Shown here piece by piece: positions 1-64,000 of a stretch of DNA of 64,000 nucleotides. Source of the DNA: a phage. The position numbers and the translations under genes were made by a program. Position 1 is the stretch's first letter. The number at the start of each line of letters is the position of its first letter. Where the stretch lies: the sequence record NC_111505.1. The stretch is one strand, 5' to 3'. Below the pieces are notes generated by a model. The model did not search any database. It was given only the letters and a program-made list of their open reading frames with translations, and was not told where the DNA came from.

Positions 1-122
1 GTATAAAGGGCAGCATCCAGCATTCTATCTGTGAGTCCATCCATCGGGTGGAGAAACCACCACCCACGCCGGTCAAAGTAACAGCCTGGTGCATCTTCTC
101 TTACACGGATTCGATAAATCAT
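1..122 (-). CDS. hypothetical protein, partial (continues past window start)
   Basis: ATG near 122 on minus strand preceded by AGGAGG about 9 nt upstream; frame stays open to position 1 (MIYRIRVREDAPG...). Confidence 0.3.
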   Translation of the reverse strand, partial: MIYRIRVREDAPGCYFDRRGWWFLHPMDGLTDRMLDAALY

Positions 123-189
123 GGGCAGTGGCCTCCTGTTAGTTATACATCCCAGTTTTCTTCGTTCATCACGTCCTCCCGTTCTATGA

Positions 190-222
190 AGTTATAATTG
201 CACACCTTTCAACCTGTGTCAA
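190..222 (-). promoter_or_regulatory. candidate sigma70-like promoter (TTGACA -35, weak -10)
   Basis: minus-strand TTGACA followed 17-19 nt later by AATTAT/TTATAA, upstream of the partial ORF at 1..122. Confidence 0.25.
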
Positions 223-635
223 CAGAAAACTTCAACAAATTCTTCCACAGTTTTAATGTCGTGGGAAAAAGGTTTACGGCTATAACGGGCAATAGCACTA
301 TCAATCATCGCCCGGTACTCCAAATCTTCAGAATATTTCATGAAGCATTGTAGCGTCTCTGGACAGATAGCTAAATAGCTCCACCACCCCTCTTCAGATT
401 GGTAGTCGAATCCCATACTCTCCAACCATGAAGCATATACACCTGCACCTTCCAGCCAGTGAGTATTTTCATCAAGAAACTTGTTAACAGTCATGTGAGC
501 TTCTAAGCATTTATCCAGCTCTTTTCCGTTAACCAGCCACGCACTGACAGTGGCGCATCCAAAGTCCACAGATTGAGTTGATAGATTGTATTGGTCATAG
601 TTCTCAGGTTTAACAATGATATCTTCTAATGTCAT
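219..635 (-). CDS. hypothetical protein
   Basis: 138-aa ORF from track; no recognisable motif. Confidence 0.5.
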   Translation of the reverse strand: MTLEDIIVKPENYDQYNLSTQSVDFGCATVSAWLVNGKELDKCLEAHMTVNKFLDENTHWLEGAGVYASWLESMGFDYQSEEGWWSYLAICPETLQCFMKYSEDLEYRAMIDSAIARYSRKPFSHDIKTVEEFVEVFC

Positions 636-652
636 TTTTCAGGCCTCTTTAT

Positions 653-682
653 ACAAAAATGCCCCACCCTTTCGGGTAGGGC
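653..682 (-). terminator. rho-independent terminator
   Basis: minus-strand hairpin GCCCTACCC-GAAA-GGGTGGGGC followed by ATTTTTG, just downstream of the SSB-like gene. Confidence 0.55.
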
Positions 683-697
683 TATGTTAACTAGATG

Positions 698-1924
698 TTA
701 AAAAGGTATGTCATCACAGAACTCGTACTGTGCCGGATTCTGATCCATCGGGTCATCTCCGTCATCATCTACAGGAGGGGCGTCTACAGTGTTTTGCTGT
801 GGAGTGACTTCCTGTTTGGCAGCTTGAGGTTCTTGATGCTCAGTAGTCCCAGCACCATTCTTGATCCAATCATACAACGGTTCAGCAAGATTAGTCAAGA
901 CATCTTTTGCCTCTGCAGTAATTGCTGCTGCAAAATCATCAACTTTCGTTTTCTTGTCAATACGGCGACAAGCGTTCAATACCGCATTACCAACACTGGC
1001 ACCTACTTCATCTTCAGTTCGATTGGTGGCTTGAGCGTACTCTTTCTTAAGCTCGATGGTGACCACGTGCAATGTTTTAGCCACATCTAAAGGGCTGTCA
1101 ACCTTGAATCCGCGATCTAGGATGATCTGCAACGCATTAATGCTGTGCCCCGTCTCTACACCAATAGGGTCGTAAGAGGATTTACGCTTTCCACCAGAAC
1201 CTTGAGTACCGTTCTCTGCTTTAGGCGGGTAGGCCTTGAAGCCGCTGATAATATTCCCGGTGTCTTTGTCAACAATAGCTGCAACACGACCGCCAACCAC
1301 CAGGTCTTTAAGCTGCTCATCAGAGACAACCATAGCACCTTCGCCAATCTTGTGGTCATTGACAGTAACCACGTTACCAACAATCTGAGTCACATCCCCA
1401 TAGATGCGTAAAACGTCCTGATTGGCATTCTGCTGGGGTTTCTGCTTCTGGCCTTGTGATTGTGTGCCTTGTTGCTGTTTTTGTTGCTGTGGAGCTGCTG
1501 GAGCCTCTCCTGCCCCCAGCTTAACCATTTTAGCCAATGAGCCTTTGTAGTAGGTCTTACCGTTATGCTCATTTGCCTTTAAAGGAATATTTACGATCCA
1601 TCCTGGCGTTACTGTTTCCCACTTGTCATCAATTTTAACAGAGACGGAATCTTGATGACCAGGTTTGAGCAATTTATCACCCATGCTGATCCAAACTTCT
1701 TCACCACCTTGAAGTAGGTTATCAGAAGAATCCAGTTCAGAAATCAGTAAGGAGATGGTGTGACTGGACTCGATTTTCTTACCTTGCCACACAGTGGTTT
1801 TAATACCTGTTGTAGGATCAGCACCTTTGATAGGTTTGATGCTGACACGTTTAATCATACCGTGAGCCAGTAAAACAGTTTCACGCGGATTCATCGGGTT
1901 GGCAAATTGTTGAATAACGCTCAT
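698..1924 (-). CDS. putative ssDNA-binding protein with E. coli SSB-like acidic C-terminal tip
   Basis: protein ends ...DDDGDDPMDQNPAQYEFCDDIPF (SSB tip is DDDIPF); Q-rich linker; start set at internal ATG 1924 because it overlaps the upstream stop (TAATG) and has AAGGAG upstream; N-terminal OB fold not verified. Confidence 0.5.
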   Translation of the reverse strand: MSVIQQFANPMNPRETVLLAHGMIKRVSIKPIKGADPTTGIKTTVWQGKKIESSHTISLLISELDSSDNLLQGGEEVWISMGDKLLKPGHQDSVSVKIDDKWETVTPGWIVNIPLKANEHNGKTYYKGSLAKMVKLGAGEAPAAPQQQKQQQGTQSQGQKQKPQQNANQDVLRIYGDVTQIVGNVVTVNDHKIGEGAMVVSDEQLKDLVVGGRVAAIVDKDTGNIISGFKAYPPKAENGTQGSGGKRKSSYDPIGVETGHSINALQIILDRGFKVDSPLDVAKTLHVVTIELKKEYAQATNRTEDEVGASVGNAVLNACRRIDKKTKVDDFAAAITAEAKDVLTNLAEPLYDWIKNGAGTTEHQEPQAAKQEVTPQQNTVDAPPVDDDGDDPMDQNPAQYEFCDDIPF

Positions 1925-2289
1925 TATTTGTCTCCTTGTTCTTCGTTGGTGTTTGCTGTGTGTGCAAACCCTGCTTGAATTAATTTGTCTTGCACTTGAG
2001 CCAACAGGCCCATTGCAAAACTTGTCGTCCCAGAAAGGGCCATTAGCATATCTCGTTGCTGAGCTACCCAACCTAAGGCATAATCCAAACGACGATATTT
2101 TTCTTCTTCGCGCAGAGCCTGAAATAATTGTTCAGCCTCTGGTTGTTGTGTGAGCTCCTGAAGTCTCCCCATGAAAGAAGAAAGCACTAGCAGAAGAGAC
2201 ACTTGATCTTTACTTAACCCTAAGAAAAATTCTTGAGGTTGTTCTTGCTCGTTCATCGCAACCGACGTTTGATCGTTCATTTGTTCCAT
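1924..2289 (-). CDS. hypothetical protein (Q/E-rich)
   Basis: 121-aa ORF; stop overlaps the next start. Confidence 0.45.
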   Translation of the reverse strand: MEQMNDQTSVAMNEQEQPQEFFLGLSKDQVSLLLVLSSFMGRLQELTQQPEAEQLFQALREEEKYRRLDYALGWVAQQRDMLMALSGTTSFAMGLLAQVQDKLIQAGFAHTANTNEEQGDK

Positions 2290-2372
2290 TATGGAATCTC
2301 CGATTTTATTTGAACAACATAGAAGGAGACACTATTTTAGCATCTCCTTCTGCAAATTACAATAGGTATTTG

Positions 2373-2618
2373 TTAGCCAATCACTTCAAAAGTTCCCCAA
2401 TTCCCGTCCAGCAGGCAGGTGATCGGATCACCATCATCGTCAATTATTTCAAAGTTTTCAACATCCAGAGTATGGTCATCGAACACAATACTTTTGTCAC
2501 CACCGCCAGAAACAACAGTGTATTCCTTACCTTGAGTCAAGTTTTGACACCCTTTGCCACCAAAACCCACTTCAACACAACGTACTTTCTGTCCTGCGCG
2601 AGCAACTACTTCAGTCAT
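2373..2618 (-). CDS. small hypothetical protein (acidic DDDGD motif)
   Basis: 81-aa ORF; IIDDDGDPITC motif resembles the small paralog family at 3.3-5.1 kb. Confidence 0.45.
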   Translation of the reverse strand: MTEVVARAGQKVRCVEVGFGGKGCQNLTQGKEYTVVSGGGDKSIVFDDHTLDVENFEIIDDDGDPITCLLDGNWGTFEVIG

Positions 2619-2635
2619 CTTAAGGTCTCCTGATA

Positions 2636-2956
2636 TTAATCGTCAAGTTCAAAATAGATTTTAACAGCTTCGTCGAAGATTGGAATCCCGATGTTGTTGA
2701 TAAGCTGCCAAACTACCATATCTTTTCCTGGATCTGGGAGAATGTCAACCTTTCTCCATGCGCTGTAGATCCAGTTTGGACCACCTTCTGCGCTAACTGG
2801 AAGATTTTCACCAGCTTCCTGCAGATACTTATACAGCAAAAGATATTCTGGGTACTCTAGAACACTATCCTCTGTGGTATACAGTAGTTCACGGTATACT
2901 TTCAGGAACCCTTCTGGTGTAATGTTTTCAGTCTTCATTTGCTGCTTCTCCTGCAT
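2636..2956 (-). CDS. hypothetical protein
   Basis: 106-aa ORF; start may be the internal Met near 2938. Confidence 0.4.
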   Translation of the reverse strand: MQEKQQMKTENITPEGFLKVYRELLYTTEDSVLEYPEYLLLYKYLQEAGENLPVSAEGGPNWIYSAWRKVDILPDPGKDMVVWQLINNIGIPIFDEAVKIYFELDD

Positions 2957-3332
2957 TCATCAGATCTGCCATAGCGTCACCCACGAATAGGACAACCACG
3001 TCGTTGACAGCGTCAGCATCATCTTTATTAATGTTGCTGAATTTGGGGCACACTGCAATGACCATATATACCCCGTTGCCCAACTGAACAGTGCGTGTAG
3101 TGCACATCAGTGTGGTGTTTGTGCCTTCTTTAAAGGCAAATCCTTGCAGACGTTCTTCCAGAGAGTCGCCTGTTGATTTCAACAAGGCAAGATCGCCCAA
3201 TGCGTAGGTAGTGTCCTCATAGGTCAGTCCAGAGGTCAGTGTTGCCTTTCCATCAGAAACTATAATAACCCCATCGGCACCGTCAAGCTCGGAGGCTTCA
3301 AAGATATTGATATCCCAAATGTTTTTCATCAC
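2928..3332 (-). CDS. hypothetical protein
   Basis: 134-aa ORF. Confidence 0.45.
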   Translation of the reverse strand: MMKNIWDINIFEASELDGADGVIIVSDGKATLTSGLTYEDTTYALGDLALLKSTGDSLEERLQGFAFKEGTNTTLMCTTRTVQLGNGVYMVIAVCPKFSNINKDDADAVNDVVVLFVGDAMADLMNAGEAANED

Positions 3333-3661
3333 TCTGCCTCATCATCTAAGTAATCATCAAGAGAGGTGAAGATTTCACCGAAGTATTCTAAGATTTCTAG
3401 CTCGCGTGTGGTGCAGCAAACATAATCTCCCTGGTCGTCCTTGATAGTAGCCTCTTTACCCAGCACATCCACTTCAAATTCGTCGTTCAACAGGACGGCC
3501 CCTGTGTAAACTTTGTCAGCTGTGCAGTCCCGAAAAGCAGAGTCCTTTTCCAGATAGTCTGGCTTAACCTTGGCTTTAATTCGTTGATATTGTTTGGTCA
3601 TTGCTGTGGTCCCCTTTCGTTTTGATAGGGCCATTATATTAGGCCCCATCACTGTTGTCAA
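3329..3661 (-). CDS. small paralog family protein
   Basis: 110 aa; shares FRDCT...KDDQGDYVCCT motif with 3665..3919. Confidence 0.5.
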   Translation of the reverse strand: MTTVMGPNIMALSKRKGTTAMTKQYQRIKAKVKPDYLEKDSAFRDCTADKVYTGAVLLNDEFEVDVLGKEATIKDDQGDYVCCTTRELEILEYFGEIFTSLDDYLDDEAE

Positions 3662-3664
3662 GTA

Positions 3665-3919
3665 TTAATGTTCAGGTTTTACAAAAACTACTTCATTAAC
3701 AGTGCACCAGACAGAGTCTCCTTCATCATCTTTAAAGGTAAGGCACTGGGCTGAGTTTTCCAGCTCATCAATCTCTTCTTGTGATAAAGGGGCCCCTTCT
3801 TCCAGAAGGGCTTTTACCAGAGGGTTCTCACAAAACTCTGCTTCATAAATTGCACCGACTGTGCAATCCCTCAAAGCCCGGTCATTTGCAACACATTCTG
3901 GCTTCAAAGTAATTTTCAT
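3665..3919 (-). CDS. small paralog family protein
   Basis: 84 aa; LRDCT...KDDEGDSVWCT. Confidence 0.5.
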   Translation of the reverse strand: MKITLKPECVANDRALRDCTVGAIYEAEFCENPLVKALLEEGAPLSQEEIDELENSAQCLTFKDDEGDSVWCTVNEVVFVKPEH

Positions 3920-3995
3920 CTTGGCAGTCTCCTTAGTTATTTAAAAATCAACGCTCTGTTTGTGTGAAGCATCTTATACCTAATCTTACTTCTTG

Positions 3996-4394
3996 TCAAT
4001 GACTATTTTCAATCATCCACACAGGGTCTAGGTAAATTTGTTGGCGTTTTGCCCAATGACAAACTTCATTGTACATCTGAATCTCTTTGTCCGTCAGTTC
4101 ACGAATAGGCTCATCTATACCCTCATTTTTGTGGTAATCCCATTCGGCATCGATTTCCCACAACCATGACTTACGATCTTCACGTTTACGCACACAGAAG
4201 TCCCCAGGACGGCCTGCCAGTGCATTTAAGAACTCGTTCTCCGCTCGCTCCTGGAGAATACTAAGGAGCAAAACGTTGGAGCATGACCGCAAAATATGCT
4301 TCAGCTCACAATCATCGATCTCAACTTCAATACGTTGCTTGACTGTGTGGGTACCTTTTACTAACATTCTGCCTCCTCTAGACAAACTCTGCAA
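3996..4394 (-). CDS. hypothetical protein
   Basis: 132-aa ORF; true start possibly internal. Confidence 0.4.
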   Translation of the reverse strand: MQSLSRGGRMLVKGTHTVKQRIEVEIDDCELKHILRSCSNVLLLSILQERAENEFLNALAGRPGDFCVRKREDRKSWLWEIDAEWDYHKNEGIDEPIRELTDKEIQMYNEVCHWAKRQQIYLDPVWMIENSH

Positions 4395-4572
4395 GGGTTG
4401 TGTTGTTCACTGCACCGCAGTAGATGGAATACCCCAACCCATTATGGTGCAGAAACCACGGCACACCTTGGTCATCCTTCACGTATACATCTCCATTTTC
4501 CGTAAAGGGCCAATACTCCTCTCCGAGGGTAAAATACCTACTCATACCTTCAGCCAGATACTTTACTTTCAT
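4378..4572 (-). CDS. small paralog family protein
   Basis: 64 aa; KDDQGVPWFLHHNGLGYSIY motif. Confidence 0.45.
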   Translation of the reverse strand: MKVKYLAEGMSRYFTLGEEYWPFTENGDVYVKDDQGVPWFLHHNGLGYSIYCGAVNNTTLAEFV

Positions 4573-4796
4573 AGATCCTCTTCAACAGCTACAAACTTGG
4601 CAAGTAGGGTGGTTCCATAGATATGATACTCACCATTTGCCAGATGGGAGATAAACCAGGCAACACCTTCCTCGTCTTCGATCATATTGTTCCTGCGATC
4701 CTTATCGTAGTAAACCTTGTAGACCTTACCTTCTTCAAAGAATGACAGGTCTGTCATCTTTTCTTCTACAAACGTCGCTTTAACCAAAGTTGTCAT
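4569..4796 (-). CDS. small paralog family protein
   Basis: 75 aa; EDEEGVAWFISHLANGEYHIY motif. Confidence 0.5.
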   Translation of the reverse strand: MTTLVKATFVEEKMTDLSFFEEGKVYKVYYDKDRRNNMIEDEEGVAWFISHLANGEYHIYGTTLLAKFVAVEEDL

Positions 4797-5077
4797 TGAT
4801 CTGCCTCCTTCTTGTTGAGCCGGAACACTGCAATAATAGCATTTCCAAGATGCAGTGTCAAATCATTTCCCAGATACCATAACATTCCACGGTCATCTTT
4901 AATGAAAGGGTAACAATCCGGTGCCTTCCAGACATTATACACTTTGCCGACCTGAAAGAAATCAGGCCCTGTTGGAATTTTAGTACCTGGCCACACTTGA
5001 GACACCTGAACGCACTCTACCTGCATAATAACAGGAATAGTCATGGAGGTAAATGTTTTTGTCGGTTCTACTACCAT
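4793..5077 (-). CDS. small paralog family protein
   Basis: KDDRGMLWYLGNDLTLHLGN motif; start moved to the internal ATG (track start 5167) because GAGGAG lies 6 nt upstream and the longer ORF would overlap polymerase exon 2. Confidence 0.45.
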   Translation of the reverse strand: MVVEPTKTFTSMTIPVIMQVECVQVSQVWPGTKIPTGPDFFQVGKVYNVWKAPDCYPFIKDDRGMLWYLGNDLTLHLGNAIIAVFRLNKKEADQ

Positions 5078-5126
5078 AAAAGTCTCCTCTCTATCTAACA
5101 ACACTTCCGTGTGTTGATAGTTTACA

Positions 5127-5480
5127 TTAGTGACAATCGCCCCAGTTACGACCACACAAGTATTCACCTGTGATCTGGAACGGAACGCCCATCATTTTAG
5201 AAGCTTGCCAGAAGCAATGCACCACCATTTCACCCACAGGGCTCCAGATAAGTTCAAGCTTTCCGTCATCGTTCAGAATAGGATCGTACACCGTGTTTCC
5301 GTCTCTGTCAACCACTTCGTTTCCGTTCTCATCCTTGCGTGCCTTTTTGTACTTATGACCGTCAAACACATGAAGTTTGGCCTCCTGTTCTGCCTTAAAT
5401 GCTTCCAGTTCTTCAATTGTGTCGAAGGTGTACACAGTCTTATACTTAGGCGTGTCAGGGACTTGAAGTTGGTACTCATC
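5127..5480 (-). CDS. DNA polymerase, family A (T7-like), exon 2: motif C DE and C-terminal tail
   Basis: begins DEYQLQV, completing HDE with exon 1; ends ...GRNWGDCH, which I recall resembling the T7 gene 5 C-terminus (...GPNWAICH); the track ORF 5127..5483 is this exon with an artefactual TTG start. Confidence 0.6.
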   Translation of the reverse strand, partial: DEYQLQVPDTPKYKTVYTFDTIEELEAFKAEQEAKLHVFDGHKYKKARKDENGNEVVDRDGNTVYDPILNDDGKLELIWSPVGEMVVHCFWQASKMMGVPFQITGEYLCGRNWGDCH

Positions 5481-5756
5481 CAATAGTTCAGGTAGGTCGT
5501 TAAGCTACCCCGCACCATTACGTGCATAGCCATACGTTTTCACGTAGGATCGGACCATCTCATATTCCTATGATAAGCAACCACAGGAATCCTCCCATTT
5601 CGACCGCACTTGCTGGTCTACTTCCTTTCGGAATGGCCTCTGAGCGTTCGCTCTTTTGAGCGCTTCGTTGCGGATTACCTTGCCATAAGGTTTAGGCTTC
5701 CCGCAGTTAAAGAGGTTATTCGACATAGATTACTCTATGAAGCCACAATGTTATTT
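5481..5756 (-). ncRNA. candidate group I self-splicing intron (276 nt, no ORF) in the DNA polymerase gene
   Basis: exon 1 ends in U (CAU His); in-frame UAA three codons into the intron; guide-like UGUGG can pair with CCAU|A giving a G.U at the splice site; UGCGGGAA (P-like) can pair with AAUCCGCA (Q-like); hairpins with GUAA and GAAA loops; last intron nt is G; splicing rebuilds YYH|DEYQLQV. Confidence 0.6.
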
Positions 5757-8700
5757 ATGGTAATAAATAATACGACGAACACCTTCATCGTACCACCCAC
5801 GCTTCACCATTTGGTGGTGCATGAGTATCCCAACTAAGTCACACAACGATGCACCACCATTTTGTTGGTATGCATTAAGTAAAGAGTGTTTAGATCGAGT
5901 CCAGATGGCATGACCATCAAAAGAGTAGATAAACTTCTTACCTGTTGCTTCCCAGAATTTCTCCAGATCCTCTTTGCGCCCCTTAAGACCAGGGTTGGCA
6001 TCCCAAAGCGCATCGATTACCTTTTGCCCTAACTCTGGGGAGATATCCAGCATGTCTGCAACTTTATCTTTTTGTGCCCCGTACATAACACCGTACGTGA
6101 CAGGCTTACCATCGTTACGGGAAATCTCCTTGCCTGCTACAGAAGAGTAAGCTTTGGCGTTATTACAGTTACCGCACACTGCCACTTTACCATTCCTTCT
6201 CACAATGATTGCTCCAGAAGGGACGGTAACGCAATAAACCAAAGAACCACTCACCTCGACAGACTCTTTAGATAGTGTCAGCAACCCTGCTCTCTGTTTG
6301 CTACCAATCGTGATTCTGTGCTGTACGGAACGACCTTTTTTGTGAATCGCCACCGTATTATTCCGTAAACCACACTGAGTAGCCAGCGCAGACACAACCT
6401 CTACAGATTTCTTCCTGCACTCGGCCTGAGAGTAGTAGGCAACTTTTCCACCTTCGGAAGATACCCACCCGTCCCAGTTAGATAAAGAAGCTATAAACAG
6501 GTTTTTAGATTCTTTATCAAGGTCCATCAGGTTGTAGGTGAAATCCTTATTGCTGTCCAAAAACTCAAATACCCAGGACGGAACGTGGAATTGGAACCTT
6601 CTCGCCAGTAAGCCCCCTTTTGTGGTTTTCCCGCCCTGCTCTACATAACTAAGGCTTAGAGCAGAAAAAGTATCTAAAAGCGTTGCAACTTTTCTGCCCT
6701 TCCCGACCTGAATCCTGCACACGATGCTGCCGTCCTTATTTGTATGCAAGTGTCCATCATCGTGAATAGCAATAAGCAAATTAATCTGGGCAGGAGATAA
6801 GGTTGTATTCCCATAAAACTCTGCCGCATGGATAAACCTTCTTCCTGAATTAGACCCTTTACCTGCTTTCAGGTCTTTTGCCAAATCTTCAAACAATTTA
6901 TTGCTTCTGTGATCCACGGTCAGCATCCTGTGTTGATCTGTAACCATAAAATCCACACCGCTGTTGTGGAAATGATACATATCCCCACAATAACCACGCT
7001 TAACGTAATTTAATGGTGTAACAAGGTTCATCGACGAGGTGTTGTGATCGTACTGGAACACTTGTGTTCCCGGATCAAGATCTTCAAACCTCACCCACCC
7101 TTTCTCCGTGAGAATTTGTGTATCTCCTGAATAACAGTGTGCATCGCCGTTACTTACAACATCATAATACAAGCCGTTGTCGAACTCAAAGGCACCCCAA
7201 GCCCCGATAAGCTGCTCTAAGTTGGACCCGTCAATACCGATCTCAAAGTATCCTGGAGGAACGCCCCACAGACTACGCATCTCTTTACCCATAACCACTT
7301 TAGGAGATGGTTTAGGCATGTTTGCACAAATACTGTGTTTCTGTCTGGAAGTGTTTGTCAATCCAGAACTTTTAGCAGGAAGCTTGTGGTCAATCTTCAG
7401 ACGTGGATGATTAAGAAGACCAGTATCAACCTTATCCTCCTTGATTGGATCAAGTACCGATCTACGGTTTCGCAAGGATAACCACAAGACGATATCTTTA
7501 GCCATCTCTCCGTTCAACTTTTCAAGATTCGGACATAGGTGTCCAAACGTATCTTTCAGTTGCGGAGAAGTAATAAGCGCTCTGGCTTTTCTACGTATCT
7601 TCCCAAACACTTCCTTTTTAATCCTTTCTGAGTTAGGGAAGCTTCGGAACTTGTGCACGGTTGTCTGAAACTTAGCATCAGTTTTGTTCCAGAAGTTGAT
7701 AATTAGGTCACAATACTCTGACTCTAAAAGCTCGTCCATATATGCATATACTCGTGCATCAACATCAGCATCAGGCAGAGCTTTCTTCTTGCTGTCCTTG
7801 GTTACATCTTTAGTTCTCCACATTGTTGGGAGCCAACCAGCGCTGATCAAATATCGCTTAATATCGTCCTGGTTGCTGATCTTCATAGGTATCTTGCAGT
7901 CAGGCATCCGCTTCTGCTGCAGATCACTTATTGCCTGATCCATTAGTTCTTTAGGTAAAGGATGTGGTGTCGAGGTACCTTTAATATACCCCCTTAAGAA
8001 ATCAGCCATCTTATCGGGGTCTTTGCAGCCCATCTCTTCACACCATTTTATCCCCATTTTGCTGACATCTCCTGTGGAGGTAAAGGCTCGCTTAGGTGGG
8101 GCTTTGAATTCTAAAGCACTCATGTCCACAGGATAGCCAAGCTTGTCTTTTAACCATTTCCAACCGTTATTAGAGATTGTCCCATCTTGGTTAAACGGCT
8201 TTTCAGGGAACTTAGGCCGCTGAGACATTGATAGCTCTTTTAGAGGAAGTTGTGGTTCAACACGATCAGCGATCTCTTTCATCCACGCATCGCAGCGGTC
8301 ACGTAAAGCAATAGCCCCATCTATGTCGAAATACACACCCTGTCGAGCCTGCAGCTCCATCAGGAAATGCTGCAGCATGCCTCGGCGTAATGCATTCTTC
8401 CAGGTGATCTTCTTGAAGCCTTTCGGCTTCTCTTTGGCAGGATCGTACATAAAGTTCTGCATGTCAGATTTGCCGTAGAATACACCTTTTGATTCTGCTA
8501 CCAACTCCTTCCAGAGCAACTCCTGGATGATAACGTCCTCGAACACACGATCCACATACTTCCACAGCGGAAGCTCACGCCAGTCATCGATTTGAACTTT
8601 CTGGTTACCAAGGGCATAGCCCCATGCCATAAGGCCATGAGGCCCAACAGGTTGCATTTTCTTGGTAACTGGATTGAATACTGCGTCCGGACAACCTTTT

Positions 8701-9149
8701 GGCAAAGGGCGGTCAGGCCACAAGATTCGACTCATCGCCAACGTATCAAATAGATTAACTTGGTGGTCGTTGATAGTCCCCATGCATTTAGGATCACGGA
8801 ACATATCAAAATGAACACCGGATAATCTTTCCATCAGCATAAAGTCATAGCTGTAGCAGTTATGACAGTTCAAAGCCGTAGGTGACCAGTCTGAATTGCC
8901 TGTAAGCCAGCCTTCCAACTCTGAAAAATCTGCTATGCGAGCCTCAAAATCTTTATAAAGAGTTTTCTTTGCCAGAATAAAGTTCTTAGCCTTTTCTACA
9001 TCCTCTTCAGAGTAGTGTGTGCGGTCATTTAGAGGAAGGAACAGCATAAAACGGTTCTTATTCAGCTCTTTAAACAAACCGCAGTGATAATAAAGATCTG
9101 GATCTTCCAAAAGCCCGGAGGCCTCCAAGTCGAACGACCACATGCTCAT
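5757..9149 (-). CDS. DNA polymerase, family A (T7-like), exon 1 with embedded intein
   Basis: N-terminal exonuclease motif SFDLEASGL...HCG (T7 gp5-like); motif A IDGSNLEQLIGA; motif B RNDGKPVTYGVMYG; AAGGAG 8 nt upstream of ATG 9149; ORF stops 2 codons after the His of motif C. Confidence 0.85.
6168..7136 (-). mobile_element. intein (323 aa) with LAGLIDADG-type homing endonuclease domain, inside DNA polymerase
   Basis: inserted after GDAH between motifs A and B; block A CYSGDTQIL; block B TDQH; LAGLIDADG-like LLIAIHDDGH and FIASLSNWDGW; ends ...VAVCGN followed by Cys+1 (penultimate Gly, not His); flanking extein aligns with T7 NGDIHT. Confidence 0.75.
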
Positions 9150-9207
9150 ATACAGTTCTCCTTAAAGGGGAGGCGGTTGTACTACCCCTCCCACTCTTGG
9201 TTAAACA

Positions 9208-11286
9208 TTAAAAAGGTGTTTCATCATCCTCAAAACCAGGGACCTGGTCAGAGGATGGATCATCGTACTGGAGGTCTTCCTGCGTGTCAACAGGCTTAAC
9301 AGTAGGAGTTACAACCTTATCAGCCACAACCTTGCCCATAGGTGTTTCTACAACTGCATGCTCCTGATCCTCAAACATAGCCTGAGGTCTCCAAACAACC
9401 TCCCCACCTTCTCCGTCTGTAAACATTTGCATTTCTTTGTCCCAGTACCAATTACTGGCATCATGGAACTTACCTGTGTGCGGGTCCATAACCAAAGTGT
9501 CAGCAATACCTAGAGTTTTTGCTGGACGGTTTTTAAGACCTACCAGACGGACACGTCCACGAGAACGATCCACCATTTCTTCGGCCTCGACACCTATGAC
9601 TACCCAACTCAACTGTTCAAGCCCCGCCGATCCTCGCAAATTCTCTTTTCGCACAGGATACCAGAAAGGTAACGGGTTACCATCCTTGTCCTTAGGAGGC
9701 ACAATCTCTGTACGTTTGAGGTGAGCGATCACCAAGATAAACACGTTAAACTGCTTACAAAACGCAGCCAGCTGAGTCATAGCCATGTCCAGTTCTTTTC
9801 GCTCATCCTTAACATTAAGCCCTGAAATTACCATGGACAGGTGATCCAGCACAATATAACGGCAATGGTACAGGCAAACCATTTGCTTAAGCTTGGTAAT
9901 CAACTCATCCACCGGAATAGACCCGAAATGTTTGAACACTTTGATTTTTCCAGCTTTTGCCCATGATTGGTGAATCTCTGCGTGTTCTTGATCAGTTAAA
10001 AACTGGCTAGGATCTTCAACAAACTCTTTAACATCAAACCCTAACTGGTTTGCATACAAGGAGTTAATTGCTTCCTCTGGGTCCTCCTCAAGATGGATCA
10101 TACATAGACGATCATCCTCTTCATAGTCATCAGCCTTCGGGCATGTCGGGTCCATTAGGTATCTTGCAATACAGTGTTCCAGTTTTTTAGCTACGGTTGT
10201 TTTACCACCACCTGATGGACCTGTAAGCATTACTAGTGTCCCTTTGTGCAAGCCTTTTAGCATTTTTTGCAGTTTTGGGAACTCTGCGCTGATATCTACC
10301 CCGTTGGAAGTCTTTTTCCGCAAAGACTCGATAGAGAAGTCTTCTAAATCCGACACCGCATCAGGCACATATTTAACAGGATGCCGGAACATGTTGACAA
10401 TATCTTCCAGCTTTTTAGCCTTCAGCATGTCTCGGATATCTTTTACACCGTCAGGGTCATTTACTTCACCAGGGTATTCTACGTGGTAAACGTTATCAGC
10501 CATCAAAAATGCTGCGATATTGTGCGTGGCCTCAACACCTTTAATGACGTGTTTTTGCTTCTCTACCTCGTTAGCTGCATCGTTATCCATTGCCAGCACA
10601 ACTGTTCCATAGCTACGGATAAACTTCTCATTGTTTGCAAAAGTATCTACTGCGTTTGCACATCCACAGTTAATTCCAACAAAAGGTAGGCAGGGTTTTC
10701 CTGCCAGATCACCACCGTTTATAACTGCGTCGATCCCGTCCTGGACCTCTTTAGCCCACTGCTTCACCTTTGCCGGGGCTTTAGCGTTGGTGAGAATCCC
10801 TTTTACCTGTATCTGATATGCAGCCTGCCATGCTGCAATAACATCGCCTTCCCCCTCACAAACGTTAATTTGCTTACGGTTGTTGGAAGATGCACACAGC
10901 TTTTGCCCAAACATCTGGGAGTTGGCCTTTACTATGCCAACAACGGAGAAATGGCCCCTTTGCTCTTTAGGAATCGTCCAGTCACGCTTTTTGAAACCGG
11001 ACAGATTTCCGTAGCGGTCGTAATATGGGAAATATGTTGCAGTGACTGTCACACCGTCTTCTTGGGATAATGCTGATCGCACACCAAAATATTGTGCAGC
11101 CATCAGACCGATATTTTGTTGTGGGACAGGGACAATTTTAGTATTTTCTAAAACAGTCTCTACAGTTTCAACTTCTTTTTCATCACGATAGTCTCGTTTC
11201 ACACTTCCCCCACTTTTATACTTAGTTGCTTTCGGGTTTGGCTCACCGAAACGGTTGTATGCAGATGCCATGAATTTACTTCCCAT
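9208..11286 (-). CDS. DNA primase-helicase (TOPRIM primase + DnaB/gp4-like helicase)
   Basis: TOPRIM VCEGEGD and LAMDNDAAN; Walker A GPSGGGKTT; Walker B-like IVLDHLSM; 692 aa. Confidence 0.7.
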   Translation of the reverse strand: MGSKFMASAYNRFGEPNPKATKYKSGGSVKRDYRDEKEVETVETVLENTKIVPVPQQNIGLMAAQYFGVRSALSQEDGVTVTATYFPYYDRYGNLSGFKKRDWTIPKEQRGHFSVVGIVKANSQMFGQKLCASSNNRKQINVCEGEGDVIAAWQAAYQIQVKGILTNAKAPAKVKQWAKEVQDGIDAVINGGDLAGKPCLPFVGINCGCANAVDTFANNEKFIRSYGTVVLAMDNDAANEVEKQKHVIKGVEATHNIAAFLMADNVYHVEYPGEVNDPDGVKDIRDMLKAKKLEDIVNMFRHPVKYVPDAVSDLEDFSIESLRKKTSNGVDISAEFPKLQKMLKGLHKGTLVMLTGPSGGGKTTVAKKLEHCIARYLMDPTCPKADDYEEDDRLCMIHLEEDPEEAINSLYANQLGFDVKEFVEDPSQFLTDQEHAEIHQSWAKAGKIKVFKHFGSIPVDELITKLKQMVCLYHCRYIVLDHLSMVISGLNVKDERKELDMAMTQLAAFCKQFNVFILVIAHLKRTEIVPPKDKDGNPLPFWYPVRKENLRGSAGLEQLSWVVIGVEAEEMVDRSRGRVRLVGLKNRPAKTLGIADTLVMDPHTGKFHDASNWYWDKEMQMFTDGEGGEVVWRPQAMFEDQEHAVVETPMGKVVADKVVTPTVKPVDTQEDLQYDDPSSDQVPGFEDDETPF

Positions 11287-12040
11287 TAATTCTGCTCCTT
11301 ACTACAGGCTCGTTTGCTAAGAATACAGCTTTTGCCCAGCCACGTGGTGTGAGGCTTCGAATCATCTTCGTTCTTGCACTCTTTCCACCCAGCTTGGTGT
11401 GTTGCATGGAATACCCGCTAACCACGTCAACTATTTGCGGGACAGGTTTTGTGGCGGGAATTATAAATCCATTACCTATCCAGCCGCAAGTTATTTTTGG
11501 ATAGGCATCACGTGGGGCTATAAATTCAGGAAACCATGGGTTTACATCATCTTCTGGTAAATAACCGCCATAATCCGAAGGATGAAAACGATAATCAGGT
11601 TTACGCCACAGTGTGGACATAACCCCTACAGGGTTCTCTACATGCCACGGGCAATCATAAATCTCTCCCAACTCTTCTGCAACCCGAGCATCTTTTACAG
11701 CATTAATTTGGATCAGAGGATCCTTAGCCAGCTTTTTCTTAAAATGTGCAGCGCCTGATACCGCTAAATGCGTGCACGGAGGAAATGCAAGAATAAAGTC
11801 TGGAGCGGGGTACATGCAAAAAGTTTCCTGAGGGAACCATGGATCAATCCAATAATCCACATAGTGAATATTGGGATGATCGGTTATCACCTCTGCATAG
11901 CTACCGTGGTCAGCACCTTCTGCATTAAAGCACAGGCACAGATATCCAGCTTTTGCCCAGTCAATGACTGCACCACCAGACCCGTCAAATAGACTCCACA
12001 CAACACCTTTGTGGTGGTGTTCTTTGTAGATAAATTTCAA
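11276..12040 (-). CDS. putative DNA (cytosine-5) methyltransferase-like protein, small
   Basis: motif I LFDGSGG, motif IV FPPCTH, motif VI HVENPVG in the canonical order; no obvious target-recognition domain; start placed at TTG with AGGAG upstream (track start 12070 is a GTG inside the terminator hairpin). Confidence 0.4.
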   Translation of the reverse strand: MKFIYKEHHHKGVVWSLFDGSGGAVIDWAKAGYLCLCFNAEGADHGSYAEVITDHPNIHYVDYWIDPWFPQETFCMYPAPDFILAFPPCTHLAVSGAAHFKKKLAKDPLIQINAVKDARVAEELGEIYDCPWHVENPVGVMSTLWRKPDYRFHPSDYGGYLPEDDVNPWFPEFIAPRDAYPKITCGWIGNGFIIPATKPVPQIVDVVSGYSMQHTKLGGKSARTKMIRSLTPRGWAKAVFLANEPVVRSRINGK

Positions 12041-12057
12041 TTTGCTGTCTCCTGATG

Positions 12058-12085
12058 CAAAAAGCCCCACCCTTTCGGGCAGGGC
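12058..12085 (-). terminator. rho-independent terminator
   Basis: minus-strand GCCCTGCCC-GAAA-GGGTGGGGC + UUUUUG; near-copy of the 661..682 hairpin. Confidence 0.5.
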
Positions 12086-12091
12086 CTAGTG

Positions 12092-12574
12092 TTAAACCCG
12101 GATACCTATTGTATACTCGGTAGATACCAATGTCAAATCTAAATTTAAAATTTCTTGCATCTCATAATATGCGTCCAGGGTGAGATACATTTCTCCATCC
12201 TTTTCTACATACTTGTCAAGGTGTTTGAGGCACTTTGGATAGCTATCAAGAGCAGCCTTTAGGCACTCAAACTCTGTGCTGTTGATAAATCCTTCCATCT
12301 TGGCTACCCGTTCTGGAGTAACGATAGCGCTGTAGTGAGATTTAGCTTCCTGAATGCAATGGGTCCAAGCATCGACTTTCTCTTCGAAAAGTCCGAAGAA
12401 CTTCTTCTTGGTGAGCTTCAGATTCTTTAAGTGCTTAAGCACTCGGTTGCCGATCACAGACACATCACGAAACTTAAGGATCACTTTGTCAATATCCTCG
12501 CGGCCTATTTTCACAAAGCAAGCCTCACACATTTCAGGAGAGGCATAGCCTACCTTCCACATAAAATCTGACAT
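12092..12574 (-). CDS. hypothetical protein
   Basis: 160-aa ORF. Confidence 0.5.
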   Translation of the reverse strand: MSDFMWKVGYASPEMCEACFVKIGREDIDKVILKFRDVSVIGNRVLKHLKNLKLTKKKFFGLFEEKVDAWTHCIQEAKSHYSAIVTPERVAKMEGFINSTEFECLKAALDSYPKCLKHLDKYVEKDGEMYLTLDAYYEMQEILNLDLTLVSTEYTIGIRV

Positions 12575-12586
12575 AACACTCTCCCC

Positions 12587-12982
12587 TTATTCCTGAAAAG
12601 CAACGATATCATATGCACTTGCAGACGATCCTGGTGAAGCGTGACTCCAGTCTAGGTCATCAGAGTAGTCAGCATACTGTGCACCGCTACGTAGCTTGTA
12701 TTTTACCCACTTACCTGGTACAGGGTTTTCACCACCTTCCCATGCTTCCCAACACTCTGGCAGGCCATCCTGAGAGTAGTCGTCCACCTCACTAATAATC
12801 TTAGGGTTTGGCACCAAGATTCCTGCTGGTTCTTCCTTCTTAGCAAGTGTCCACACAATGTATGTGTCTGAACAGGAGCATGTCAATAAAGTATACCCGC
12901 TATTCAGAACTTCTGCAAGCTCTTTTTCAGCATCTTCCAATTTGGTTAAGTGGTATTGGATAATCTTCACATCCGTAATCAT
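12587..12982 (-). CDS. hypothetical protein
   Basis: 131-aa ORF. Confidence 0.5.
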   Translation of the reverse strand: MITDVKIIQYHLTKLEDAEKELAEVLNSGYTLLTCSCSDTYIVWTLAKKEEPAGILVPNPKIISEVDDYSQDGLPECWEAWEGGENPVPGKWVKYKLRSGAQYADYSDDLDWSHASPGSSASAYDIVAFQE

Positions 12983-13284
12983 TAGAATCCTCCTACTTCT
13001 TCAGCAAATGCTGCTGCTGTTGTCGCTGCATCCAGATATGATTCTAGTTCACGGGCTGCACGTTTGTAAATAGAGTGTCGCAGATCGTTCGGGAGTTGGT
13101 GAAAGTCCACCTCTTCTCCGTTGTGATAAACATGTAAATCGGTAATCTGTCTAAATCCATAATAATCAACATCAGAATCGCGGCACTCCGGATCTGGCAA
13201 CTGGACAACTGCCTGAGCTTCTACAGTGAGCATATCGTCAAGTTCGAAATCGATTTCAAAAGTGTATGGTTTGTAACGCTTCAT
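12982..13284 (-). CDS. hypothetical protein
   Basis: 100-aa ORF, 1-nt stop/start overlap with the next gene. Confidence 0.45.
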   Translation of the reverse strand: MKRYKPYTFEIDFELDDMLTVEAQAVVQLPDPECRDSDVDYYGFRQITDLHVYHNGEEVDFHQLPNDLRHSIYKRAARELESYLDAATTAAAFAEEVGGF

Positions 13285-13344
13285 CGTTTGGTGCTCTCCT
13301 CAGTTTTGTGGGGAGGAGTTCCTCCCCTTTATGCTCACATCTTA

Positions 13345-13683
13345 CTACTGAAGGTCTTCAGAGTCAAGCTCAAAAAGAATCAAACTGTGCATGTTTGCAG
13401 AGAGCTCAACACACTCCGCAACGACAAGGGTCTGATAGTAAGGTTCAGCACCCTCGATGTCTTCGTTAAAATCCACAACAAGGTAGTCACCTTTGTTAAA
13501 GGTGTATTTGTCAGATGTAAACGCAAACCCTGCCCAGTCCCCTACAGGGTCTTTATCGATCACCTTTGTTAGCAGGAGGTCTTTTTCACGAGATCTTTTA
13601 GTAAAATCGTGAATCACAACAGCCTTCTCTTCAGGATTTGGATTTCCACACACGTAGTTAACTATATTTCTCCACAAACTCAT
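13345..13683 (-). CDS. hypothetical protein
   Basis: 112-aa ORF overlapping the helicase stop by 4 nt. Confidence 0.45.
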   Translation of the reverse strand: MSLWRNIVNYVCGNPNPEEKAVVIHDFTKRSREKDLLLTKVIDKDPVGDWAGFAFTSDKYTFNKGDYLVVDFNEDIEGAEPYYQTLVVAECVELSANMHSLILFELDSEDLQ

Positions 13684-15050
13684 ACGTCCCCCTTTTCTGC
13701 TCTAGTTTCAAAATCTTTCCTGACTTTCTCGTCTAAGCCAGGGAAAGTTGTATTATAAAACTCTACGACTCGCGGGTCAACAATAATATCCACCTCTCTT
13801 AATGGACGCAACAAGTTTATTCCCTGTATCGTCTTAACCCGACTCAAGGCAACATACGTCATTCCTGGAGAGAAAGCTCCGTTCTTTCCAAGGTCCAGGT
13901 TGTAACAATCTAGCGTAAGTCCTTGACTTTTATGCGATGTTACTGCGTACCCCGATTTCAAAGGGAGTTGCTCATAAGACCCGATCACAACCCTCTCTAT
14001 GAACTTCTCCATCTTCCTTTCGGCAATATTGTACCTCTGGGAAGGTTTGTACTCGTTATTCTCCCACAATCTCGGCTCAATTTCAACCTGTGTCCCGTCT
14101 TCTAGCTCAACTACCACGGATTTAGTCTTGAATTTTACCACTGTGGCACGTGTCCCGTTGACATAATACGGAACTTTGTGAGTAGGGTCAACATCGTTTG
14201 AGGTTATCATAACCTTCATCCCTATCTTCAGCCTCATTTCCTGCTCCACAGGCAGTGTGGAAGGGAACTTACCCTTCATTTTACCAATGTAGGTCTTCTC
14301 TGGGGCCTGGATGGCATCATAGAAACGTCTGTTCACCTCCTCTGCTTGCTTATTGGTGGCGCAGATAGTCAAGGCATCTGTTGGGACACCGCCATGATAG
14401 CAACGAGTGTTAAGCTCTGCTACAACCTCTTTTATGCGACGACCTTCACGAACACAGTTCAACATTGTGGCGAAGCGAACAGATTCCTGACGGAACTGGT
14501 CTACTAAGGCTATATTGTGAAGATTAAGATCCTCCCAAGATTCTGTATAGCAACACAAATCTGTGTGGTAGAAGTTGAAGTAGGCTTCTTTCTCCATGGA
14601 AGAGACAACTGGAGGTGCTTGGTAGAAATCTCCAAACAATAACACCTGAATGCCTCCGAAAGGTTTGTCATTTTTCCGAAGAAAGCGGAGTTTTCTGTCC
14701 ATCTCTATGAACTTGTCAGCACGGATCATAGAGATTTCATCGATAATTAGGATGGTAAATGCCTTGCTTTTCAGAGGCTTTGCTGTTTTTGCCCTTATTG
14801 CTGTCCAGTCTGACTCCATGCTCACACCTGCGGCAAGATCGAAAGTTCGGTGTGCTGTTGCTCCATTAACGTTTAAAGCGGCTACCCCTGTCGGGGCAAC
14901 CGTTATGCAAGAGTCTCCATACATGGACTGGATCATGTTGATAAGATATGTCTTCCCGGTTCCACCAGGTCCACTTACGAAGACATTCTCACCACTCATG
15001 ATTGCAACAAGGGCAGCATCTGTGCCTACATCGTACTGCCCTTTCTCCAT
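13680..15050 (-). CDS. SF1 DNA helicase, Dda/RecD/Pif1-like
   Basis: Walker A VSGPGGTGKTY; ITVAPTGVAA; Walker B IIDEISMI; C-terminal TYVALSRVK motif. Confidence 0.75.
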   Translation of the reverse strand: MEKGQYDVGTDAALVAIMSGENVFVSGPGGTGKTYLINMIQSMYGDSCITVAPTGVAALNVNGATAHRTFDLAAGVSMESDWTAIRAKTAKPLKSKAFTILIIDEISMIRADKFIEMDRKLRFLRKNDKPFGGIQVLLFGDFYQAPPVVSSMEKEAYFNFYHTDLCCYTESWEDLNLHNIALVDQFRQESVRFATMLNCVREGRRIKEVVAELNTRCYHGGVPTDALTICATNKQAEEVNRRFYDAIQAPEKTYIGKMKGKFPSTLPVEQEMRLKIGMKVMITSNDVDPTHKVPYYVNGTRATVVKFKTKSVVVELEDGTQVEIEPRLWENNEYKPSQRYNIAERKMEKFIERVVIGSYEQLPLKSGYAVTSHKSQGLTLDCYNLDLGKNGAFSPGMTYVALSRVKTIQGINLLRPLREVDIIVDPRVVEFYNTTFPGLDEKVRKDFETRAEKGDV

Positions 15051-16255
15051 TACGCCTCCTCGTAGATAATGTCGATAGTGTTGCCGTCGCGGTCAACCAC
15101 GTACTCGATTGGGTCCCCATCTTTGCGCGATTCTGGAGCTACTACGATTTCGTAGCGGCATGCACGGCACTTAGCGCTGTTGTGTTGGTAAGGTACACTG
15201 ACTACATCAGCAGGGTCAACCATAACCGTCATCACAGTGCCGTAGCTCTTTGCATACTCTTTGCTGGCACAGTGCAGGCCATAAGAGCATGCAGCTTCCG
15301 GATCATCCTCTACAAAGTTACGAGGCATGGATACAAAAGCGCCCTGGTATTGTGGGACTTTACCACTGTGCCAATCCACCCACTTGTCGCCGTTAAACTG
15401 AACCCCTTTGTAGCAAATGATTCGACCATCTTCTGCAATCTGAATGTCATTTGCCTGCATAAAGTCGTAGAGCATGTTTACAGATTTTGCAGACGGATTG
15501 CGTAACAGGCGAACTAGGAATTTCACATAGCGGTCATCCAGTGTTCCATCTGCATAATCTTTCTCAATTTTCTTTGCAATAGTAGATCGCATCTCCACAC
15601 CGTAGTAGTAGAGCTTACCATCTTTCATGATCAGGTTGTCTGCCAGTGTAGTGAACTCATTCTTGCGTTCCAGCCAGACAAGGATTTCACCAATTGCCTC
15701 GTCATATTCCTGAACAGAGATATGGTCGAAGACTTTCTGGTAAACTTCCTCACTTTCGCTGCGGCGAATTTCAAAAATACCTTCGTTGCAAGTGATCTGC
15801 AAGAGTTCCCCACAAATAACTACCAGAGGCTCGATGCTTCGAGTCTGTTGCTGAGACACACTGCTCACCACCTCCAGAACCGGATCTTTGACTTCTACCG
15901 AAGGCTCTTCTGACTTGATTGCTACTCCAGTGAACCCCACACCGTGAACAACGCACAGCGGGTATACCACTCCCCAGCGTTTAAAGGACTCCTCCCCTAA
16001 ATCCAAGATCATGGCGTACTTGCCGTTGTCTTCCAGCCCATATCGGAATAAACGGGCCTCTTCGCGGGTTTCAAAATCCTCACGGGTGTAACAAACGCTG
16101 TCACGGTCAGGGTCGAACACCTCTGGGGCACCTACTGCCAGTGTCCAGGTTGTGTTACCTTTCTCAATGGCGCATGTGAAACCCTTCTTCTCAAGTTCTG
16201 CACGGCGGTCTCGTGCTTCTTTACGGGTTTTGAAATGTTCGTAGATGAAAATCAT
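15050..16255 (-). CDS. hypothetical protein (401 aa)
   Basis: no motif recognised; sits between the helicase and the GHKL ATPase. Confidence 0.5.
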   Translation of the reverse strand: MIFIYEHFKTRKEARDRRAELEKKGFTCAIEKGNTTWTLAVGAPEVFDPDRDSVCYTREDFETREEARLFRYGLEDNGKYAMILDLGEESFKRWGVVYPLCVVHGVGFTGVAIKSEEPSVEVKDPVLEVVSSVSQQQTRSIEPLVVICGELLQITCNEGIFEIRRSESEEVYQKVFDHISVQEYDEAIGEILVWLERKNEFTTLADNLIMKDGKLYYYGVEMRSTIAKKIEKDYADGTLDDRYVKFLVRLLRNPSAKSVNMLYDFMQANDIQIAEDGRIICYKGVQFNGDKWVDWHSGKVPQYQGAFVSMPRNFVEDDPEAACSYGLHCASKEYAKSYGTVMTVMVDPADVVSVPYQHNSAKCRACRYEIVVAPESRKDGDPIEYVVDRDGNTIDIIYEEA

Positions 16256-16265
16256 CTTGGTCTCC

Positions 16266-18248
16266 TTATTTGATGTTATTCTTTGTATCGATCAGTTCAC
16301 GGTATTCAATCATAGCAGGGGTGTCCCAATATTTCAAGCCTACATGCTTTAAAAGTGGATATTTCTTTTCCAATCTCGCAATATAGGCCTTCCCGCACTT
16401 AACTCGGTTGGCGATTAAGACTTTGGCACGATGATTCAGCTCACCGTACTTCCACGTGGTGCTACCTTCCCACTTGTGGAAATGTGGCCGATAATTTCCA
16501 AAATCCTGCATGGGTATAATTTTACCTAACTGTCTGTACAGGCTGTCATATGAAGTTTCATTTGCTGCGCGAGTCAGTAAGAATTTCCAAGCATCCTCTT
16601 TCAACAAATGTTCCACATTCTTCTCTGTAACATATTGGCAATCAGGATCAGTCCAAAGCAGACGAGATTCCGACACCAGGTACAGATCTTCCCCTTCAGG
16701 AATCTGGAGTGCCGCACGCACACGGTCATAATCTTGCTGGTAGATGTTACTCATCTGCCCTAGCCAACAACTTCCGCGTTGGATATCCCCCTCATACGGT
16801 ATGCAGTGCTTAATCTTCCTGAACTCTGCCTTAGTAATACGCTCACGCCGGAAGTAACCATCCTTCTCAAGTTTTTTAACCCAATAACCGGGCTCATAAC
16901 GAGTTTTTGTTTCACCTTTCTTCACAGGTCGGCGAGGAAGCTCTGATAACAATTTGACCGTATCTGCAAAGAACGGATGGTGTGCCACTTCTTTAAACTC
17001 TTTTACCAGATCCGTGTTCCGGCAATAGAAAACGTTGCGTCCGGTGATCTCGCTTAAGTAGTTACACTTATTTCGGTTATATTTACCGTCTCCGTCGTTA
17101 AATACTAGATAGACTCCTCGTAAGAATTCTACCTTTCCGTAACAAGCGTATCCTATGCGGCTTTTATTTAAGCCGCCTGCGAAGATCTCACAGTCCCCTA
17201 AATTCCCTAGTCCTGTTTCTTCCCACCGGTCATACATAAAATTCTTACCGAAGATGTGCCCGAACACTCCACTGTTCTTCATCATCTCGCGTGCTTCTGA
17301 GGATGTTTTTGCTGTCTCCAGTTCCGCAACAACTTCTGCTCCACGAAGACGGATACCTTCTTTGACAAAAGCTTCCAAACGCTCTTGGAATCCACCATCA
17401 TCGTGACCTTCTATGGTCCATTCACGTCCTGGGTTAATATTGCAGTCTCCGATAGGGATCTCTACACAAATTGCAGGATAATCTGTTAGTGTTTCCAGGA
17501 ACTTAGAACGGTAAGGTTGGTGACCCATTACCACACGACTCTCGTCAGAGCTGGTATAGCCCTTCAGGATGGTCATCTTCCAACCATCTTTTTCATAATA
17601 ATACTGCGCCTCTACTTTGTCTCCCTCCAGCATCTTGCTCGTCATCGGATCGGTGACAGTGAACGGAAATTTTGCATAGCGTAGACATGATGCAATAGCG
17701 GTGCGATATTTCAGAACATGCTCTTTCTTAACATGAAACTGAACTTTTACTCCATTGTGCTCTTCAGTCTTCCGCTCACGGATCTTGGTGACATTTGGGA
17801 TACCCTGGTCCAAGAACAATAGGTATGTGCTTTCCACACCATTGTGCACACTGATTACATCGAAAGTGTCCACCATGCTGAACGGGGCCTTTGAACCAAC
17901 ACCTTTATTGCCTACCAGATCGTTGCTGTTGCGCTTGGTTGACTCGCCGAGGTTCATGAAAGTGTTGCGGACCATCTCTTCTGACATACCGAGGCCAACG
18001 TCCTGCACAAAGAAGTATGGTTCAAGATCTGTAGGGGAGTGAATGATGATCGGAACATCACCACGTCCAGACTCAACATGAGAGTCCACAGCATTGAAGA
18101 TTGGTTCACGGCAGCTTGCCAGCACCTTATCTTCATAAATCCCTTTAATGATTAACCCAAAAGTTTCTTTGTTCAGAGAAATTGATCCCCTTGTTACCTC
18201 CAAATTCCCAGTTAGCACTGCTTTAGTTTCATTACTGTTTACAATCAT
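16266..18248 (-). CDS. GHKL-superfamily ATPase domain protein (MORC/Hsp90-like N-terminus) with uncharacterised C-terminal region
   Basis: N-box EPIFNAVDS; G1 box VQDVGLGM; G2 box GNKGVGSKAPF, in canonical order; about 450 aa of C-terminal sequence unassigned. Confidence 0.6.
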   Translation of the reverse strand: MIVNSNETKAVLTGNLEVTRGSISLNKETFGLIIKGIYEDKVLASCREPIFNAVDSHVESGRGDVPIIIHSPTDLEPYFFVQDVGLGMSEEMVRNTFMNLGESTKRNSNDLVGNKGVGSKAPFSMVDTFDVISVHNGVESTYLLFLDQGIPNVTKIRERKTEEHNGVKVQFHVKKEHVLKYRTAIASCLRYAKFPFTVTDPMTSKMLEGDKVEAQYYYEKDGWKMTILKGYTSSDESRVVMGHQPYRSKFLETLTDYPAICVEIPIGDCNINPGREWTIEGHDDGGFQERLEAFVKEGIRLRGAEVVAELETAKTSSEAREMMKNSGVFGHIFGKNFMYDRWEETGLGNLGDCEIFAGGLNKSRIGYACYGKVEFLRGVYLVFNDGDGKYNRNKCNYLSEITGRNVFYCRNTDLVKEFKEVAHHPFFADTVKLLSELPRRPVKKGETKTRYEPGYWVKKLEKDGYFRRERITKAEFRKIKHCIPYEGDIQRGSCWLGQMSNIYQQDYDRVRAALQIPEGEDLYLVSESRLLWTDPDCQYVTEKNVEHLLKEDAWKFLLTRAANETSYDSLYRQLGKIIPMQDFGNYRPHFHKWEGSTTWKYGELNHRAKVLIANRVKCGKAYIARLEKKYPLLKHVGLKYWDTPAMIEYRELIDTKNNIK

Positions 18249-18745
18249 TTATTGCGCTCCTTGTAGTAGATATGACTCCCGAATTGAGCTGTCCTCTGCA
18301 TCTTTTTTGCCCATTTCGGTCGTACTTTTGTTGTATGATAGTGTGTTGCTCCACCTGTTATATCCATAGCCATGTATGCAACATGGTTGTTATTATAGAC
18401 CTTTAGAAGCATCTTTGCAAGACTTTTAGCGTGATCCCATGAATCTTTTTCTGTCACCTTAAAAGTTTTGCCGTGGTTTGTCCACGAAAACTGGTTAGGT
18501 TGGTAGACAATCTTTCTTATAGTGTCTGGGTACTTAGGGTGAGATTTCCTGTTTAGTGTGGCAAACCCAGATGCCAACATACCCATCGTGCCATCTCCTC
18601 TGGCTTCCCTGTAGATATTGCATGCCAGAATGTTCTCCTTAGTATCCGATGGCTTGCAGGTGTGATATACTTTTTGTTTTGGTGCTGCAACAACAGGCAG
18701 CGATAAAAATGCGCTCAAAATAATAGCAAAGATTTTAATTTTCAC
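18245..18745 (-). CDS. secreted cell wall hydrolase, SleB/CwlJ-like; candidate endolysin
   Basis: N-terminal signal-like MKIKIFAIILSAFLSLPVVAAP; NIYREARGDG...GFATLNRK...YPDTIRKIVYQPNQFSW matches the Hydrolase_2 signature. Confidence 0.6.
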   Translation of the reverse strand: MKIKIFAIILSAFLSLPVVAAPKQKVYHTCKPSDTKENILACNIYREARGDGTMGMLASGFATLNRKSHPKYPDTIRKIVYQPNQFSWTNHGKTFKVTEKDSWDHAKSLAKMLLKVYNNNHVAYMAMDITGGATHYHTTKVRPKWAKKMQRTAQFGSHIYYKERNK

Positions 18746-18763
18746 AATAACTCCAAATAGAAA

Positions 18764-18782
18764 ATCCCCGCCGAAGCGGGGG
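18764..18782 (-). terminator. rho-independent terminator
   Basis: CCCCGC-CGAA-GCGGGG hairpin, followed on minus strand by AUUUUCUAUUU. Confidence 0.5.
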
Positions 18783-18794
18783 TGGTCTTAGAAA

Positions 18795-19175
18795 TTAGTC
18801 GTAGTGTGCCAAAATCTCTCCATCGTTGCAAGTTCCCTCTACGAAGTTGTGAAGATTCATGCACTCGTCTTGGTAGAAGAATTTACCGCTTTTCAGCCGT
18901 AGACCAAACAACTCCGCATCTCCACGATGGCAAGCCTCTACAAGTTCATAGATTTCATACGGTAACTCTCCATCGTCATGGAAGAACCCCGCTTTATCGT
19001 TGACATAGATGAAGAAATAGTCACTGCTGTCGCAAGCGTCTAATATTTTAAACCAGATTTCATCTACATCTTTTTCTCTGATATCGATCACGCAAGTGGA
19101 GCTGCATTCGTACTCCTTCTCCGGCTCCTCGGTCAATACCACCAGGTAGTTTCCCCGCTTACCTACTTTAGCCAT
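18795..19175 (-). CDS. hypothetical protein
   Basis: 126-aa ORF. Confidence 0.5.
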   Translation of the reverse strand: MAKVGKRGNYLVVLTEEPEKEYECSSTCVIDIREKDVDEIWFKILDACDSSDYFFIYVNDKAGFFHDDGELPYEIYELVEACHRGDAELFGLRLKSGKFFYQDECMNLHNFVEGTCNDGEILAHYD

Positions 19176-19184
19176 ACAACCTCC

Positions 19185-20369
19185 TCAAGCTTTAGCTAAA
19201 ATGGCGCTAAACTCTTCACCAAACTCTTTTACAATCTTCATCAGGTTTGGGTATGCTTTGATCAGCTGAGCAACGATCTTGTCCCGGCCTTTACCAATAA
19301 GTAAGGCATTTCCTAGGGCGTTGGGTTTCATCATCGCCATAAAGACTGAGAATACAAAGTCTCGGTTCTCATCCTTGAAATTTTCCCAAAGGAAATCAAG
19401 GAAGTTTGCCACGCAGCTAACAAGATCTTCGTCTGAGACACTTGCATTTTCCATCATATTCCGAATAGCAATACAACCTTCAGACCCAAGAATCCACAAA
19501 ATATCTGGCTGCTTAGGACCTACATACTCTTTGCAACCCCCTGCCATAATCCGACCGATTTCTGGCAAGTTTCGTTTCTTGGTGTGGTAGGTCCAGATTT
19601 CTACCGCTGCAGTGTGACCAATAGCACCTTGCAGAAGAACACGAGCCATAGCGTCAGAAATAATACCGCTGTCAAAATCGTGCAGGATGTCAGATGCAGC
19701 AACCCAAGATCGCGGTGTAGCAAAAGATGGACAATTAATCTCAGCCATAGCCTCATAATTATCGATAGCTGATGGAACTCTTTTCAGATATCCAATTACA
19801 GAGGAATGCACACCATTAAGGAATGCGTAGTCCTCAATAAATACCTCTGCACTGCTTGTAACTTCTACAATGATAAAGCGGTTAGCCAGAGGGGCTTCGA
19901 GCGCTGAAAGAACAGCACCATCCGTAGCACGGTTACCTGCAGCTACAAAAACAGAGCCCTTAGGAAATGCATAGGTGCCGCACTTGTGGTCGAGCATAAT
20001 TTGCATTGCAACCTTCTGCAGGTAGTTATCTGCATGAGTAAGCTCATCCAGAAAGATAATTCCGCTCCAGTCCGAGTCTGCAGGCCAAAATTCTGGAATT
20101 GCAAACACTGTGCGTGTAGTTCCATCTGCCTCTACAGGGATAGGTAGTCCAGACAAGTCAGCAGGATCTTTATCTGACAGCCGCACGTCAACCAGGTTGT
20201 CATCTCGCTCACCGAACATATTATCAGCAATCTGCTTCATCACCTGGCTCTTCCCCACACCCATCGGTCCTAAAATCAGGACAGATCGGTTATGACGCTG
20301 GGCAAATTGAATAATAGCTGGCAACTCGCGGACAGTGATTTGACCACTTTCGAATACGTTTCTTGACAT
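19185..20369 (-). CDS. MoxR-like AAA+ ATPase (CbbQ/CobS-like)
   Basis: Walker A GPMGVGKSQ; Walker B IIFLDELTHA; 394 aa. Confidence 0.7.
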   Translation of the reverse strand: MSRNVFESGQITVRELPAIIQFAQRHNRSVLILGPMGVGKSQVMKQIADNMFGERDDNLVDVRLSDKDPADLSGLPIPVEADGTTRTVFAIPEFWPADSDWSGIIFLDELTHADNYLQKVAMQIMLDHKCGTYAFPKGSVFVAAGNRATDGAVLSALEAPLANRFIIVEVTSSAEVFIEDYAFLNGVHSSVIGYLKRVPSAIDNYEAMAEINCPSFATPRSWVAASDILHDFDSGIISDAMARVLLQGAIGHTAAVEIWTYHTKKRNLPEIGRIMAGGCKEYVGPKQPDILWILGSEGCIAIRNMMENASVSDEDLVSCVANFLDFLWENFKDENRDFVFSVFMAMMKPNALGNALLIGKGRDKIVAQLIKAYPNLMKIVKEFGEEFSAILAKA

Positions 20370-20638
20370 TAGTAAAAGTCCTCTACTTGTGTGTAAGTGT
20401 TTTCAAAGTTTTCCAAAACAGACATCACATCGGATCTGTCAATATCATACGCAACTCTCCAGCCATATGCAACCCTTTCTGCTGTTGCCTCTTCTGGATC
20501 TAGTCGTCTGCTGGCATGAAAGAGTGTTGGAGTACACTTTCTTGCTTGCCCTCTAACTTTCCCATAATAATATCTGTGAATATCTTTGTCAAAATTTAAT
20601 TCTTTTTCTGCACGAAGTTCGTACTGCTGGTATAACAT
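20369..20638 (-). CDS. hypothetical protein
   Basis: 89-aa ORF. Confidence 0.45.
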   Translation of the reverse strand: MLYQQYELRAEKELNFDKDIHRYYYGKVRGQARKCTPTLFHASRRLDPEEATAERVAYGWRVAYDIDRSDVMSVLENFENTYTQVEDFY

Positions 20639-20682
20639 CTCTACTGCTCCTTAAGCAGCATCCTTGCCGCCATCCCTACCCA

Positions 20683-21063
20683 CTAAAATGCAGTCCGAAT
20701 CCAGACAAGGTTCTTATCTGCCCAATCATAAAGGCAAGTCATTGCACTATTGAATTGCTCACACGGAGGGTAATCTTCTTCCATCCGGCGCATAGCGGAT
20801 CCTTGTGGGTATAACTCCAGTGCTGCAAACCACGCATCGTAGTCATCCACGGTGTCGAAGTAGTATACAACATCCTCCAACTCAGGATCGAACTTTGAAC
20901 TATCAGGATCCAGTTGTTCAGGGAACTTGGAGCGTAACTTGCCAGCCACAATACTTGCCAACTCGCTAACATGCTTGTTGTCCCACTCTACCAGTTTCCC
21001 GTCTTCAGTTATGCGTCCTAACCACTGATCATGAAGGTCAACTGTTGTCTTCCACTGGGCCAT
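20683..21063 (-). CDS. hypothetical protein
   Basis: 126-aa ORF. Confidence 0.45.
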   Translation of the reverse strand: MAQWKTTVDLHDQWLGRITEDGKLVEWDNKHVSELASIVAGKLRSKFPEQLDPDSSKFDPELEDVVYYFDTVDDYDAWFAALELYPQGSAMRRMEEDYPPCEQFNSAMTCLYDWADKNLVWIRTAF

Positions 21064-21065
21064 TA

Positions 21066-21323
21066 TCAGTCTACCTCTTCTTCTCGTTGCAGTTCAAGAT
21101 ACCCATAGGTCTGGATATCTTCAAGGGTGTGGAACTCCCCATCTGCAGCTAAGGCACGGACAACCTGGCATAGAGTTTTATAAGGTACTTTCTCCAAACC
21201 CAGATTCAGCGCAGGAAAAACCTTATCTAAGTCAACAAAATATACAAACTGTAGCTCACCAGTTTCAAAAGGCGTATCTTCGATAAACATCTTCTCGGCA
21301 TTAGTCAAGATCTGCACTTTCAT
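21066..21323 (-). CDS. hypothetical protein
   Basis: 85-aa ORF. Confidence 0.45.
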   Translation of the reverse strand: MKVQILTNAEKMFIEDTPFETGELQFVYFVDLDKVFPALNLGLEKVPYKTLCQVVRALAADGEFHTLEDIQTYGYLELQREEEVD

Positions 21324-21553
21324 TCTTCTACCCCCTCTTCTTTTTCTTCAGCATTAGTTTCAGTGCTACCCCACTCTGGAGTTTCCACCTCGACAGTAAA
21401 CTCACGCACTACACGGTAATTGCCCATGAAGCGCTCCACTTCTTCAAGGCTTATGGAGAGGCCATTGGCAACCAAGTCTGCAGCACCCTTCTCTACCAGG
21501 TAGTCCAGATTGGCTTCCAAGGCTTCAGGCTCAAACCCTGTCAATGCAATCAT
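21320..21553 (-). CDS. hypothetical acidic protein
   Basis: start set at internal ATG (MIALTG...) overlapping the stop of the upstream small ORF; track start is TTG. Confidence 0.4.
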   Translation of the reverse strand: MIALTGFEPEALEANLDYLVEKGAADLVANGLSISLEEVERFMGNYRVVREFTVEVETPEWGSTETNAEEKEEGVEE

Positions 21554-21678
21554 ATAACCCTCCCCTTCATCAAGGAGGGCAATACAGCCCAACTGATTTT
21601 CTTTAAAAAGCAGTGACCATCACTATTGATTGGTTGCTCATTGCAGTAAATAGCTGCACGATAAGTAACTTTAGACAT
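21550..21678 (-). CDS. candidate small protein (42 aa), not in ORF track
   Basis: ATG preceded by AAGGAGG with 7-nt spacer; stop overlaps the next start (ATGA); MSKVTYRAAIYCNEQPINSDGHC... Confidence 0.35.
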   Translation of the reverse strand: MSKVTYRAAIYCNEQPINSDGHCFLKKISWAVLPSLMKGRVI

Positions 21679-21690
21679 TGGTAGGCCTCC

Positions 21691-21969
21691 TTAGGCAACT
21701 GTCATTTTACATTCTTGAAATTTTAACACAAGACGGTGATTGTGTCTAGTGTCTAAAAAGATTTTTTCAACCATCAGGCACACGGTATAACCGTCCGTCT
21801 TGTTGACAACAAAATCCCCAGGGTGAGGGAGAATGTCTCTGGGGTTGGGGAAACATAACCCGCTCAAGAAGGCATCATCGGTGGTGGACTTGATGGATTT
21901 CCACACACTATCTGCCTGAACATTCTCACCAACATAATATACACTACCACATACCTTCATCATAGTCAA
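21691..21969 (-). CDS. hypothetical protein
   Basis: 92-aa ORF. Confidence 0.45.
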   Translation of the reverse strand: MTMMKVCGSVYYVGENVQADSVWKSIKSTTDDAFLSGLCFPNPRDILPHPGDFVVNKTDGYTVCLMVEKIFLDTRHNHRLVLKFQECKMTVA

Positions 21970-22865
21970 ATCTCCGCGTAAATTAAACTGGAATCAGTAT
22001 ACTTCTTTAACGGGTAAATATCCTGTCCATAGATGCCGTCATTAAACACCTCATCTACCCAAAGGCTACACTTATATCCCATCATCTCTAAAACACCCAT
22101 CTCTTCTTCGGTAAACTTATCACCGCTCTTGCAAGATGTCAACACCTCATTCTGTACTCTTGCTACCTCGAAGCGGTTATTGGCAATATCACTATTGGCA
22201 ATCAAATACTCACCTAAAGGGTGTGCAGCATTAAAGATGCACAGTGGACGGTTGACGTAATAGTCCCCCGGTGTATAAAAATTGTTGAGATCCTTCACCA
22301 GAACATTCTTATCAGTCACTTCATTTATAACATCATGCATATCACACATCTTTATATGTTTGAGGATTCCATCCCCCATCACAAAATAAAAACTTGCTGA
22401 GACACTCTCGGCATAGATCTTACTAGATCCATTGTAGTTGTATTTTACGCGAATGCTTACAGGGGTTTTGCCTGTCGCGTTAGCCATCATCCAAAGGAAC
22501 GGAAGTTCAAACTTCTCCTCTGAGGAAACAAAAGGTGAAGTTGCCAGAGATCGGAAACCACCAGAGAAGTTGAAAGTTACAGAGCCGCTCCGGCGATATG
22601 ATACCGCATATTCTACTTTTATATCGACATAGCCGTTGGAGTAAGTGTGGCCTCCATTATCCAGATATGTCCACTTATCAGATCCGGATACCAACCTACG
22701 CTCAATCACCTTCATTACTACAGGAATTAGCGGGTTGGTACAAACCGATTTTGAAGTAGCTTTATCATCCAAAGCCTCGTAAATTGCAGAAAGGATATCG
22801 CCTGCTGAGAGATTGGTTGTGATATCTTGTTTCCACCGAGTGCTAAAGCTGTTAAGATTTGCCAT
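21966..22865 (-). CDS. hypothetical protein
   Basis: start at internal ATG (MANLNSF) with AGGAG upstream; first gene of the minus-strand early block. Confidence 0.5.
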   Translation of the reverse strand: MANLNSFSTRWKQDITTNLSAGDILSAIYEALDDKATSKSVCTNPLIPVVMKVIERRLVSGSDKWTYLDNGGHTYSNGYVDIKVEYAVSYRRSGSVTFNFSGGFRSLATSPFVSSEEKFELPFLWMMANATGKTPVSIRVKYNYNGSSKIYAESVSASFYFVMGDGILKHIKMCDMHDVINEVTDKNVLVKDLNNFYTPGDYYVNRPLCIFNAAHPLGEYLIANSDIANNRFEVARVQNEVLTSCKSGDKFTEEEMGVLEMMGYKCSLWVDEVFNDGIYGQDIYPLKKYTDSSLIYAEI

Positions 22866-22905
22866 GATTAAGTGCTCCTGTGTTCGTTTTCTTTCGAATG
22901 GGTGC

Positions 22906-22934
22906 ACTATATCGTGGATTTAGAGTAAAGTCAA
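22906..22934 (-). promoter_or_regulatory. sigma70-like promoter (TTGACT-17-TATAGT)
   Basis: minus-strand -35 and -10 with 17-nt spacer, about 35 nt upstream of ATG 22865, in the divergent intergenic region. Confidence 0.5.
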
Positions 22935-22947
22935 CACGTTTTTGAGG

Positions 22948-22976
22948 TTGACATCTGTTGAGGCACTTGATAAGAT
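22948..22976 (+). promoter_or_regulatory. sigma70-like promoter (TTGACA-17-TAAGAT)
   Basis: perfect -35 hexamer, 17-nt spacer, 4/6 -10; drives the plus-strand island. Confidence 0.5.
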
Positions 22977-23007
22977 TTCTTCACCTACAGAGCACAAGAG
23001 ACAACTC

Positions 23008-23997
23008 ATGAATCTTGAAAAATATTATACACCAGAAGAGTTAGAGCGCCTGCTCAAAAAATACAGACGCAAACAAAATAATGCACGGAAACGAGATATA
23101 GAGTTCAACCTGTCATGGGAAGAATACCTCCTATTTGGTAAAAAACTTTTAGGAGAGGGGGTGTGCGACTATACCCTTATACCTTTCGACATGCACACAG
23201 ATGAAAACGGACTGGGAAATCCTTTCTACCCCTCCCTAGAGCGGATAGATGATGAAGGTCCTTATGCTGTTGATAATTGTTGTGTGGTGGGATTGAGATG
23301 CAACTCTCTAAAGGACTGTCTGGTAGATAAAAAGACCGCAGTCTTGATTAAAGACAAAACTGATCGAAAAATTGTCCAGCAGATGATGCTCCACCTGAGC
23401 GAAGAGCGTATGGAGAAATTGAAAGGTGATTACACTTTTGAAGATTTCATCTTGCAATATGGAACGGAAGAGGATAAACTGGCACTCTTTGACGAAGAAT
23501 GGGAGGAAGATATGTCACCAATGCAGGATTTTAAAAACTTCATGGCTAATCGTGGAGCCAACAAGCACATTTCTGACATCGTAAATGAGCCTGTAACAGA
23601 AGAGATTGAAGAAATGATGCAACAGGATCACGAAGAGGAAAAAGAGCCTCAAAAGGTCGAAGAAGAGCTTACAGAAGAGGTTCCTGCACTGCCTGACGAT
23701 GTTGAGATTGCTAAAGCCTATACTTTCTATTGCCAGACGTTCTACGATGCAGGCATGAAAGTCGATCTGTCATTCAGCCAATTTAAGAGCACGTACATTC
23801 GAAAATGCTGTGCTTTAACTGGCGAGCGTTTCGGGGCCGGACTTAAACCGTTATTAGTGACCGACTGGAATAAAGGTTTCACCAAAGGTAACTTTATGGT
23901 AGTATCTCCGATCATGGAGAAGGCTATGACAGACCTTATGAAGACCACTCGCATGACAATGACCGAGTTGGCTGGTATTTTCAAGCACGTTAAATAA
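23008..23997 (+). CDS. hypothetical protein with internal repeat module and long acidic tract
   Basis: start at ATG 23008 (track start is TTG); two related modules (RKRDIEFNLSWEEY...C.YT and VDLSFSQFKSTYIRKCCALTGERF) flank a D/E-rich stretch; first gene after the promoter. Confidence 0.5.
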   Translation: MNLEKYYTPEELERLLKKYRRKQNNARKRDIEFNLSWEEYLLFGKKLLGEGVCDYTLIPFDMHTDENGLGNPFYPSLERIDDEGPYAVDNCCVVGLRCNSLKDCLVDKKTAVLIKDKTDRKIVQQMMLHLSEERMEKLKGDYTFEDFILQYGTEEDKLALFDEEWEEDMSPMQDFKNFMANRGANKHISDIVNEPVTEEIEEMMQQDHEEEKEPQKVEEELTEEVPALPDDVEIAKAYTFYCQTFYDAGMKVDLSFSQFKSTYIRKCCALTGERFGAGLKPLLVTDWNKGFTKGNFMVVSPIMEKAMTDLMKTTRMTMTELAGIFKHVK

Positions 23998-24001
23998 TGA
24001 C

Positions 24002-24018
24002 AGGGGCCAATGGCCCCT
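24002..24018 (+). promoter_or_regulatory. intergenic hairpin (AGGGGCC-AAT-GGCCCCT)
   Basis: perfect 7-bp inverted repeat right after the stop at 23997; the same stem is reused in the 29.75-kb terminator. Confidence 0.35.
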
Positions 24019-24030
24019 TCTGGAGTTTTA

Positions 24031-25491
24031 ATGGATAGCAGAAGTTCAGAAATCATTGCCGCACAAAAAGATGACGCCTTGCGAATGCTGCAGGCAGCAC
24101 GTATGTATCTTCTTGAAAAACTGCCGTTTTATGGCACACTGTTGTCAGGGTTGCAGTTCGTAGAAAACCACACATGGTGCTCCACCATGGCAACAGATCA
24201 TAAACGCATTTATTACAGTCCTGAGTTCGTTATGGGATTGGCTGATGAGCGCAAAACCATTCTTGAGGCATCTTTAACTGACAAGCAGTTTGAGATGGCT
24301 GAGGTTTTCTATTCCCCCAAATCTGTGAAAGAGGTGGCATTTCTTCTATCACATGAGGTGGGGCATATTATCTGTGATCATCTGGTCCGTGGCAAAAGCT
24401 TTGAGCCGGAACTGTTCAATATTGCCTGTGATCATGTTATCAACACAGGTCTTGTGGTTGACTTTAGCAAGCCCCCTTGTGTTTTCTTCCCGAAGGGGAA
24501 AAGCACTACGTTTGTAAAAGGTAAGCCTTTTGGCTTTTTAGCTAGTTGCTACTGTGACATGAGGTTCCATGGATGGATTGCTGAGAACGTCTATGCTGTT
24601 CTTGATAAGCAAAGAGATCAGAATAGCGGTAAAAGTAAGAACGGTAAAGGCGAGAACTCTCAAGGAGATAAACGACAAACCGATGATCACATGAGTGGTA
24701 ACGGTGGCACTAGTGATGATCTTGGAAAGGCTATGGGGTATGATCAGCCACAGCCAGTGATCAGTCAATCTGATAAAGATCAAGCCATGCAGGACTCTGG
24801 TGACATGTTGGAAGCAGCAATGCAGGCTTCCGGAGGTAGTTGCCCTGAGGCTGTGCGCGAGTTTGTCAAAAACAGAGGTAAGCCTGTAATCAATTATATA
24901 GACATCATTAAGCAACGTATGTTGTCCAAACGAAAGGCTGAACTAACCTACAGAAAACCAGGTCGCCGATCTGGGTCTTTGACCAGCACAATGCGAAAAG
25001 TTGGAGCTATAAACAAGAATCAGCACGTTGTTGTTCCTGGCCGTAATCCGGAAAACACTATAGATATTGTGGTGGCTTTAGACGTTTCTGGGTCGATCTC
25101 GCAAAGAACTTTAAAGAAAATGTTCAATGAGATCACTGGGTTGTGCAATCTGTATAAAGAGTTCAAGGTTACGATGTTCTGTTGGTCAACTGAGGTTGGA
25201 GAGGTTAAAGTATACACTCGCGGGAACATCGACGAGATGATCAACTATGAGGTCCACTCAACATGGGGAACAACAGCCGCTTGCGTGTTCGAGTATCTGG
25301 ACGCTAACATACCAAATGCAAAAGATGTCATCGTCCTGACCGACCTATACTTTGAGCATAACTTTGAACAAAAGGCTGTTGACAACAAGTGGAAAAAGTA
25401 CGATACTTTATGGGTTCTCACCGAAGGGTATAATAAAAATTATATCCCTAGCTTTGGGAAAACTGTAGAATTGATCGAGTACGCTAAATAA
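24031..25491 (+). CDS. VWA-domain protein with N-terminal HExxH metallopeptidase-like domain
   Basis: HEVGHIICDH zinc-binding-like motif; MIDAS-like VVALDVSGSIS; start set at ATG 24031 (GGAG upstream) after the hairpin. Confidence 0.65.
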   Translation: MDSRSSEIIAAQKDDALRMLQAARMYLLEKLPFYGTLLSGLQFVENHTWCSTMATDHKRIYYSPEFVMGLADERKTILEASLTDKQFEMAEVFYSPKSVKEVAFLLSHEVGHIICDHLVRGKSFEPELFNIACDHVINTGLVVDFSKPPCVFFPKGKSTTFVKGKPFGFLASCYCDMRFHGWIAENVYAVLDKQRDQNSGKSKNGKGENSQGDKRQTDDHMSGNGGTSDDLGKAMGYDQPQPVISQSDKDQAMQDSGDMLEAAMQASGGSCPEAVREFVKNRGKPVINYIDIIKQRMLSKRKAELTYRKPGRRSGSLTSTMRKVGAINKNQHVVVPGRNPENTIDIVVALDVSGSISQRTLKKMFNEITGLCNLYKEFKVTMFCWSTEVGEVKVYTRGNIDEMINYEVHSTWGTTAACVFEYLDANIPNAKDVIVLTDLYFEHNFEQKAVDNKWKKYDTLWVLTEGYNKNYIPSFGKTVELIEYAK

Positions 25492-25497
25492 GAGAGG

Positions 25498-25767
25498 ATG
25501 TTATTTATGGCAACAGAAGTAGTAATTAAAGCTGAACGCCCAGTTAAAAAAGCTATCAACACGTTTCCTGTAGGAACTATTGTGAGCATGATTACAGAGT
25601 CAGGTCGTGTATCTACACTGCTAATCGTGAAATCTGCATGCTCATCTTGTGTGTGGGCATATGATCTTGACGAGAAAGAACTGAAAGATTTTGTTGGAGA
25701 GCTGAAAGCAACAGAACTTGACGCTCGTATCGAAGTATTTGGTGAAACTATGGAGGAAGAGCAATGA
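25498..25767 (+). CDS. hypothetical protein
   Basis: 89-aa ORF. Confidence 0.45.
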   Translation: MLFMATEVVIKAERPVKKAINTFPVGTIVSMITESGRVSTLLIVKSACSSCVWAYDLDEKELKDFVGELKATELDARIEVFGETMEEEQ

Positions 25768-26027
25768 CCACAAAAATCACCATTGCAGAACCGAAAGCTA
25801 ACACGCAGCCTATCGAAAAGTTTAAATGCGGTGAGGTGGTAACATTCACACCTGACAATGAAGATGCCAAGATTTTCGCCATGGTTACAGCCGAGTGGAT
25901 GTGTGACAACACCACACAGGTTCTGCGTTTTGACACCTATCTTACAGATGAAATCAGGAACGACAAGATCGTGACTGGTGTAGATACTGAGATTGTTTTC
26001 TACAAGAGCTTCGTGGAGGGTTTCTAA
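25764..26027 (+). CDS. hypothetical protein
   Basis: 87-aa ORF, ATGA overlap with upstream gene. Confidence 0.45.
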   Translation: MTTKITIAEPKANTQPIEKFKCGEVVTFTPDNEDAKIFAMVTAEWMCDNTTQVLRFDTYLTDEIRNDKIVTGVDTEIVFYKSFVEGF

Positions 26028-26028
26028 T

Positions 26029-26265
26029 ATGGCAAGAATTCGTAAATTGTTCAACAATCAAACTGTGAAAGATTTTGAACCCGGAGAGATTCTGTATGTT
26101 CATGATGCAGATGACGAAGGAGAAGATCTTGTTATGCTACTAGGGCATGCTGCTGAGGACGGATGCATCCAGGCTGTTTTTCTTGAAACAGCTATGGTGC
26201 ACTGGATAGAGCTGGACCTGAAAGCACGAAAACCTAAAGCAGAGATCCTGATTTACGAAGATTAA
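26029..26265 (+). CDS. hypothetical protein
   Basis: start at internal ATG (MARIRKLF) with GGAGGG upstream. Confidence 0.45.
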   Translation: MARIRKLFNNQTVKDFEPGEILYVHDADDEGEDLVMLLGHAAEDGCIQAVFLETAMVHWIELDLKARKPKAEILIYED

Positions 26266-26281
26266 CAAAAAGGAGAGAGCA

Positions 26282-26731
26282 GTGTTGAGCAAACGTGAAT
26301 GCGACAGCATTAGCCTAAATTCTTATAAGAAACAATGGTTTGGGGTAGAAGTTTGCCGACTACGGCTCGGCTCCTACCTGAACTTCGTTTATTACGAGAG
26401 TGACAGTCGTATCGTTTCTTATGAAGTGTTTTACACTAAGAACACCTTCGAGCTGCGACGTAAGGTGGATGGCGGGAGAGCTACCACTCAGAATAACTGG
26501 GAAACTATTCTGCCTCCAGATGTTATAGGAAGCCCCCTGAATGTATCTGAAGATGAAAATCTTATGGTTCATGCTATGATGGGACTTGACAGCTTAGAGC
26601 TGGCGATCTATGATATGTCCATCGAAGCGGTTAAGCTGGACTACATCGAAAACACCTTAGAGGAAGGTATCAAGAAGTTTCTCGGTGAGAAATTGAAAGC
26701 CCACTTTCATAAGGAGCTATACCTGTTATGA
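26282..26731 (+). CDS. hypothetical protein
   Basis: 149-aa ORF. Confidence 0.45.
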   Translation: MLSKRECDSISLNSYKKQWFGVEVCRLRLGSYLNFVYYESDSRIVSYEVFYTKNTFELRRKVDGGRATTQNNWETILPPDVIGSPLNVSEDENLMVHAMMGLDSLELAIYDMSIEAVKLDYIENTLEEGIKKFLGEKLKAHFHKELYLL

Positions 26732-26973
26732 AGACCCGTAAAGAACGTAACAAGATTTTACCTTGTGCTCTCGAACACATGATGAAGTGCAGATCTATCT
26801 GGCACTCTGCCAAGGAGGGGCAGCATGTGGTTGTAGTTAGTGATAATGCCAACCCATTCGGTGATTATGTCACCATGATGACTCCATATATCCGCGACGG
26901 TGTTGTGGAAGTGGTTCCTTATAGCGGTCTGCATGAGAGGCATTTTGAAAGCACTTTGTTAGTGGAGCTATAA
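26728..26973 (+). CDS. hypothetical protein
   Basis: 81-aa ORF overlapping the upstream stop. Confidence 0.45.
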   Translation: MKTRKERNKILPCALEHMMKCRSIWHSAKEGQHVVVVSDNANPFGDYVTMMTPYIRDGVVEVVPYSGLHERHFESTLLVEL

Positions 26974-26975
26974 TC

Positions 26976-27542
26976 ATGGCGGTCAATGTGGCTTACAACA
27001 CAGGAAAGCTTGACAGAGATATTGGGTGTCTTGTCCTTTCAGATACAGAAGAGTATTGGGGTTATGGGCTGCTGTCAGACCCACACCCTAGCAACCTTGT
27101 ATCAACAGTGCTATATCGCTACGACCCTGTACCAACGGTGCACGACAAAGATATTCACGACCTTAGGGTAAAGTGTCTGGAAGATCTTCTGAACAATGGC
27201 TGCAACGATCTGCAGGTAGCCAAGGAGAAGCTTACAAACATCCACAAGGAGGAAGTGATGAGCACCCTCAGTAAGAGGTCAGTGCACAAAAAGATGATGC
27301 TGAACTTTGCAATGGGTATCTACATGGACGGATATAAAGGTGGGGATCCGATCCTCAAACTTCGCTGCCCAACACTGTGGGAAAGAGTGGTTGACAGTAA
27401 GGACGGTACTGCTCTTCTTGAGCTCCACACTTCGGGTTGGATATGGAGGTATGTGGACGGATACCCTCTGTGGGCATGTGGGGCTGGGGAGTTTGTTGAC
27501 AGACCTAGCGCGGTGGTGGACTTGCTATTGCAATTTGAATAA
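26976..27542 (+). CDS. hypothetical protein
   Basis: 188-aa ORF. Confidence 0.5.
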   Translation: MAVNVAYNTGKLDRDIGCLVLSDTEEYWGYGLLSDPHPSNLVSTVLYRYDPVPTVHDKDIHDLRVKCLEDLLNNGCNDLQVAKEKLTNIHKEEVMSTLSKRSVHKKMMLNFAMGIYMDGYKGGDPILKLRCPTLWERVVDSKDGTALLELHTSGWIWRYVDGYPLWACGAGEFVDRPSAVVDLLLQFE

Positions 27543-27597
27543 AGAGTTAGTTATAAGGTATTCATGCACCTATCAACAATAAACAGGAGAGACTGAG

Positions 27598-27873
27598 ATG
27601 ACGAAAGAAGAGGCCGACGTATTAGACTTTGCATCAGAAGCCACACAGGAGGCTTTGGTGTTAGCGTGGAAAATGAACCAGCGTGCTGCAGAATGCAACC
27701 GCCGCATCAATGAGATTCTTGGCATGCCTATGTATGATTTCACCATGCATGCCGGAGAGATTCCTGAGCTTACTGCTGAAATGGCGGATCTTGACAACAA
27801 GATCGATATTATCCTGAAGACAGCGGAAACAACTCACCAAACCGCCCGTAAATTTATCAACGAGAAGGTGTGA
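27598..27873 (+). CDS. hypothetical protein
   Basis: 91-aa ORF. Confidence 0.45.
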   Translation: MTKEEADVLDFASEATQEALVLAWKMNQRAAECNRRINEILGMPMYDFTMHAGEIPELTAEMADLDNKIDIILKTAETTHQTARKFINEKV

Positions 27874-28349
27874 ATATGGACTACAGCTACTGCGGGGAAG
27901 AAGTACCTTTTAACTACAGCAATCTTACCACGAGCAATCCATATGAGACTCGCCACGGCACACACATCATTGCTATTGACTTTGATGGAACGTTTAATGC
28001 AAGCCCTTTCATCTTCTCCCGCCTTATCAAGGACCTGAAGAAGGAGGGGTGGACAGTCTATCTTGTGACTTTTCGGTTCATCACTCAAGACAACGTGGAC
28101 ATCGAATACTGGCGCAAGGAGTTAGATGTTGGAGTGTTTTATACTGGAGGTGTTCAGAAGGCCGCTTATCTGGCGCAGTTTGATATCTACCCAGACATCT
28201 GGGTTGATGATTCTCCAGCTTGCATTCCAGCCAAGAATCAGTTAGAGTTTGCAATGAAGGAAATTGAGTATAAGTCTGACGCTAAGCGTAACGGATGGCC
28301 CTTTATTATTGAAGATTACCCAGATCCTGAACCGGAGAAAGAGCCATGA
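27870..28349 (+). CDS. HAD-superfamily phosphatase-like protein
   Basis: motif I IIAIDFDGTF and distal IWVDDSP. Confidence 0.5.
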   Translation: MNMDYSYCGEEVPFNYSNLTTSNPYETRHGTHIIAIDFDGTFNASPFIFSRLIKDLKKEGWTVYLVTFRFITQDNVDIEYWRKELDVGVFYTGGVQKAAYLAQFDIYPDIWVDDSPACIPAKNQLEFAMKEIEYKSDAKRNGWPFIIEDYPDPEPEKEP

Positions 28350-28516
28350 AACGAAGATACCATTACTTGATGTGGAAGTTATACCATGGTGCTGCTAAAG
28401 CTTATCGCGCCGTGTTTGGTAATGACAATCACTACATTATGTTACACCTTACCGCCATTAAGCATCACAATGAGTGGATTCGTGCAATCGTAATAGGTGA
28501 CAAAGACTTTAAGTAA
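28346..28516 (+). CDS. candidate small protein (about 56 aa), not in ORF track
   Basis: ATG overlaps the upstream stop (ATGA); MKRRYHYLMWKLYHG...; coordinates approximate. Confidence 0.35.
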   Translation: MKRRYHYLMWKLYHGAAKAYRAVFGNDNHYIMLHLTAIKHHNEWIRAIVIGDKDFK

Positions 28517-28567
28517 GGTATGCCTCAAAAACGTAATAGTGTGGATTTCTAAATGGAGACTGATTAA

Positions 28568-28948
28568 ATGTGCAAGTGTAAATCCTATAATTGGAAAGTT
28601 AAAGGTGCCAAGCATCCAAATGTTATCGTTGATGTGCCTAAAAAGCTCCGTGACTGCAAAAAACGTGTGTGCCTTGATAAGTGCATGGCTAAGCCTATCA
28701 TGAGTCTATGGGCGGCAGGATTGAAAACTATAAACTGCTGCTGTGGTCATAACAAAGATGCTCCAAGCATCATTATCCCAGAGGATGCAGACCCTAAAGC
28801 TTATGCCAAAATACTGACCCGCTACCCCAGCACCTTTCTGATCGGAAAATGGTGTCACGATGAACTTCAATGGTGGATAGCATACGGCAGCATAGGTACT
28901 GCTGTTGGCTTTCCAGCTTTGTCAGAGCGCTACGTCAAAGTGTCATAA
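28568..28948 (+). CDS. hypothetical Cys-rich protein
   Basis: 126 aa; several Cys clusters (CKCK, INCCCGH) suggest metal binding. Confidence 0.45.
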   Translation: MCKCKSYNWKVKGAKHPNVIVDVPKKLRDCKKRVCLDKCMAKPIMSLWAAGLKTINCCCGHNKDAPSIIIPEDADPKAYAKILTRYPSTFLIGKWCHDELQWWIAYGSIGTAVGFPALSERYVKVS

Positions 28949-29052
28949 TCGATTTTAAGGCCTCAAACGAGGCCTGTGCCTTCATAAACTTCCTACCTAT
29001 GTGCGATTACCCTTCTGAATAAAATACCCTCTCAAATTGCTTAAAATTAAGC

Positions 29053-29081
29053 TTGACACTAACACCAGATTTATATATGAT
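29053..29081 (+). promoter_or_regulatory. sigma70-like promoter (TTGACA-17-TATGAT)
   Basis: consensus -35, 17-nt spacer, 5/6 -10, about 30 nt upstream of GAGGAG and ATG 29112. Confidence 0.5.
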
Positions 29082-29111
29082 TATCTCACCAACCCAACAG
29101 AGGAGATTGTC

Positions 29112-29519
29112 ATGGATAATCTTGCAAGTGTAAACGTAGAAATTGTTAAACTAAAGTTCTTGGGCTTTCGAGACCCTAATTCTCTAACAGCTATACTGAT
29201 GGATACCCACTTCACACCGGGGAAAGAGTACACTGCCTTCCGTTATACTCACGGAGATCACGAATCGGCCTATAGTGTGAATACAAACCTCGGTGAGGGA
29301 TATTTCATCAGAGATATCACAGATCACTTGTGGGGTATGTGGGAATTGGTGGGAGAAGAGAATAAATCCCTTCCCAAAGAGATTTGGGTGCACACCTTCC
29401 ACACAGGGAAGTTTGGTGGAACGGAGCATAAATCTATCCACTATGATGAAGGAAGTGCCATCAAGCAACAAGCTGTGCTTGGCGGATCTGTAGAAAAATT
29501 TGTTAAATGCGAGGACTGA
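29112..29519 (+). CDS. hypothetical protein
   Basis: start at internal ATG (MDNLASV) downstream of the promoter; track ORF begins upstream of it. Confidence 0.45.
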   Translation: MDNLASVNVEIVKLKFLGFRDPNSLTAILMDTHFTPGKEYTAFRYTHGDHESAYSVNTNLGEGYFIRDITDHLWGMWELVGEENKSLPKEIWVHTFHTGKFGGTEHKSIHYDEGSAIKQQAVLGGSVEKFVKCED

Positions 29520-29522
29520 GAA

Positions 29523-29723
29523 ATGGCTGATTTTTGTAAAGATTGCTCTGAAGAGTTGTTTGGCTTTGACTGCAAAGATTTGGAAGGTCTGATCACTGAG
29601 GATCAGTGGAAGGAAGGCTATGCAGCACCTGTTATTTGTGAAGGTTGTGGCTATACCTATGTTGACCATAAAGGTAAGCGCGTCAAGCCGTCTGAAGATG
29701 GGGCATGTTGGGAGTATTACTAA
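29523..29723 (+). CDS. small zinc-ribbon-like protein
   Basis: 66 aa; CKDC...CEGCGY Cys pairs. Confidence 0.45.
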   Translation: MADFCKDCSEELFGFDCKDLEGLITEDQWKEGYAAPVICEGCGYTYVDHKGKRVKPSEDGACWEYY

Positions 29724-29732
29724 CTATAAAAA

Positions 29733-29760
29733 GAAAGGGGCCGTTTGGCCCCTTTTTTAT
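29733..29760. terminator. bidirectional rho-independent terminator between convergent blocks
   Basis: AGGGGCC-GTTT-GGCCCCT flanked by A-run upstream and T-run downstream. Confidence 0.65.
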
Positions 29761-29771
29761 TTACCCCCTTG

Positions 29772-32700
29772 TTAACGAGAAAAGGTTGCGTAGGCTTCTA
29801 GACGATACTGCTGGTCACCAGGGAACATAACACCTATAGAGGCTGTCCCTAGAATCCTGCCTTCCTTTCCAGACTCCATTCTGAACCCTACCCATCCTGA
29901 ACTCCTTGCAGCATCGATGTTGTCTCTATACCCGAAAGTGGCAAGATCGTCAACACCAGCCCCAAACAGCAACTGAAGCTGACTTCTCGGAAGCCCTATA
30001 ATTTCAGGAATATACGCACCAAAGTACACCATCTGCCCTACCTTAGGACCGCTGCCGTACTCCATCGGCTTGCTTGTAGAGAAAGTCTTCATACCAGAAG
30101 TCCCTGCCGGATTAGGATATGCCCCGTTTGTTGCTGTACCTATCCACATTCTCCACTGTGGTGCCATCTGTTTGACAGTAAAAGATGTTGAAGACGTTTT
30201 GCGCCCTGCATCATCTGTAACTACAAACTTTATAGTGACATTCCCAGTAGCTTTAAATGTTACCAGCCCTGTGGTAGCATCCACTGTTGCAATGTTGGTA
30301 TTACTACTTTCCCAAGTCTTTCTGATTCCTGGCACATTGGAAGGGGTAATAGAAGGTTCCTGCATCTGCAGTTTACCACCTACAATCCCTATCCCGTTTC
30401 CTGGATTATACAACGCACCAACCTCGTCTACAATGTTACCTGCCTTGAGGCTGTACTTTTTAGAGAAGTTGTAAGTGCCGTTATATGTGTGTGTCCCTGA
30501 GAAGGTTACATCTGCTTTTCCGTAAGAGATGCAAACCAAAGCATACTTCCTGTCAGGCAACGGTGCCCCAGTTTCTGGGTGAGTTTTACCCACCTGAAAC
30601 ACACTCGGGTCAGTGGAGTCTTGGCTATCACTAACTGAGTTTGGGCCACCCATCAGTTGTGACAAGCAATTCCTTACCCATGTCCAGTTATTATCGCTGG
30701 AGAAGTCCACAGTTAAATCAAACACAACCCACTCATTTGGCTTCCACACAGGTGTTGCAATGGACTTGCCTACACCGCCTCCTTGGAGTGTTGCCGACTG
30801 TTCAGTGATCAGGGCCGCGTAGGCCAGAGTTCCTAAACTCAGAGTTTGGCTTGCTGTCCTCACTACCTTAGAATCAGCATCTGTGAAGTTGTTGATGATC
30901 TGGAATGTGCCATAAGTGTTTTTACAGGTAATTCTGGCGTTCAGCGTGTCAATCTTCCTCACATCTGCCATAGCAGTGTTAGACACAGAGAAGTCAGAAG
31001 CTTTAGCTGAGTTTGCCGCAACAGCAGGATCAACGTTAAGAGTTGCGTTGAACTGACAAGCTGGGGTAACCAGCAGCTTGTTATCACCTATTTGCTTCCA
31101 TGAAACACTTTGAACAGGGAGATTCCATTTAATACCTGAGAAAACTTTAGCAACCCTTGGCCCCAGAGCTCCAGTCCTGGTGTCTTTACAGCACATGGAC
31201 ATGGTGATCGTTGACGGAGTGGCCTGACCAAACAATTGCTGTGCTTTTGCAGAGGACATGGTGTAGAAATTGTCCTTAACAAACTCATCAGCCGCCAATG
31301 ATCCGTCAGATCTCCACCATTGCACCTGGTACCCTGTCTTATCCCAGCCACCGACCTGCTTCAGGTCCTCCCAGGAGATTTCCAGATCCCCAGTGGTAGG
31401 GTTGATTGCAGCAGTTCCTGGTGTTCCAGAGGACCATAATGGGATATCGAACCATGCTGGTTTAACAGATTGTACTGCGTTCGGTCCTATTGCAGCAGCA
31501 AGTTGCTGACCCATCAACACACGAGAATCTTTTACCAAGCCCCATTCAATCATGGACCCAGAGTAGCCTTCTTTCTTATAGGCCGAAGATCCGTTCAAAT
31601 GGATAAGCCTGCTGCAGTCGAAACCATACGCCCCGCCACCGTTAGGATCTGCAAAGTTAGTTATGATTCTATCCCTTATATTTTTCCATGCCCTGCCTCC
31701 AATCTCGTAGTCATGGTCATAACATCTCTGCAGCGTTGTCCAGCAAATGATTGCCATTCTTCTGCCACCAGTAAACCCGAAAGCGCCGTCATTCAACTCT
31801 TTCCACAGATAGCAGTTAGTTGCCCACATAGCTCTGTGGATATTGAACCAGTTTATAGACTTAGCAGAATTGTCCCACTGAGTTCCCGGTAATTCAGGCC
31901 ACACTGCATTAACCAACATGTCTTCTGTTCCTGCATCAACTAAGAACCCTCTCACCTTTTTACCCATACCTGCCCTGTCTTTAGCAATCCAATTGCCAAA
32001 CAGTCTCAGTTTTGGACCATAAACGACATCCTCTGGGTGCTCAAAAGAAACATACTTTAAGTAGATTGTTGGGTCACCGTAGGTGCCATCACAAACACTT
32101 TTGTGCATGTTTTCGCCAAGATCTAGACGAAGCCCTGTCACCACTTTAGACGTGTCGGTGAATTTGTCTGTTAAATCAAATTCATACCACCACCATCCAC
32201 CACCAAGCATAAATTTCTTGCATCGAGCATTGTCTGTATCAGATATTCTCTTATCCCCTGCAAAAGGTGAATCAGCAAACTGATAATGCAGAGCAGTCTC
32301 GAATAAATGTGTTGAGGTTCCGTTTTCTGCAAGAACTTGCTTACCTATTAAGTCGCACTTAATGATCATCACAACACGTTTGTACCCGTTTGTTACTGGA
32401 ACTTGCATAGACATGGATGTCCCATCCATGTTTGATCTCAGCACGGTCATGACGATATAAGGGTCAACGGCATTGCCCAGAGTTTCAGGACCAGGGATTA
32501 TCTTGTACTTCTTAACCTGCCCCATAAACCTGTCACTGGCGTAAGTTGCAGCCTCGAAGCAAGATCCTCCATTAGGTAGTTCGCCAGGACCCCAGAAAAA
32601 TGCGCCATAACAGTTATAAAACCACTTGTTAGGATCGTATTTGTTCTTGAAGGTCTGAACCTCGTTAGCCTGTTTTGTCAAGAAAACCTGAGTATCTGTG

Positions 32701-34442
32701 AAGATTGCAGGATTCACTCTTGCCTGTCGATCAGCATATCCAGGTTGGTTAAACCACTGATTGCAAGAATAGTCCCGCATATAGTCATAATCAGAGTATT
32801 TATTGTTTGCATCCTCGTTCCAACACATATTAAGGTTGGTGCCGCCCATGCACACAATATATTCTTCAACGTATTTATCACTTCGGGTGGGAATACCTAC
32901 GAACCATCTATTAACAGGTTCGTTCCAAGCAGTACGCTCATCCTTAACGCAGATTGCAATCCAGTCATGTGTCCCTGTTTTCTTGCACACATCGCGCTTC
33001 ATACCGTAGTAGAATTCTTTAGTATTTGGCTCAGGTGCACTTATCAGGTAACTCCACGCCTGGTCTGCATATGTTCCGTTGGTGCGAGGGTCATGATCAA
33101 AGGCATACATGATGATTCTTTCTCCACCAAGATGTTCACCAAGGGTGACTTTGATGTTCACATCCCCGTAACCGTTGCGAACAACATCCATATTATCAAT
33201 AGAAATGCCTCTAGGAGTGTAGGCAATTTTCAGTGAGTTATCCTCACTAGTGCCACCAAGGGTGATCCCAATATTGTTTGTCGTCCCGTCAGCATATCTT
33301 ACTGTAGCTTCCCAGCGTATTCCGAAATATCCTACGTCATGGCTGACAATTTTTAATGTACGAGCACCAGAGTTAGGTTTTCCAGGATCAGGCCAAGGGT
33401 TTGGGTGTTCGTGAACCGTCAACGATGTCCCGTTTTGTTCGTTGACCTGCAACATTTTACCACCCCTTCCGTTTGGGTTGAACTCCCATAGGGCCTGTGT
33501 CTGCACCAAGTTATCATAGGTATTCCGTCGCTGACTATAAATCTCTTGGGTAACATCATAAGTTACTGATCCAGCATCCATTCTATGGAGTCTGACCATA
33601 TACGATGTATCCCCTTCTACTGCAGGCTGGGCCGCATTTAGTCCAAAGTATACAGTGTCATTAACATGGAACTGTTTGTTTCTACCGGCAGTATGCCATT
33701 TACCATCAGACGGATACGCCGGAACAATAGTGTTCCAGTTCAAAGTCCTTGTTGTGTGGGTCCTGCCTGTGCCATGTTTGTCATGATAGGTTATTTTTAC
33801 AGAGTACAGACCACGTCTGTTAACATTCCTGTTATACTGGGTAACAATAACTTCGTTGGCCCCACCGTGGTTCCAGTTAGTAGAGAATTGGTAATTCGCA
33901 TCTGTAACAACCGTGCCTGCAGCATTTACCAGTTCAATCTTGTCAATAATGAACGTAGCACCCTCTGGCTGAGGCTTTAATTTCATCTTGACCGTATCAC
34001 CAATGTAAATATTGCTAACGCTGCTAACACCGTTAACGTCGAAAATATCATCAACACCCCAACTGTCTACTGGGACATTTTTATACCAATTCTCAGGGAC
34101 CTCCGTGAACCCTTGGCTATTAAGTCTGCCGCCAAACAGGTTATTAGATCCTGCAAAACTTCCCCTCGGGATGCCTGACCACCAAAGTTTGCCATTAACA
34201 ACAGTAAAGGTTCCTAAAAAAACCTTCTCTGTGAATGCCTTGGAAATAAACACTTTCTGTCCAGCTAACTGGGAGGCGTTGCTCAACGTATTTGGCTGTG
34301 GCAAGAGCTTGATAGTGGATAAAATTGGCCCTAGGGCTATTGTTTGCAGATTGTGCGCCAATATCATTGCAAAGGTTGCGAGAGAATCCACGGTACTGCT
34401 TAGTACCATTGTTGAAGAAAATGCCACTTGTGCCGTACCCAC
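29772..34442 (-). CDS. giant tail-associated protein (1556 aa) with Ig-like (Big_2-type) domain; true 5' end uncertain
   Basis: longest ORF from track; C-terminal NIATVDATTGLVTFKATGNVTIKFVVTDDAG resembles bacterial Ig-like domain; first about 75 codons overlap the upstream ORF in another frame and look low-complexity. Confidence 0.55.
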   Translation of the reverse strand: MGTAQVAFSSTMVLSSTVDSLATFAMILAHNLQTIALGPILSTIKLLPQPNTLSNASQLAGQKVFISKAFTEKVFLGTFTVVNGKLWWSGIPRGSFAGSNNLFGGRLNSQGFTEVPENWYKNVPVDSWGVDDIFDVNGVSSVSNIYIGDTVKMKLKPQPEGATFIIDKIELVNAAGTVVTDANYQFSTNWNHGGANEVIVTQYNRNVNRRGLYSVKITYHDKHGTGRTHTTRTLNWNTIVPAYPSDGKWHTAGRNKQFHVNDTVYFGLNAAQPAVEGDTSYMVRLHRMDAGSVTYDVTQEIYSQRRNTYDNLVQTQALWEFNPNGRGGKMLQVNEQNGTSLTVHEHPNPWPDPGKPNSGARTLKIVSHDVGYFGIRWEATVRYADGTTNNIGITLGGTSEDNSLKIAYTPRGISIDNMDVVRNGYGDVNIKVTLGEHLGGERIIMYAFDHDPRTNGTYADQAWSYLISAPEPNTKEFYYGMKRDVCKKTGTHDWIAICVKDERTAWNEPVNRWFVGIPTRSDKYVEEYIVCMGGTNLNMCWNEDANNKYSDYDYMRDYSCNQWFNQPGYADRQARVNPAIFTDTQVFLTKQANEVQTFKNKYDPNKWFYNCYGAFFWGPGELPNGGSCFEAATYASDRFMGQVKKYKIIPGPETLGNAVDPYIVMTVLRSNMDGTSMSMQVPVTNGYKRVVMIIKCDLIGKQVLAENGTSTHLFETALHYQFADSPFAGDKRISDTDNARCKKFMLGGGWWWYEFDLTDKFTDTSKVVTGLRLDLGENMHKSVCDGTYGDPTIYLKYVSFEHPEDVVYGPKLRLFGNWIAKDRAGMGKKVRGFLVDAGTEDMLVNAVWPELPGTQWDNSAKSINWFNIHRAMWATNCYLWKELNDGAFGFTGGRRMAIICWTTLQRCYDHDYEIGGRAWKNIRDRIITNFADPNGGGAYGFDCSRLIHLNGSSAYKKEGYSGSMIEWGLVKDSRVLMGQQLAAAIGPNAVQSVKPAWFDIPLWSSGTPGTAAINPTTGDLEISWEDLKQVGGWDKTGYQVQWWRSDGSLAADEFVKDNFYTMSSAKAQQLFGQATPSTITMSMCCKDTRTGALGPRVAKVFSGIKWNLPVQSVSWKQIGDNKLLVTPACQFNATLNVDPAVAANSAKASDFSVSNTAMADVRKIDTLNARITCKNTYGTFQIINNFTDADSKVVRTASQTLSLGTLAYAALITEQSATLQGGGVGKSIATPVWKPNEWVVFDLTVDFSSDNNWTWVRNCLSQLMGGPNSVSDSQDSTDPSVFQVGKTHPETGAPLPDRKYALVCISYGKADVTFSGTHTYNGTYNFSKKYSLKAGNIVDEVGALYNPGNGIGIVGGKLQMQEPSITPSNVPGIRKTWESSNTNIATVDATTGLVTFKATGNVTIKFVVTDDAGRKTSSTSFTVKQMAPQWRMWIGTATNGAYPNPAGTSGMKTFSTSKPMEYGSGPKVGQMVYFGAYIPEIIGLPRSQLQLLFGAGVDDLATFGYRDNIDAARSSGWVGFRMESGKEGRILGTASIGVMFPGDQQYRLEAYATFSR

Positions 34443-35409
34443 GAGCCATTATTACCTCATGGGTGTAGGTGATATTCAAGGCACGCCATGTATCATCTCC
34501 CCAAACATCTTGCCCGTAGAATACGTTAACAAGTTGCTGGTCATCAGGTCTGTGCATTCTTTGTGTTACAACCACTGCCCCGTTCGGACCGCACATGAAC
34601 CCTTTCCACTCCTCATCTGTAGGAATGCCCCTCAAATCGTCACGGGTAATCTGAGCGGGGGGCCAAACGAGAGTGTTTCTACTATTGTTTCTCAGAAAGT
34701 CATATCCAGCAATCCAGAAACCTCTAGGACCACCGAAAATAACAGAGTTATCATGCACCTCACAGTTAATGCTTGGGTTTTTCCAAGGACCTGTTTCAGG
34801 ATTTTCCGATGTTTCACCAATCTTTACAGGGGTTGCATGCTGGTTTTTATCCACATGCAAAGACCCGTAGGTGTTGTTACCAGATCCGTACAAGTGTAAA
34901 ATGCCAGTGCCTTCTGCCTCTGCCATAACCCAGACGGTGTTGTTAATACCACCCATCACCTCAACAAGGCGCTCTGGGTGGGTGTCAAGGTGCAATCCTT
35001 TAACGATTTGTTCAGGAAGAGGTGTCCACTCCCTTACACAAACATCATTACCGCCTGCAGCATCAGACCCAATAAGCCCTGCAGTACAGCCGATGTAGAA
35101 AAACTGATTATCAAAAGTTCGGATCACAAACGCACGGTCTGCTCTCCACACATGATCAACGTTCCAGGCAGCCTCATTAGGGTAGTTTATCGTGTCAAGA
35201 TCCCCAGTCCTACACTCCCCGAACCTGTTGTACCCTGTGATATTAAGCTGACCATTGTCAAAAAGTATAGCTAAGCTATTTACATAGGCTACTGTAGTGC
35301 TTGTACCGTCACTGTTGTCTATTGGGTATGACAGAACAGCAAGTTCCTTAACTCCACCCCTCTTATCGAGGAAATGACGACCAAGTTTTAGCAAAGGGAT
35401 TGGAAGCAT
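34195..35409 (-). CDS. beta-propeller-like protein (RCC1-like repeats); possibly the N-terminal part of the downstream giant protein
   Basis: repeated aromatic/Gly motifs (YGSGNNTYGSLHVD, FYIGCTAGLIGSD); C-terminus overlaps the giant ORF by 248 nt. Confidence 0.5.
   Translation of the reverse strand: MLPIPLLKLGRHFLDKRGGVKELAVLSYPIDNSDGTSTTVAYVNSLAILFDNGQLNITGYNRFGECRTGDLDTINYPNEAAWNVDHVWRADRAFVIRTFDNQFFYIGCTAGLIGSDAAGGNDVCVREWTPLPEQIVKGLHLDTHPERLVEVMGGINNTVWVMAEAEGTGILHLYGSGNNTYGSLHVDKNQHATPVKIGETSENPETGPWKNPSINCEVHDNSVIFGGPRGFWIAGYDFLRNNSRNTLVWPPAQITRDDLRGIPTDEEWKGFMCGPNGAVVVTQRMHRPDDQQLVNVFYGQDVWGDDTWRALNITYTHEVIMARGYGTSGIFFNNGTKQYRGFSRNLCNDIGAQSANNSPRANFIHYQALATAKYVEQRLPVSWTESVYFQGIHREGFFRNLYCC
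34216..34222 (-). other. T7 homopolymer at the frame junction between ORF 34195..35409 and ORF 29772..34442
   Basis: minus strand GAAGG-TTTTTTT-AGGAAC about 20 nt before the upstream stop; removing one T joins ...IHREGF to LGTFTVVNGKLWWSG... as one ORF of about 1880 aa. Confidence 0.5.
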
Positions 35410-35430
35410 TGTGTTCTCCAGATAAGAAAA

Positions 35431-35449
35431 CCGCCCCGTCAGGAGCGGT
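35431..35449 (-). terminator. hairpin with U-run (attenuator or terminator)
   Basis: minus strand CCGCUCC-UGAC-GGGGCGG + UUUUCUUAUCU after the fibre gene. Confidence 0.35.
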
Positions 35450-35457
35450 CAGATATA

Positions 35458-37203
35458 TTAACGTTGTGCAATAACCACATCCACAATATCACCAACACCA
35501 CAATATGTCAATTGTAGCAAGGTAACGCTGTTGGCTTTGTTGTTAATGACAGGGGTAGCCGACAGTATGGCATATTTATCGTGCAAAGTCACGTTGTGGC
35601 CTACAGCATCTTGAATGACATAGATGATTGCAGTAAACGGGTAAGGTTTATCTTCAGCCGATGTTCCAGGCCATTGGCCTATTGTAAAATCCCCTTTCGC
35701 GTGGACAACATACATACTGGCCTGCCCGTTAGGTGTCCATGTCCCACTCGATGCTTCAACCTCCTCTAAGTCAAAGTCTACTTTTCCTGCGTGGAAAGTA
35801 GGGGCAGTGATGGTTTTACCAGCCTCAATTCCTTGAGAGGTGGTTATCTTACCGCTGGAGTTAATACCATTACAAACAAAGTTGACATTAGAGAAGTCTG
35901 GTAGCCACCCAGTCACTGTGCCGGATATTTCAAGGTTATGAAGGCGTGTTGTTCCTGTGCCGTTGTCATTTAAGCTAACATCGCCATTTACCTGCAAGTT
36001 CCTGGTAACGTTGCAGTTTTCAGAGTTTGCAGTCGTTGCAGTTAAAGTAGTGGTTGTCAGCTCGGTAATTACACCTTTGTTGGCTGTAAGTCCCTCTCCT
36101 TCAAAAGTTGCACGCTCATTGACTCTTAGGGTATTCAGAGATATGTTTTGGATAGATGCTGTACCTCGAATAACTACAGATCCGCCAACCTCTAAATCGC
36201 CATTGATCAGTGCATCCCCCGTGCTTTCAATATAGCTAGGGTAGATCATGGTGCCATCTACAGAGTAGGTTATCCCTGTAACGGTACCTGTCACCTCAAG
36301 GTTCTTAACCCTGGTGGTCCCAGCAACCTGTAATGTTGGTTCGGTTGCTGCCTTCATGGCATTACCACGGATGTACACGTAGTCAAAAAAGTTATTACCC
36401 AGACCATCAAAATGTACATCGTTATTATTAGCCACCGGTTTCCCAGAAGTTATAGTGTCAGCTATAACCCTGTGGGTGGACACTTCATGGGGTTGCAGCT
36501 CTGTACTTCTCCAGTCTGCATGCTTAGGATCGCTCCACGCAAAAGTAAGTGTAGAAGTATTTGCCGTGAGGATTAGATTCCTAAAGCGTGCAGTAGAATC
36601 TGCTCCATTAACAGGCCCATGTAAGGTGAGTGTGCCCCCAACTATGGTGTTAGCAAGTTCTGTAAGACCTTTTACCACCAAAGACCCTACAGTAACCTTC
36701 ATCCCCTCCATAGCTTTAAATATGCTATCCACATAGTCCACAACAAACTCTGTGTTTGCTATAGACTCGGACTTATCGTCCATTGGAGGTGTAGGTACTC
36801 GCGGGTCACCTTCGAATCTTGGGCTGTTAAGTTTTGCGTAGTATTTTGCCATTACTGCAGAATCGGTATATAATCTCCAGTTCGGAGATTGTGAAGGATC
36901 TGCTGGCATCCTAACCGGGTTAGATTTTGATGCTGCTGGGGCGTACCACCACTGAGGGCCTGTATCCCCTTTAAACTCATACAACTGGTTAAAAACTGTT
37001 GTGGATGCACCATACGCCCAAGGGATTGGTGGCGTTTTAAAATAAAGGGTGTCAAGCATGGCTTTTCGTACCGTAGGGATGGTGGTCCCATCCTCTACGA
37101 CAACTTCATCCACAGCGTTACCGTTGACAATCAGGTGCAAACGTTCAGAATCAACAATTACTTGATCTACCGCCTGCTCAAAGCTTGTCATGTCTTGCGC
37201 CAT
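35458..37203 (-). CDS. tail fibre protein
   Basis: 581 aa; G/T/N/V-rich beta-helix-like repeats (NLEVTGTVTGITYSVDG, NLEISGTVTG). Confidence 0.5.
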   Translation of the reverse strand: MAQDMTSFEQAVDQVIVDSERLHLIVNGNAVDEVVVEDGTTIPTVRKAMLDTLYFKTPPIPWAYGASTTVFNQLYEFKGDTGPQWWYAPAASKSNPVRMPADPSQSPNWRLYTDSAVMAKYYAKLNSPRFEGDPRVPTPPMDDKSESIANTEFVVDYVDSIFKAMEGMKVTVGSLVVKGLTELANTIVGGTLTLHGPVNGADSTARFRNLILTANTSTLTFAWSDPKHADWRSTELQPHEVSTHRVIADTITSGKPVANNNDVHFDGLGNNFFDYVYIRGNAMKAATEPTLQVAGTTRVKNLEVTGTVTGITYSVDGTMIYPSYIESTGDALINGDLEVGGSVVIRGTASIQNISLNTLRVNERATFEGEGLTANKGVITELTTTTLTATTANSENCNVTRNLQVNGDVSLNDNGTGTTRLHNLEISGTVTGWLPDFSNVNFVCNGINSSGKITTSQGIEAGKTITAPTFHAGKVDFDLEEVEASSGTWTPNGQASMYVVHAKGDFTIGQWPGTSAEDKPYPFTAIIYVIQDAVGHNVTLHDKYAILSATPVINNKANSVTLLQLTYCGVGDIVDVVIAQR

Positions 37204-37212
37204 GATTTCTCC

Positions 37213-37479
37213 TTAAGCTTTTTGCTCTTCGTTTTTAACGTGGTCAGGGTGCTGGCAACCCCACCGGAGCGAGATGAATTTGCTAATAAGCTGGGGGCAA
37301 GCTACTGAAGGTGCGTATATCCACGCATACCATTCAGGAAGCGTATCATTGTACCCCATATGAATAAACACCCCAGTCATCACTGCCATGCCTATGTTTG
37401 ACCATAGCTTAGATTGGGACACTTTTGTAGGGTCATCAGATGCTGCAACCAGTCCCCATAAAAACTGAGTTAATTTCAT
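37213..37479 (-). CDS. small membrane protein
   Basis: 88 aa with hydrophobic segment WSNIGMAVMTGVFIHMG. Confidence 0.4.
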   Translation of the reverse strand: MKLTQFLWGLVAASDDPTKVSQSKLWSNIGMAVMTGVFIHMGYNDTLPEWYAWIYAPSVACPQLISKFISLRWGCQHPDHVKNEEQKA

Positions 37480-37488
37480 TTACCCTCT

Positions 37489-38535
37489 TTAAGCATAAGA
37501 TATGGTGATCCATTGACCGTTTACAAATTTTTGAATAGCTCCAGTCCAATAGTCTCCCTGATACGGGTGTTTATATGCGTAATTGCCGGAGCACATTACA
37601 TGCCCGGGGTATACTCTTGACTCTCTGTAGGTGGTTCTGAAACGGTTTGCTATCCTTACATCTTCAACACCCCTACTAGGCATAGGGATAGTAAGGTTAC
37701 CACTACTGTCTGCGCTACTACCATTTACCCTGCGGACCACGTTTCTTCCACCAACTGTTGCATATTGACCTCTGGCGGTTTTATCGTTACAATCTACTCT
37801 TCCACCTATTTGAGCGCTGCCGCAGGATTGTTGCCCATTAACAGTGGATCTGGGTATCGTTACCGCATTAGCATTTGCAGAGGAGCTTTTTGCATCATTG
37901 CATTCAAGATTTCCTTGGATAGCCAGTCTTGCACGGTTGGCAGTTATAGCATTGAGCTTCATAGCCGAAAACACAGGCTGCCCACCAGAAGGTTGAAATC
38001 TCCAACGGAAACCGTCTATTTGGTGAGAGGGATCATCAAGGTCTGTGCCGTCAGCACCACCGATGTTGTCCATAATCCAGAAATCCATCATCGTCTTGTC
38101 TGGAGTTATGGTGGTGTATATCGCCGCACTATCTGTTGACGCGGATGCAAACTCGATTCTTTGAAGACCTAAAGTTTGAGTCTGGATCATTGTGTCTCCA
38201 GCCTTGTCAACATAAAGGTCATCCATTTCTTCAGGCGAGTATACATTAAGAACTTGACGTGCAGCAGCTTTGTCTGGAACGTCTGCCAGATTATTAGTGA
38301 CCCTTAAGAATCTATTATCCCATCCTGGGACAACATCTTCTGTTAAATGCTTTAACCACGCAGAGAGCATATTAAGTTCAAAGTTAACAACTTCACATGC
38401 CACTCTTTGTGTCATATCCCAACCTTTCAATCTCTCTTCTTTTTTTGGTTGGGACTTATTCAATTCTCCCGTATTTTCAAGCACAACATCCTGATTGGCC
38501 CAAATATCAAGAGGGATAACTGGTTTAGTCATCAC
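37489..38535 (-). CDS. tail fibre protein, paralog B
   Basis: 348 aa; shares N-terminal P-L-x-I-W-A and C-terminal K-x-VNGQWIT-x-x-YA with 39548..40588. Confidence 0.6.
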   Translation of the reverse strand: MMTKPVIPLDIWANQDVVLENTGELNKSQPKKEERLKGWDMTQRVACEVVNFELNMLSAWLKHLTEDVVPGWDNRFLRVTNNLADVPDKAAARQVLNVYSPEEMDDLYVDKAGDTMIQTQTLGLQRIEFASASTDSAAIYTTITPDKTMMDFWIMDNIGGADGTDLDDPSHQIDGFRWRFQPSGGQPVFSAMKLNAITANRARLAIQGNLECNDAKSSSANANAVTIPRSTVNGQQSCGSAQIGGRVDCNDKTARGQYATVGGRNVVRRVNGSSADSSGNLTIPMPSRGVEDVRIANRFRTTYRESRVYPGHVMCSGNYAYKHPYQGDYWTGAIQKFVNGQWITISYA

Positions 38536-38622
38536 GTTCTCCTGAGAAAATTCCTTAAGGACTATTTTAACACTTTAGAGAACAAAATGCAAGAACGGCA
38601 TCCTTGCCGTTCTGACCTTTGT

Positions 38623-38937
38623 TTACCTTTTACTATGCTCTACAAGCATGTGTAAAATCTTTTGCACATCGGCTCTGATACCGGAGACATCTGTCCTGAC
38701 ATCTTGCTTAAGGTCGTTAATATCGGCCTCTAGCTTACTTAACCGGGTCTCAATAATGGAATCAAGTCTATCTTTTGTAACCATGCTATTTTTCACTAAA
38801 ATGAGGTCTTTCTCCAGCTCATCCAGCCTCTTGGAAATGCCTTTCCATTTGGTGTGCCACTGGTTGAAAGCCCATACACAGATCGGGACAACGGTACCCA
38901 TGCAGATACCGTACAGTGCCGCCAAATCCAACTCCAC
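38623..38937 (-). CDS. membrane-anchored coiled-coil protein
   Basis: 104 aa; N-terminal hydrophobic segment then heptad-like region (LDELEKDLILVKN...LEADINDLKQDV). Confidence 0.4.
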   Translation of the reverse strand: MELDLAALYGICMGTVVPICVWAFNQWHTKWKGISKRLDELEKDLILVKNSMVTKDRLDSIIETRLSKLEADINDLKQDVRTDVSGIRADVQKILHMLVEHSKR

Positions 38938-38948
38938 AACACCTCCTC

Positions 38949-39533
38949 TTAGAGGGTAGGTCGTTCCGGGAAGAAAATGTCAGGGGCTTTAGATGTATCT
39001 ATGTCAAGAAGTTTTACCCTGTACATTTTCAAATCTCTGATGTTGCGTTTTTGGTCATCAGTGAGATCGTATTCAAGGTCAATCATGTCTTGATAGGCAC
39101 CAATTCTAGCAGTAGCCCAAGCAAGTTCTGTCTCTATGACACCCTCTGCCTGTTGAACAAAGAATTCATTGTCTGTGACAAATTCATCACCAACTAAACG
39201 CAAAGCGTCGTGGTGGAGCATAATGTTTTCTGGTACCTCTTCTTTTTTGGCGATAACCACACGAAGACCTGGAGCAGGCCACAAGGCATCGGGTTCTTCT
39301 GTAGATGTCTTAAGAATACCCTTCTCGTCAACAAGTAGGAAGATACAACCCGGATTTTCTTGTCGTAATGTTCGTGATTGCACATACCAATCGCCATCAT
39401 CATTACGTAAAAAATATCCAGTGTATGCCGTATAATCCTCAACCTCCTGAGGAGTCAGCTCCTTGGTACCTTTGTTGGTGTGGTATTCGCCAGATCCCGG
39501 TTGGTAAAGCTTAAACTCTTGAAGTATTTTCAT
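38949..39533 (-). CDS. tfa: tail fibre assembly protein (lambda Tfa-like)
   Basis: 194 aa; C-terminal YRVKLLDIDTSKAPDIFFPERP resembles my recollection of the lambda Tfa C-terminus ([22 protein letters not shown]); follows a fibre gene. Confidence 0.6.
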   Translation of the reverse strand: MKILQEFKLYQPGSGEYHTNKGTKELTPQEVEDYTAYTGYFLRNDDGDWYVQSRTLRQENPGCIFLLVDEKGILKTSTEEPDALWPAPGLRVVIAKKEEVPENIMLHHDALRLVGDEFVTDNEFFVQQAEGVIETELAWATARIGAYQDMIDLEYDLTDDQKRNIRDLKMYRVKLLDIDTSKAPDIFFPERPTL

Positions 39534-39547
39534 GCTAGTCCTCCGAT

Positions 39548-40588
39548 CTACGCATAATTAACAGTGATCCATTGACCATTTACAAGTTTCTGTAAAGGCC
39601 CTGCCCAGTAGGTTGAACCACGCATCTCTTTTTTATCACCAAAATGCCAACCTGTGACAACGTAGCCGTTGCGAACTGGAGATTCAGAAACACCATCAAC
39701 AAGTCTTGCGCCGATTCTGATATCCTGTACACCTGTCTGCGGGATGGTGATCGTTACATCTCCGTTGCCGTTAGCCGTCACTCCATTCACAGAGCGCACC
39801 ACATTTCTGTTACCGACAACACAATGCTGGCTTCTTACAACCATACTGTCACAACTTGCACCTCCATTGACATATACTGACCCAGCCGTCAACTGACTAG
39901 CTACATTGCAGTTGGTGAATGTTGCTGCGCTGCTAATGGTGAGGCTATTACATCGCATGTTATCAACAACTTCAACATTGCCCACCACTTTCAACAACGC
40001 ACGATTAGCCGTGATCGCGTTCAGGTACATCAGGGTGAACTCTGGGTTAATGTCCGGCTGAGTTGGCTGGAATCTCCAACGGAACGCATCTACTGTGGAG
40101 GTGCCGCCATCATCAAACGCCCCAACATTATCACTTAACCCAAAGTCGAGAGTTGTCTTATCTGGGCCAATAGTTGTCTCTATCCAAGCCTTATCTGTAT
40201 CGGCAGCTTTAAAGTTGATACGTTGCAAACCCAATGGGCCTGTCATTGTATCACCTGTAACTTTCACATACCTGGCGTCTGCCTCTTCCTTAGTAATAAT
40301 ACCAAGGTTTCTACGGGCAACAGGGATGTTCAAAAGATCACTCAAGTTATTATCACGTACCAGATAACGGCCTTCTTGAGCGGGGATCTGCTCGTCAGCA
40401 ATGTATTTTGCCCAAGTCCCGAGCATATTGAAAATATAGTTAAGTTCTTCACAAGATGGCTTTTGACCAAGATCCCAACCTTTTCTCCACAAATCATCAA
40501 TCGGGCGTAGCCTGTTCTGTCTGTGGGTGTTAGGCAGAACCTGATCCTCCTCTGCCCAAATCTCTAATGGAAAACTAGGTTTTGACAT
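39548..40588 (-). CDS. tail fibre protein, paralog A
   Basis: 346 aa; paralog of 37489..38535; followed by the Tfa-like chaperone. Confidence 0.6.
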   Translation of the reverse strand: MSKPSFPLEIWAEEDQVLPNTHRQNRLRPIDDLWRKGWDLGQKPSCEELNYIFNMLGTWAKYIADEQIPAQEGRYLVRDNNLSDLLNIPVARRNLGIITKEEADARYVKVTGDTMTGPLGLQRINFKAADTDKAWIETTIGPDKTTLDFGLSDNVGAFDDGGTSTVDAFRWRFQPTQPDINPEFTLMYLNAITANRALLKVVGNVEVVDNMRCNSLTISSAATFTNCNVASQLTAGSVYVNGGASCDSMVVRSQHCVVGNRNVVRSVNGVTANGNGDVTITIPQTGVQDIRIGARLVDGVSESPVRNGYVVTGWHFGDKKEMRGSTYWAGPLQKLVNGQWITVNYA

Positions 40589-40600
40589 TTTATCTCCTGA

Positions 40601-42673
40601 TTATGAGAAGTCTGGCGGGACAACATCTTCTACATACCCTTTCAGAGCAACCTGCCCCATATGAAGCACGGTAGAATCTCTGGCGGTAACAGTGATGCTG
40701 TCAGACATTACTTGCGGGTATGCCCACACATACTGTTTTACCTCAGGGTATCTATACTCTATGGTTGCCATGTTTCCGCAAATACATCTCCATAAAAATT
40801 CTTGGTAATTCCTGGTTGGGTCGTAGCCATATACCGGAGCAAGCTCTTTGCTAGGAACGAACCCTGCAAGGTATTGTATTTCAGACGGTTGCCAACCTAA
40901 CTTAACGATAGGTATGTTTACAGACTCTTTTGCCTTTTCAATACCACCCTGCATCACCCAATCGTAGCACTCAGTGCAGAAGAAATCAAGAGCACCTGCT
41001 TCCTTTTTATATTGGTCAGCAAGGTTCAGCTTTTGCGTAAGCTCGGTTTCCATAATGGTCGGGAAAAACAGCAAAGCTGTCATCTGAGCCGATGCAGCGT
41101 GTGCTTTTATTGCCTTTGAAATAGCTGCAATACGAGCGCCAAGCTTACCACGACAAAATGCTACATACTTGTCATAAACACCGCCAGTTTTAGGATCGTC
41201 AATAGTCCCAATGTCTAGGGCATATTCACCAGTCTCATCATAAAACGCCTGTTTTGTAGGGTAGTCATAAATACAAGGTCTACGAGTATCGGTATTGTAC
41301 CACCACCACGGTTCACCAACCTGCATAATCACTGGCAGGTTGTTTCTCATAGCGGCTGATGCAAAATTCTTAAATACTGCAGTAAGGAAATTCATACCCT
41401 CTTCAATGGTTGGAGACAGGAGGTAACTACAAGGTGTATATCCTGTTTTAGCGTAGTTATCGTTCCAGTCTCTTTGGGTCCATTCCAACGGACAGGCATC
41501 GCTGAAAAGCTCAAAGCTTACAGACTGCATAACGTCGAAGTCATGTCGTTTGGCATTGTACATAAAGTCATCATGCCATTTATAAGCTGCAGCGTTTAGA
41601 GCCCCTGTTCTGTTTATAGACCATTGAGTTCCGGACCATGTGTAATCATAATAATGGCTCATACCAACATAATGGTTTATGGTTCCGGTATAGCCTAGAC
41701 GCTTGATATTGCTCAACACCCTTAAAGGAGATACGTTCCACATATCGTCATATGCTGTGCAGATCCCAACGTCGTGCTCTTTCACCTGGATATTGTTAAG
41801 TTGCATCATCTTCCAGCCTGTGTCCGGCTGAAGCAGATCTAGACGCAACTCGCACTCTACATTTTCCGTTCTTGGGTCTGTGCTATTACTTACCCAATCT
41901 TTAGGCATAAGTGGTATTAAAATCCTTCTCACCTGCCGAGGATCAACACCCATCATGTTGTTGTTCTGGTCCATCCCGACGCAGTCCTCGAAATCAATAT
42001 GAATTTCTGCAACATTCTTATCCTCTGAGATGCTGACAGCATATTGAGCTAAAGGAACATAGATGATTGTGCCGTCAACAAGGTCTACAGTCATAATCAT
42101 CTTTTCAGGGGTGGAGAAGTTGCTGGCATTAGTTATTGACATTCTGAACCAAAGCTTGGTGTTTCTCATCTCATAGTGATCATCAAATCCAATGCCGAAA
42201 TGGTCATACTTGTCAACTGTTTCCCAAATGCACCCAGCCATGCCGCCATATGTTCTTGACACTAAACGGTTAATACAGCAGTTATTATCCGCAACAATAC
42301 AGGTGCTTTCAGTTTGCTGTGTGGTTGTAACCCAATATCTTGGGTGAAACATTCTCTCCTCAACGGTATCCCAAGATATTCTGTCAAGATTCTCATCTGA
42401 AACTATTGTACATTTCGCTCTTTGTGTTCCAATCATAACCCCTTGGGAGTTTGATGAAAACTCCATAAAGAAGCTTCTTGGCAACCTGTTTGGCAATTTG
42501 TCAACAATTTCTACAGGGATCTCAATACTGGTTGCCCCAACCGGGATAGTTACATCTCCCTCAACATGATCATAATCTCTACCTGGAACTGCAGTATCCT
42601 GAACTGTGCGGTAATGAAACCGTGCAGCCATCGTAGAGTAATCACGGTAAGGTTTAAAAACAGCTGTTGCCAT
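40601..42673 (-). CDS. tail or baseplate-associated protein with Calx-beta-like N-terminal motif
   Basis: 690 aa; DTAVPGRDYDHVEGDVTIPVGATSIEIPVEIVDK resembles Calx-beta; W/Y-rich C-terminal region. Confidence 0.4.
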   Translation of the reverse strand: MATAVFKPYRDYSTMAARFHYRTVQDTAVPGRDYDHVEGDVTIPVGATSIEIPVEIVDKLPNRLPRSFFMEFSSNSQGVMIGTQRAKCTIVSDENLDRISWDTVEERMFHPRYWVTTTQQTESTCIVADNNCCINRLVSRTYGGMAGCIWETVDKYDHFGIGFDDHYEMRNTKLWFRMSITNASNFSTPEKMIMTVDLVDGTIIYVPLAQYAVSISEDKNVAEIHIDFEDCVGMDQNNNMMGVDPRQVRRILIPLMPKDWVSNSTDPRTENVECELRLDLLQPDTGWKMMQLNNIQVKEHDVGICTAYDDMWNVSPLRVLSNIKRLGYTGTINHYVGMSHYYDYTWSGTQWSINRTGALNAAAYKWHDDFMYNAKRHDFDVMQSVSFELFSDACPLEWTQRDWNDNYAKTGYTPCSYLLSPTIEEGMNFLTAVFKNFASAAMRNNLPVIMQVGEPWWWYNTDTRRPCIYDYPTKQAFYDETGEYALDIGTIDDPKTGGVYDKYVAFCRGKLGARIAAISKAIKAHAASAQMTALLFFPTIMETELTQKLNLADQYKKEAGALDFFCTECYDWVMQGGIEKAKESVNIPIVKLGWQPSEIQYLAGFVPSKELAPVYGYDPTRNYQEFLWRCICGNMATIEYRYPEVKQYVWAYPQVMSDSITVTARDSTVLHMGQVALKGYVEDVVPPDFS

Positions 42674-43359
42674 TAACCCTCCTGTCTAGTTGCGTTTACT
42701 GTAATACTTTCACAATAAATGGTTGTGGTGTCCCAATCAGGTCTTACGTCAGGAACATACAACAAAGTAGCCAGCCCACCAACTCCGAATTGGTTTTCTT
42801 CCCACACCGATCCGAAGCCAAGAGCTGTAGAGTCCCCTTCAAAACCAAAAGCTTGCCCTTGAGATTCTGTAAGACGCAAATGACAAGGCAATGGTAGCAT
42901 GTCTAAGATCTGATCAATAGACTGCAATATGTCAAAGCAAGTTTTTCTAATATTTATGTCAAACCTGAAGTTGTCCCCTTTCCACGTATCGAAATTGTCT
43001 CTTCCGAACAATTGTCGCAAGGTTGAGATGACATCTTCACGAGTCCCGCCTCTCGATGCTGCTGCCTGCTGAATAATCAGGGTGGCACGAAAATCAGCAT
43101 CTGAAAGCCCATTCCGAAGAATACCGAGTTGATTACCAACTTCGTCAAGGTATCTTCCGCTGGCATTGTTAAGCAATCTTCCTTCAGCCAAACCTACCAG
43201 CATCTTATCAACATTCTCCAACCTTTTAAGGTACACGGTTAAGAATGTGACTAAATTAACCTTCTCAGCCAGAAAATCTCCAGGCAGGTAGTCAAGACCC
43301 CCCTGAACAAAATCTGGCAGAGTGTGGATGTGGTTAACATCCGACTTAATCCCTGCCAT
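42673..43359 (-). CDS. putative baseplate protein
   Basis: 228 aa; position next to the J-family-like gene. Confidence 0.35.
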   Translation of the reverse strand: MAGIKSDVNHIHTLPDFVQGGLDYLPGDFLAEKVNLVTFLTVYLKRLENVDKMLVGLAEGRLLNNASGRYLDEVGNQLGILRNGLSDADFRATLIIQQAAASRGGTREDVISTLRQLFGRDNFDTWKGDNFRFDINIRKTCFDILQSIDQILDMLPLPCHLRLTESQGQAFGFEGDSTALGFGSVWEENQFGVGGLATLLYVPDVRPDWDTTTIYCESITVNATRQEG

Positions 43360-43370
43360 ATTCCGCCGCC

Positions 43371-44861
43371 TTAAATAGTTTGTTGGAAAGTTATATTACT
43401 TTCATCGAGGTCAAACACCTCGGTCATGTTTGCAACAATATCGTTTGTGGTGTAAGCTTCGTCAGAGGCTCCCACAGGTTTAACTTGAATTACCAATCTG
43501 TTAAATCTGCCTATCGACACAGCAGCTGATGCAGCACCTACCAATTGGATATTGTACAACGTATCGGCGACATCCAAGCCGTTAACAACCTGCAAAAGAG
43601 CCTCTGTAATGGCATCTTTTTCGGTAGTAGAAAGAGCAGCACCTGAGTAGGTAATTATCATATCCAGGCGGTAAGTGTTTGCCTTAGAATAATAAATCCT
43701 TTCAGTCTGACCGTCTGATGTGGTAATATCGTAGAAGATATTCCCATAAGTTCTGTTTGTGCAAGCTATGGTTTGATACAGCGCCTGACAGATATCCTCT
43801 GTTGCACCACCAAACACCACCACTTGAAACTTATAAGGTGGTATACCTTTCGCATCCGTTTTATCGGTGTTGTTAGAGAACACTCTTACTTTCTCAACAC
43901 CTTTCACTTCGCTTACAGCGCTAAGGATTGCAGGGCGGGTAGCTTTAGATGTCAACTGTTTAGTGCTGGAAGCTCTTAGGCGATACTCTGAGTCCTTCTC
44001 AACATCCCTACCCTCATTGAATCTTTCTCGGTTGGTAAGCTTGATAAATCCGCTGGGAGTAGGCGACATTGTTGTTACAGTTTCTGCCTCTCTTGACAGC
44101 TCACCTGCCTCGTTAGCGATAACATCTAGGGTGATAGTTCTTTCACCTACAATCGGGGATACTCTGAAATCTACTCTGCTATTAAGCCCAACTTGATCAA
44201 GATTCGAATTGTATCCTATCCACAACGTTCCTGTCAACATATCTATCTGAATTAAATCGTCGTTCAACAGGGTTGTGTTATCTACAATAAATTGCTTAAT
44301 CTCGCCGTAAAAGCTTGGTAAATCAGAAGAGTCCAGAGACTTATCGGTTAAAACCAGACTTTTTGTTTTGATACTTCCATCTGTCTGGTTGGTAATTTGA
44401 AAGTTGTATTTACCGATTCTTAGATCTGGAGCGTTTATCCTGTGAGCAATAAGATTCCCCGCCACCTGCACGTCACTGCTAAGAACAAAGTTGCCACTAT
44501 CCAGCGTGTAGGTTTTGGAATCATAAATCATATTGTACGGCACAGTTGTGTTAATTGTCAACTGGCAAGTGCCTGATGATTTAGAACGACCTCTCCGGTA
44601 AATACCTTGCCTTCCAAGAAGTTCATCAAGGTAAATACCTTCTGCCCCATACAGCGTCTGGGATGCGTATACAGATGCTGCCATAAGAATAAGTTGATAC
44701 TCTCGCTCGTTGAAGATAGTGGTCAGCTTATCTGCAACGGAGTTACTTTGTACGTTGAAGTTTTCGCCAAAAGCACGGATCAGGCTTTGCTTAGTTTCAA
44801 CGATTAGGTCATTTAGGGTTGGTATAACGAAACCAGCCTCGGTCAATCCATACTTAGCCAC
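43371..44861 (-). CDS. putative baseplate J-family-like protein
   Basis: 496 aa; assignment by N-terminal resemblance and gene context only. Confidence 0.35.
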   Translation of the reverse strand: MAKYGLTEAGFVIPTLNDLIVETKQSLIRAFGENFNVQSNSVADKLTTIFNEREYQLILMAASVYASQTLYGAEGIYLDELLGRQGIYRRGRSKSSGTCQLTINTTVPYNMIYDSKTYTLDSGNFVLSSDVQVAGNLIAHRINAPDLRIGKYNFQITNQTDGSIKTKSLVLTDKSLDSSDLPSFYGEIKQFIVDNTTLLNDDLIQIDMLTGTLWIGYNSNLDQVGLNSRVDFRVSPIVGERTITLDVIANEAGELSREAETVTTMSPTPSGFIKLTNRERFNEGRDVEKDSEYRLRASSTKQLTSKATRPAILSAVSEVKGVEKVRVFSNNTDKTDAKGIPPYKFQVVVFGGATEDICQALYQTIACTNRTYGNIFYDITTSDGQTERIYYSKANTYRLDMIITYSGAALSTTEKDAITEALLQVVNGLDVADTLYNIQLVGAASAAVSIGRFNRLVIQVKPVGASDEAYTTNDIVANMTEVFDLDESNITFQQTI

Positions 44862-44930
44862 GTCACTCCTCCGGTATGAAAATCTCTACAAGGTATTTTA
44901 CCAAATTTTGTAACAATAGTCAATCTGAGC

Positions 44931-44958
44931 ATAAAAATAAACCCCGCCGAAGCGGGGC
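44931..44958 (-). terminator. rho-independent terminator
   Basis: CCCCGC-CGAA-GCGGGG hairpin + minus-strand UUUAUUUUUAU right after the 1279-aa gene. Confidence 0.5.
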
Positions 44959-44966
44959 TTTAAAGG

Positions 44967-47900
44967 TTAGTCGTGAGACTCGTTCCAAGGTCCCTGGAAG
45001 CTAGAGTTTGAACGACTTACTACAACGGTAGGACAGGATATTGTGATGCCTGTCACGTTCCCTGTTGACCACGGCGTGTAAATTTCAACGATAATGTCTA
45101 TGGTTTGTTCTCCAAGGCCTGTTATCCCGATAGCGCACATACCGTCATTGTCGTTTCCGTACTTCTTGCCAGCAAGGAGCTGATGACCAGCTATCCACGC
45201 ATTCAGTTGAGAGTTGGCACGCGTACCGTTCAGTTTAAAGAAGAATGTTACGTTCTTACCTTGGCCTTGTACGTTGTCCACATATCTCCATCTCCAACGG
45301 CAAACCCTTTGCTGGGAGTTATATACTGGAGCACAATCCCCGTAAGTCCTGTGTGCAACAATTGCACCTTCGAACTGGTTAGCGCGGATAACAGAAGCTT
45401 CTACACGACCACGGAAGGTACCTCCGGTTGCATCTATGGTGCCTCTAAAGCTACCATTATTGGCATAAACATCCCCACGGAAGGTACCACTAGTGGCGTT
45501 AACTGCCCCTGTGAAGTTACCAGAACTGGCGTTGATGTTGCCTTTCACCCACACATCCATAAATTGGGCGTGCCCGTTCTTGTTAATATACCAACCGTAT
45601 TTATGGTACCCGTTGCCATCGTAGTTGTTTGACGAAATTTCTTGTGCAATCTTGGCAGAAGAGATCGTCCCGTTCTCTATAAAAGCATCTTTCAAGAACG
45701 CTTGGTTGTTCTTGATTGCGAAAGCAAGGGTTGCTGTTCCATTTCCAGGGTTGTATACCGCAAAGTTGTTTGCACTAACCATGAAGTATGATTGTACTTG
45801 GCCTCCAGAACCTTCCATGCCCAATTGGATACCTGCCACATACTTATTCCCTGCGGAGTCTACCTGTATTTTTGTGCCCCATTGAGCATTTACTTTGCCC
45901 TCTAAGTCGGTCACAGCCTTAGATGTTGTAGCCACTGCAGCTCTTAGCTCTGATACATCCCCAACATCATCAATGATCTCCTGCTTAGCAACAGCAAGTT
46001 CTTGACGAATAGCTGACGCTGTGCCATTAATAAGATCCACGGTTGCTTTGTTGGTATCGGAGATTGTAGCATCTAGAGCTGTTTTTGTGGAGGTCAGTTT
46101 ACCATCCAAATCCGCAATCGCCTGTTTGTTGGTAGAAATCTCCCCACGTGCAGAAGTTATCTGCTCCGACAGTGCGGAGGTTTTCTGATTCAACAAATCT
46201 GTGGTGGCCTTGTTGGTATTGGCAATCAGGGTATTGAGATCAGTTTTTGCGGTAGTTATCTTACCATCAAGGGTGGTATAGTTCTTAGATACTGTCGCGT
46301 TTGTCTGACTGATCTTTTGATCCAGAGTTTCAGAGGTCCTGTTGAGAAGATCCACTGTCGCCTGGTTGGTGCTTAAGATGCTTGCATCAAGTTCCGTTCT
46401 CTGGGTATTGATCTTGCCATCTAGAGTTTTATCTCCAGCAAGGTATCCGCTCTCCACACCACTTATTTGTTCTACCAACTCCCCTTTGGCTGCAACCAAT
46501 TTCTCGTCCAAAGCCTCTGTCTTTTTGTTCAGAAGATCAGTGGTTGCTTTATTGGTTGTCTCAATCAGGGATGCCAATCTTCCACTTTCAGTGTTCAAAT
46601 CGTTGGTGAACTTGTTCTGTGCAGCAACAAGTTTCCTATCCAGCGCTGTGATATTGCCATTGACATCCTCAAACTTCTGAGTTGTCTCTGTAACTACCGC
46701 ACCTATTCTGTCTCCAAGTTGCTGGAATGCCTCATCTACCCTACCATCCATGTACCTGTTAAGTTCTGTGACACGATTTTCAACCTCTTCAATAGAGGAA
46801 TCCAAAGTGCTCATCAACTCTTTATAAGTTTCTGTCTTTTTGAATTCAGCATCTATCTGAGGCATCAAATCCTCAATAGAGGTGTAGCAGCGTGCAGCGC
46901 ATTCTACAAACTGAGAACTGCCAAAAGCGTTTGTGGTCCGAATATACCAATAATAAACCTTATCGTTCTGCAGACCTTCAGATGTCCAAGTTGAACCAAC
47001 ACCCATACGGGTGGCGTTTGAAGTAACGGTTGCATCACTGGTGTCGGGCAACCTTGTCATACCGGATGTCCAAAAGTCATACTGGGTGCTTACACTTGCC
47101 AAATCCCTGCTGTGTGGAATCAAGGTGATAGCAAAGTATCCCTGCTTAACCTCTACAGAAACCGGAGCCTCAGGTGCCTGAATGTTAAACTCGCAGTACG
47201 CTTCTGGAGATACACCACCTTTATAAGATGTTGCAACCACGGTTGCTGTGTATGACCCTTTGGTCAAACCTTCTACTCTGACAAACTGCTCAACTGTCTG
47301 TGCTGTCCAAACAATCTCTCCGTTCTTTCTTACCTGCACAATATTTTGAGCGTAAGTCCCAACGTTGTCCCAAGCTAAAACACCGTGAGTTACTTCTCCA
47401 GCTTGGAGAACGGAATATCTGAAGTTTTGCGGTTGAGCTACACCAGATGGGGATATCGGAATATCTACATCGCCAGAATCCGGAAGTTGCCCTGTGGCAT
47501 CATTCCACTCTTTAGCATCTTGACGAAGTTTTACCTTGACACCGCCCTTTTTGGTGAACTCCCATTCAAGAACCCTCATTTCTTGGCCCACTATACCAAT
47601 ACTTGGGAGGTCCATTGTAACATAACGGCCAGGCTTAAATTTAAAACCTCGCATATTGCAGGTGACTTCAATAATCCTGCCAGCTCTAGCACGTCTTAAG
47701 AAGATTGCAGAAACACGTTGAGCTTGATAAGGACTGGTAACAAAGCGATAGTCTATATCGATTATCTTTCTTTCTCCATCCTTCTCTATCCACTCTGGTA
47801 CAAACACTGATGGGAAATCTGTTTCAGAATACCCTTTGGTCGGACTAGTGAATCTGCCAGTTATTGTGTTAGATCTTTTGTCAAATGAGGCTTCCGGATA

Positions 47901-48806
47901 GATCTTAACCTCACCACAGACACAGTCCTCCCTCAATGTCATTGTTGCCGGACCATAGTATGCACCAACCAGCAAACCATACTTACCAGCAACATAACTA
48001 AGGTCTGCACCGCAAGCTTTCAGCATTTCTGCCATAATACTTGCTGGGGCCTCATCCATGTCAAACTCACCGTTAATGGTGTAACGTCGCTCACTGGTGC
48101 CGTCAGCGTTTTTTACCGCCTCGTCGCATATGTTGGCAGCCTCCCTGAAGGACTCCCAGTTGATGGTTTCGTCAGGACATTTAAGGTATGTTCTTAAATA
48201 GTCCAGAATCACCAAGGCAGCGTTATTGGTATACACCTCTTTACTGGTGCGAGGATCATAGCATTTTTTACCAACCTTAACGAGTGTTACGTTTGGCAAC
48301 CCAAAAGGAAACTTGTTAGGGTCAAACCTAAAGCTGACCCGTAGCCAACTGATCCCTCTGCCTATCATGTCCGGTGACCACGATGGGCAGTGTGTTCCCA
48401 TAAAAGGATCAGAGGTTTTTCTGTCGTTATGTAGCTCCCACGATACCAAATCCCCATACGAAGAAATAGGATTACCGTCGATAAGTATATCTTCTATACC
48501 TTCTAGAGGGTGATTGGCAAGAACAATGGCACAATGGAGGGTTCTGTCTCTATCCTGCTCCAAAAATGCAAGCAATCCAGATGTACGTGTCTTCCCATAT
48601 ACTACAGAACAAGGTGCAGCAGAAGATCTAAGAAGCTTTTGCCTATCTTGCTGACTTCTGTAAGATTTGTTACCCTCGAAAATCTTATCCAGAGTTCTGG
48701 TGGTAACAGTGTTCAGGCTGTCAGCCAGAGCTGCCTTGGATGCGTTCCAGTCATAGCTTGAAGATCTTGCAGAAGCAACGATGTTATCAATCATTGCAAT
48801 TGGCAT
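44967..48806 (-). CDS. central tail fibre / host specificity protein (J-like) with coiled-coil repeats and fibre tip
   Basis: 1279 aa; N-terminal 450 aa resemble the lambda J / GTA g15 tail-protein family; tandem repeats in the middle; C-terminal GxFRG repeats. Confidence 0.5.
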   Translation of the reverse strand: MPIAMIDNIVASARSSSYDWNASKAALADSLNTVTTRTLDKIFEGNKSYRSQQDRQKLLRSSAAPCSVVYGKTRTSGLLAFLEQDRDRTLHCAIVLANHPLEGIEDILIDGNPISSYGDLVSWELHNDRKTSDPFMGTHCPSWSPDMIGRGISWLRVSFRFDPNKFPFGLPNVTLVKVGKKCYDPRTSKEVYTNNAALVILDYLRTYLKCPDETINWESFREAANICDEAVKNADGTSERRYTINGEFDMDEAPASIMAEMLKACGADLSYVAGKYGLLVGAYYGPATMTLREDCVCGEVKIYPEASFDKRSNTITGRFTSPTKGYSETDFPSVFVPEWIEKDGERKIIDIDYRFVTSPYQAQRVSAIFLRRARAGRIIEVTCNMRGFKFKPGRYVTMDLPSIGIVGQEMRVLEWEFTKKGGVKVKLRQDAKEWNDATGQLPDSGDVDIPISPSGVAQPQNFRYSVLQAGEVTHGVLAWDNVGTYAQNIVQVRKNGEIVWTAQTVEQFVRVEGLTKGSYTATVVATSYKGGVSPEAYCEFNIQAPEAPVSVEVKQGYFAITLIPHSRDLASVSTQYDFWTSGMTRLPDTSDATVTSNATRMGVGSTWTSEGLQNDKVYYWYIRTTNAFGSSQFVECAARCYTSIEDLMPQIDAEFKKTETYKELMSTLDSSIEEVENRVTELNRYMDGRVDEAFQQLGDRIGAVVTETTQKFEDVNGNITALDRKLVAAQNKFTNDLNTESGRLASLIETTNKATTDLLNKKTEALDEKLVAAKGELVEQISGVESGYLAGDKTLDGKINTQRTELDASILSTNQATVDLLNRTSETLDQKISQTNATVSKNYTTLDGKITTAKTDLNTLIANTNKATTDLLNQKTSALSEQITSARGEISTNKQAIADLDGKLTSTKTALDATISDTNKATVDLINGTASAIRQELAVAKQEIIDDVGDVSELRAAVATTSKAVTDLEGKVNAQWGTKIQVDSAGNKYVAGIQLGMEGSGGQVQSYFMVSANNFAVYNPGNGTATLAFAIKNNQAFLKDAFIENGTISSAKIAQEISSNNYDGNGYHKYGWYINKNGHAQFMDVWVKGNINASSGNFTGAVNATSGTFRGDVYANNGSFRGTIDATGGTFRGRVEASVIRANQFEGAIVAHRTYGDCAPVYNSQQRVCRWRWRYVDNVQGQGKNVTFFFKLNGTRANSQLNAWIAGHQLLAGKKYGNDNDGMCAIGITGLGEQTIDIIVEIYTPWSTGNVTGITISCPTVVVSRSNSSFQGPWNESHD
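45950..46750 (-). repeat. imperfect tandem repeats encoding coiled-coil modules within the J-like gene
   Basis: four to five units of about 50 aa (TNKATTDLLNKKT, TNQATVDLLNRTS, TNKATTDLLNQKT, TNKATVDLINGTA); DNA units recur at about 160-190 nt; coordinates approximate. Confidence 0.5.
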
Positions 48807-49243
48807 TAATACCTCCAGACATCAACAACGATAGAATCTTTCATATCGAACGTAAAGATCCCTTTATCACCTTTCGCCCAAATCTGGTTGTTCCAGAACA
48901 CACCAGCGGTGAGGCCGTTCAGACCTTCGAAAATAACAATATCACCACGCTGAACCTGTTTAGGAGTATCCAGTCGAGTCAAAAAGAGATCAAAAATAGT
49001 AGGCAGGTGTGTGGTTTTGAAACGGAGCATGCACCATCTCTTGCTTTCCAACTCTGTTTTATACGTTCCTTCAAAGTTAGAAAGAAAATCTGTTCCGTAT
49101 TGGGCATCAACACATTTAGCCGCAAAAGTGCAACAATCGTGGAATCCCCATTCAAACGGGGCGGTGGCTTCTTCGTCAAATACTTTCCACAATTTTTCTT
49201 GCCAGTCTACTAAACGAGGGTGTGTGCTCATTAAACCTCCCAA
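48806..49243 (-). CDS. putative tail tip protein, possible NlpC/P60-like peptidase
   Basis: 145 aa; GFHDCCTF Cys motif; directly upstream of the J-like gene. Confidence 0.3.
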   Translation of the reverse strand: MGGLMSTHPRLVDWQEKLWKVFDEEATAPFEWGFHDCCTFAAKCVDAQYGTDFLSNFEGTYKTELESKRWCMLRFKTTHLPTIFDLFLTRLDTPKQVQRGDIVIFEGLNGLTAGVFWNNQIWAKGDKGIFTFDMKDSIVVDVWRY

Positions 49244-49797
49244 ATGATCGGGCGGCTCGCCACCTGATCCACATATTTAAAAAATCTGTCATTATCGTTT
49301 CTTGAGCTATGGCTTTCCTCTGTGTATCGGTAAGGAAAACCTCTTAACCAGCTGTTGAAGATGGAAGAGATGGATATGGACAAAGCACTATTCTCCCCTG
49401 TCTGAATAGCCATGTCTGTTATAAGGCCGTCAAACAAGCCATTAGTTGTGACAGGTAAACCATTCTCCATAGCGGTGATATATAACGTGGCACGGCAACC
49501 AGAGTACTCCGTCTTCAGCAGATCGCCAACATATTTAGGATCAAACCCGTTCAATGTTGCTACCACAGATCCGAAGTTGGTGGCATCTTTCTCAGACACA
49601 GCAGTCAATGTTGCTGATCCACCTATCCCTATAAAATGTTGCCCCTCAATCACCACAACACCAGTTCCTGAGCACACCCTGACAGTCCCTGTTGGTAGCT
49701 CTAACTTTGCAGCAATTAAGATTTCAACACCATCAAGCTCTAACTTTTCAAGAAATAAATTATCTAATGGCGCTCTTATCATCTTAGAAATCCTCAA
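49231..49797 (-). CDS. putative tail tip/hub protein
   Basis: 188 aa; context upstream of the J-like gene. Confidence 0.3.
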   Translation of the reverse strand: MRISKMIRAPLDNLFLEKLELDGVEILIAAKLELPTGTVRVCSGTGVVVIEGQHFIGIGGSATLTAVSEKDATNFGSVVATLNGFDPKYVGDLLKTEYSGCRATLYITAMENGLPVTTNGLFDGLITDMAIQTGENSALSISISSIFNSWLRGFPYRYTEESHSSRNDNDRFFKYVDQVASRPIIWEV

Positions 49798-50374
49798 AGA
49801 AGTTGATAACTATATTGTCACCTTTCTGCATAGCATCAACCTTTTGCTTAATTTTATAAAGATCCCTGATATGAAATCTACCCTTCGGAGATTGAGTTAT
49901 TATCTTCATGGTATCCCCTGCGGCAATAGGTTTCCTAAGTCTTGGGGATATGTTTATAACAGCGGCCCCAACACCATCACTTCGTACTGATGCTGTCACC
50001 ACTTTCAACTCATCATTGACAGATATTTTATCCCCAGCCCTGGCTATATCCCTGTTGGGCTCCCAACCAACCGTCTTCAAAAAATCGTCGTTACCAGTCG
50101 GTCCGAGAGCGATTGGCTCGTTGGAGGTCACTGAATGCCCATAAGCCTTGATGAGAAAAATGTTTCCATCTTTGTAAACCTGATCAACAAAACTTTTAAG
50201 CTCCAACAACTGAGATTCACTGATATTGGAAACCGTCAAAGTACCTTTCCAGTTAGGTGTGGCATAGGTTACTTTTTGCGTCTTACCTGTAAACGGGCTT
50301 TTAAATGTAACGATGTCTGCCAGTAACTCCAATCTAATATCTGGGAGGTATCTAGGCCTTTCCCATAAAAACAT
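49784..50374 (-). CDS. putative distal tail protein
   Basis: 196 aa; context only. Confidence 0.3.
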   Translation of the reverse strand: MFLWERPRYLPDIRLELLADIVTFKSPFTGKTQKVTYATPNWKGTLTVSNISESQLLELKSFVDQVYKDGNIFLIKAYGHSVTSNEPIALGPTGNDDFLKTVGWEPNRDIARAGDKISVNDELKVVTASVRSDGVGAAVINISPRLRKPIAAGDTMKIITQSPKGRFHIRDLYKIKQKVDAMQKGDNIVINFFEDF

Positions 50375-50439
50375 TGTGCCTCCAGGTTAAACAAATATGA
50401 TAGTTATTTTACCAGATTTTAAGTTAATACGCAATACAA

Positions 50440-50466
50440 ACAAAAAGCCCCCGCCGAAGCGAGGGC
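50440..50466 (-). terminator. rho-independent terminator
   Basis: minus strand GCCCUCGC-UUCG-GCGGGGGC + UUUUUGUUUG after the long fibre gene. Confidence 0.5.
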
Positions 50467-50473
50467 AAAACAG

Positions 50474-53400
50474 TTACTTCAGTTTCTCTTGCAACTCAGT
50501 AACAACCTCCGTCAATTTTTTAACCTGCTCCTCAAGGGCGGTTATTTTATCATCCTGTTCCCTGCAAACCTGGACAAGCAAACCTGTTACAGCTGCGTAG
50601 TCAACGTTATAGAACCTTTCCTCGGTCATCAAAGGAATGCCGTCTTGAGTAGGACCTTCTATTTCCTTCCTTTTCACGAAAGACCCTACTGCCTCTGGCA
50701 ATGCTTCCATAACCTCTTGAGCAATCACGCCTGCATAAGGCATACCATTCTCTTTCAAGGTGTAGGTATAGCCATTCATCTTCCTGATAGCTTCCAGCGC
50801 GTCAGGTATGACCTCTATATTATCCTTCAGATCCCTATCAGAACTTTGACTAACAGTGGTACATACTACCGCACCGTTGACAGCAAAATATCTTGACTTG
50901 GCCTCATCTGCCTTGGCCCCACAGTGGAATACCCAGCTGCCGGTTGTTGAGTTATCACCTATCTGAAACTCCAGCACGTTCTTCCTATCTGCGCCATTGC
51001 CCCAATAGTACAACCTGCCTGTATTAGAAGGCATGTTGGAAGTGTTGGTAACATCCGCTCCACCACCTGTGTGTATTGTAAACTCTGGTTCAAGATTGGA
51101 GCCTTGAGTTTTTAAAGTGATACCCTTACCACCTAGCTGCTGCCAATGGCCCCATGTGAAAACACCACCTATCGTTGTTCCATAACGTAGGAATTTTTCT
51201 CCAAGGTACGATATATATTCCTGTACGCAACTTTCTGGAACGTTGGCGTAGTTCCTGTATACGATAAGCGTACCTGCCTGGGAACATGGGTAGTTTCTAT
51301 CAGGTGTGGCTTGAGCATTGGCCTCCTGATGATAAAAACCCTCCCTATCTCCTTTGTAGTCGTTAAGGTCATTAGTTCCCAACCCTTGACCACGGTGCTG
51401 AATAACTTTGTTCCACGCTCTGTGGTTACCCTGCTCTATGGAACGGGTGTACAGCTGATCTAAACGACCTGCCATCTGGAAAGCATAGTTTCCAGAAAAC
51501 GCCACAGACAACCCGCCAACAACCATTGAACCTTCAGGCCCGTTGACGTTGCCAGCCAGTATTTTGGACGGATTATTATTTCCGAACTGGTTGTTCCAGT
51601 CTGCACCTGTGTGGCATACAAAACCACCAGGGGCCGAGAAAGTACCGTCTTTGTTGAAATTGTAGAATCTGTGAGCGGAACCTACAACATCACGAACAAT
51701 AACTTGACCAGCTTCTGGAGTAGACCTGAACTCTGCTTGACCTTGGAGGCCAGCACCATTACCACATTTAGAGGTAAACGTACCGTTAGTAAGATCATCT
51801 GTCCCATCTGATGCACACTGGAATCCTGCATTAGAGAATAACGCCTTTCTAGGACTGCCGTAGCACAAATAGTCAATACCGTCAGCCCATAGTTCGACTT
51901 TAGGCATGTTCATTTTGCTCATCACCGCATAGCGTTCAGCAGTGCCTATATAGTGCCACTGTGTGCCGCCGCCAGTGTAGAACCCAGAGGTACCTTTGAA
52001 GTCAACAATAGGTCTGGTGTTGGTATTGTTATCTCCAAGAACAGCCAGATTTAAATCTGCTGACTGGAGAGGTGCAACGAACTTAACACCGTCCTGATTG
52101 TTTGTTACAGAGCCGACTTGATAATCTTGCTCTCTGGTAAACACTTCGACAACATTTCTACTTGCGTATATGCTGACAGGGAAAGCACGAGCCTCCGCAT
52201 AGAAAGCAACATACTCTTGTTTACCCCTTGTTGGAGCAACCATCCCAAGAAGTGCTTTTTCATTTTGATAGAAATTCACTACCCCGTAGAAAGAGTCTCC
52301 TCTATCTGTCCAACCACCAGTCCTATAGTGGCACTGTAAGGTGGCGCAGTTCATAGGGTCACCACCGGATGACGATCTGGTGACTAGGGTAATATCAGTG
52401 CCAGTTGCTGGAGCATAGTACGGATCTGTTCTAACGATGATTGGGTAATATTTCCCATCTTCCATACCTGCAGTTCTTGGCAGTGTTAAGAAATCTTTGA
52501 CACCCGCAGCTATAGGAACTTTGAACAGATTCTGAGCATCTGCCAGGGTTGTAGCCCCAGTACCACCCGCTGCCTGAGGTAAAGGTTCCCACTTGGCCTT
52601 CCGGTTGTTATAAACACCCCATTCCAGAGTACCATTACCGGATTCATCCATACCGCCATCCCAGACGACCATCTTAGCGGCTTTCTTGGAACCCCAGAAC
52701 CCTCTTTCTGCCCCTGAACTACGAATCCATTCCCCAAGTCCCCAGTTTGTCAGCTGACCAGTGAGATCCCCGACCTGCATGTACTTAGGACAATCTAATA
52801 CACCATCTTCACGGAATCCTAAATACCGATGAGTTTCAGATCCTTTTGCGCCTTTGTGCAGGTGGACTGTTAACCAAGTCTTATTGTCGTTTCTTACCTC
52901 GGAGTAGATCCTATAACCATGCTCAAGAACACCATCAGCGTCATATTTATCTCCATGGAGAATACCTGAAGCATTTTTAACATCTCCTGAGTATTGAGCT
53001 AAGTAAAGGTGCCCGAAAGCAGGGGAGTTGTTTTTACCAAGGCCGATATGAGATCTGAAGGTGTCATCATTACGAGGTCTGACCATCGGCTGCCATGCAG
53101 TCCACTGGTTTGTGTTGGCCTGATAGGTTCTCAAATACCAAACATCCACGTTAGAGAATGGATAGTATTCCTGACGACAACCTGTACCACCGTTAGCATT
53201 GTTCTGCCAAACAATCAAGTGACCAGCACCAGAACCTGCAGGATAACCATTTGCCTCAGTTGCATTAGCAGTCATCGGCTGATAGTATATGCCGTCCTGA
53301 TTACCAGTCAAGTTATTGATATTGAAATTTGCCTCAAGGGCTGCACGTTGCTTATAGAAAGCACCGATATTGATACGGACTCCAGCGGCATCTCTGGCAC

Positions 53401-54274
53401 CTGTACCACCTTGCTCTATAGCAAGAGGTTGCCACGAGGCTGTTTGCTGGTTCCACATACCCCAACGGCCTGCTGCATCAAGCTGCAAGTACCCTGCCGT
53501 GTTTAAATCATCTCCAGCACGGATAACTGTTCTTGTTGGGTTGTTTGCCTCCAGGCGTTTAAATTCATCACGAAGTGCTATTCTTTTTGTTGTTGCTACA
53601 CCGTTGGTTACTGCAATGGTATACATGGCTCCTGAGGTAGCGCCACGGAAAATACCATCAACAGTTGTAGTATCACGACGAGATACCACACCGTTCAGAA
53701 ATTTTTCACCAGCTGCTTCAGAAGGGTAGTTAGTGGTTCTTCCCTCTTCAATAACTGCAGGGCCAACAAAGTTGACAAGGTGAATGACATCGCCTACAGT
53801 ATGCACAGTACCAAAATCTACCCGCTGTGCAAGCGCTTTAGCATCGTTGGCTGTCTGAACCGTAACATCCATTACATCCTGGACAGACTGCCCTTCAGCT
53901 GTCATGATCATAGATGCGCCAATGGTAGACTCCAGCTCCTCCCTTAAGGACGGGTCTGTATATACCATCCATGCAGCATCGGTAATCCCACCATCAGCGT
54001 ACGGTGAAGACAGTGCAGGAACAGTGTGCGGAAATTCGCCTTTCCAACGCAGGTAGAGGTCTTCCTCTTCGAAGTAGGCAAAATCCATTGGGCCGTTTAA
54101 CTTACCACCTTCCTTAAAGGAGATTACATGAGAAACAGTCCCATCCACATGGACAACATCGCCAATTTTTACACGACGGGTCAGGTCTGGTTGTTGAACA
54201 ACCAGGTAATCATCCTCTGTCACTGCGGTAGTGGCAGGAAGAGATTCAATTCTGACAACTTTAATATCAGCCAT
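50474..54274 (-). CDS. long tail fibre with C-terminal intramolecular chaperone (peptidase S74-like) domain
   Basis: 1266 aa; C-terminal SDRDLKDNIEVIPDALEAIRKMNGYTYTL... matches the endosialidase/T5 pb1-type autoproteolytic chaperone; N-terminus shares an anchor module with 56909..57577. Confidence 0.75.
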   Translation of the reverse strand: MADIKVVRIESLPATTAVTEDDYLVVQQPDLTRRVKIGDVVHVDGTVSHVISFKEGGKLNGPMDFAYFEEEDLYLRWKGEFPHTVPALSSPYADGGITDAAWMVYTDPSLREELESTIGASMIMTAEGQSVQDVMDVTVQTANDAKALAQRVDFGTVHTVGDVIHLVNFVGPAVIEEGRTTNYPSEAAGEKFLNGVVSRRDTTTVDGIFRGATSGAMYTIAVTNGVATTKRIALRDEFKRLEANNPTRTVIRAGDDLNTAGYLQLDAAGRWGMWNQQTASWQPLAIEQGGTGARDAAGVRINIGAFYKQRAALEANFNINNLTGNQDGIYYQPMTANATEANGYPAGSGAGHLIVWQNNANGGTGCRQEYYPFSNVDVWYLRTYQANTNQWTAWQPMVRPRNDDTFRSHIGLGKNNSPAFGHLYLAQYSGDVKNASGILHGDKYDADGVLEHGYRIYSEVRNDNKTWLTVHLHKGAKGSETHRYLGFREDGVLDCPKYMQVGDLTGQLTNWGLGEWIRSSGAERGFWGSKKAAKMVVWDGGMDESGNGTLEWGVYNNRKAKWEPLPQAAGGTGATTLADAQNLFKVPIAAGVKDFLTLPRTAGMEDGKYYPIIVRTDPYYAPATGTDITLVTRSSSGGDPMNCATLQCHYRTGGWTDRGDSFYGVVNFYQNEKALLGMVAPTRGKQEYVAFYAEARAFPVSIYASRNVVEVFTREQDYQVGSVTNNQDGVKFVAPLQSADLNLAVLGDNNTNTRPIVDFKGTSGFYTGGGTQWHYIGTAERYAVMSKMNMPKVELWADGIDYLCYGSPRKALFSNAGFQCASDGTDDLTNGTFTSKCGNGAGLQGQAEFRSTPEAGQVIVRDVVGSAHRFYNFNKDGTFSAPGGFVCHTGADWNNQFGNNNPSKILAGNVNGPEGSMVVGGLSVAFSGNYAFQMAGRLDQLYTRSIEQGNHRAWNKVIQHRGQGLGTNDLNDYKGDREGFYHQEANAQATPDRNYPCSQAGTLIVYRNYANVPESCVQEYISYLGEKFLRYGTTIGGVFTWGHWQQLGGKGITLKTQGSNLEPEFTIHTGGGADVTNTSNMPSNTGRLYYWGNGADRKNVLEFQIGDNSTTGSWVFHCGAKADEAKSRYFAVNGAVVCTTVSQSSDRDLKDNIEVIPDALEAIRKMNGYTYTLKENGMPYAGVIAQEVMEALPEAVGSFVKRKEIEGPTQDGIPLMTEERFYNVDYAAVTGLLVQVCREQDDKITALEEQVKKLTEVVTELQEKLK

Positions 54275-54287
54275 TCTTTCTCCTGAA

Positions 54288-54307
54288 AGGGGGCAAACAG
54301 CCCCCTA
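54288..54307 (-). promoter_or_regulatory. hairpin immediately upstream of the fibre gene RBS
   Basis: AGGGGGC-AAACA-GCCCCCU, then UUUCAGGAGA and ATG 54274. Confidence 0.3.
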
Positions 54308-54309
54308 TG

Positions 54310-56907
54310 TTAAAGGTACAATCCACGGTATTGAGCATAAAGTCCCAGACCGCGAAGGATTTCGCCAGAGTGATAGCCTACCGGATCAGAAACTGCCCAG
54401 CAGCCGTTTAAAACATTATCCCCGTTAATGAAGTGGTGCTTTTGTAGTAACTTCACACAGGCTTCTACAACAATATCTATTTGAGGTATTGTCTCTGAAT
54501 ACCCGCAAAGACCTAGCCAGCAGCAACCTGCAAGCCATTCACCTACCACCCACATCCTGTCCCCTCTGTCTTGATAAGAATATCCACCAGAGGTGTTAAA
54601 GTCTGTAGGGAGATTTCCGGAATGAGATGACTGGAATCTGTTGAGGAACCATGCCCATTTCTGGCAGAACAGGAACAGTCTCTCATCAACAGGTTCTTTA
54701 TGTTTCTTAAGCTCATACAGTGTGCGGCACGCAGCAACAAAGGCTCTTGATTGGAGTTTAGAGTTATCTACCATCTCCCACCAACCAGTCAACCCCTCAT
54801 TACCCCTCTGCCATACGTAGCGGGATGCAACTGGTCCTTCTGTTCTAAATGTGTTATTATACCAAACTTGGGAGTCGTACATAAATCCAATTGTATTTGC
54901 CAATCTTTGACGATCTATGTTTTCCGCACCCATACAGTAGACTACCGGATATTGCATGCCGGGATAGGGCCAATTTGGCCTTTCCTCTAGAAGATAATTC
55001 TCCTTATCTATCACCTTTCCGGCAGGGAACACACCCGGAGTGTGTCTGTATGCGCCTTGCTTGTAGTTTCTGACATAGCAATCACCAACCTTGGCTGTTG
55101 ATTCTGTCTTGCTTGCCATCCATACACTAAACCAGATCATATAAGCATCTCTGTCTGCAACATAAAATTGCGGCAGCGTGTTGACGCAATACAGATCGAA
55201 CAAGCCATTGCCTATCTGCCTGTCGCTCAGGCTGAAATCTACAGAGGTAATTCCTTTAGGGTTAGCAAAGAAAGGTTTAATCTCATCTTCTGTGTGATGA
55301 GGTTGTGTCGGGTCTAGTTTAAAATCCCCTAGGGTAAGAGTTTCTGTTATCCATTGTCCGTTAGTGGCATATAGATCAGCATACCATAACCAACGGTCTT
55401 TGTCAAGAAATTTGACCCTTACCATCTCATCATCTGATCGATAAGTTACTGAGTTTAAAGAGATCTCTCTTCCAAAATTGAAAGTTACCTTGCCTCTTGC
55501 TATGTTGCAACGGGTGAAGTTGTCGGAGTGGTTATAAATGTCGGTATCATACTGCATACTAACACTAGCGCCACCGCTTACGACAATGTTTTCCTCTTTT
55601 GGTAAGAGATACGGGTTACCATCTTTACCAACCACCTCTACGAAATCGGTAACCTTGGCAACTGTCTCTGTTACCTCTGCCCCTCCAAAAGGGACACCTA
55701 TCCTATACTGTTTTTTGTTATTGTTGCCATCATTAAGAATGAAGTGTGGCTGGAACAGAACCCCTTCTCCTCCGAAATTCATAACAATTTCAGCATCTCT
55801 GCCTATCTTGTATGTAGTCCCTTTTTGGATTATTTCGCAAGGTTGGCGTGCGTTCATTCTAAAATTGATATACCCGTCACTGTCCCTGCTCATGACAGGA
55901 ACTGTTCCTGCAACAAGACAAGTACCATCTGTAAACGGTGCCTTAATCAACGTGGTCTTTCTAAACAGTTTGTCGTAGGCATTTATATCACTGAAATTAA
56001 GCAGCTTGTTGTAAGACTGCTTAAACGCAGTGTAATACTTTTCCTCACCTGTCAAGGTGTAGAGTTGATAACAAGCGTCACACCACATTTCTTCCCCGTC
56101 CAACTCTGGGGCTTGATTGTCTGCAACCACATTTATAGGATTTACAATTACAGGGGATCCAGCAGGTATCACCGATCCACCCTGCTCTTGTGGCAATCTC
56201 ACACAGTAGGTTACCTTGTGACTTCCTGTAACACCCTTATCTTGTAATTGGATTGTGCCGAACTCTACAGACGTATGACCACTGTCGGCTATACTACCGT
56301 TAGCCCAATAGCGGTTACCATCCCATGCTATATACCACTCAACCCACCAACTTAATCCGGATGTTGTCCAATCTGGGTTAGCATCTGTGCCACCGTAAAC
56401 ATCGGAGTCTACAGTGTTTCTTCCTAACACACCGTTATACGCTTGGAATGCCTTGTCCAGGTATTCACCCCATGTTGGAGATCCTGCTGGAATTTTTCCT
56501 CTACCATTGGTAAAAGACACCACCACATCTTTAAACCCACCGTGTGATGGAACCCCATCTGTGGATAGAGGGTAGTGGGACAATCTTTGCATTTTACTTT
56601 CTACTGCATATGCACCCAGAAGATGACTATTGTAAGCTTCCCAAGCATCTTTTGCCCTATCCAGATAGAAATCGCTTTTCGATGCCCTATATGCTTCAAT
56701 GTATCCCAGAATCAACACAGCTTGGGACTCATGCATTGCCCAATCATTATTTATCTTATTACCTGCCCACCCTGCAGCTATAAGACCATCAGGGTTTACT
56801 AGCTTATTTTGTGTAGGGGTGTTGGTAATACCTGTGTTGTTATCGAGGCACTTCCTGTGCCCCTCAATCATCTGAAATACGTTATCAATGTTGTGTTGAA
56901 TACGCAT
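54310..56907 (-). CDS. tailspike-like protein, probable enzymatic (depolymerase-type) domain, lacking its own anchor
   Basis: 865 aa, W/Y/G-rich; start overlaps the stop of the 222-aa anchor-module gene. Confidence 0.45.
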   Translation of the reverse strand: MRIQHNIDNVFQMIEGHRKCLDNNTGITNTPTQNKLVNPDGLIAAGWAGNKINNDWAMHESQAVLILGYIEAYRASKSDFYLDRAKDAWEAYNSHLLGAYAVESKMQRLSHYPLSTDGVPSHGGFKDVVVSFTNGRGKIPAGSPTWGEYLDKAFQAYNGVLGRNTVDSDVYGGTDANPDWTTSGLSWWVEWYIAWDGNRYWANGSIADSGHTSVEFGTIQLQDKGVTGSHKVTYCVRLPQEQGGSVIPAGSPVIVNPINVVADNQAPELDGEEMWCDACYQLYTLTGEEKYYTAFKQSYNKLLNFSDINAYDKLFRKTTLIKAPFTDGTCLVAGTVPVMSRDSDGYINFRMNARQPCEIIQKGTTYKIGRDAEIVMNFGGEGVLFQPHFILNDGNNNKKQYRIGVPFGGAEVTETVAKVTDFVEVVGKDGNPYLLPKEENIVVSGGASVSMQYDTDIYNHSDNFTRCNIARGKVTFNFGREISLNSVTYRSDDEMVRVKFLDKDRWLWYADLYATNGQWITETLTLGDFKLDPTQPHHTEDEIKPFFANPKGITSVDFSLSDRQIGNGLFDLYCVNTLPQFYVADRDAYMIWFSVWMASKTESTAKVGDCYVRNYKQGAYRHTPGVFPAGKVIDKENYLLEERPNWPYPGMQYPVVYCMGAENIDRQRLANTIGFMYDSQVWYNNTFRTEGPVASRYVWQRGNEGLTGWWEMVDNSKLQSRAFVAACRTLYELKKHKEPVDERLFLFCQKWAWFLNRFQSSHSGNLPTDFNTSGGYSYQDRGDRMWVVGEWLAGCCWLGLCGYSETIPQIDIVVEACVKLLQKHHFINGDNVLNGCWAVSDPVGYHSGEILRGLGLYAQYRGLYL

Positions 56908-56908
56908 C

Positions 56909-57577
56909 TTAGATAGCTCCTGCGATAATCAGTGCCCCGTACCAAGTTAGCCCGTTGTCGTAGGTTTCCAACTTGAAAATGTCTGTTGCACCAGCTGTAA
57001 ATGTTAGGATAGGATCTCTTCCGTAGGACCATTTAACATTACCAGGCCAATAGACTTTGTTGCCGCCAGAGGTCTGAGTAATGCATACGGTTATGGTTCT
57101 CGCCACCCCTTCAAGACCTTCTGTTTGATTTTCAAAAGAGATTGTGGTATTTGAAGTTAGTCGAACCTTAAAGGTATCCGCAACTTCAAGATCCATATCA
57201 AGCTGACCACCGATAGATCCGTAATCAACTATTCTGCCAGAAGAAGTTGCAGCAAGCTCACCAAAAACAGACCAGGCATTTGCAGACACACCCCCAGCAC
57301 CCTCTACAGTGGAGTCTGGGAGGATTATTTTAGGATAATCCCCGTTCCACGTGTAGTAGCGCTTAGTTTCTGGATCATAAGCAAAGTCCTTCTTGCTCTT
57401 AAGATAACCACCCTCTGTGAAATAGACTATCTTAGTAATGCTAAGATCGTTGACAACATCGTCAATCTTAGCCTTTCTTGTCCCATCAGTCTGGTTGACA
57501 ACCAAGAAGTCATCACTCAGGACTGTTTCTGCATCTTCAAGATCTGGAATTGGTATTGTAGGATAAGCTACAGCCAT
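56909..57577 (-). CDS. tail fibre/tailspike N-terminal anchor-module protein
   Basis: 222 aa; DDFLVVNQTDGTRKAKIDDVV...FTEGGYLKSKKDFAYD parallels the N-terminus of the 1266-aa fibre. Confidence 0.5.
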   Translation of the reverse strand: MAVAYPTIPIPDLEDAETVLSDDFLVVNQTDGTRKAKIDDVVNDLSITKIVYFTEGGYLKSKKDFAYDPETKRYYTWNGDYPKIILPDSTVEGAGGVSANAWSVFGELAATSSGRIVDYGSIGGQLDMDLEVADTFKVRLTSNTTISFENQTEGLEGVARTITVCITQTSGGNKVYWPGNVKWSYGRDPILTFTAGATDIFKLETYDNGLTWYGALIIAGAI

Positions 57578-57586
57578 GATTTCTCC

Positions 57587-58303
57587 TTAGTTAACATCAA
57601 TAGCACGACCAGACTGGTTGGCAATAGCCTCATCATTGGAGGTAGCAATAACACCAGAGTATTCGCGCTCATCTGGAGCAAGCGTCCAGGTATTGCGGTT
57701 AATGGTTTGTTCTGCCTCAGTCATCAGCAGATCTTTATCCTGAGTCAACAGAGAGCCTACAGGGATCGGGTTTTCCATCTCAGGACCAGCATACTGGTTC
57801 CACCATGTGGCATCTCCGGTTCTAGGCAATCTGAAGTTGATCAGATAGTACAGTTTATTAGCCCACTTAATCCAACCCTCATCATCACAAAGAGAGGTTG
57901 TCCCAGAATCAGGCTGTGGGTAGGTGAGCTGATCAAGACCTACGAAGGCCAGCCTTACAATCTCGTTCTCTTTGGTAACAACCTCAAAGAACGCTTGGTA
58001 TGTTCTCGATCTTCGATCCATGGTAGACTGGAAGTTTATGATGTTTAGCACATCCGGCTCTTGTCTTGCCACTTCCATAATCTTGTTATCAAGAACAGTC
58101 TTCATGACCTTCTTACTGAGAAAGTCCATATAAGGGAAGCCAAACAGCTCGTCAAAGTACCAGCTCCCCTTCCACGTATTAAACCTCATCCACAAGCGCT
58201 GGCGCAGACTTACCTGGTTTGAATCTATCAACTCAAGACCTTTGTCTATCGCCAAATCTCCTGTTTGTGGGTCCATCAATATATCACTATAAAGCGTAGC
58301 CAT
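57587..58303 (-). CDS. putative baseplate protein
   Basis: 238 aa; context. Confidence 0.35.
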   Translation of the reverse strand: MATLYSDILMDPQTGDLAIDKGLELIDSNQVSLRQRLWMRFNTWKGSWYFDELFGFPYMDFLSKKVMKTVLDNKIMEVARQEPDVLNIINFQSTMDRRSRTYQAFFEVVTKENEIVRLAFVGLDQLTYPQPDSGTTSLCDDEGWIKWANKLYYLINFRLPRTGDATWWNQYAGPEMENPIPVGSLLTQDKDLLMTEAEQTINRNTWTLAPDEREYSGVIATSNDEAIANQSGRAIDVN

Positions 58304-58315
58304 GAAAGCCCTCTA

Positions 58316-58993
58316 TTAGTGCGGTCCACTTGTCTCGCCATCAGGGCAAGAGTGGGTATGACCTTTATATTCTGCATAGAATGAATCCAAATCCACACCA
58401 GCAGCAGTTATAATTCTACCAGATGGGTCTATTGTGGCACCATTCATTCTGATATTTCCATCCACAGCAGCTCGCAAATTGGCAGCCCCGTTAGTGAAAG
58501 AAAACTCCCCACTGCTGTCGCACCGTAATGTCCCACCCGGTGTTTGAAGCTCAAAATCGCCAGAAGGTGTCAGTTTAAAATAAACCCTATCATTCCATAA
58601 CTCTACGTTATCAGGATCAATTTGTAAAGCGTTCGAGTCTGAATGAACAGAGGTGATTGCCCACCCTGGAAACAGGCCGTGAGTTTGTTGATCGTCGTTA
58701 TTGTTTTCATTCCTCTCTGAAAACTGCAATCCTACAACATCTCCGGCCTTAATAGGGAGTGTTAACCTTGCCTTTCCGCTGTTTGCAGACATCACCTGAA
58801 TCGGAACGTCATAGATAAGAGGGTATCTCTCCACATCTCCGTCATCAAACGTGGTTTCAGCTATTGGCTGCACGGCTGCAGAAGGTATACTGTAGTCAAC
58901 ACTGACAACTCTGGCCCTGATACTGGTGTGGTAGTCCCTCATTATTTTTTCTATAAAGGATCTTACAGCAGCATCTTTCCTATTTATTGCCAT
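58316..58993 (-). CDS. putative baseplate central spike (gpV/gp5-like)
   Basis: 225 aa; C-terminal HTHSCPDGETSGPH apex-like His motif. Confidence 0.4.
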   Translation of the reverse strand: MAINRKDAAVRSFIEKIMRDYHTSIRARVVSVDYSIPSAAVQPIAETTFDDGDVERYPLIYDVPIQVMSANSGKARLTLPIKAGDVVGLQFSERNENNNDDQQTHGLFPGWAITSVHSDSNALQIDPDNVELWNDRVYFKLTPSGDFELQTPGGTLRCDSSGEFSFTNGAANLRAAVDGNIRMNGATIDPSGRIITAAGVDLDSFYAEYKGHTHSCPDGETSGPH

Positions 58994-59997
58994 TATACCT
59001 CCTCAGTTTTGTCAACAACTCCACCTACTGTTTCCCCAAGACCAAGCTCTGTAGTGTAATCACCACCTTCTATGGTGCCCTTATGATGCACCGTGATCAC
59101 CTTATAGAAGCCTGTATATTGATTGCTTTTAAGATAAATAGTGGACTCTGGGAGGATAGCTCCGTTAAGGCATGTGGTTACAGTAAGGCCAACATCCTCT
59201 CTCGGGTTTTTCTTTTTCTTTTTAGATGTCGAACCACCTTTGGCAGCAGCTTTAGCTTTTCGTTTTTTAGCAGGTTCTGGGTTTTTAGGGGTAGGTGATC
59301 CGTGCATCCCAGACTCTGCACTTATTTCAAACACAGAGTCCTTGAACCTTTTTCCAACCTTGGTCCAATATAAAGCACCGTCCTGAACGCTGAATGTTGA
59401 GTTTGTCAGCCTTGCAAACCTGCGGAGGTTTTCTGCGGTGTTTCCGGAGAAAGCCATAGAGTATTGCAAAGTCTGGTTTCCAAAACCAACAACCCTACCT
59501 TTTGGCAAGTTCATATCCTTCAGCAGGTCATTAAGCACAGAGTTCAGAGGTGTGCCTTTCTGATAAGATCTTGTGCTCTGGCACTTAATGATGTTCTCAG
59601 TGCCATCCCCAAAGATGAACTTAGTTTTTCTGGTCGGACCTTCCCACCTGTCTTCAACAAACTCCACAGTTCCGGAGAATATCAACTGGTTCTCATTATC
59701 ATAGCCAGCTTCAAACATAACTGCAAGGGCATCAGCCTGATGCATATCCAGATAGTTAACTGTATCGTCAGACAGGTTGTAAACTGTCACATAGCCTTTG
59801 TTTGGCTCTTTGGTATTATCCTTTTGTATGTCAAACTCTATATTGGCAGCACCAGTGTCCGAGCTAATCTCATAAACTCCGGAATCACTCTCCCCTTTCT
59901 TTTCAACAGATTTTGGGATATTGGTTTTTGATTTGCCGCCATGTTCTACAGGACGACCAAATAGCAATCGCCATGTTCTACGTCTGTACTCTGCCAT
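58993..59997 (-). CDS. putative baseplate hub protein
   Basis: 334 aa; Lys-rich insert AKKRKAKAAAKGGSTSKKKKK; context. Confidence 0.35.
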   Translation of the reverse strand: MAEYRRRTWRLLFGRPVEHGGKSKTNIPKSVEKKGESDSGVYEISSDTGAANIEFDIQKDNTKEPNKGYVTVYNLSDDTVNYLDMHQADALAVMFEAGYDNENQLIFSGTVEFVEDRWEGPTRKTKFIFGDGTENIIKCQSTRSYQKGTPLNSVLNDLLKDMNLPKGRVVGFGNQTLQYSMAFSGNTAENLRRFARLTNSTFSVQDGALYWTKVGKRFKDSVFEISAESGMHGSPTPKNPEPAKKRKAKAAAKGGSTSKKKKKNPREDVGLTVTTCLNGAILPESTIYLKSNQYTGFYKVITVHHKGTIEGGDYTTELGLGETVGGVVDKTEEV

Positions 59998-60377
59998 TAT
60001 TCTAACCCTTGCTGTTCCTTGTAAAGATCAACTGGGGTACCGTATACAAGTTGCAGCTCAGATCTTGCTCCAAGGTTGTATCTTCCAACCCTTCCCCAAT
60101 ATTGATCGTCTTTAAACGACAGCACCATCAATCTACCTTTCGGTAAATCGTCTCTGTAATGCAGTCCGTCTAGAATATCTTGACAAGCTGTTACTTTTCT
60201 GGTTACTAAAGGACTGTCACCTACCGGACCAAGAGATAACCACCAGGACTCATCCCTCTCATTCCATTGCATACGCATTTCATACGTCTCATTGTCTAAA
60301 ACAACACGCATGGTTTGATCAGGAAAGCCGTCAATGTCCCACACAAAGGTGATTATGCACCAATCTTTAAGCTCCAT
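59997..60377 (-). CDS. hypothetical tail protein
   Basis: 126 aa. Confidence 0.4.
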   Translation of the reverse strand: MELKDWCIITFVWDIDGFPDQTMRVVLDNETYEMRMQWNERDESWWLSLGPVGDSPLVTRKVTACQDILDGLHYRDDLPKGRLMVLSFKDDQYWGRVGRYNLGARSELQLVYGTPVDLYKEQQGLE

Positions 60378-60389
60378 TACACGCTCCCC

Positions 60390-61301
60390 TTATTTTCCGT
60401 TAACTTTGTTGTAGTTCCCCTGCTCAGATGGGACTATGGTAGAAGGTCTTCCATATTCCTGATAATACCAATCCGCAGCAGATTGGGTAACACCGTTTTC
60501 ATCCGTCCACATCATAGATTTGTATGGCTGCCACTCTTCTGCAGCATTTGTGGATGCAGTGTCTGCAAATGCCCCTGTGTCCCTCTTGTTACCTACGTTA
60601 CTGCCATTCTTACAGTCGTTGACAGCACCTTTTTGCTGGGTCTTGCCCACTTTCTTAGGGTTGCTGTATACAGTTGCATTAACAACCTTGTTCAAGTAGA
60701 ATGTGCGGAACTCTGTAAGTTCTACATCAAACACCATCGCAGCACCTTCACCAACAGACTTGTTGGCAGAAAGGCTGGTTATGATGTAGTTCTCAAGGAG
60801 TCTCTCCTCGGTAACCAAAGAAACCAACTGGCGCTTATTAATGATCTCAGTCAAAGCCTCCAGTGCAGCGCCCGGTCGCATAGATGCTGCAGGGTTTTTA
60901 GAGTCAGTATTCCTGTCAATGTAGTTTTGCTCATAGATTATATGTGGTGATGTATTTACCCTACCAGTAAAAGAAAATACACCATCTTTAATTACAGCGT
61001 GGTCTGACAGGGTAGATTTATCTTCCACCGCAAAATCAGTCTTATCAACCGTATGTTTGAAAGAGTAGTTCTCAATCTGATCGAAGATGATGGCAAGATC
61101 GTTAGTAAAGTTTTTACCCTTCATCTCCGTATTGCGACCACCATAGTTAAGACCGCTGACAAACATAGTGTATTTTACATCGCTTTCAGTTTGCTGCTCT
61201 GCCTTTTCAGCCTTTGGAGATTTAACCTCTTGAGGCTTGTACAGGTCTTTTTCATCAACTATATTGCTTGGCATAACCTCTCCAGGACACTCCGATACCA
61301 T
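60390..61301 (-). CDS. hypothetical tail protein downstream of the tape measure gene
   Basis: 303 aa. Confidence 0.4.
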   Translation of the reverse strand: MVSECPGEVMPSNIVDEKDLYKPQEVKSPKAEKAEQQTESDVKYTMFVSGLNYGGRNTEMKGKNFTNDLAIIFDQIENYSFKHTVDKTDFAVEDKSTLSDHAVIKDGVFSFTGRVNTSPHIIYEQNYIDRNTDSKNPAASMRPGAALEALTEIINKRQLVSLVTEERLLENYIITSLSANKSVGEGAAMVFDVELTEFRTFYLNKVVNATVYSNPKKVGKTQQKGAVNDCKNGSNVGNKRDTGAFADTASTNAAEEWQPYKSMMWTDENGVTQSAADWYYQEYGRPSTIVPSEQGNYNKVNGK

Positions 61302-61340
61302 CTAAATATTGTATCATAAAATAGCCGTTTTTACAACACC

Positions 61341-61368
61341 GATAAAATAAAGGGGGCCGGAGCCCCCT
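61341..61368 (-). terminator. rho-independent terminator / attenuator
   Basis: AGGGGGC-CGGA-GCCCCCU + minus-strand UUUAUUUUAU after the tape measure gene. Confidence 0.45.
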
Positions 61369-61380
61369 GTGTGCTGTTTA

Positions 61381-63720
61381 TTACCAAAGATCTGTTGACA
61401 TAAAGTTAATATCTTTGTTATTCTCCCACTCAAGTTTTGCATCAAGTATTTTGCTAAACTCACCCTCATCTATTGAAATCGTGATTTTCCCATCGCTGAT
61501 CTCTAAAGGTAGCATTTCCATAGTTCTTAATTGAGAAGCAAAACCAGGACCACCCGGCAACGGAAGAGTTCCTCCCGGCAAGGTGTCCAAAGGATCAACA
61601 AATCCGTTACCTCCCGATATGATATCTTTGCGAATCATATCACTGATAGTATCCAGTTGCTGATTTCTCTCACTTAGCGGGTTGAAACGGTCATTAAATA
61701 ACTCCCCGGCACTTAATATTGTACCGATAATACCAAGCTTCCCAAGCAGGCCAACTCTACCACCAGGTGTCTTGAGGCCACCTCCCCCTTTTCCTGCCGC
61801 ACCACCACCAGATCCTTCTGTGGTAGCTGCACCTGCACCTGCTGCTCCAGCTGCGCCTCTTATAGAACTAAGGAATTTGAAGGTTTTTACAAGCATAGAT
61901 GCCATGACAAAACCTTTTGTCAGGGCGTTCACTACCAGCATGATGGCAGCAGCAAACCCTGCCCATTTAGCATAGCTAAAGGTGTCATTAAGCTCTTCAG
62001 AATATTCCTTCGTCTTAGCTGTTATGAATCCCCATTTAATCCCCCATTCAAGGAAAAACATGCGGATCTTGACTATGGTATTGTTTAGTTCGCCAACTAC
62101 CCAGTTGAGACCTCTCACAAAACCGCTAACAAAATCACCAGAGGCATCCCACACAAATTGCAAAGTCTCACCTGTGCGAATCAGTGTATAATAGAACTCT
62201 GTTAATTCATCAGCCCAACGGGTGAACAGCTTCTGACGAGATAGTTCGATGAAGGTTTTCAGTCTGTTTTCTGCCAGTACGTTAGACTTCTGCATTCTTT
62301 CATAACCAGCTGCAGATGCCTCGTTCATGTACTTAGCTACATACTTCATGATCTTGGCTGTCTTAACCTCACCTTTCTTCATCATGTCCATGAACTGATC
62401 CATGGATAGTTCAGAAAGACCAAAAGCCTCTTTGGTGGCTTTGATAAAAGGTTCGTATGCACCGGGCAATGCTTCAGCAAGTTGTTGCTTCAGTTCTTCG
62501 GACATTACCTGTCCTTTACCAAGCATTTGCTGGATTGCCATAATACCGCGCTGGTATTTTACCTCATCCGCACCATAAGCAGCAGCATACTGTGAGTATG
62601 CAGAGAATAGCTCATGCACTTCCTGATTTGTCATCTGGTTTTTGGCGTTTACCGCCATCTGGGCGTAACCTTGAAGACCAGATTTGAGATCAAAACCAAG
62701 ACGCATAGCCTCTTGCTGGACAAACGCAACCTCACTGTTGGCTTTGTTTGGATCTCCAGTAACAGCAGTAAGAGCAGCACTTGCCCCCTCCATCATGTGA
62801 CCAGATCTGTTCACAGCAGTAAATCCAGAGAAAGCCGTATACGCAGCTGTTGCATTAATAACAGATCTACGTAAGTCTCTCATGGCATCGCCTAGTGTAA
62901 GCGTTTGGCTGGTGGCGCTTTTAAATCCAGACTGCAGAGCTGACAGGTGGGCGTTAAAGGTTGACTTTTTCATCTCTCCGCGAGCAAACCTGGACTCTAA
63001 CTCTGAGTATCCTGGCAAGCTTCCACGGAATCCGGCTCCATACTTGGCAGAAAGTCTTATCGCAGAGTTGTAGAGGTGGGTTCTCCTTGCCTCACGATCA
63101 GACATAAGCTTATTATCCATACCAGCTTTACTGTCTCTTCTTAGCTGTCTATGATAACGATTCATAGCGGCTGTCTGAGCTTTCACAAGGTTAGGGTCGG
63201 AAGCCACACCACCCATATTAGGGTTACCTGGGATATACTTGAAAGATTTGGCATTAGCCAAAACTCTTGCCTTTGGTGCCTTATAACCGCCGTAAGACAC
63301 TGGTGTAGATTTGGCAGCCTTTTTGGCCTCTTTAGCTTGCTGCTGGTAGAACTTACGCATCCTGGCCATTTCTGGATTTTTAGCGGTAAGATTACCTACA
63401 GCCTGTTTACGTCTTGCGTTTTCCCTACGTTCTATTGCAGCCCTTACTGCAGCCTCTTTCTTGGCTTGTGCTACGCTCTCCCTGTGAAGTTTAGCATTTG
63501 CCTGAGATTGCTGTCTGGCAACCCGCTGCATTGTTTGCTGGGTTTTAACAGCCACTGCCTGCCATCTACTCATTGGGTTGGCTGAGTTAAAATCCTCGCC
63601 CAGTTTCCTGAACTCCCTCCCAATACTGCGAATTTTCTCTACAGCTTTTTTGTAGGAGGAGTTCTCTATCTCAAAGCCAATCTTGTTGACTGTTGTGGCA
63701 ACTATTTTGTTTGTAGCCAT
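61381..63720 (-). CDS. tail tape measure protein
   Basis: 779 aa, helical and K/A/Q-rich N-terminus; hydrophobic segments (WAGFAAAIMLVVNALTKGFVMASMLV); Gly-rich tract GAAGAAGAGAATTEGSGGGAAGKGGGG. Confidence 0.65.
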   Translation of the reverse strand: MATNKIVATTVNKIGFEIENSSYKKAVEKIRSIGREFRKLGEDFNSANPMSRWQAVAVKTQQTMQRVARQQSQANAKLHRESVAQAKKEAAVRAAIERRENARRKQAVGNLTAKNPEMARMRKFYQQQAKEAKKAAKSTPVSYGGYKAPKARVLANAKSFKYIPGNPNMGGVASDPNLVKAQTAAMNRYHRQLRRDSKAGMDNKLMSDREARRTHLYNSAIRLSAKYGAGFRGSLPGYSELESRFARGEMKKSTFNAHLSALQSGFKSATSQTLTLGDAMRDLRRSVINATAAYTAFSGFTAVNRSGHMMEGASAALTAVTGDPNKANSEVAFVQQEAMRLGFDLKSGLQGYAQMAVNAKNQMTNQEVHELFSAYSQYAAAYGADEVKYQRGIMAIQQMLGKGQVMSEELKQQLAEALPGAYEPFIKATKEAFGLSELSMDQFMDMMKKGEVKTAKIMKYVAKYMNEASAAGYERMQKSNVLAENRLKTFIELSRQKLFTRWADELTEFYYTLIRTGETLQFVWDASGDFVSGFVRGLNWVVGELNNTIVKIRMFFLEWGIKWGFITAKTKEYSEELNDTFSYAKWAGFAAAIMLVVNALTKGFVMASMLVKTFKFLSSIRGAAGAAGAGAATTEGSGGGAAGKGGGGLKTPGGRVGLLGKLGIIGTILSAGELFNDRFNPLSERNQQLDTISDMIRKDIISGGNGFVDPLDTLPGGTLPLPGGPGFASQLRTMEMLPLEISDGKITISIDEGEFSKILDAKLEWENNKDINFMSTDLW

Positions 63721-63739
63721 GCTTTCCTCATAATAAAAA

Positions 63740-63770
63740 GGGCCAGATCCCAGAAAAGGAATCCGGCCCT
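63740..63770 (-). promoter_or_regulatory. hairpin with U-run between chaperone-like gene and tape measure gene
   Basis: minus strand GGGCCGGAU...AUCUGGCCC with 12-nt loop, then UUUUU; possible attenuator. Confidence 0.3.
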
Positions 63771-63774
63771 TAGA

Positions 63775-64000
63775 TTATCCTCTCCTGCGTTTAGCTTTCG
63801 CAGCAGCTGCGGCAGCCTTCTGCTCCCGCTCCATTTCCCTGTTTTGGACGGTATCTAGGAATTCTTCGATATCAAGATACTCACAGAGCTTCAGGAAATA
63901 CGCCATATCTGCAAGATTTAGCGATTCAAAATTTTCCCCTTTGAAATTCTTGAGCACCCTGCACCAAAGAAAGTCGAACCAGTTGAGTGAACTGTTCTTG
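63775..64000 (-). CDS. putative tail assembly chaperone, 5' truncated by window end
   Basis: frame open from the window edge to stop at 63775; C-terminus ...EQKAAAAAAKAKRRRG; position directly upstream of the tape measure gene; track start 63957 is GTG and probably not the true start. Confidence 0.4.
   Translation of the reverse strand, partial: KNSSLNWFDFLWCRVLKNFKGENFESLNLADMAYFLKLCEYLDIEEFLDTVQNREMEREQKAAAAAAKAKRRRG

Follow-up and report, generated by a model that had tools for sequence, protein, structure and literature searches.

The rIIA–rIIB pair of a Vequintavirus phage, a very probable counter-defence module of the T4 rII type

Bacteriophage T4's genes rIIA and rIIB are the classic pair that permits phage growth on bacteria in which the lambda RexAB defence is present. 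The rII module is called "poorly understood" in the literature (PMC7824862, PMC11879866), and the literature searched yielded neither a biochemical activity or mechanism nor a solved structure for an RIIA or RIIB protein. In phage EdH4, knock-down of rIIA or rIIB by CRISPRi-ART lowered plating on RexAB-expressing E. coli and not on Rex-free cells, and in five phages, including EdH4, both genes were non-essential in the absence of Rex (PMC11879866). In BASEL-type surveys wild-type phages were generally insensitive to Rex, the reason being left unstated. RIIB by itself is toxic and sets off a gasdermin/CARD defence, T6 RIIB being an activator of the system from Lysobacter (PMC10312443), and RIIB may therefore have an activity of its own.

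The DNA analysed here (the window) is a stretch of 64,000 nucleotides of phage sequence (NC_111505.1). A preliminary description had noted in it three ORFs, coding for a 660-aa GHKL ATPase, a 401-aa protein and a helicase, and all three are present on the minus strand at the coordinates it gave. It had regarded the 401-aa protein and the C-terminal half of the ATPase as unassigned, and the cluster as a module of unknown function. Both proteins can be assigned: the 660-aa protein is RIIA (PHROGs, E 7.6e-125) and the 401-aa protein is RIIB (37% identity to T4 RIIB), and by sequence they are the orthologs of T4 rIIA and rIIB. A role against RexAB is reported for this pair in EdH4 (PMC11879866), which is Vequintavirus murica and belongs to the same genus as the window phage; between Murica and the window, rIIA is 90.7% identical at the DNA level and the RIIB N-terminus 95% identical at the protein level. 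The RexAB phenotype was measured in EdH4, the window phage being known here from its sequence. We consider it highly probable that this locus serves a Vequintavirus (rV5-like) phage of E. coli as its rIIA–rIIB counter-defence module, which would be dispensable on naive hosts and required on hosts with RexAB-type abortive infection. Neither RIIA nor RIIB gave a family-level match in NCBIfam, and a reciprocal placement of both proteins in another family did not occur.

A search for the two-gene cassette in other phages, as had been suggested, recovered about 120 deposited genomes with the locus at ≥90% DNA identity, most of them with an rIIA/rIIB label, as well as more distant lineages. The window is 99.2% identical to vB_EcoM_YN3 and is one more isolate or variant of the Vequintavirus phages. 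In rV5, FV3, Murica/EdH4 and the BASEL Bas48–57 group the same genes are found at 90–99% DNA identity and in the same order as in the window (SleB-like hydrolase, rIIA, rIIB, helicase), with no difference of substance. The locus is real but ordinary, a long-known and widely annotated pair; the supposedly unassigned GHKL cluster proves to be the textbook rII locus, known from Benzer's work some seventy years ago and functionally tested in one phage of the genus.

The rIIA gene (16266–18248, minus strand, stop codon included) was identified by phrog_612, BLASTP and hhalign, and agrees with many Vequintavirus rIIA annotations. Its 660-aa product aligned from aa 1 to 658 with positions 1–724 of the 725 in the phrog_612 "RIIA" profile (E 7.6e-125). 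BLASTP against T4 RIIA (NP_049616) gave 28% identity over aa 1–198 (E 5e-22), and hhalign comparison of the RIIA family alignment extended the match to aa 1–313 with T4 RIIA (probability 99.9%, E 6.9e-35) and to aa 1–327 with a profile of five T4-type RIIA proteins (E 6.6e-64). The GHKL fold previously read from the N-box, G1 and G2 motifs was borne out by the Pfam family HATPase_c_3, which matched aa 50–147 above its gathering score (E 1.1e-8), and by the invariance of the motifs in 24 family members: N-box R47-E48..N52..D55, G1 D83-x-G85-x-G87, ATP-lid S103-T104-K105, and G2 G113-x-x-G116-x-G118-S-K (GxxGxG). As read from the sequence, all nucleotide-binding motifs are intact. Residues 1–327 are predicted to be a two-domain GHL clamp ATPase, composed of a GHKL (Bergerat-fold) ATP-binding domain (about aa 27–190; 17679–18170, minus strand) and a second, transducer-like domain with a following helix (about aa 191–327; 17268–17678, minus strand) that contains the invariant R275-E276. 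Over this part, homology between T4 RIIA and the window protein takes in the GHKL domain as well as the second domain with its P-[SG]-R-E motif. Transmembrane segments, which could account for the label "membrane-associated", were looked for and not found in RIIA.

The nearest cellular relatives of RIIA by sequence are Hsp90/HtpG. Outside phages, no proteins matched it better, by sequence profile or by structure, than members of the Hsp90 family (E. coli HtpG, TRAP1, Grp94); PDB sequence searches with single proteins gave nothing significant, and Hsp90 was reached by the family profile only. The correspondence takes in the Bergerat fold of the Hsp90 N-domain and the first part of the middle domain, and the invariant Arg-Glu pair of RIIA is aligned to the catalytic loop of the middle domain, R275 with the catalytic-loop arginine. 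However, only about 300 residues correspond, the alignments ending at about aa 314–320, and no RIIA counterpart was seen of the remaining middle domain or of the C-terminal dimerisation domain. The similarity to the GHL modules of MORC, SMCHD1, MutL and GyrB-ParE is weaker than that to Hsp90, and RIIA lacks the CW, S5-linked DNA-binding, endonuclease and TOPRIM modules of those proteins. Of the original statement that the protein is closest to a MORC/Hsp90 style GxxGxG, the motif is confirmed, and the relation to Hsp90 is the closer one.

The rest of RIIA (about aa 328–660; 16269–17267, minus strand) is lineage-variable. It had no match in Pfam or among solved structures (PDB); the phrog_612 profile covers it up to aa 658. 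Homology of this region to T4-type RIIA was sought at the sequence level and was not detected by hhalign. Structure prediction of the C-terminal part, a check proposed with the initial annotation, yielded a confident model without a match among solved structures (pLDDT mostly 82–93), in which an alpha/beta part is followed by a helical bundle (aa 542–657). Foldseek aligned the RIIA model over its full length with models of other phage RIIA proteins (TM 0.4–0.56), including end to end those predicted for T4-like phages. Only these alignments suggest that the C-terminal architecture is shared with other phage RIIA proteins though its sequence varies between lineages. The window protein has 660 aa and T4 RIIA 725 aa, and rIIB is the next gene downstream in both phages.

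The rIIB gene (15050–16255, minus strand, stop codon included) codes for 401 aa and was identified by phrog_609 "RIIB" (PHROGs, E 1.8e-61), by BLASTP with T4 RIIB (NP_049889; 37% identity over 204 aa, E 5e-39) and by the rIIB annotation of close relatives; relatives also carry a precomputed match to PF26926. In RIIB the C-terminal body is conserved, and the N-terminus is specific to the lineage. The body (aa 142–401; 15053–15832, minus strand) is homologous to T4 RIIB aa 107–304; the identity of 37% falls in the C-terminal 200 aa, where the motifs NPS-K-V/LYDF and CS-GLH are conserved, and no DNA-binding fold was recognisable in the body. In contrast, T4 RIIB aa 1–106, a variable part by which the family is not defined, remained unaligned in BLASTP. 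In place of this N-terminus of about 100 aa, which is helix-turn-helix-like by eye, the window protein has a tandem duplication (15947–16255, minus strand) and a disordered linker, its total length being 401 aa versus 312 in T4. The two units of the duplication (aa 3–42 and 53–103) each have a beta-alpha-beta-beta secondary structure in the AF2 model and share the motif F-x-[ST]-R-x-[ED]-A-R...W-x-V in the RIIB alignment, and hhalign matched one with the other (probability 93.5%, E 2.3e-7). Pfam SPOR (PF05036) gave a borderline score at the N-terminus (23.4 bits, the cut-off being 21). The linker (aa 104–141; 15833–15946, minus strand) is variable in length, with a pLDDT of 25–29 and indel-rich alignment columns. 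A transmembrane search showed one borderline, non-conserved hydrophobic stretch at aa 95–113.

The genes rIIA and rIIB lie close together for translation, and a single fused protein takes their place in some phages: RIIA and RIIB match opposite ends of one PHROG profile of 1055 positions, and RB43 has a 1049-aa "RIIA-RIIB" protein. In T4 as in the window rIIB follows immediately after rIIA, and the adjacency is kept in Straboviridae, Ounavirinae and Vequintavirinae. Overlapping stops and starts had been noted throughout the cluster. This holds for rIIB and the helicase gene (TAATG, 1 nt) but not for rIIA and rIIB, which are separated: direct reading of the sequence shows a TAA, then 10 nt of spacer (16256–16265, minus strand) in which a GGAG Shine-Dalgarno is present, then an ATG. 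The helicase (456 aa; 13680–15050, minus strand) is Pif1/Dda-like, of superfamily SF1B (PF05970, E 1.8e-33; phrog_325, E 1.1e-110), in agreement with its earlier designation as Dda-like. It is a neighbour outside the rII pair. A conserved three-gene cassette including the helicase was considered and rejected outside Vequintavirinae, the adjacency being absent in Ounavirinae, T4 and other Straboviridae.

This neighbourhood bears on two other readings of the locus. The pair might make up a divergent type II topoisomerase of phages, with the GHKL protein as GyrB/gp39-like ATPase subunit and the 401-aa protein as cleavage subunit, that acts with the adjacent helicase in replication. As had been observed by eye, no TOPRIM, GyrA-like or MutL-endonuclease domain was found by Pfam or by comparison with solved structures; without a TOPRIM or GyrA-like partner the locus is not a topoisomerase. 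The homology of the pair is to RIIA/RIIB and not to phage topoisomerase II subunits, and this reading is effectively refuted, its probability being close to nil. It is also very unlikely that the two rII genes and the helicase gene make up a co-translated three-gene module acting primarily in membrane-anchored phage DNA replication or recombination, with Rex resistance as a side effect. Such a module would fit the overlap between the rIIB stop and the helicase start, the lack of a terminator-like site between the genes on the minus strand, and the order rIIA–rIIB–helicase, which recurs in Seunavirus 4MG, distant as that phage is (40% identity in RIIA); furthermore, RexA is a DNA-binding protein (PMC11077077), and what triggers Rex may therefore be a structure related to DNA. 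However, short overlaps are common throughout the minus-strand block, in Ounavirinae the genes after rIIb code for a hypothetical protein and a polynucleotide kinase and not for a helicase, T4 and other Straboviridae lack the helicase adjacency as well, and a primary role in replication is at odds with the dispensability of both genes in the five phages without Rex.

Similarly low is the probability we give to RIIB being chiefly a regulator, that is, a transcription factor or nucleic-acid binder with RIIA as its ATP-dependent, Hsp90-like chaperone or remodeller, so that counter-defence would be indirect, through gene expression. T4 RIIB was classed as a specific transcription factor by Iyer et al. 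(PMC7824862), the appearance of its N-terminus would agree with this, the RNP/SPOR-like beta-alpha-beta-beta tandem of the window RIIB is of a fold type that often binds nucleic acids or glycans, and RIIA is Hsp90-like. Nevertheless, conservation within RIIB is lowest at the N-terminus, which is exchanged from lineage to lineage, and a conserved DNA target therefore fits poorly; nor does the conserved body show a recognisable DNA-binding fold.

Under the preferred reading, the rII counter-defence module, RIIA would act as an ATP-driven dimerising clamp, as do Hsp90, MutL, MORC and GyrB; the structure models of RIIA and RIIB are monomers. Binding of ATP would close the N-domains, and the gamma-phosphate would be sensed by R275. 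RIIB may form one complex with the variable C-terminal region of RIIA. What this complex would mask or remodel is either RexAB itself or the infection signal by which RexA/RexB are activated, and the membrane would not be depolarised. The range of host or prophage systems against which the module works could be tuned by its variable parts, the RIIA C-terminus and the RIIB N-terminus. A more specific proposal, which we hold to be unlikely, is that in Vequintavirinae the RIIB N-terminus, swapped for the duplicated RNP/SPOR-like module, and their own RIIA C-terminus are the specificity determinants of an Hsp90-like clamp. If so, the Vequintavirinae module would recognise a trigger or target other than that of the T4 module, and it might neutralise defences other than RexAB. 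The domain-level description of RIIA and RIIB, in which nothing is specific to the window, offers E48, N52 and R275 as mutational targets for the study of the rII mechanism.

The flanking genes of the pair differ between the two phages, being an endolysin-type hydrolase gene and the helicase gene in the window and topoisomerase genes in T4. The upstream neighbour in the window (18245–18745, minus strand) codes for a SleB-like cell-wall hydrolase (PF07486, E 2.1e-19), and its stop codon overlaps the start of rIIA by 4 nt (ATGA), short overlaps between neighbouring genes being the rule in this minus-strand block. The N-terminus of the hydrolase is hydrophobic and signal-like.

Three ORFs lie on the minus strand: one of 660 aa (16266..18248), one of 401 aa (15050..16255) and one of 456 aa (13680..15050), as a preliminary description of the window had placed them. 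In PHROGs, the 660-aa protein matched RIIA along its entire length (phrog_612, E = 7.6e-125), and the 401-aa protein matched RIIB (phrog_609, E = 1.8e-61). Direct comparison with the T4 proteins (taken from NC_000866) gave 37% identity over 204 aa for RIIB (E = 5e-39) and 28% over 198 aa for the N-terminus of RIIA (E = 5e-22). By profile comparison, RIIA homology covered aa 1-313 against T4 RIIA alone (E = 6.9e-35) and aa 1-327 against a five-member T4-type profile (probability 100%, E = 6.6e-64). At the DNA level, 119-120 phage records shared 90-99% identity with the locus; almost all of them are from Vequintavirus (rV5-like) E. coli phages, with vB_EcoM_YN3 at the top (99.2%). The usual labels in these records were, in most of them, rIIA, rIIB, helicase and SleB/cell-wall hydrolase, and rIIA is the first gene of the phage rV5 record (DQ832317/NC_011041). 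These matches and labels indicated that the pair is neither unassigned, as previously described, nor new: the two genes are almost certainly rIIA and rIIB orthologues, and the locus is the already known rII locus of an rV5-like phage.

The junctions were read directly from the sequence. The gene upstream of rIIA, coding for a SleB-like hydrolase, overlaps it by 4 nt (ATGA), and rIIB overlaps the helicase gene by 1 nt (TAATG), whereas rIIA and rIIB do not overlap: the TAA of rIIA is followed by 10 nt containing GGAG and then ATG. The overlapping stops and starts reported earlier thus hold for rIIB and the helicase but not for the pair itself, the one correction that the ORFs, motifs and junctions required. 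The ATGA overlap, together with a GC-rich terminator-like hairpin just upstream of the hydrolase gene (CCCCGCTTCGGCGGGG, then a T-run; 18766-18781, minus strand), makes it possible that hydrolase, rIIA, rIIB and helicase form one transcription unit. The N-terminus of the hydrolase (18245-18745, minus strand) is strongly hydrophobic and resembles a signal or SAR sequence (KD19 2.29). Two genes further upstream lies a 394-aa AAA+/MoxR-like ATPase (19185-20369, minus strand; phrog_1297, E = 4.3e-110), labelled simply "ATPase" in PHROGs and giving only weak Pfam AAA matches. In the ~22-30 kb part of the window (22000-30000) the signs of GC skew and AT skew both flip, coinciding with plus-strand ORFs starting at 22942, a divergent transcription block.

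RIIA carries a GHKL domain (Pfam HATPase_c_3, aa 50-147, E = 1.1e-8, over the curated cut-off). Motif conservation was scored across 24 family members, in all of which the N-box (R47-E48..N52..D55), G1 (D83-x-G85-x-G87), the lid (S103-T104-K105) and G2 (G113-x-x-G116-x-G118-S-K) were invariant. The earlier motif-level description is therefore correct, and judged from this alignment the ATPase motifs are intact. Searching PDB sequences with the RIIA family HMM, all of the best 60 matches listed were Hsp90-family proteins, headed by E. coli HtpG (E = 1.2e-10, profile positions 27-320). The HtpG loop L-N-V-S-R-E-I-L-Q, which bears the Hsp90 catalytic arginine contacting the ATP gamma-phosphate, aligned with the invariant RIIA motif G-D-x-D-[IV]-N-P-[SG]-R-E, whose Arg-Glu is R275-E276 here. 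An AlphaFold2 model from the 24-sequence alignment was confident throughout (mean pLDDT 84.3), and its alignments covered 250-314 residues, comprising a Bergerat fold and a second, transducer-type domain, an arrangement common to all GHL clamp ATPases. RIIA thus contains a two-domain Hsp90-like GHL module. For aa 328-660, no match was found in Pfam, in sequence-profile comparison with T4-type RIIA or among solved structures. In Foldseek searches of predicted viral structures, the model aligned end to end with RIIA of KVP40, 44RR2.8t, pf16 and others (725-800 columns, E ~1e-33, TM 0.44-0.56), so that the overall architecture, as modelled, seems to be common across phages while the sequence has drifted.

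The RIIB model (mean pLDDT 73) has three parts. It begins with a pair of predicted beta-alpha-beta-beta units (aa 3-42 and 53-103), continues with a linker that is disordered and rich in indels (aa 104-141), and ends in a body that is predicted well (aa 144-400). The paired units aligned with each other (hhalign probability 93.5%, E = 2.3e-7) and, at the sequence level, are a true duplication. Each contains the motif F-x-[ST]-R-x-[ED]-A-R...W-x-V, kept in relatives down to ~36% overall identity. The N-terminus of T4 RIIB is unlike this one, looking by eye like a helix-turn-helix. One metagenomic protein of 498 aa (P0005) combines TPR repeats with a segment matching this RIIB at 100% identity over 55% of the query, and may be either a genuine TPR-RIIB fusion or a chimera of assembly.

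Gene order, profile matches and a natural fusion point to RIIA and RIIB being functional partners. In all lineages inspected (T4, Schizotequatrovirus, Tulanevirus, Marfavirus, Pseudotevenvirus, Suspvirus and Seunavirus) rIIA adjoins rIIB. A single PHROG profile, phrog_609 (1055 positions), was matched by RIIA at 29-186 and by RIIB at 806-1043, its opposite ends, and RB43 encodes a 1049-aa "RIIA-RIIB" protein (Q56C47). The two genes are tightly linked, and fused in some phages. The phrog_609 profile, labelled "RIIB lysis inhibitor", appears to have been built on natural fusions such as the RB43 protein; as a consequence, annotation pipelines may call RIIA N-termini "RIIB".

The 456-aa ORF encodes an SF1B helicase of the Pif1/Dda-like kind (PF05970, E = 1.8e-33; phrog_325, E = 1.1e-110), which had been grouped with the pair in one co-translated module. 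A three-gene replication module fails as an explanation: the helicase directly follows rIIB only in Vequintavirinae and not in the Ounavirinae and Straboviridae examined, so that synteny is lost outside the subfamily, and the rII genes are dispensable. The most fitting view is that the helicase gene opens the neighbouring replication block, where a methyltransferase and a primase-helicase are also encoded. Indirect regulation, with RIIB as a nucleic-acid binder and RIIA as its chaperone, is a possible though unlikely alternative and lacks support.

The rII locus has been called "long-known yet poorly understood" (BASEL; PMC8594841). Knock-down of rIIA or rIIB in T4, MM02, EdH4, SUSP1 and N4 lowered plating on cells expressing lambda RexAB and left it unchanged on Rex-free E. 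coli (Adler et al., Nat Microbiol 2025; PMC11879866). EdH4 is a Vequintavirus murica, and phage Murica shares 90.7% DNA identity in rIIA and 95% protein identity in the RIIB N-terminus with the window. T4 rIIA and rIIB insertions were depleted on RexAB hosts (bioRxiv 10.1101/2025.11.20.689424), and T6 RIIB by itself is toxic and sets off a bacterial gasdermin/CARD defence (PMC10312443). We take from this literature that the rIIA/rIIB module gives conditional protection against RexAB, and an anti-Rex-type role is probable for the present pair. RexA is a DNA-binding protein partnered by the membrane protein RexB (PMC11077077). As a tentative mechanism, a clamp complex can be proposed: RIIA would dimerise as a clamp driven by ATP, and its variable C-terminal region, with RIIB, would engage the Rex trigger or RexA/RexB and so prevent membrane depolarisation, the variable RIIA and RIIB modules setting specificity.

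Two observations on database records deserve mention. Sixteen GenBank "Campylobacter phage" records (MG065635-MG065690, host C. jejuni) share ~91% DNA identity with 13680-18248, and probably are mislabelled or contaminant assemblies. In phage BP9 (PP488543.1, 122141-124994), the locus match begins only at query base 346, leaving ~15050-15395 of the window unmatched, and the annotation beneath it reads "IS2 insertion element repressor InsA", which suggests that IS2 was inserted at the rIIB 3' end or the helicase junction.

Follow-up and report, generated by a model that had tools for sequence, protein, structure and literature searches.

Secretory endolysins, such as Lys44 of Oenococcus phage fOg44, combine a cleavable N-terminal signal with a muralytic domain, and this signal makes their export independent of a holin. 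To our knowledge, secretory endolysins like Lys44 are the only endolysin of their phage and are encoded within the lysis cassette. Sec-dependent and holin-independent export is also used in Gram-negative hosts by the SAR endolysins (Lyz of P1 and R21 of phage 21), with SAR domains being weakly hydrophobic, Gly/Ala-rich and uncleaved anchors. Tail-associated lytic transglycosylases are common among phages. SleB needs muramic-δ-lactam, which is not present in E. coli murein.

The gene analysed here was annotated as gp2, "cell wall hydrolase", in the rV5 genome paper (2013), and in 2020 the signal peptide of a homologue and the conservation throughout Vequintavirinae were described (PMC7344957). 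The homologue CB7_83 was also stated there to be toxic when expressed in E. coli ("data not shown"). Thus, the gene has been known since 2013, and its signal peptide and conservation in the whole subfamily since 2020, and as a discovery little is added to them. The contribution of the present analysis consists of the putative throttling architecture across genera, a Cys pair, a selection analysis and a cross-lineage comparison. The puzzle is why large virulent phages that already encode a lysozyme, spanins and a holin candidate retain a second wall-cutting enzyme that is secreted, toxic and under strong purifying selection, and why, in three or four unrelated lineages, its gene is preceded by a terminator and begins with a weak codon. 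An answer would shed light either on inputs into the timing of lysis that need no holin in Gram-negative hosts, or on an early step of envelope remodelling that has gone unrecognised.

Methods

Homologues of gp2 were searched with a word-indexed method, which returned 10 proteins; an exhaustive search was then added, and 160 homologues were retrieved from the two together. A single-protein locus search with gp2 yielded three IMG/VR loci, which are too few for a synteny census. The signal peptide was called by hand from hydrophobicity and the −3/−1 rule. The promoters and terminators around gp2 were called as consensus matches.

Identity and conservation of gp2

The window, i.e. the whole stretch of 64,000 nt that was analysed, is from a Vequintavirus, an rV5-like E. 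coli phage, and the open reading frame under study is the same gene as rV5 gp2 and carries the identical annotation, "cell wall hydrolase". It is read from a GTG start at 18745 to a TGA stop:

18245..18745, minus strand: gp2, 166-aa SleB/CwlJ-family (PF07486 Hydrolase_2) cell wall hydrolase precursor
18751..18754, minus strand: Shine-Dalgarno sequence GGAG, 5 nt before the gp2 GTG, read directly

The gene was found in more than 110 Vequintavirus records. The amino acid identity to 115 phage records, all of 166 aa, is 95-99%, and in these records the gene likewise lies upstream of rIIA and comes with the t003 terminator. The Shine-Dalgarno sequence is conserved in relatives as well. Compared with four relatives, gp2 differs at 0-3 nonsynonymous and 15-18 synonymous positions, and with a dN/dS of at most 0.05 it is a functional gene under strong purifying selection. 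Due to the non-ATG start, gene callers truncate the signal peptide. The GenBank records of Vequintavirinae orthologues (CB7_83, CR3_087) use the names "SleB", "CwlJ" or "endolysin", and in rV5-like genomes the label "endolysin" conflates gp2 with the experimentally characterised lysozyme.

Domain, fold and catalytic residue

The Pfam profile PF07486 (Hydrolase_2) is matched by gp2 over positions 2-100 of 100 with 70.4 bits (cutoff 27 bits, E = 2.1e-19), and 11,334 relatives were present in the library at E ≤ 1e-3. A further match was obtained to PHROG 938, labelled "endolysin" (E = 1.7e-27). The SleB catalytic domains 4F55 and 4FET are the only sequence matches in the PDB and also the only significant Foldseek matches there of the AlphaFold2 model of gp2 (mean pLDDT 94.8), with target-normalised TM scores of 0.75-0.79 and an rmsd of 2.7 Å over 128 columns. 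No second Pfam domain was found in gp2, with residues 21-35 making up a short linker. The position of the presumed catalytic residue is:

18605..18607, minus strand: codon of Glu47, equivalent of the SleB catalytic glutamate, in the motif Y-R-E-A-R-G-D

Glu47 is aligned with the E of YGESRGE in 4F55 and is invariant in all 88 aligned homologues, so the catalytic glutamate of the Y-x-E-[AS]-R-G motif is retained in gp2. Of the invariant or near-invariant residues of the family, E47 and R66 among them, all are either kept in gp2 or exchanged conservatively (I79 for V). The catalytic Glu was reported to be essential both in SleB and in the T6SS effector T6EC3. Judged by sequence and model, gp2 is a single-domain SleB/CwlJ-type catalytic domain with its catalytic Glu in place, in agreement with the SleB/CwlJ assignment of the initial annotation, and it would act on E. 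coli murein as a lytic transglycosylase.

N-terminal signal sequence

The signal-like N-terminus to which the initial annotation had pointed has the features of a Sec signal by the heuristic applied here, and a signal peptide was reported for the homologue CB7_83 (PMC7344957):

18686..18745, minus strand: predicted cleavable Sec signal peptide (heuristic), aa 1-20, MKIKIFAIILSAFLSLPVVA, with A as the first residue after the cut

Two lysines (K2 and K4) are followed by a hydrophobic core of 16-17 residues, IFAIILSAFLSLPVV, with a Kyte-Doolittle value of 2.6-2.7 and no Gly. The cut is predicted between A20 and A21, with V-x-A before it and Pro at −4, and it is from Pro at −4 and V-x-A followed by A that cleavage by SPase I is heuristically predicted. 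A hydrophobic N-terminus is present in 144 of the 160 retrieved homologues, and AXA-type cleavage sites were seen in homologues from five phage lineages. Export and signal cleavage of gp2 are thus predicted, while the N-terminus could instead be a non-cleaved anchor. With regard to the mature part, 2 or 4 Cys are carried by 73 of 88 homologues, and Cys30 co-occurs with Cys42 in 20 of 20 cases.

Genomic neighbourhood and expression signals

The features surrounding gp2 are:

15050..16255, minus strand: rIIB
16266..18248, minus strand: rIIA (PHROG 612, E = 8e-125)
18245..18248, minus strand: ATGA overlap of the gp2 stop (TGA) with the rIIA start (ATG)
18392..18420, minus strand: sigma70-like promoter inside gp2, TTGCAA-17-TATAAT, 10/12, a consensus match only
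18755..18781, minus strand: intrinsic terminator CCCCGC-TTCG-GCGGGG followed by ATTTTCTATTT, immediately 5' of gp2, equal to rV5 t003
18795..19175, minus strand: gp3, acidic 126-aa protein, last gene before the terminator
22906..22934, minus strand: sigma70 promoter (rV5 P010), head of the leftward operon reading towards gp2

The location in the replication module that had been assigned to gp2 is borne out, since the gene lies between the MoxR ATPase gene and rIIA in the early/DNA-metabolism region, outside the structural module. Of the two flanks given in the initial annotation, the "GHKL ATPase" does adjoin gp2 and is rIIA, with its Shine-Dalgarno sequence AAGGAG inside the 3' end of gp2; the terminator is upstream (5') of the gene, its stem (18766..18781, minus strand) being placed between gp3 and gp2. 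An adjacent holin was likewise not detected here, as no holin-like transmembrane protein was found in the eight genes upstream of gp2 or in rIIA, and among ten neighbouring proteins there was neither a secreted "immunity" protein nor a holin. A constant association of the neighbouring gp3 with SleB-like genes, which might have hinted at an inhibitor or partner, was not seen: no tblastn match to gp3 was obtained near the homologues in five other lineages.

For t003 of rV5 a value of −16 kcal/mol is given (rV5 genome paper, Table S4). Mydovirus and Seunavirus have hairpins of different sequence at the equivalent position; that of Certrevirus is weaker. Four of five lineages use GTG or TTG as the start codon of gp2 or its homologue. 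The expression of gp2 looks throttled by the combination of upstream terminator hairpin and GTG start. In the minimum-energy fold of the gp2 leader the GGAG is weakly paired with the gp3 stop region; this fold is no more stable than those of shuffled sequences (z = −1.26), and sequestration of the ribosome binding site as in T4 gene e is therefore not claimed.

Regarding promoters, no stringent promoter was predicted for genes 2 and 1 in the rV5 genome paper. The late-promoter motif of rV5, TGGTAAAATA, is absent between gp2 and the MoxR ATPase gene, although other parts of the window are enriched in it. The promoter inside gp2 could drive rIIA independently of gp2, and an internal sigma70-like match (11/12) also occurs in the Seunavirus homologue. 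A promoter that escaped recognition could drive gp2. A literature search for transcriptomes of rV5-like phages found none, and we infer both the low expression of gp2 and its timing.

Role of gp2 in the infected cell

In this genus, the canonical endolysin of the Phage_lysozyme family is rV5 gp89 (LysECP26), which was purified and lyses Gram-negative cells. In phage ECP26 the lysozyme gene (87949..88419) adjoins a small membrane protein and the i- and o-spanins are located by the terminase, all outside the window; the endolysin gene is about 70 kb from gp2. Since there is a separate canonical lysozyme and the lysis genes are distant, gp2 most likely serves as an accessory lytic transglycosylase that Sec exports to the periplasm. 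It is unlikely to be the sole endolysin, and a muralytic, lysis-assisting role is plausible. Taken as a whole, it appears fairly probable to us that gp2 is a Sec-exported accessory lytic transglycosylase of the SleB/CwlJ family that is throttled, holin-independent and not the main endolysin.

Under this proposal, gp2 would be transcribed by the host RNA polymerase within the leftward early/DNA-metabolism operon, and transcripts would reach it only by reading through the terminator, about 10 nt before the ribosome binding site. Because the GTG start is weak, little protein would be made. Sec would export the precursor, signal peptidase I would cleave it behind Ala20, and a disulfide between Cys30 and Cys42 would probably be formed in the exported protein. 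The basic mature enzyme may then cleave the glycan strands of the host sacculus via Glu47 and weaken the wall alongside the cytoplasmic lysozyme (rV5 gp89/LysECP26), the holin and the spanins, and a contribution of gp2 to lysis would result.

Early export of an active transglycosylase should put the cell at risk while the progeny are still to be made. We propose the low dosage of gp2 as the answer to this difficulty.

In another reading, to which we assign a low probability, gp2 is an early periplasmic peptidoglycan-remodelling factor and not a lysis enzyme, and may act together with the envelope-associated rIIA and rIIB. Possible purposes are cell enlargement, an altered turnover of muropeptides or a wall that is refractory to superinfecting phages. 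The position in an early operon and the ATGA overlap with rIIA favour it, as does the gene order SleB-like, rIIA, rIIB, helicase, which is kept in three genera; however, in Seunavirus and Mydovirus the SleB-like gene and rIIA are about 170-190 nt apart, and Certrevirus and the phi92/phAPEC8-like phages have lost the link to rII. Support also comes from T5-like and PAK_P3-like phages with a second hydrolase in the early/replication region, from PAK_P3 gp151, which is transcribed from 3.5 min and was linked by its authors to the accumulation of cell-wall precursors, and from the SleB of Z. mobilis, a housekeeping remodelling enzyme. In a wider form, which we also regard as unlikely, the SleB-like enzyme would be an under-expressed periplasmic wall remodeller exported early in several unrelated virulent phage lineages. 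It may then be kept beside a canonical endolysin in rV5-like, phi92/phAPEC8-like, T5-like and PAK_P3-like phages; it could recondition the sacculus during infection so that the cell can enlarge, muropeptides are released, or superinfection or lysis from without is warded off, and it could be functionally tied to rIIA/rIIB in Vequintavirus, Seunavirus and Mydovirus.

The initial annotation had considered gp2 a possible signal-peptide-dependent endolysin of the phage. That gp2 is a functional endolysin, which in the manner of Lys44 is exported by Sec, accumulates in the periplasm and is set free once the membrane potential has been collapsed by a distant holin, would fit the signal peptide with the muralytic domain and the "endolysin" label of PHROG 938, and related genes are found in settings typical of lysis. 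The Hydrolase_2 protein of PAJU2 sits in a canonical lysis cassette (Q antiterminator, 3-TM protein, SleB-like protein and two small ORFs at the usual Rz/Rz1 position, one of them annotated "signal peptide motif"), in Erwinia Loessnervirus a holin is followed by a signal-bearing SleB-like protein, and a 2-TM holin candidate comes directly after the homologue in Certrevirus (PMC7344957; also seen here). CR3_087 was moreover cited as implicated in lysis (PMC7344957). On account of the holin-like ORF of Certrevirus and the PAJU2 and Loessnervirus cassettes, a more central role of gp2 in lysis is possible. Nevertheless, we judge the endolysin reading to be rather improbable, since the canonical gp89/LysECP26 is lytically active and has a small membrane protein next to it, and gp2 belongs to a sigma70 operon, follows a terminator, starts with a weak codon and has no late-promoter motif upstream. 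The PAK_P3 homologue is not late-specific either, and PAK_P3 also has a separate endolysin.

A role for gp2 as a decoy or as a peptidoglycan-binding protein that has lost catalysis is very improbable. Given that muramic-δ-lactam is absent in E. coli, such a protein could conceivably bind and not cut, but we rejected this on the conservation of the family residues including E47 and R66, and it is further opposed by the toxicity of the homologue in E. coli (PMC7344957, data not shown) and by the SleB-fold T6SS effector, which kills E. coli via the equivalent Glu. A virion-associated lysin that opens the wall at DNA injection, for which the domain type would be suitable, is the most improbable of all and was rejected as gp2 is absent from the mass spectrometry list of the rV5 virion, the gene is outside the structural module, a cleavable Sec signal would take the protein away from the cytoplasm where virions are assembled, and the role is already assigned to a gp25-like baseplate lysozyme (PMC7344957).

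Comparison with known systems

The accessory transglycosylase proposed here shares with Bacillus SleB (4F55/4FET) and CwlJ the Pfam family, the fold and the catalytic glutamate, and like CwlJ it has a single domain. The identity to Bacillus SleB is about 24%, and gp2 is without the N-terminal peptidoglycan-binding domain, so that it does not have the architecture of SleB proper, i.e. a PG_binding_1-type domain plus the catalytic domain. In contrast to SleB, gp2 is encoded by a phage, carries a Gram-negative Sec signal and is without a YpeB-type partner, and its host has no muramic-δ-lactam cortex.

Secretory endolysins of the Lys44 type differ from gp2 in that the phage of gp2 has a separate canonical lysozyme and the gp2 gene is in an early operon; gp2 does not appear as a principal lysis enzyme expressed late from a cassette. 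The Sec-dependent, holin-independent export of a muralytic enzyme, which for gp2 is predicted, is shared with the SAR endolysins. However, a core with a Kyte-Doolittle value of 2.6-2.7, Pro at −4 and the V-x-A motif set gp2 apart from SAR domains by the same heuristic. T6EC3, with a SleB-like catalytic domain as in gp2, attacks E. coli murein from the periplasm via a conserved Glu; it was reported to round and burst E. coli, an effect abolished by E108Q. Unlike gp2, this domain forms the C-terminus of a larger effector that is delivered by the T6SS and has a cognate periplasmic immunity protein, whereas no immunity-like secreted neighbour is found near gp2.

PAK_P3 gp151 and the T5.083-type proteins are, like gp2, second SleB-like hydrolases with a hydrophobic N-terminus (34-40% identity), and their genes are also located in the early/replication region, apart from the annotated endolysin. 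The same arrangement is found in Stephanstirmvirinae, with a second SleB-like hydrolase that has a hydrophobic N-terminus and is encoded in the early/replication region away from the annotated endolysin. These genes have other neighbours than gp2 in PAK_P3-like and T5-like phages, with rII linkage absent, and the CHA_P1/PAK_P3 homologue has a longer N-terminal region, which may be an anchor instead of a cleaved signal. For PAK_P3 gp151, both early and late transcription was reported.

Gene neighbourhood and identity of the region

The 4.5-kb stretch around gp2, the SleB-like ORF that corresponds to rV5 gene 2, has counterparts with 94-99% nucleotide identity in more than 100 phage records, almost all of them from Vequintavirus (rV5-like) coliphages. 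The annotated relative vB_EcoM-ECP26 has the same gene order as the window (MoxR ATPase, hypothetical protein, cell wall hydrolase, rIIA, rIIB, helicase). Moreover, 16 records titled 'Campylobacter phage' (e.g. MG065659, MG065644, MG065656) show >90% nucleotide identity to window positions 16000-20500, and the Campylobacter phage records C5 and A147 encode a SleB-like protein 99.4% identical to gp2; these records are probably mislabelled or contaminant genomes. The ORF listing returned the coordinates proposed for gp2 in the initial annotation, and the surrounding features are as follows:

19185-20369, minus strand, gp4, MoxR-type AAA+ ATPase (PHROG 1297, E=4e-110)
18795-19175, minus strand, gp3, 126 aa, acidic (pI 4.3) and Cys-rich (PHROG 12370), immediately 5' of gp2, which encodes the basic hydrolase
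18751..18754, minus strand, gp2 Shine-Dalgarno sequence GGAG, 5 bases before the GTG (read from the sequence)
18245..18745, minus strand, gp2, 166 aa, GTG start
18245..18248, minus strand, ATGA overlap of the gp2 TGA stop and the rIIA ATG (ORF and sequence reading)
15050-16255, minus strand, rIIB

The Shine-Dalgarno sequence of rIIA (AAGGAG) is located inside the 3' end of gp2, and the rIIA product matched phrog_612 (E=8e-125) and contains a HATPase_c_3 domain. The gene had been placed between a GHKL ATPase and a terminator; both do adjoin it, but the ATPase is rIIA and the terminator is located upstream (5') of gp2. Since transmembrane segments were found neither in the eight upstream proteins nor in rIIA, the observation that no holin is adjacent was correct.

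For the MoxR-type ATPase gp4, a von Willebrand A partner was not evident among the neighbours. By tblastn, gp3 had no match near the SleB-like genes of five other lineages. Table S3 of the rV5 study assigns T5.083 homology to gp3 and in the DT57C record T5.083 is the SleB-like protein, so that this row looks shifted. A sub-threshold match to the SPOR domain, which binds peptidoglycan (PF05036, 19.3 bits vs the 21-bit cutoff, residues 8-42) in rIIB, the N-terminus of which by eye seems to hold two similar repeats of ~45 aa each, is curious beside a wall hydrolase and may be a chance match.

Enzyme domain and selection

The assignment to the SleB-like cell wall hydrolases was borne out by sequence and structure. 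The Pfam search of gp2 gave a single domain, PF07486 Hydrolase_2, covering the whole profile (E=2.1e-19, 70.4 bits vs a 27-bit cutoff), and the PHROGs match was phrog_938 'endolysin'. Among solved structures, only the SleB catalytic domains 4F55 and 4FET were matched by sequence, and the same entries were the only PDB matches in a Foldseek search with the AlphaFold2 model (88-sequence alignment, mean pLDDT 94.8). Within the motif Y-R-E-A-R-G-D, Glu47 lines up with the SleB glutamate of YGESRGE and is present in 88/88 homologues; R66 likewise does not vary, and the remaining nearly invariant positions are retained or conservatively swapped (I79 for V). [quoted passage not shown] Between gp2 and four Vequintavirus relatives (96-97% nucleotide identity), 0-3 differences are nonsynonymous and 15-18 are synonymous (dN/dS <= 0.05), values resembling those of rIIA, gp3 and the MoxR ATPase. 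Thus, gp2 is a real gene under selection, and judged from sequence and model its product is apparently an active SleB/CwlJ-type enzyme.

N-terminus and predicted export

The signal-like N-terminus noted initially was likewise recovered. Residues 1-20 of gp2, MKIKIFAIILSAFLSLPVVA, comprise two lysines and a core of 16-17 residues (Kyte-Doolittle 2.6-2.7); Ala21 is preceded by V-x-A, with Pro at position -4, and cleavage is predicted after residue 20. Signal peptidase I does not accept Pro at +1, where it would lie if gp2 were cut one residue later. Comparable signals, ending in PVLA|K, PALA|K, PVVA|Q or SSQA|S, are present in orthologues of five lineages (Seunavirus, Mydovirus, Certrevirus, phi92/phAPEC8-like and T5-like phages), and the N-terminus is hydrophobic in 144/160 homologues retrieved. 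An SAR anchor was considered and rejected, as it would call for a less hydrophobic core and a less canonical c-region. The mature part has two cysteines, C30 and C42, of which C30 never occurs without C42 in the homologue alignment (20/20), and two or four cysteines occur in the mature-aligned region of 73/88 homologues, a pattern that fits a predicted periplasmic disulfide. For the Vequintavirinae homologue CB7_83, a signal peptide and, as data not shown, toxicity upon expression in E. coli were reported by Buttimer et al. (PMC7344957).

Gene callers truncate the SleB-like ORF because its true start is GTG or TTG. In Salmonella phage SPLA5a (Seunavirus; locus L003, 5001-5531) the annotated CDS begins at an internal Met (5148, not 5001), whereby the signal peptide is lost, and two 111-aa database forms (P0003, P0025) start at a Met aligned with M56 of gp2.

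Expression of gp2

Features relevant to the transcription of gp2 are:

22906..22934, minus strand, promoter P010 of the rV5 map, head of the leftward unit
18766..18781 (stem), minus strand, terminator CCCCGC-TTCG-GCGGGG followed by ATTTTCTATTT, lying after gp3 and before the gp2 ribosome-binding site
18392..18420, minus strand, sigma70-like promoter match (10/12 consensus) in the 3' half of gp2
L003 5398-5426 (SPLA5a), sigma70-like promoter match (11/12 consensus) in the 3' half of the Seunavirus SleB-like gene

This terminator is the one named t003 in the rV5 study (-16 kcal/mol, after gene 3), and on the rV5 map neither gene 2 nor gene 1 has a stringent promoter. From the sequence, the gap between the T-tract and the gp2 ribosome-binding site is too short for a promoter, and upstream of gp2, as far as the MoxR ATPase gene, there are zero copies of the rV5 late motif TGGTAAAATA. 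With up to 1 mismatch, this motif has 22 copies in the window vs 5.4 expected, mainly on the minus strand of the tail/structural region (31500-62600), a distribution that agrees with the late promoters proposed for rV5. A hairpin and T-rich tract right before the ribosome-binding site of the SleB-like gene are also found in Mydovirus (AGCCCCATTATGGGGCT-TTTTAATTT) and Seunavirus (AGCCCCTTTCTTGGGGCT-TTTTAATTT), with stems that differ in sequence from that of the window; the Certrevirus hairpin is weaker, and a phi92/phAPEC8-like phage has a promoter-like site after its hairpin. Translation of the SleB-like gene starts at GTG in the window and its close relatives and at TTG in Mydovirus, Seunavirus and the phi92-like phage; Certrevirus alone uses ATG. 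The stability of the gp2 leader RNA fold was not significant.

Taken together, the hairpin, the GTG/TTG start and the lack of a stringent promoter of its own or a late motif upstream suggest, on the basis of consensus scans only, that gp2 is made at low level through terminator read-through; for an exported hydrolase that is toxic, low dosage would be sensible. The promoter matches within the SleB-like gene could drive a separate rIIA/rIIB transcript. This expression architecture is a proposal that the present analysis adds.

Role of gp2 and comparison with other phages

At annotation and literature level gp2 is already known. In Table S3 of the rV5 study gene 2 appears as a 166-aa 'cell wall hydrolase' (pI 10.0, PF07486), and the authors of that study named gp89 (Phage_lysozyme) as lysin and gp129 as holin candidate, leaving gp2 out of the lysis discussion. 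SleB-like homologues occur in every Vequintavirinae genus, and CR3_087 was implicated in lysis (Buttimer et al. 2020, PMC7344957); the description of 'two endolysins' was taken up again in later papers. A literature search for enzymology, genetics or transcriptomes of a Vequintavirinae SleB-like protein returned none.

That gp2 is a secreted, active wall enzyme is very probable. The best-supported reading, which we consider probable overall, is that of an accessory Sec-exported periplasmic lytic transglycosylase which, at low dosage and without the help of the holin, would weaken the sacculus alongside the canonical lysozyme; that it assists lysis is a more tentative proposition, with the balance slightly against it.

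An early remodelling or exclusion factor tied to rIIA/rIIB appears unlikely. In its favour, the SleB-like homologue of PAK_P3, gp151, was put forward by its authors as an auxiliary gene and a possible reason for the build-up of cell-wall precursors, and its RNA-seq signal showed no significant early-to-late change (log2FC 0.62, adjusted p 0.34); in Gram-negative bacteria, SleB-like proteins also serve as housekeeping wall enzymes. Certrevirus, which is without rIIA/rIIB, has a 2-TM class II holin candidate overlapping the SleB-like gene (Buttimer et al. 2020, PMC7344957), as confirmed here in phage P7_Pc. A role as main secretory endolysin is somewhat less likely still. The proposal of a signal-peptide-dependent endolysin was supported with regard to a secreted wall enzyme, given the domain and signal features, and was not supported for the main endolysin, since rV5-like phages have a separate active lysozyme: the purified gp89 orthologue LysECP26 (QDB73524, 156 aa) lysed 29/29 Gram-negative strains. 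In ECP26 the gene after that of this lysozyme (87949..88419) encodes a 68-aa protein whose N-terminus has a hydrophobic segment, and the i-/o-spanins, at 77080..77762, adjoin the terminase, all at positions outside the present window. An inactive binder, with Glu47 conserved throughout, is highly improbable, and a virion lysin hardly credible, as gp2 is not among the rV5 virion proteins detected by mass spectrometry.

Relatives of gp2 were found by tblastn in 1,336 phage records. Some belong to classical lysis cassettes, so the SleB-like fold can serve as an endolysin: in PAJU2 a SleB-like protein that has no signal comes after a Q antiterminator and a 3-TM protein and is followed by two small ORFs where Rz/Rz1 usually lie, and in an Erwinia Loessnervirus a holin is followed by a signal-bearing SleB-like protein. 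The gene arrangement of gp2 has its counterpart in three other virulent phage groups, in which a SleB-like second hydrolase with a hydrophobic N-terminus lies in the early/replication region, apart from the annotated endolysin: the phi92/phAPEC8-like phages, the T5-like phages (T5.083, beside the separate L-alanyl-D-glutamate peptidase endolysin of T5; PMC7344957) and the PAK_P3-like phages, the putative endolysin of PAK_P3 being gp28 with holin/spanin candidates downstream.

Follow-up and report, generated by a model that had tools for sequence, protein, structure and literature searches.

Gene pairs of a MoxR-type AAA+ ATPase and a VWA protein with a metallopeptidase domain are already known in phages. 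Both genes belong to the 14-gene core of N4-like phages (PMC4193335). In N4 (Schitoviridae), gp24 (ATPase) and gp25 (vWFA) are adjacent and co-directional in the middle-gene region near rIIA. A pair of the same architecture, a MoxR AAA+ ATPase and a vWA protein with an N-terminal metallopeptidase, has been described in jumbo phages (PMC7824862). The Acidianus two-tailed virus (ATV) carries another viral MoxR/VWA pair, p618 and p892, of which p892 has been linked to tail development outside the cell (cited in PMC7159879, PMC7824862). Among the CbbQ/GvpN/NorQ subfamily of MoxR systems, NorQ/NorD and CbbQ/CbbO act in metal insertion or Rubisco reactivation, and the cryo-EM study of NorQD serves as a mechanistic template (PMC13036017). 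The aerobic cobaltochelatase CobS/CobT, with cobS/cobT-like genes in some phages, is likewise an AAA+ and VWA pair. MoxR-vWA cores are also found in conflict. In the ternary systems (VMAP, iSTAND, FtsH, beta-propeller), which serve in cellular defence, the third component is obligatory and effector domains are present (Kaur et al. 2020; PMC7159879). Finally, phage Bas54 (Escherichia phage MaxBurger) was the subject of HIDEN-SEQ, a 2025 transposon-sequencing preprint (10.1101/2025.11.20.689424).

The window, a stretch of 64,000 nucleotides, is from a Vequintavirus and shares 97-98% identity with E. coli phage FV3. The original prediction set a MoxR-type ATPase and a VWA/HExxH partner apart, with a divergent promoter region between them. 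The ORF list confirmed both reading frames at their predicted coordinates, with the ATPase in a minus-strand block and the VWA gene second in a plus-strand island of ~6.7 kb (23008 to about 29700). With thousands of homologues behind both gene calls, chance can be set aside. The strand switch is genuine; the GC skew reverses at ~22 kb and once more at ~30 kb. The gap between the two genes was described as ~4 kb of small genes. It measures 3.66 kb and contains seven annotated genes, not all of them small: two encode ~300-330 aa. The 89-aa ORF upstream of the ATPase gene is probably translationally coupled to it; no homologue adjoins the ATPase in CR8, 2L372X, L009, L010 or N4. Bas54 shows the same split layout around the same 142-bp intergenic region, with no difference of substance. 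The coordinates are collected in Table 1.

Table 1 Features of the split ATPase/DUF2201 locus (positions in the window)
Feature	Position	Strand	Basis or remark
MoxR-class AAA+ ATPase, 394 aa	19185..20369	-	ORF, profiles, predicted fold
Walker B D108-E109	20043..20048	-	invariant columns, 39-41 homologues
Predicted helix-2-insert beta-hairpin, residues 75-90	20100..20147	-	DSSP on AlphaFold model
Walker A GPMGVGKS (G34-S41)	20247..20270	-	G37, G39, K40, S41 invariant, 39-41 homologues
89-aa ORF, genus-specific context gene, PHROG 13164	20369..20638	-	stop overlaps ATPase start (TAATG)
Divergent intergenic region, 142 bp, back-to-back sigma70-like promoters (putative)	22866..23007	.	consensus match, conservation
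Sigma70-like site TTGACT-17-TATAGT	22934-22906	-	consensus match 10/12
Sigma70-like site TTGACA-17-TAAGAT, extended-10 TG	22948-22976	+	consensus match 10/12
First gene of the plus-strand island, upstream of VWA gene	23008..23997	+	relatives' annotation 'anti-sigma factor'
GC-rich stem-loop AGGGGCCAATGGCCCCT, between upstream stop and VWA start	24002..24018	+	
DUF2201 protein, 486 aa	24031..25491	+	Pfam, PHROG 1314, predicted model
HEVGHIICDH: H108, E109, H112, H117, putative zinc site and catalytic glutamate	24352..24381	+	invariant, 43-45 homologues
Low-complexity Gly/Ser/Asp/Gln/Lys-rich linker, ~residues 195-245	24613..24765	+	low pLDDT, variable columns
VWA domain, complete MIDAS	25048..25488	+	
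MIDAS D351-x-S353-x-S355	25081-25095	+	plus T414, D438

The ATPase is of the MoxR class by fold, motifs and transitive homology. Its own Pfam scores for AAA_3, AAA_5 and bpMoxR stay below the gathering thresholds; homologues at 31-35% identity carry these domains, and a profile derived from the ATPase matches Midasin AAA domains at 8e-12. The profile search also assigned it to PHROG 1297 (4e-110). NorQ, CbbQ and CHU_0153 are the best PDB fold matches of its AlphaFold model (pLDDT 85), but sequence identity to NorQ and CbbQ is 15-21% and the CbbQ_C domain is absent. Besides the Walker motifs, N146, R164 (PLANRF) and R220 (ATPRSW) are invariant in 39-41 homologues, and their positions in the AAA+ fold suggest sensor 1, arginine finger and sensor 2, respectively. 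In the model, two strands (75-81 and 84-90; DSSP) immediately follow helix 69-73, and a pre-sensor-1 hairpin is present too. The helix-2 insert of NorQ grips the VWA finger of NorD (PMC13036017), and by analogy the predicted hairpin may be the VWA-gripping element of the ATPase.

A profile search for DUF2201_N was proposed as a check, and the partner scores above the cut-off for both DUF2201_N (1e-27) and DUF2201 (2.8e-11), as well as matching PHROG 1314 at 3.5e-122. The longest VWA ORF is 24010-25491(+). The true start is almost certainly the ATG at 24031, as it has a GGAG 7 nt ahead of it and corresponds to the start annotated in relatives, and as the alternative ATG at 24010 is looped out in a GC-rich hairpin. 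The protein consists of an N-terminal zincin-like domain, a flexible linker, a helical region and a C-terminal VWA domain (model pLDDT 82.7). As predicted, it carries an HExxH motif, HEVGH with a further histidine five residues on. This HExxHxxxxH motif, D134 and the DxSxS of the VWA domain are invariant in 43-45 homologues. G476, within a C-terminal [FW]G motif, is invariant too. Weak M48, BepA, HtpX and MJ1213 matches centre on the HExxH helix, and the zincin domain is a putative peptidase. In the linker, residues 203-227 have pLDDT values below 50, and its length varies across homologues (gapped alignment columns).

Like the DUF2201 protein, NorD and CbbO have a VWA domain with MIDAS and a flexible linker after the N-terminal domain, but they lack a peptidase domain. 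NorD bears a long VWA finger; no such 45-residue insertion is obvious in the compact VWA domain (~150 aa) of the DUF2201 model, so the docking mode may differ. CobT, unlike the DUF2201 protein, has no HExxH domain, and ATV p892 (892 aa) lacks a zincin domain. The MoxR/DUF2201 comparison offered with the original prediction fits; the CobS/CobT comparison does not, as CobS/CobT family matches are absent and CobT-like viral proteins match weakly, at the level of the VWA domain only. The N4 proteins are of the same two families (identity 27% for the ATPase and 21% for the VWA protein), but they are shorter: the ATPase has no C-terminal extension, and the VWA protein has no Vequintavirinae insertion beside the HExxH helix. 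In jumbo phages, RaK2-like ones among them, both proteins have matches at 25-28% identity. Where the coordinates of both jumbo-phage genes were available (EC22.5-2), the two adjoin each other. The gene order is intact in jumbo phages but split in Vequintavirus, which differs from N4 in the same way. In contrast to the ternary conflict systems, the Vequintavirus pair is phage-side, has no third conserved gene and scores below threshold for bpMoxR. A PADLOC defence-system search gave no matches for the pair.

The ATPase and the DUF2201 protein are a cognate pair. Of the 69 viral loci with room downstream, 66 have the DUF2201 gene directly 3' of the ATPase gene and co-directional with it; two of the three exceptions are the rV5-like split. 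N4, Plateaulakevirus, phage-like contigs and Sulfurivermis share this order, which is also intact in Certrevirus CR8, of the same subfamily as Vequintavirus. Most cellular homologues also have the DUF2201 gene directly after the ATPase gene; 53 cellular loci show this order, five of which hold two complete pairs. Such adjacency in nearly all relatives supports the predicted partnership across the promoter region, and the ATPase does not fall into a clade without a VWA partner. Among 50,697 phage records, the genus counts of the two proteins are nearly identical, and their pairwise identities are correlated (r=0.97, Mantel p<=0.001). Since the split is confined to the Vequintavirus/Seunavirus lineage, it is derived. 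Within this lineage both genes persist, and their catalytic residues are all preserved, at protein identities down to 43-53%; of the 121 near-identical records that cover the whole region, 114 have both. The family is large (14,774 cluster representatives at E<=1e-30), and the pair occurs in more than 700 phage genomes, across unrelated families including cyanophage, Bacillus and crAss-like viruses. In rV5-likes, N4 and metagenomic phages, it is situated in early/middle regions beside rIIA/rIIB, helicase and nucleotide-metabolism genes, not in structural modules. The cassette is also present in non-prophage chromosomal contexts. No third conserved neighbour was found across the lineages compared.

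The bounds of the divergent region were set after both flanking starts had been moved to the starts annotated in relatives, and it is the only real intergenic gap. Both sigma70-like sites sit correctly upstream of the two first genes. Their hexamers are invariant in five Vequintaviruses, and L009, a relative with ~46-53% protein identity, has an 11/12 site upstream of the equivalent operon. Across 7 kb, 15 sigma70-like matches were found against 12.1 +/- 3.6 expected, which is not above chance, so only position and conservation speak for the two sites. From the sequence, they are candidate promoters, in activity as in timing.

Functional data come from the Bas54 screen (10.1101/2025.11.20.689424), as the ATPase is 99% identical to bas54_0063 and the DUF2201 protein 98% identical to bas54_0055. 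On K-12, insertions hit 60/64 TA sites of the MoxR gene and 81/86 of the peptidase gene. Both are classified as 'Non-essential' without fitness defect, with ~94% of TA sites tolerating insertion; structural genes received zero insertions, and ribonucleotide reductase genes were important. In the comparison of K-12 with CFE311, the host of the plasmid-borne defence system DS-28, the MoxR gene was depleted with a log2FC of -7.23 (q=0), and a bas54_0063 knockout was reported to be sensitive to cloned DS-28. The deletion and defence-host assay proposed earlier thus has a published counterpart, and the statement that the function of such pairs is unknown is partly outdated. The preprint names bas54_0063 and the unrelated bas54_0140 as DS-28 counter-defence genes, not the peptidase, and it leaves the ATPase unlinked to the VWA-peptidase eight genes away. 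Nonetheless, its supplementary table lists the peptidase at log2FC -2.20 (q=0.00896), on which the authors are silent. It is the sole significantly depleted gene of its island on CFE311, and none of the seven genes in between (bas54_0056 to bas54_0062) changes significantly (10.1101/2025.11.20.689424). In L009 and L090 the 'anti-sigma factor' gene likewise accompanies the VWA gene, and its Bas54 equivalent had no effect in the CFE311 screen (10.1101/2025.11.20.689424). The peptidase depletion is ~4.6-fold, compared to complete loss for the ATPase. As 21 of ~229 features are significantly depleted on CFE311, the partner would be among them by chance in ~10% of cases, and DS-28 is only one of many differences between CFE311 and K-12. 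This moderate depletion suggests that the VWA-peptidase may contribute to the DS-28 phenotype.

The split pair is probably an accessory ATP-driven remodelling or protease machine used in counter-defence. The ancestral state would be a two-gene cassette, ATPase then VWA-peptidase, and a rearrangement in the Vequintavirus/Seunavirus lineage would have left the ATPase in the minus-strand early block and the peptidase second in the plus-strand island. Since both genes lie downstream of one divergent sigma70-type region, host RNA polymerase could still co-express them early. If the pair works like NorQ/NorD and CbbQ/CbbO, a hexamer of the ATPase would dock the VWA domain and the MIDAS site would capture a carboxylate of the target protein. 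ATP hydrolysis would then twist and stretch the flexible linker, which would remodel the target and either present it to the zincin domain or unmask that domain, for cleavage. The physical interaction of the two proteins and the nature of the target are both predictions. As the machine is dispensable on K-12 and needed against DS-28, the most probable target is a host protein, of defence or otherwise, not a virion component.

Universal conservation of the pair would be odd for countering one rare plasmid system and suggests a more general primary role. A general host-takeover protease, which remodels or degrades a conserved host protein early, so that the DS-28 phenotype is indirect, would agree with the core-gene status in N4-like phages (PMC4193335), the very large family, its spread over unrelated phage families and its early/middle position. 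DS-28 may, for example, sense or depend on the remodelled host protein. This reading is unlikely, however, given that loss on K-12 has no detectable fitness cost in Bas54 (10.1101/2025.11.20.689424) and no candidate host target was identified. It overlaps with the counter-defence machine, the one difference being how directly DS-28 is affected.

It is similarly improbable that the ATPase acts without the VWA-peptidase, e.g., with bas54_0140, leaving the peptidase with an unrelated or vestigial role. The preprint does pair these two genes, and the effect sizes of ATPase and peptidase are far apart (10.1101/2025.11.20.689424). The two genes are also on different transcripts, and some cellular ATPase homologues (Sulfurovum type) have no adjacent DUF2201 gene. 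Nevertheless, retention of both genes with intact catalytic residues across the split lineage, co-divergence, duplication as a pair and depletion of the peptidase alone in its island on the DS-28 host (10.1101/2025.11.20.689424) argue against uncoupling.

A virion assembly or maturation chaperone-protease, with the zincin domain processing structural proteins and the pair helping to build tails or heads, was put forward for the jumbo-phage homologues of the pair (Iyer et al. 2021; PMC7824862). ATV p618/p892 is a precedent (PMC7824862, PMC7159879), and ATV ORF892 is a weak structural match via the VWA domain (E 8e-6). The Bas54 data argue against such a role in Vequintaviruses, as both genes are dispensable on K-12 and structural genes are not (10.1101/2025.11.20.689424). 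The early/middle location, with middle genes in N4 (PMC4193335), and the same cassette in non-prophage chromosomes also make it very doubtful. Equally remote is a chaperone of the CobS/CobT (raised earlier), NorQ/NorD or CbbQ/CbbO type, with the pair activating a phage or host metalloenzyme and the HExxH motif binding a metal instead of cutting protein: NorQ and CbbQ are the nearest solved folds and the MIDAS is intact, but CobS_N, CbbQ_C, CobT and CobT_C matches are absent, CobT-like viral proteins match only through the VWA domain, no lineage has a conserved metalloenzyme gene beside the pair, the pair is non-essential although ribonucleotide reductase genes are important (10.1101/2025.11.20.689424), and the catalytic Glu of HExxH is kept in every homologue, which argues for hydrolysis.

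On comparative evidence, the MoxR-like ATPase and the DUF2201 protein, a putative zincin metallopeptidase with a VWA domain, are a pair. A total of 80 viral loci around ATPase homologues were fetched and then searched with the DUF2201 profile, and 69 of them had room downstream. In 66 of these 69 loci, the next gene downstream on the same strand is a DUF2201 gene, with a median frame-to-frame gap of ~75 nt; two of the three exceptions have the split layout of the rV5-like phages. The ATPase-then-DUF2201 order is also found in phage N4 (gp24/gp25), in phage-like contigs, on the Sulfurivermis fontis chromosome and in Aeromonas Plateaulakevirus. Cellular genomes were scanned with the ATPase alignment, and 53 loci with the pair were recovered, mostly from Campylobacterota metagenome-assembled genomes (MAGs). 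With this adjacency in viral and cellular loci, the main interpretation of the original prediction, a MoxR ATPase with a VWA/HExxH partner of the DUF2201 type, proved right.

Five cellular loci from Sulfurimonas, Sulfuricurvum and Arcobacteraceae (L117, L119, L136, L149 and L164) carry two complete pairs 4-6 kb apart, and the module therefore duplicates as a unit. These five loci are the true signal behind an apparent tandem-ATPase arrangement in cellular loci, which was a coordinate-class artefact. One Sulfurovum sub-lineage of the ATPase (e.g., locus L092) has no DUF2201 neighbour and adjoins ArsB and CorA transporter genes. A third conserved gene was not found: in CR8, 2L372X, L010, N4 and metagenomic phages, no homologue of the window's flanking ORFs stands beside the pair, and the largest flanking cluster in cells covers at most 10 of the 53 loci. 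A tblastn search against 50,697 phage records detected the ATPase in 821 of them and the partner in 727; the counts per host genus are almost the same for the two. The pairwise identities of the two proteins correlate in a mirror-tree comparison (r=0.97), a value that says little about pairing because any vertically co-inherited genes of the same genomes correlate.

The adjacent order is kept in Cronobacter phage CR8 (Certrevirus, subfamily Vequintavirinae) and in L010, a 146-kb metagenomic relative. Hence, the split is derived in the lineage leading to Vequintavirus and Seunavirus. It is stable to ~43-53% protein identity, and every catalytic residue is kept. For a 6.6-kb region of the window, 121 phage records match at 90-99% identity, with Escherichia phage FV3 and relatives of the genus Vequintavirus ('rV5-like') at the top. 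Matching records labelled Campylobacter phage are of the same genome type as the Vequintavirus ones. In annotated relatives (Bas53 JohannBauhin, VB-EcoM-WM, Bas50 and Bas54), the genes are already named 'MoxR ATPase' and 'putative metallopeptidase'.

The proposal that the two genes flank a divergent promoter region, the ATPase on the minus strand and the VWA/HExxH gene on the plus strand, was confirmed with small corrections to the starts and to the gap, which is 3.66 kb and holds seven annotated genes. The partner gene is the second in an island of plus-strand genes that spans ~6.7 kb and shows up as a GC-skew inversion too. On each strand, the divergent intergenic region has a single sigma70-like match; the two stand back to back, and each scores 10/12 and is correctly placed upstream of its respective first gene. 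The hexamers are invariant in five Vequintaviruses, and a relative at ~46-53% protein identity has an 11/12 site upstream of the equivalent operon. Promoter-like matches across the whole 7 kb show no excess over shuffled sequence, so the call of a divergent promoter is made from position and conservation only.

Coordinates of the two genes, their neighbours and associated elements in the window
Feature	Position	Strand	Remarks
DNA helicase (Bas54 bas54_0068)	13680-15050	-	four genes away from ATPase
ATPase ORF	19185-20369	-	394 aa
89-aa ORF	20369-20638	-	stop overlaps ATPase start (TAATG); PHROG 13164
'Putative alpha 1-3 fucosyltransferase' of relatives	21966-22865	-	PHROG 12338, function unknown
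Divergent intergenic region at strand switch	22866-23007		142 bp once flanking starts are corrected likewise
First gene of plus-strand island	23008-23997	+	'anti-sigma factor' in relatives; PHROG 3118 ('HNH endonuclease')
Perfect 7-bp GC-rich stem-loop	24002-24018		between stop of upstream gene and partner start
Partner gene, longest ORF	24010-25491	+	ATG 24010 within loop of GC-rich hairpin 24002-24018
Partner gene start	ATG 24031	+	GGAG 7 nt upstream; start annotated in relatives
Insertion in partner	24232-24324		residues ~68-98

The partner is readily assigned. It matches Pfam DUF2201_N (PF13203, 'putative metallopeptidase domain') at 97.9 bits (cut-off 23.2, 1e-27) and DUF2201 (PF09967, 'VWA-like domain') at 44 bits (cut-off 26.4, 2.8e-11), in the N-to-C order that the family requires. 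The putative zincin site (H108, E109, H112 and H117, with D134) and the full MIDAS set (D351, S353, S355, T414 and D438) are invariant in 43-45 homologues down to ~20% identity. The HExxH helix gives weak M48-type matches. Proteins with structural similarity over the whole length are found in N4-like phages, Bacillus phage PBS1, cyanophage S-TIM5 and crAss-like viruses, and the family comprises 14,774 representatives (50% clustering, E <= 1e-30).

The case of the ATPase is less direct. The search with profile HMMs that had been suggested came out on one side only: both partner domains exceed their cut-offs, whereas the ATPase itself scores 17.0 bits with AAA_5 (cut-off 22) and 15.7 with bpMoxR (cut-off 27) and does not match AAA_3. 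Single-sequence searches of NCBIfam and the PDB likewise gave sub-threshold matches at the P-loop level (Clp, sigma54 and AAA_14). Because its own Pfam scores lie below the thresholds, membership in the MoxR class is based on transitive homology and fold. The homologues number in the thousands; among those with 31-35% identity, AAA_3 (the domain of the MoxR family proper), AAA_5 and, in some cases, bpMoxR are present (precomputed PF07726/PF07728). L092, a cellular homologue at 42% identity, matches AAA_3 at 35.4 bits, above the cut-off of 27. A profile of 39 homologues matches Midasin AAA domains at 8e-12. Across 39-41 homologues, Walker A (G37, G39, K40 and S41), Walker B (D108 and E109), N146 (sensor 1), R164 (arginine finger) and R220 (sensor 2) are invariant. 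The predicted model (AlphaFold, pLDDT 85) has a helix-2-insert hairpin (strands 75-81 and 84-90 after helix 69-73) and a pre-sensor-1 hairpin, a short strand pair at residues 129-134 ahead of the sensor-1 strand. When this model was searched with Foldseek, the top 17 matches were NorQ, CbbQ2 and the MoxR protein CHU_0153 (E 4e-8 to 3e-6), with MCM, Clp, McrB and RuvB ranking behind them. Finally, the VWA partner that marks the class is present, next to the homologues and 3.66 kb away in the window. The protein is therefore filed as a MoxR-class AAA+ ATPase of the helix-2-insert clade, its own Pfam scores being below threshold.

Data on the role of the pair come from the Vequintavirus Bas54, to which HIDEN-SEQ (phage transposon-insertion sequencing) was applied in a 2025 preprint (10.1101/2025.11.20.689424). 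Its ATPase, bas54_0063, and its partner, bas54_0055, are 99% and 98% identical to the window proteins. On K-12, insertions were found in 60 of 64 and 81 of 86 TA sites, respectively, and both genes are classed as 'Non-essential' (10.1101/2025.11.20.689424). On the uropathogenic strain CFE311, the ATPase gene was fully depleted (log2FC -7.23, q=0). Knockouts of bas54_0063 and of the unrelated bas54_0140 were reported to show a sensitivity specific to DS-28, a cloned system of two genes (10.1101/2025.11.20.689424). The description of DS-28 goes no further than a small uncharacterised family on plasmids. For bas54_0063, the evidence is a knockout with a plaque assay, and the preprint has not undergone peer review (10.1101/2025.11.20.689424). 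The deletions and plaque assays on defence hosts that accompanied the original prediction have thus in part been carried out by others, namely for the ATPase knockout and DS-28. The paper on an RNA-targeting knockdown screen (CRISPRi-ART) holds no data on either gene.

The CFE311 table also lists the 'putative metallopeptidase' bas54_0055 (log2FC -2.20, p=0.0009, q=0.00896); this is depletion at the level of the screen only, and the text of the preprint is silent on it (10.1101/2025.11.20.689424). None of the seven genes between bas54_0055 and bas54_0063 was affected on CFE311 (10.1101/2025.11.20.689424). The table holds 21 significantly depleted and 6 enriched features of ~229 (10.1101/2025.11.20.689424), all from the comparison of K-12 with CFE311. 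The presence of bas54_0055 among these 21 features supports a partner role but is not decisive. An accessory role of the pair, host-directed or defence-directed, is likely from these data, and we predict that the VWA-peptidase and the ATPase act together against DS-28. This prediction is the one useful new point of the analysis; the published raw data support it, but it is nowhere stated.

A possible mechanism can be drawn from NorQD. There, the VWA domain binds to the MoxR hexamer via a finger in the pore and the C-terminus of the partner; rotation powered by ATP then twists and stretches the linker that joins the two domains of the partner, so that the target is remodelled (PMC13036017). The phage proteins have matching elements. 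The ATPase carries the helix-2 inserts; the partner has an intact MIDAS, a flexible linker and, at its C-terminus, an invariant [FW]G strand, as well as a complete zincin site where NorD has its own N-terminal domain. Given these elements, we infer by analogy, from docking onward, that the MIDAS site would capture a carboxylate of the target protein, the ATPase would remodel the target through the linker and the zincin domain would cleave it. In NorQ/NorD and CbbQ/CbbO, a long VWA finger reaches into the AAA+ pore and the partner lacks a peptidase, whereas here a zincin domain is joined to a VWA domain predicted to be compact (residues ~340-486) and without a 45-residue insertion. The docking geometry may therefore differ, perhaps through another docking element, as a NorD-like finger is not evident. 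Tentatively, the split pair might be a single ATP-driven protease machine used as counter-defence, in which the MIDAS would capture DS-28A/B or a host factor on which DS-28 depends, the MoxR ring would unfold or twist it and the zincin would cut it.

Other readings have to be weighed against the proposed counter-defence machine. The ATPase and the peptidase could have been functionally uncoupled after the split, as the different effect sizes in the Bas54 screen would allow; the co-retention of both genes and the depletion of the peptidase (q=0.009) make this unlikely. The pair could also be a general protease of host takeover with an indirect effect on DS-28, a reading of similarly low probability that is consistent with its core-gene status. 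Indeed, N4 gp24/gp25 are two of the 14 N4-like core genes and belong to the middle genes (PMC4193335). On the model of the Acidianus two-tailed virus, Iyer et al. proposed that the homologous jumbo-phage pair takes part in the assembly of virions and in proteolytic processing (PMC7824862), but an assembly chaperone-protease is very improbable in view of the non-essentiality in Bas54 and the genomic position of the genes. A role in metal insertion, as a chaperone like CobS/CobT or NorQD, is just as improbable, as the family-specific domains are absent, the catalytic Glu is invariant and the pair has no conserved client gene. The likeness to CobS/CobT-type pairs in the original prediction was accordingly dropped: CobS_N, CbbQ_C and CobT domains were absent in Pfam and NCBIfam searches, even when sub-domains of the two proteins were searched at E up to 10.

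Known defence systems were rejected as well, PADLOC giving nothing beyond P-loop noise. The same applies to the MoxR-vWA ternary conflict (defence) system, since its third component (VMAP, iSTAND, FtsH or beta-propeller) is absent, bpMoxR is sub-threshold and only two genes are conserved between lineages. As the N4-like core genes and the pair of Iyer et al. have been described, the kind is already known. The feature adds no new kind of system, and the phage genus in which it lies is well sequenced; the sole local peculiarity is the derived split across the divergent promoter region. MoxR/DUF2201 cassettes rank among the most widespread unexplained gene pairs of tailed phages, belonging to the core genes of N4-like phages and of the rV5-like subfamily and occurring also in jumbo phages and cyanophages. 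Ancestral adjacency and intact catalytic sites, together with a depletion of the peptidase that went unremarked in the HIDEN-SEQ condition of the ATPase, give a testable lead, namely the VWA-peptidase as the partner of the ATPase against DS-28 and what it cleaves. If the counter-defence machine were real, N4 gp24/gp25 and thousands of relatives would become the first demonstrated case of a MoxR-VWA system acting for the virus in the arms race, and it would explain the core status of the cassette in Schitoviridae and Vequintavirinae.

PHROG 1314 and many GenBank/RefSeq records call the DUF2201 VWA-zincin protein 'HNH endonuclease', among them N4 gp25 (L007 4953-6095; RefSeq N4), FFH2 and 2L372X gp050. 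No HNH domain is detectable in it, and the label therefore looks like a propagated mis-annotation, which obscures the MoxR/VWA pairing in many records. Other labels are 'anti-sigma factor', 'DNA repair ATPase' and 'gp25-like'. The BFVD match B3RGF2 (Escherichia phage V5) is an 81-aa fragment, 98% identical to part of the VWA protein, and the original rV5 record apparently annotates only this fragment. This points to a frameshift, or to a gene call broken into fragments, in the rV5 reference genome.

The first gene of the plus-strand island has no match in Pfam and NCBIfam and weaker matches to Srd anti-sigma, sigma70-decoy and endonuclease VII PHROGs. It accompanies the VWA gene in Seunavirus-like relatives, and its Bas54 counterpart is non-essential and unchanged on CFE311 (10.1101/2025.11.20.689424). 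The fucosyltransferase label of the last minus-strand gene before the switch is unsupported by Pfam, NCBIfam and PADLOC, none of which gives a match, and its PHROG has no assigned function. The 89-aa ORF is conserved within the genus only; its PHROG is labelled 'ATPase', yet it has no recognisable P-loop. The helicase bas54_0068, non-essential on K-12, was almost completely depleted on CFE311 (log2FC -6.32, q=0) and is not discussed in the preprint (10.1101/2025.11.20.689424). In Extended Data Table 8, the sheet 'Data S6', titled resampling_K-12_vs_CFE303, holds the console line and numbers of CFE311 and is identical to S7 (10.1101/2025.11.20.689424).

Vequintavirinae-type DUF2201 proteins have an insertion of ~30-45 residues, two helices just before the HExxH helix, which is missing from N4-like, metagenomic and cellular homologues. 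It could be a lineage-specific substrate-recognition element. After the stem-loop ahead of the partner gene (AGGGGCCAATGGCCCCT), the plus strand reads TCTGGAGTTTT, a stretch that includes the ribosome-binding site. The stem-loop could act as an attenuator or as an RNA-processing/stability element.
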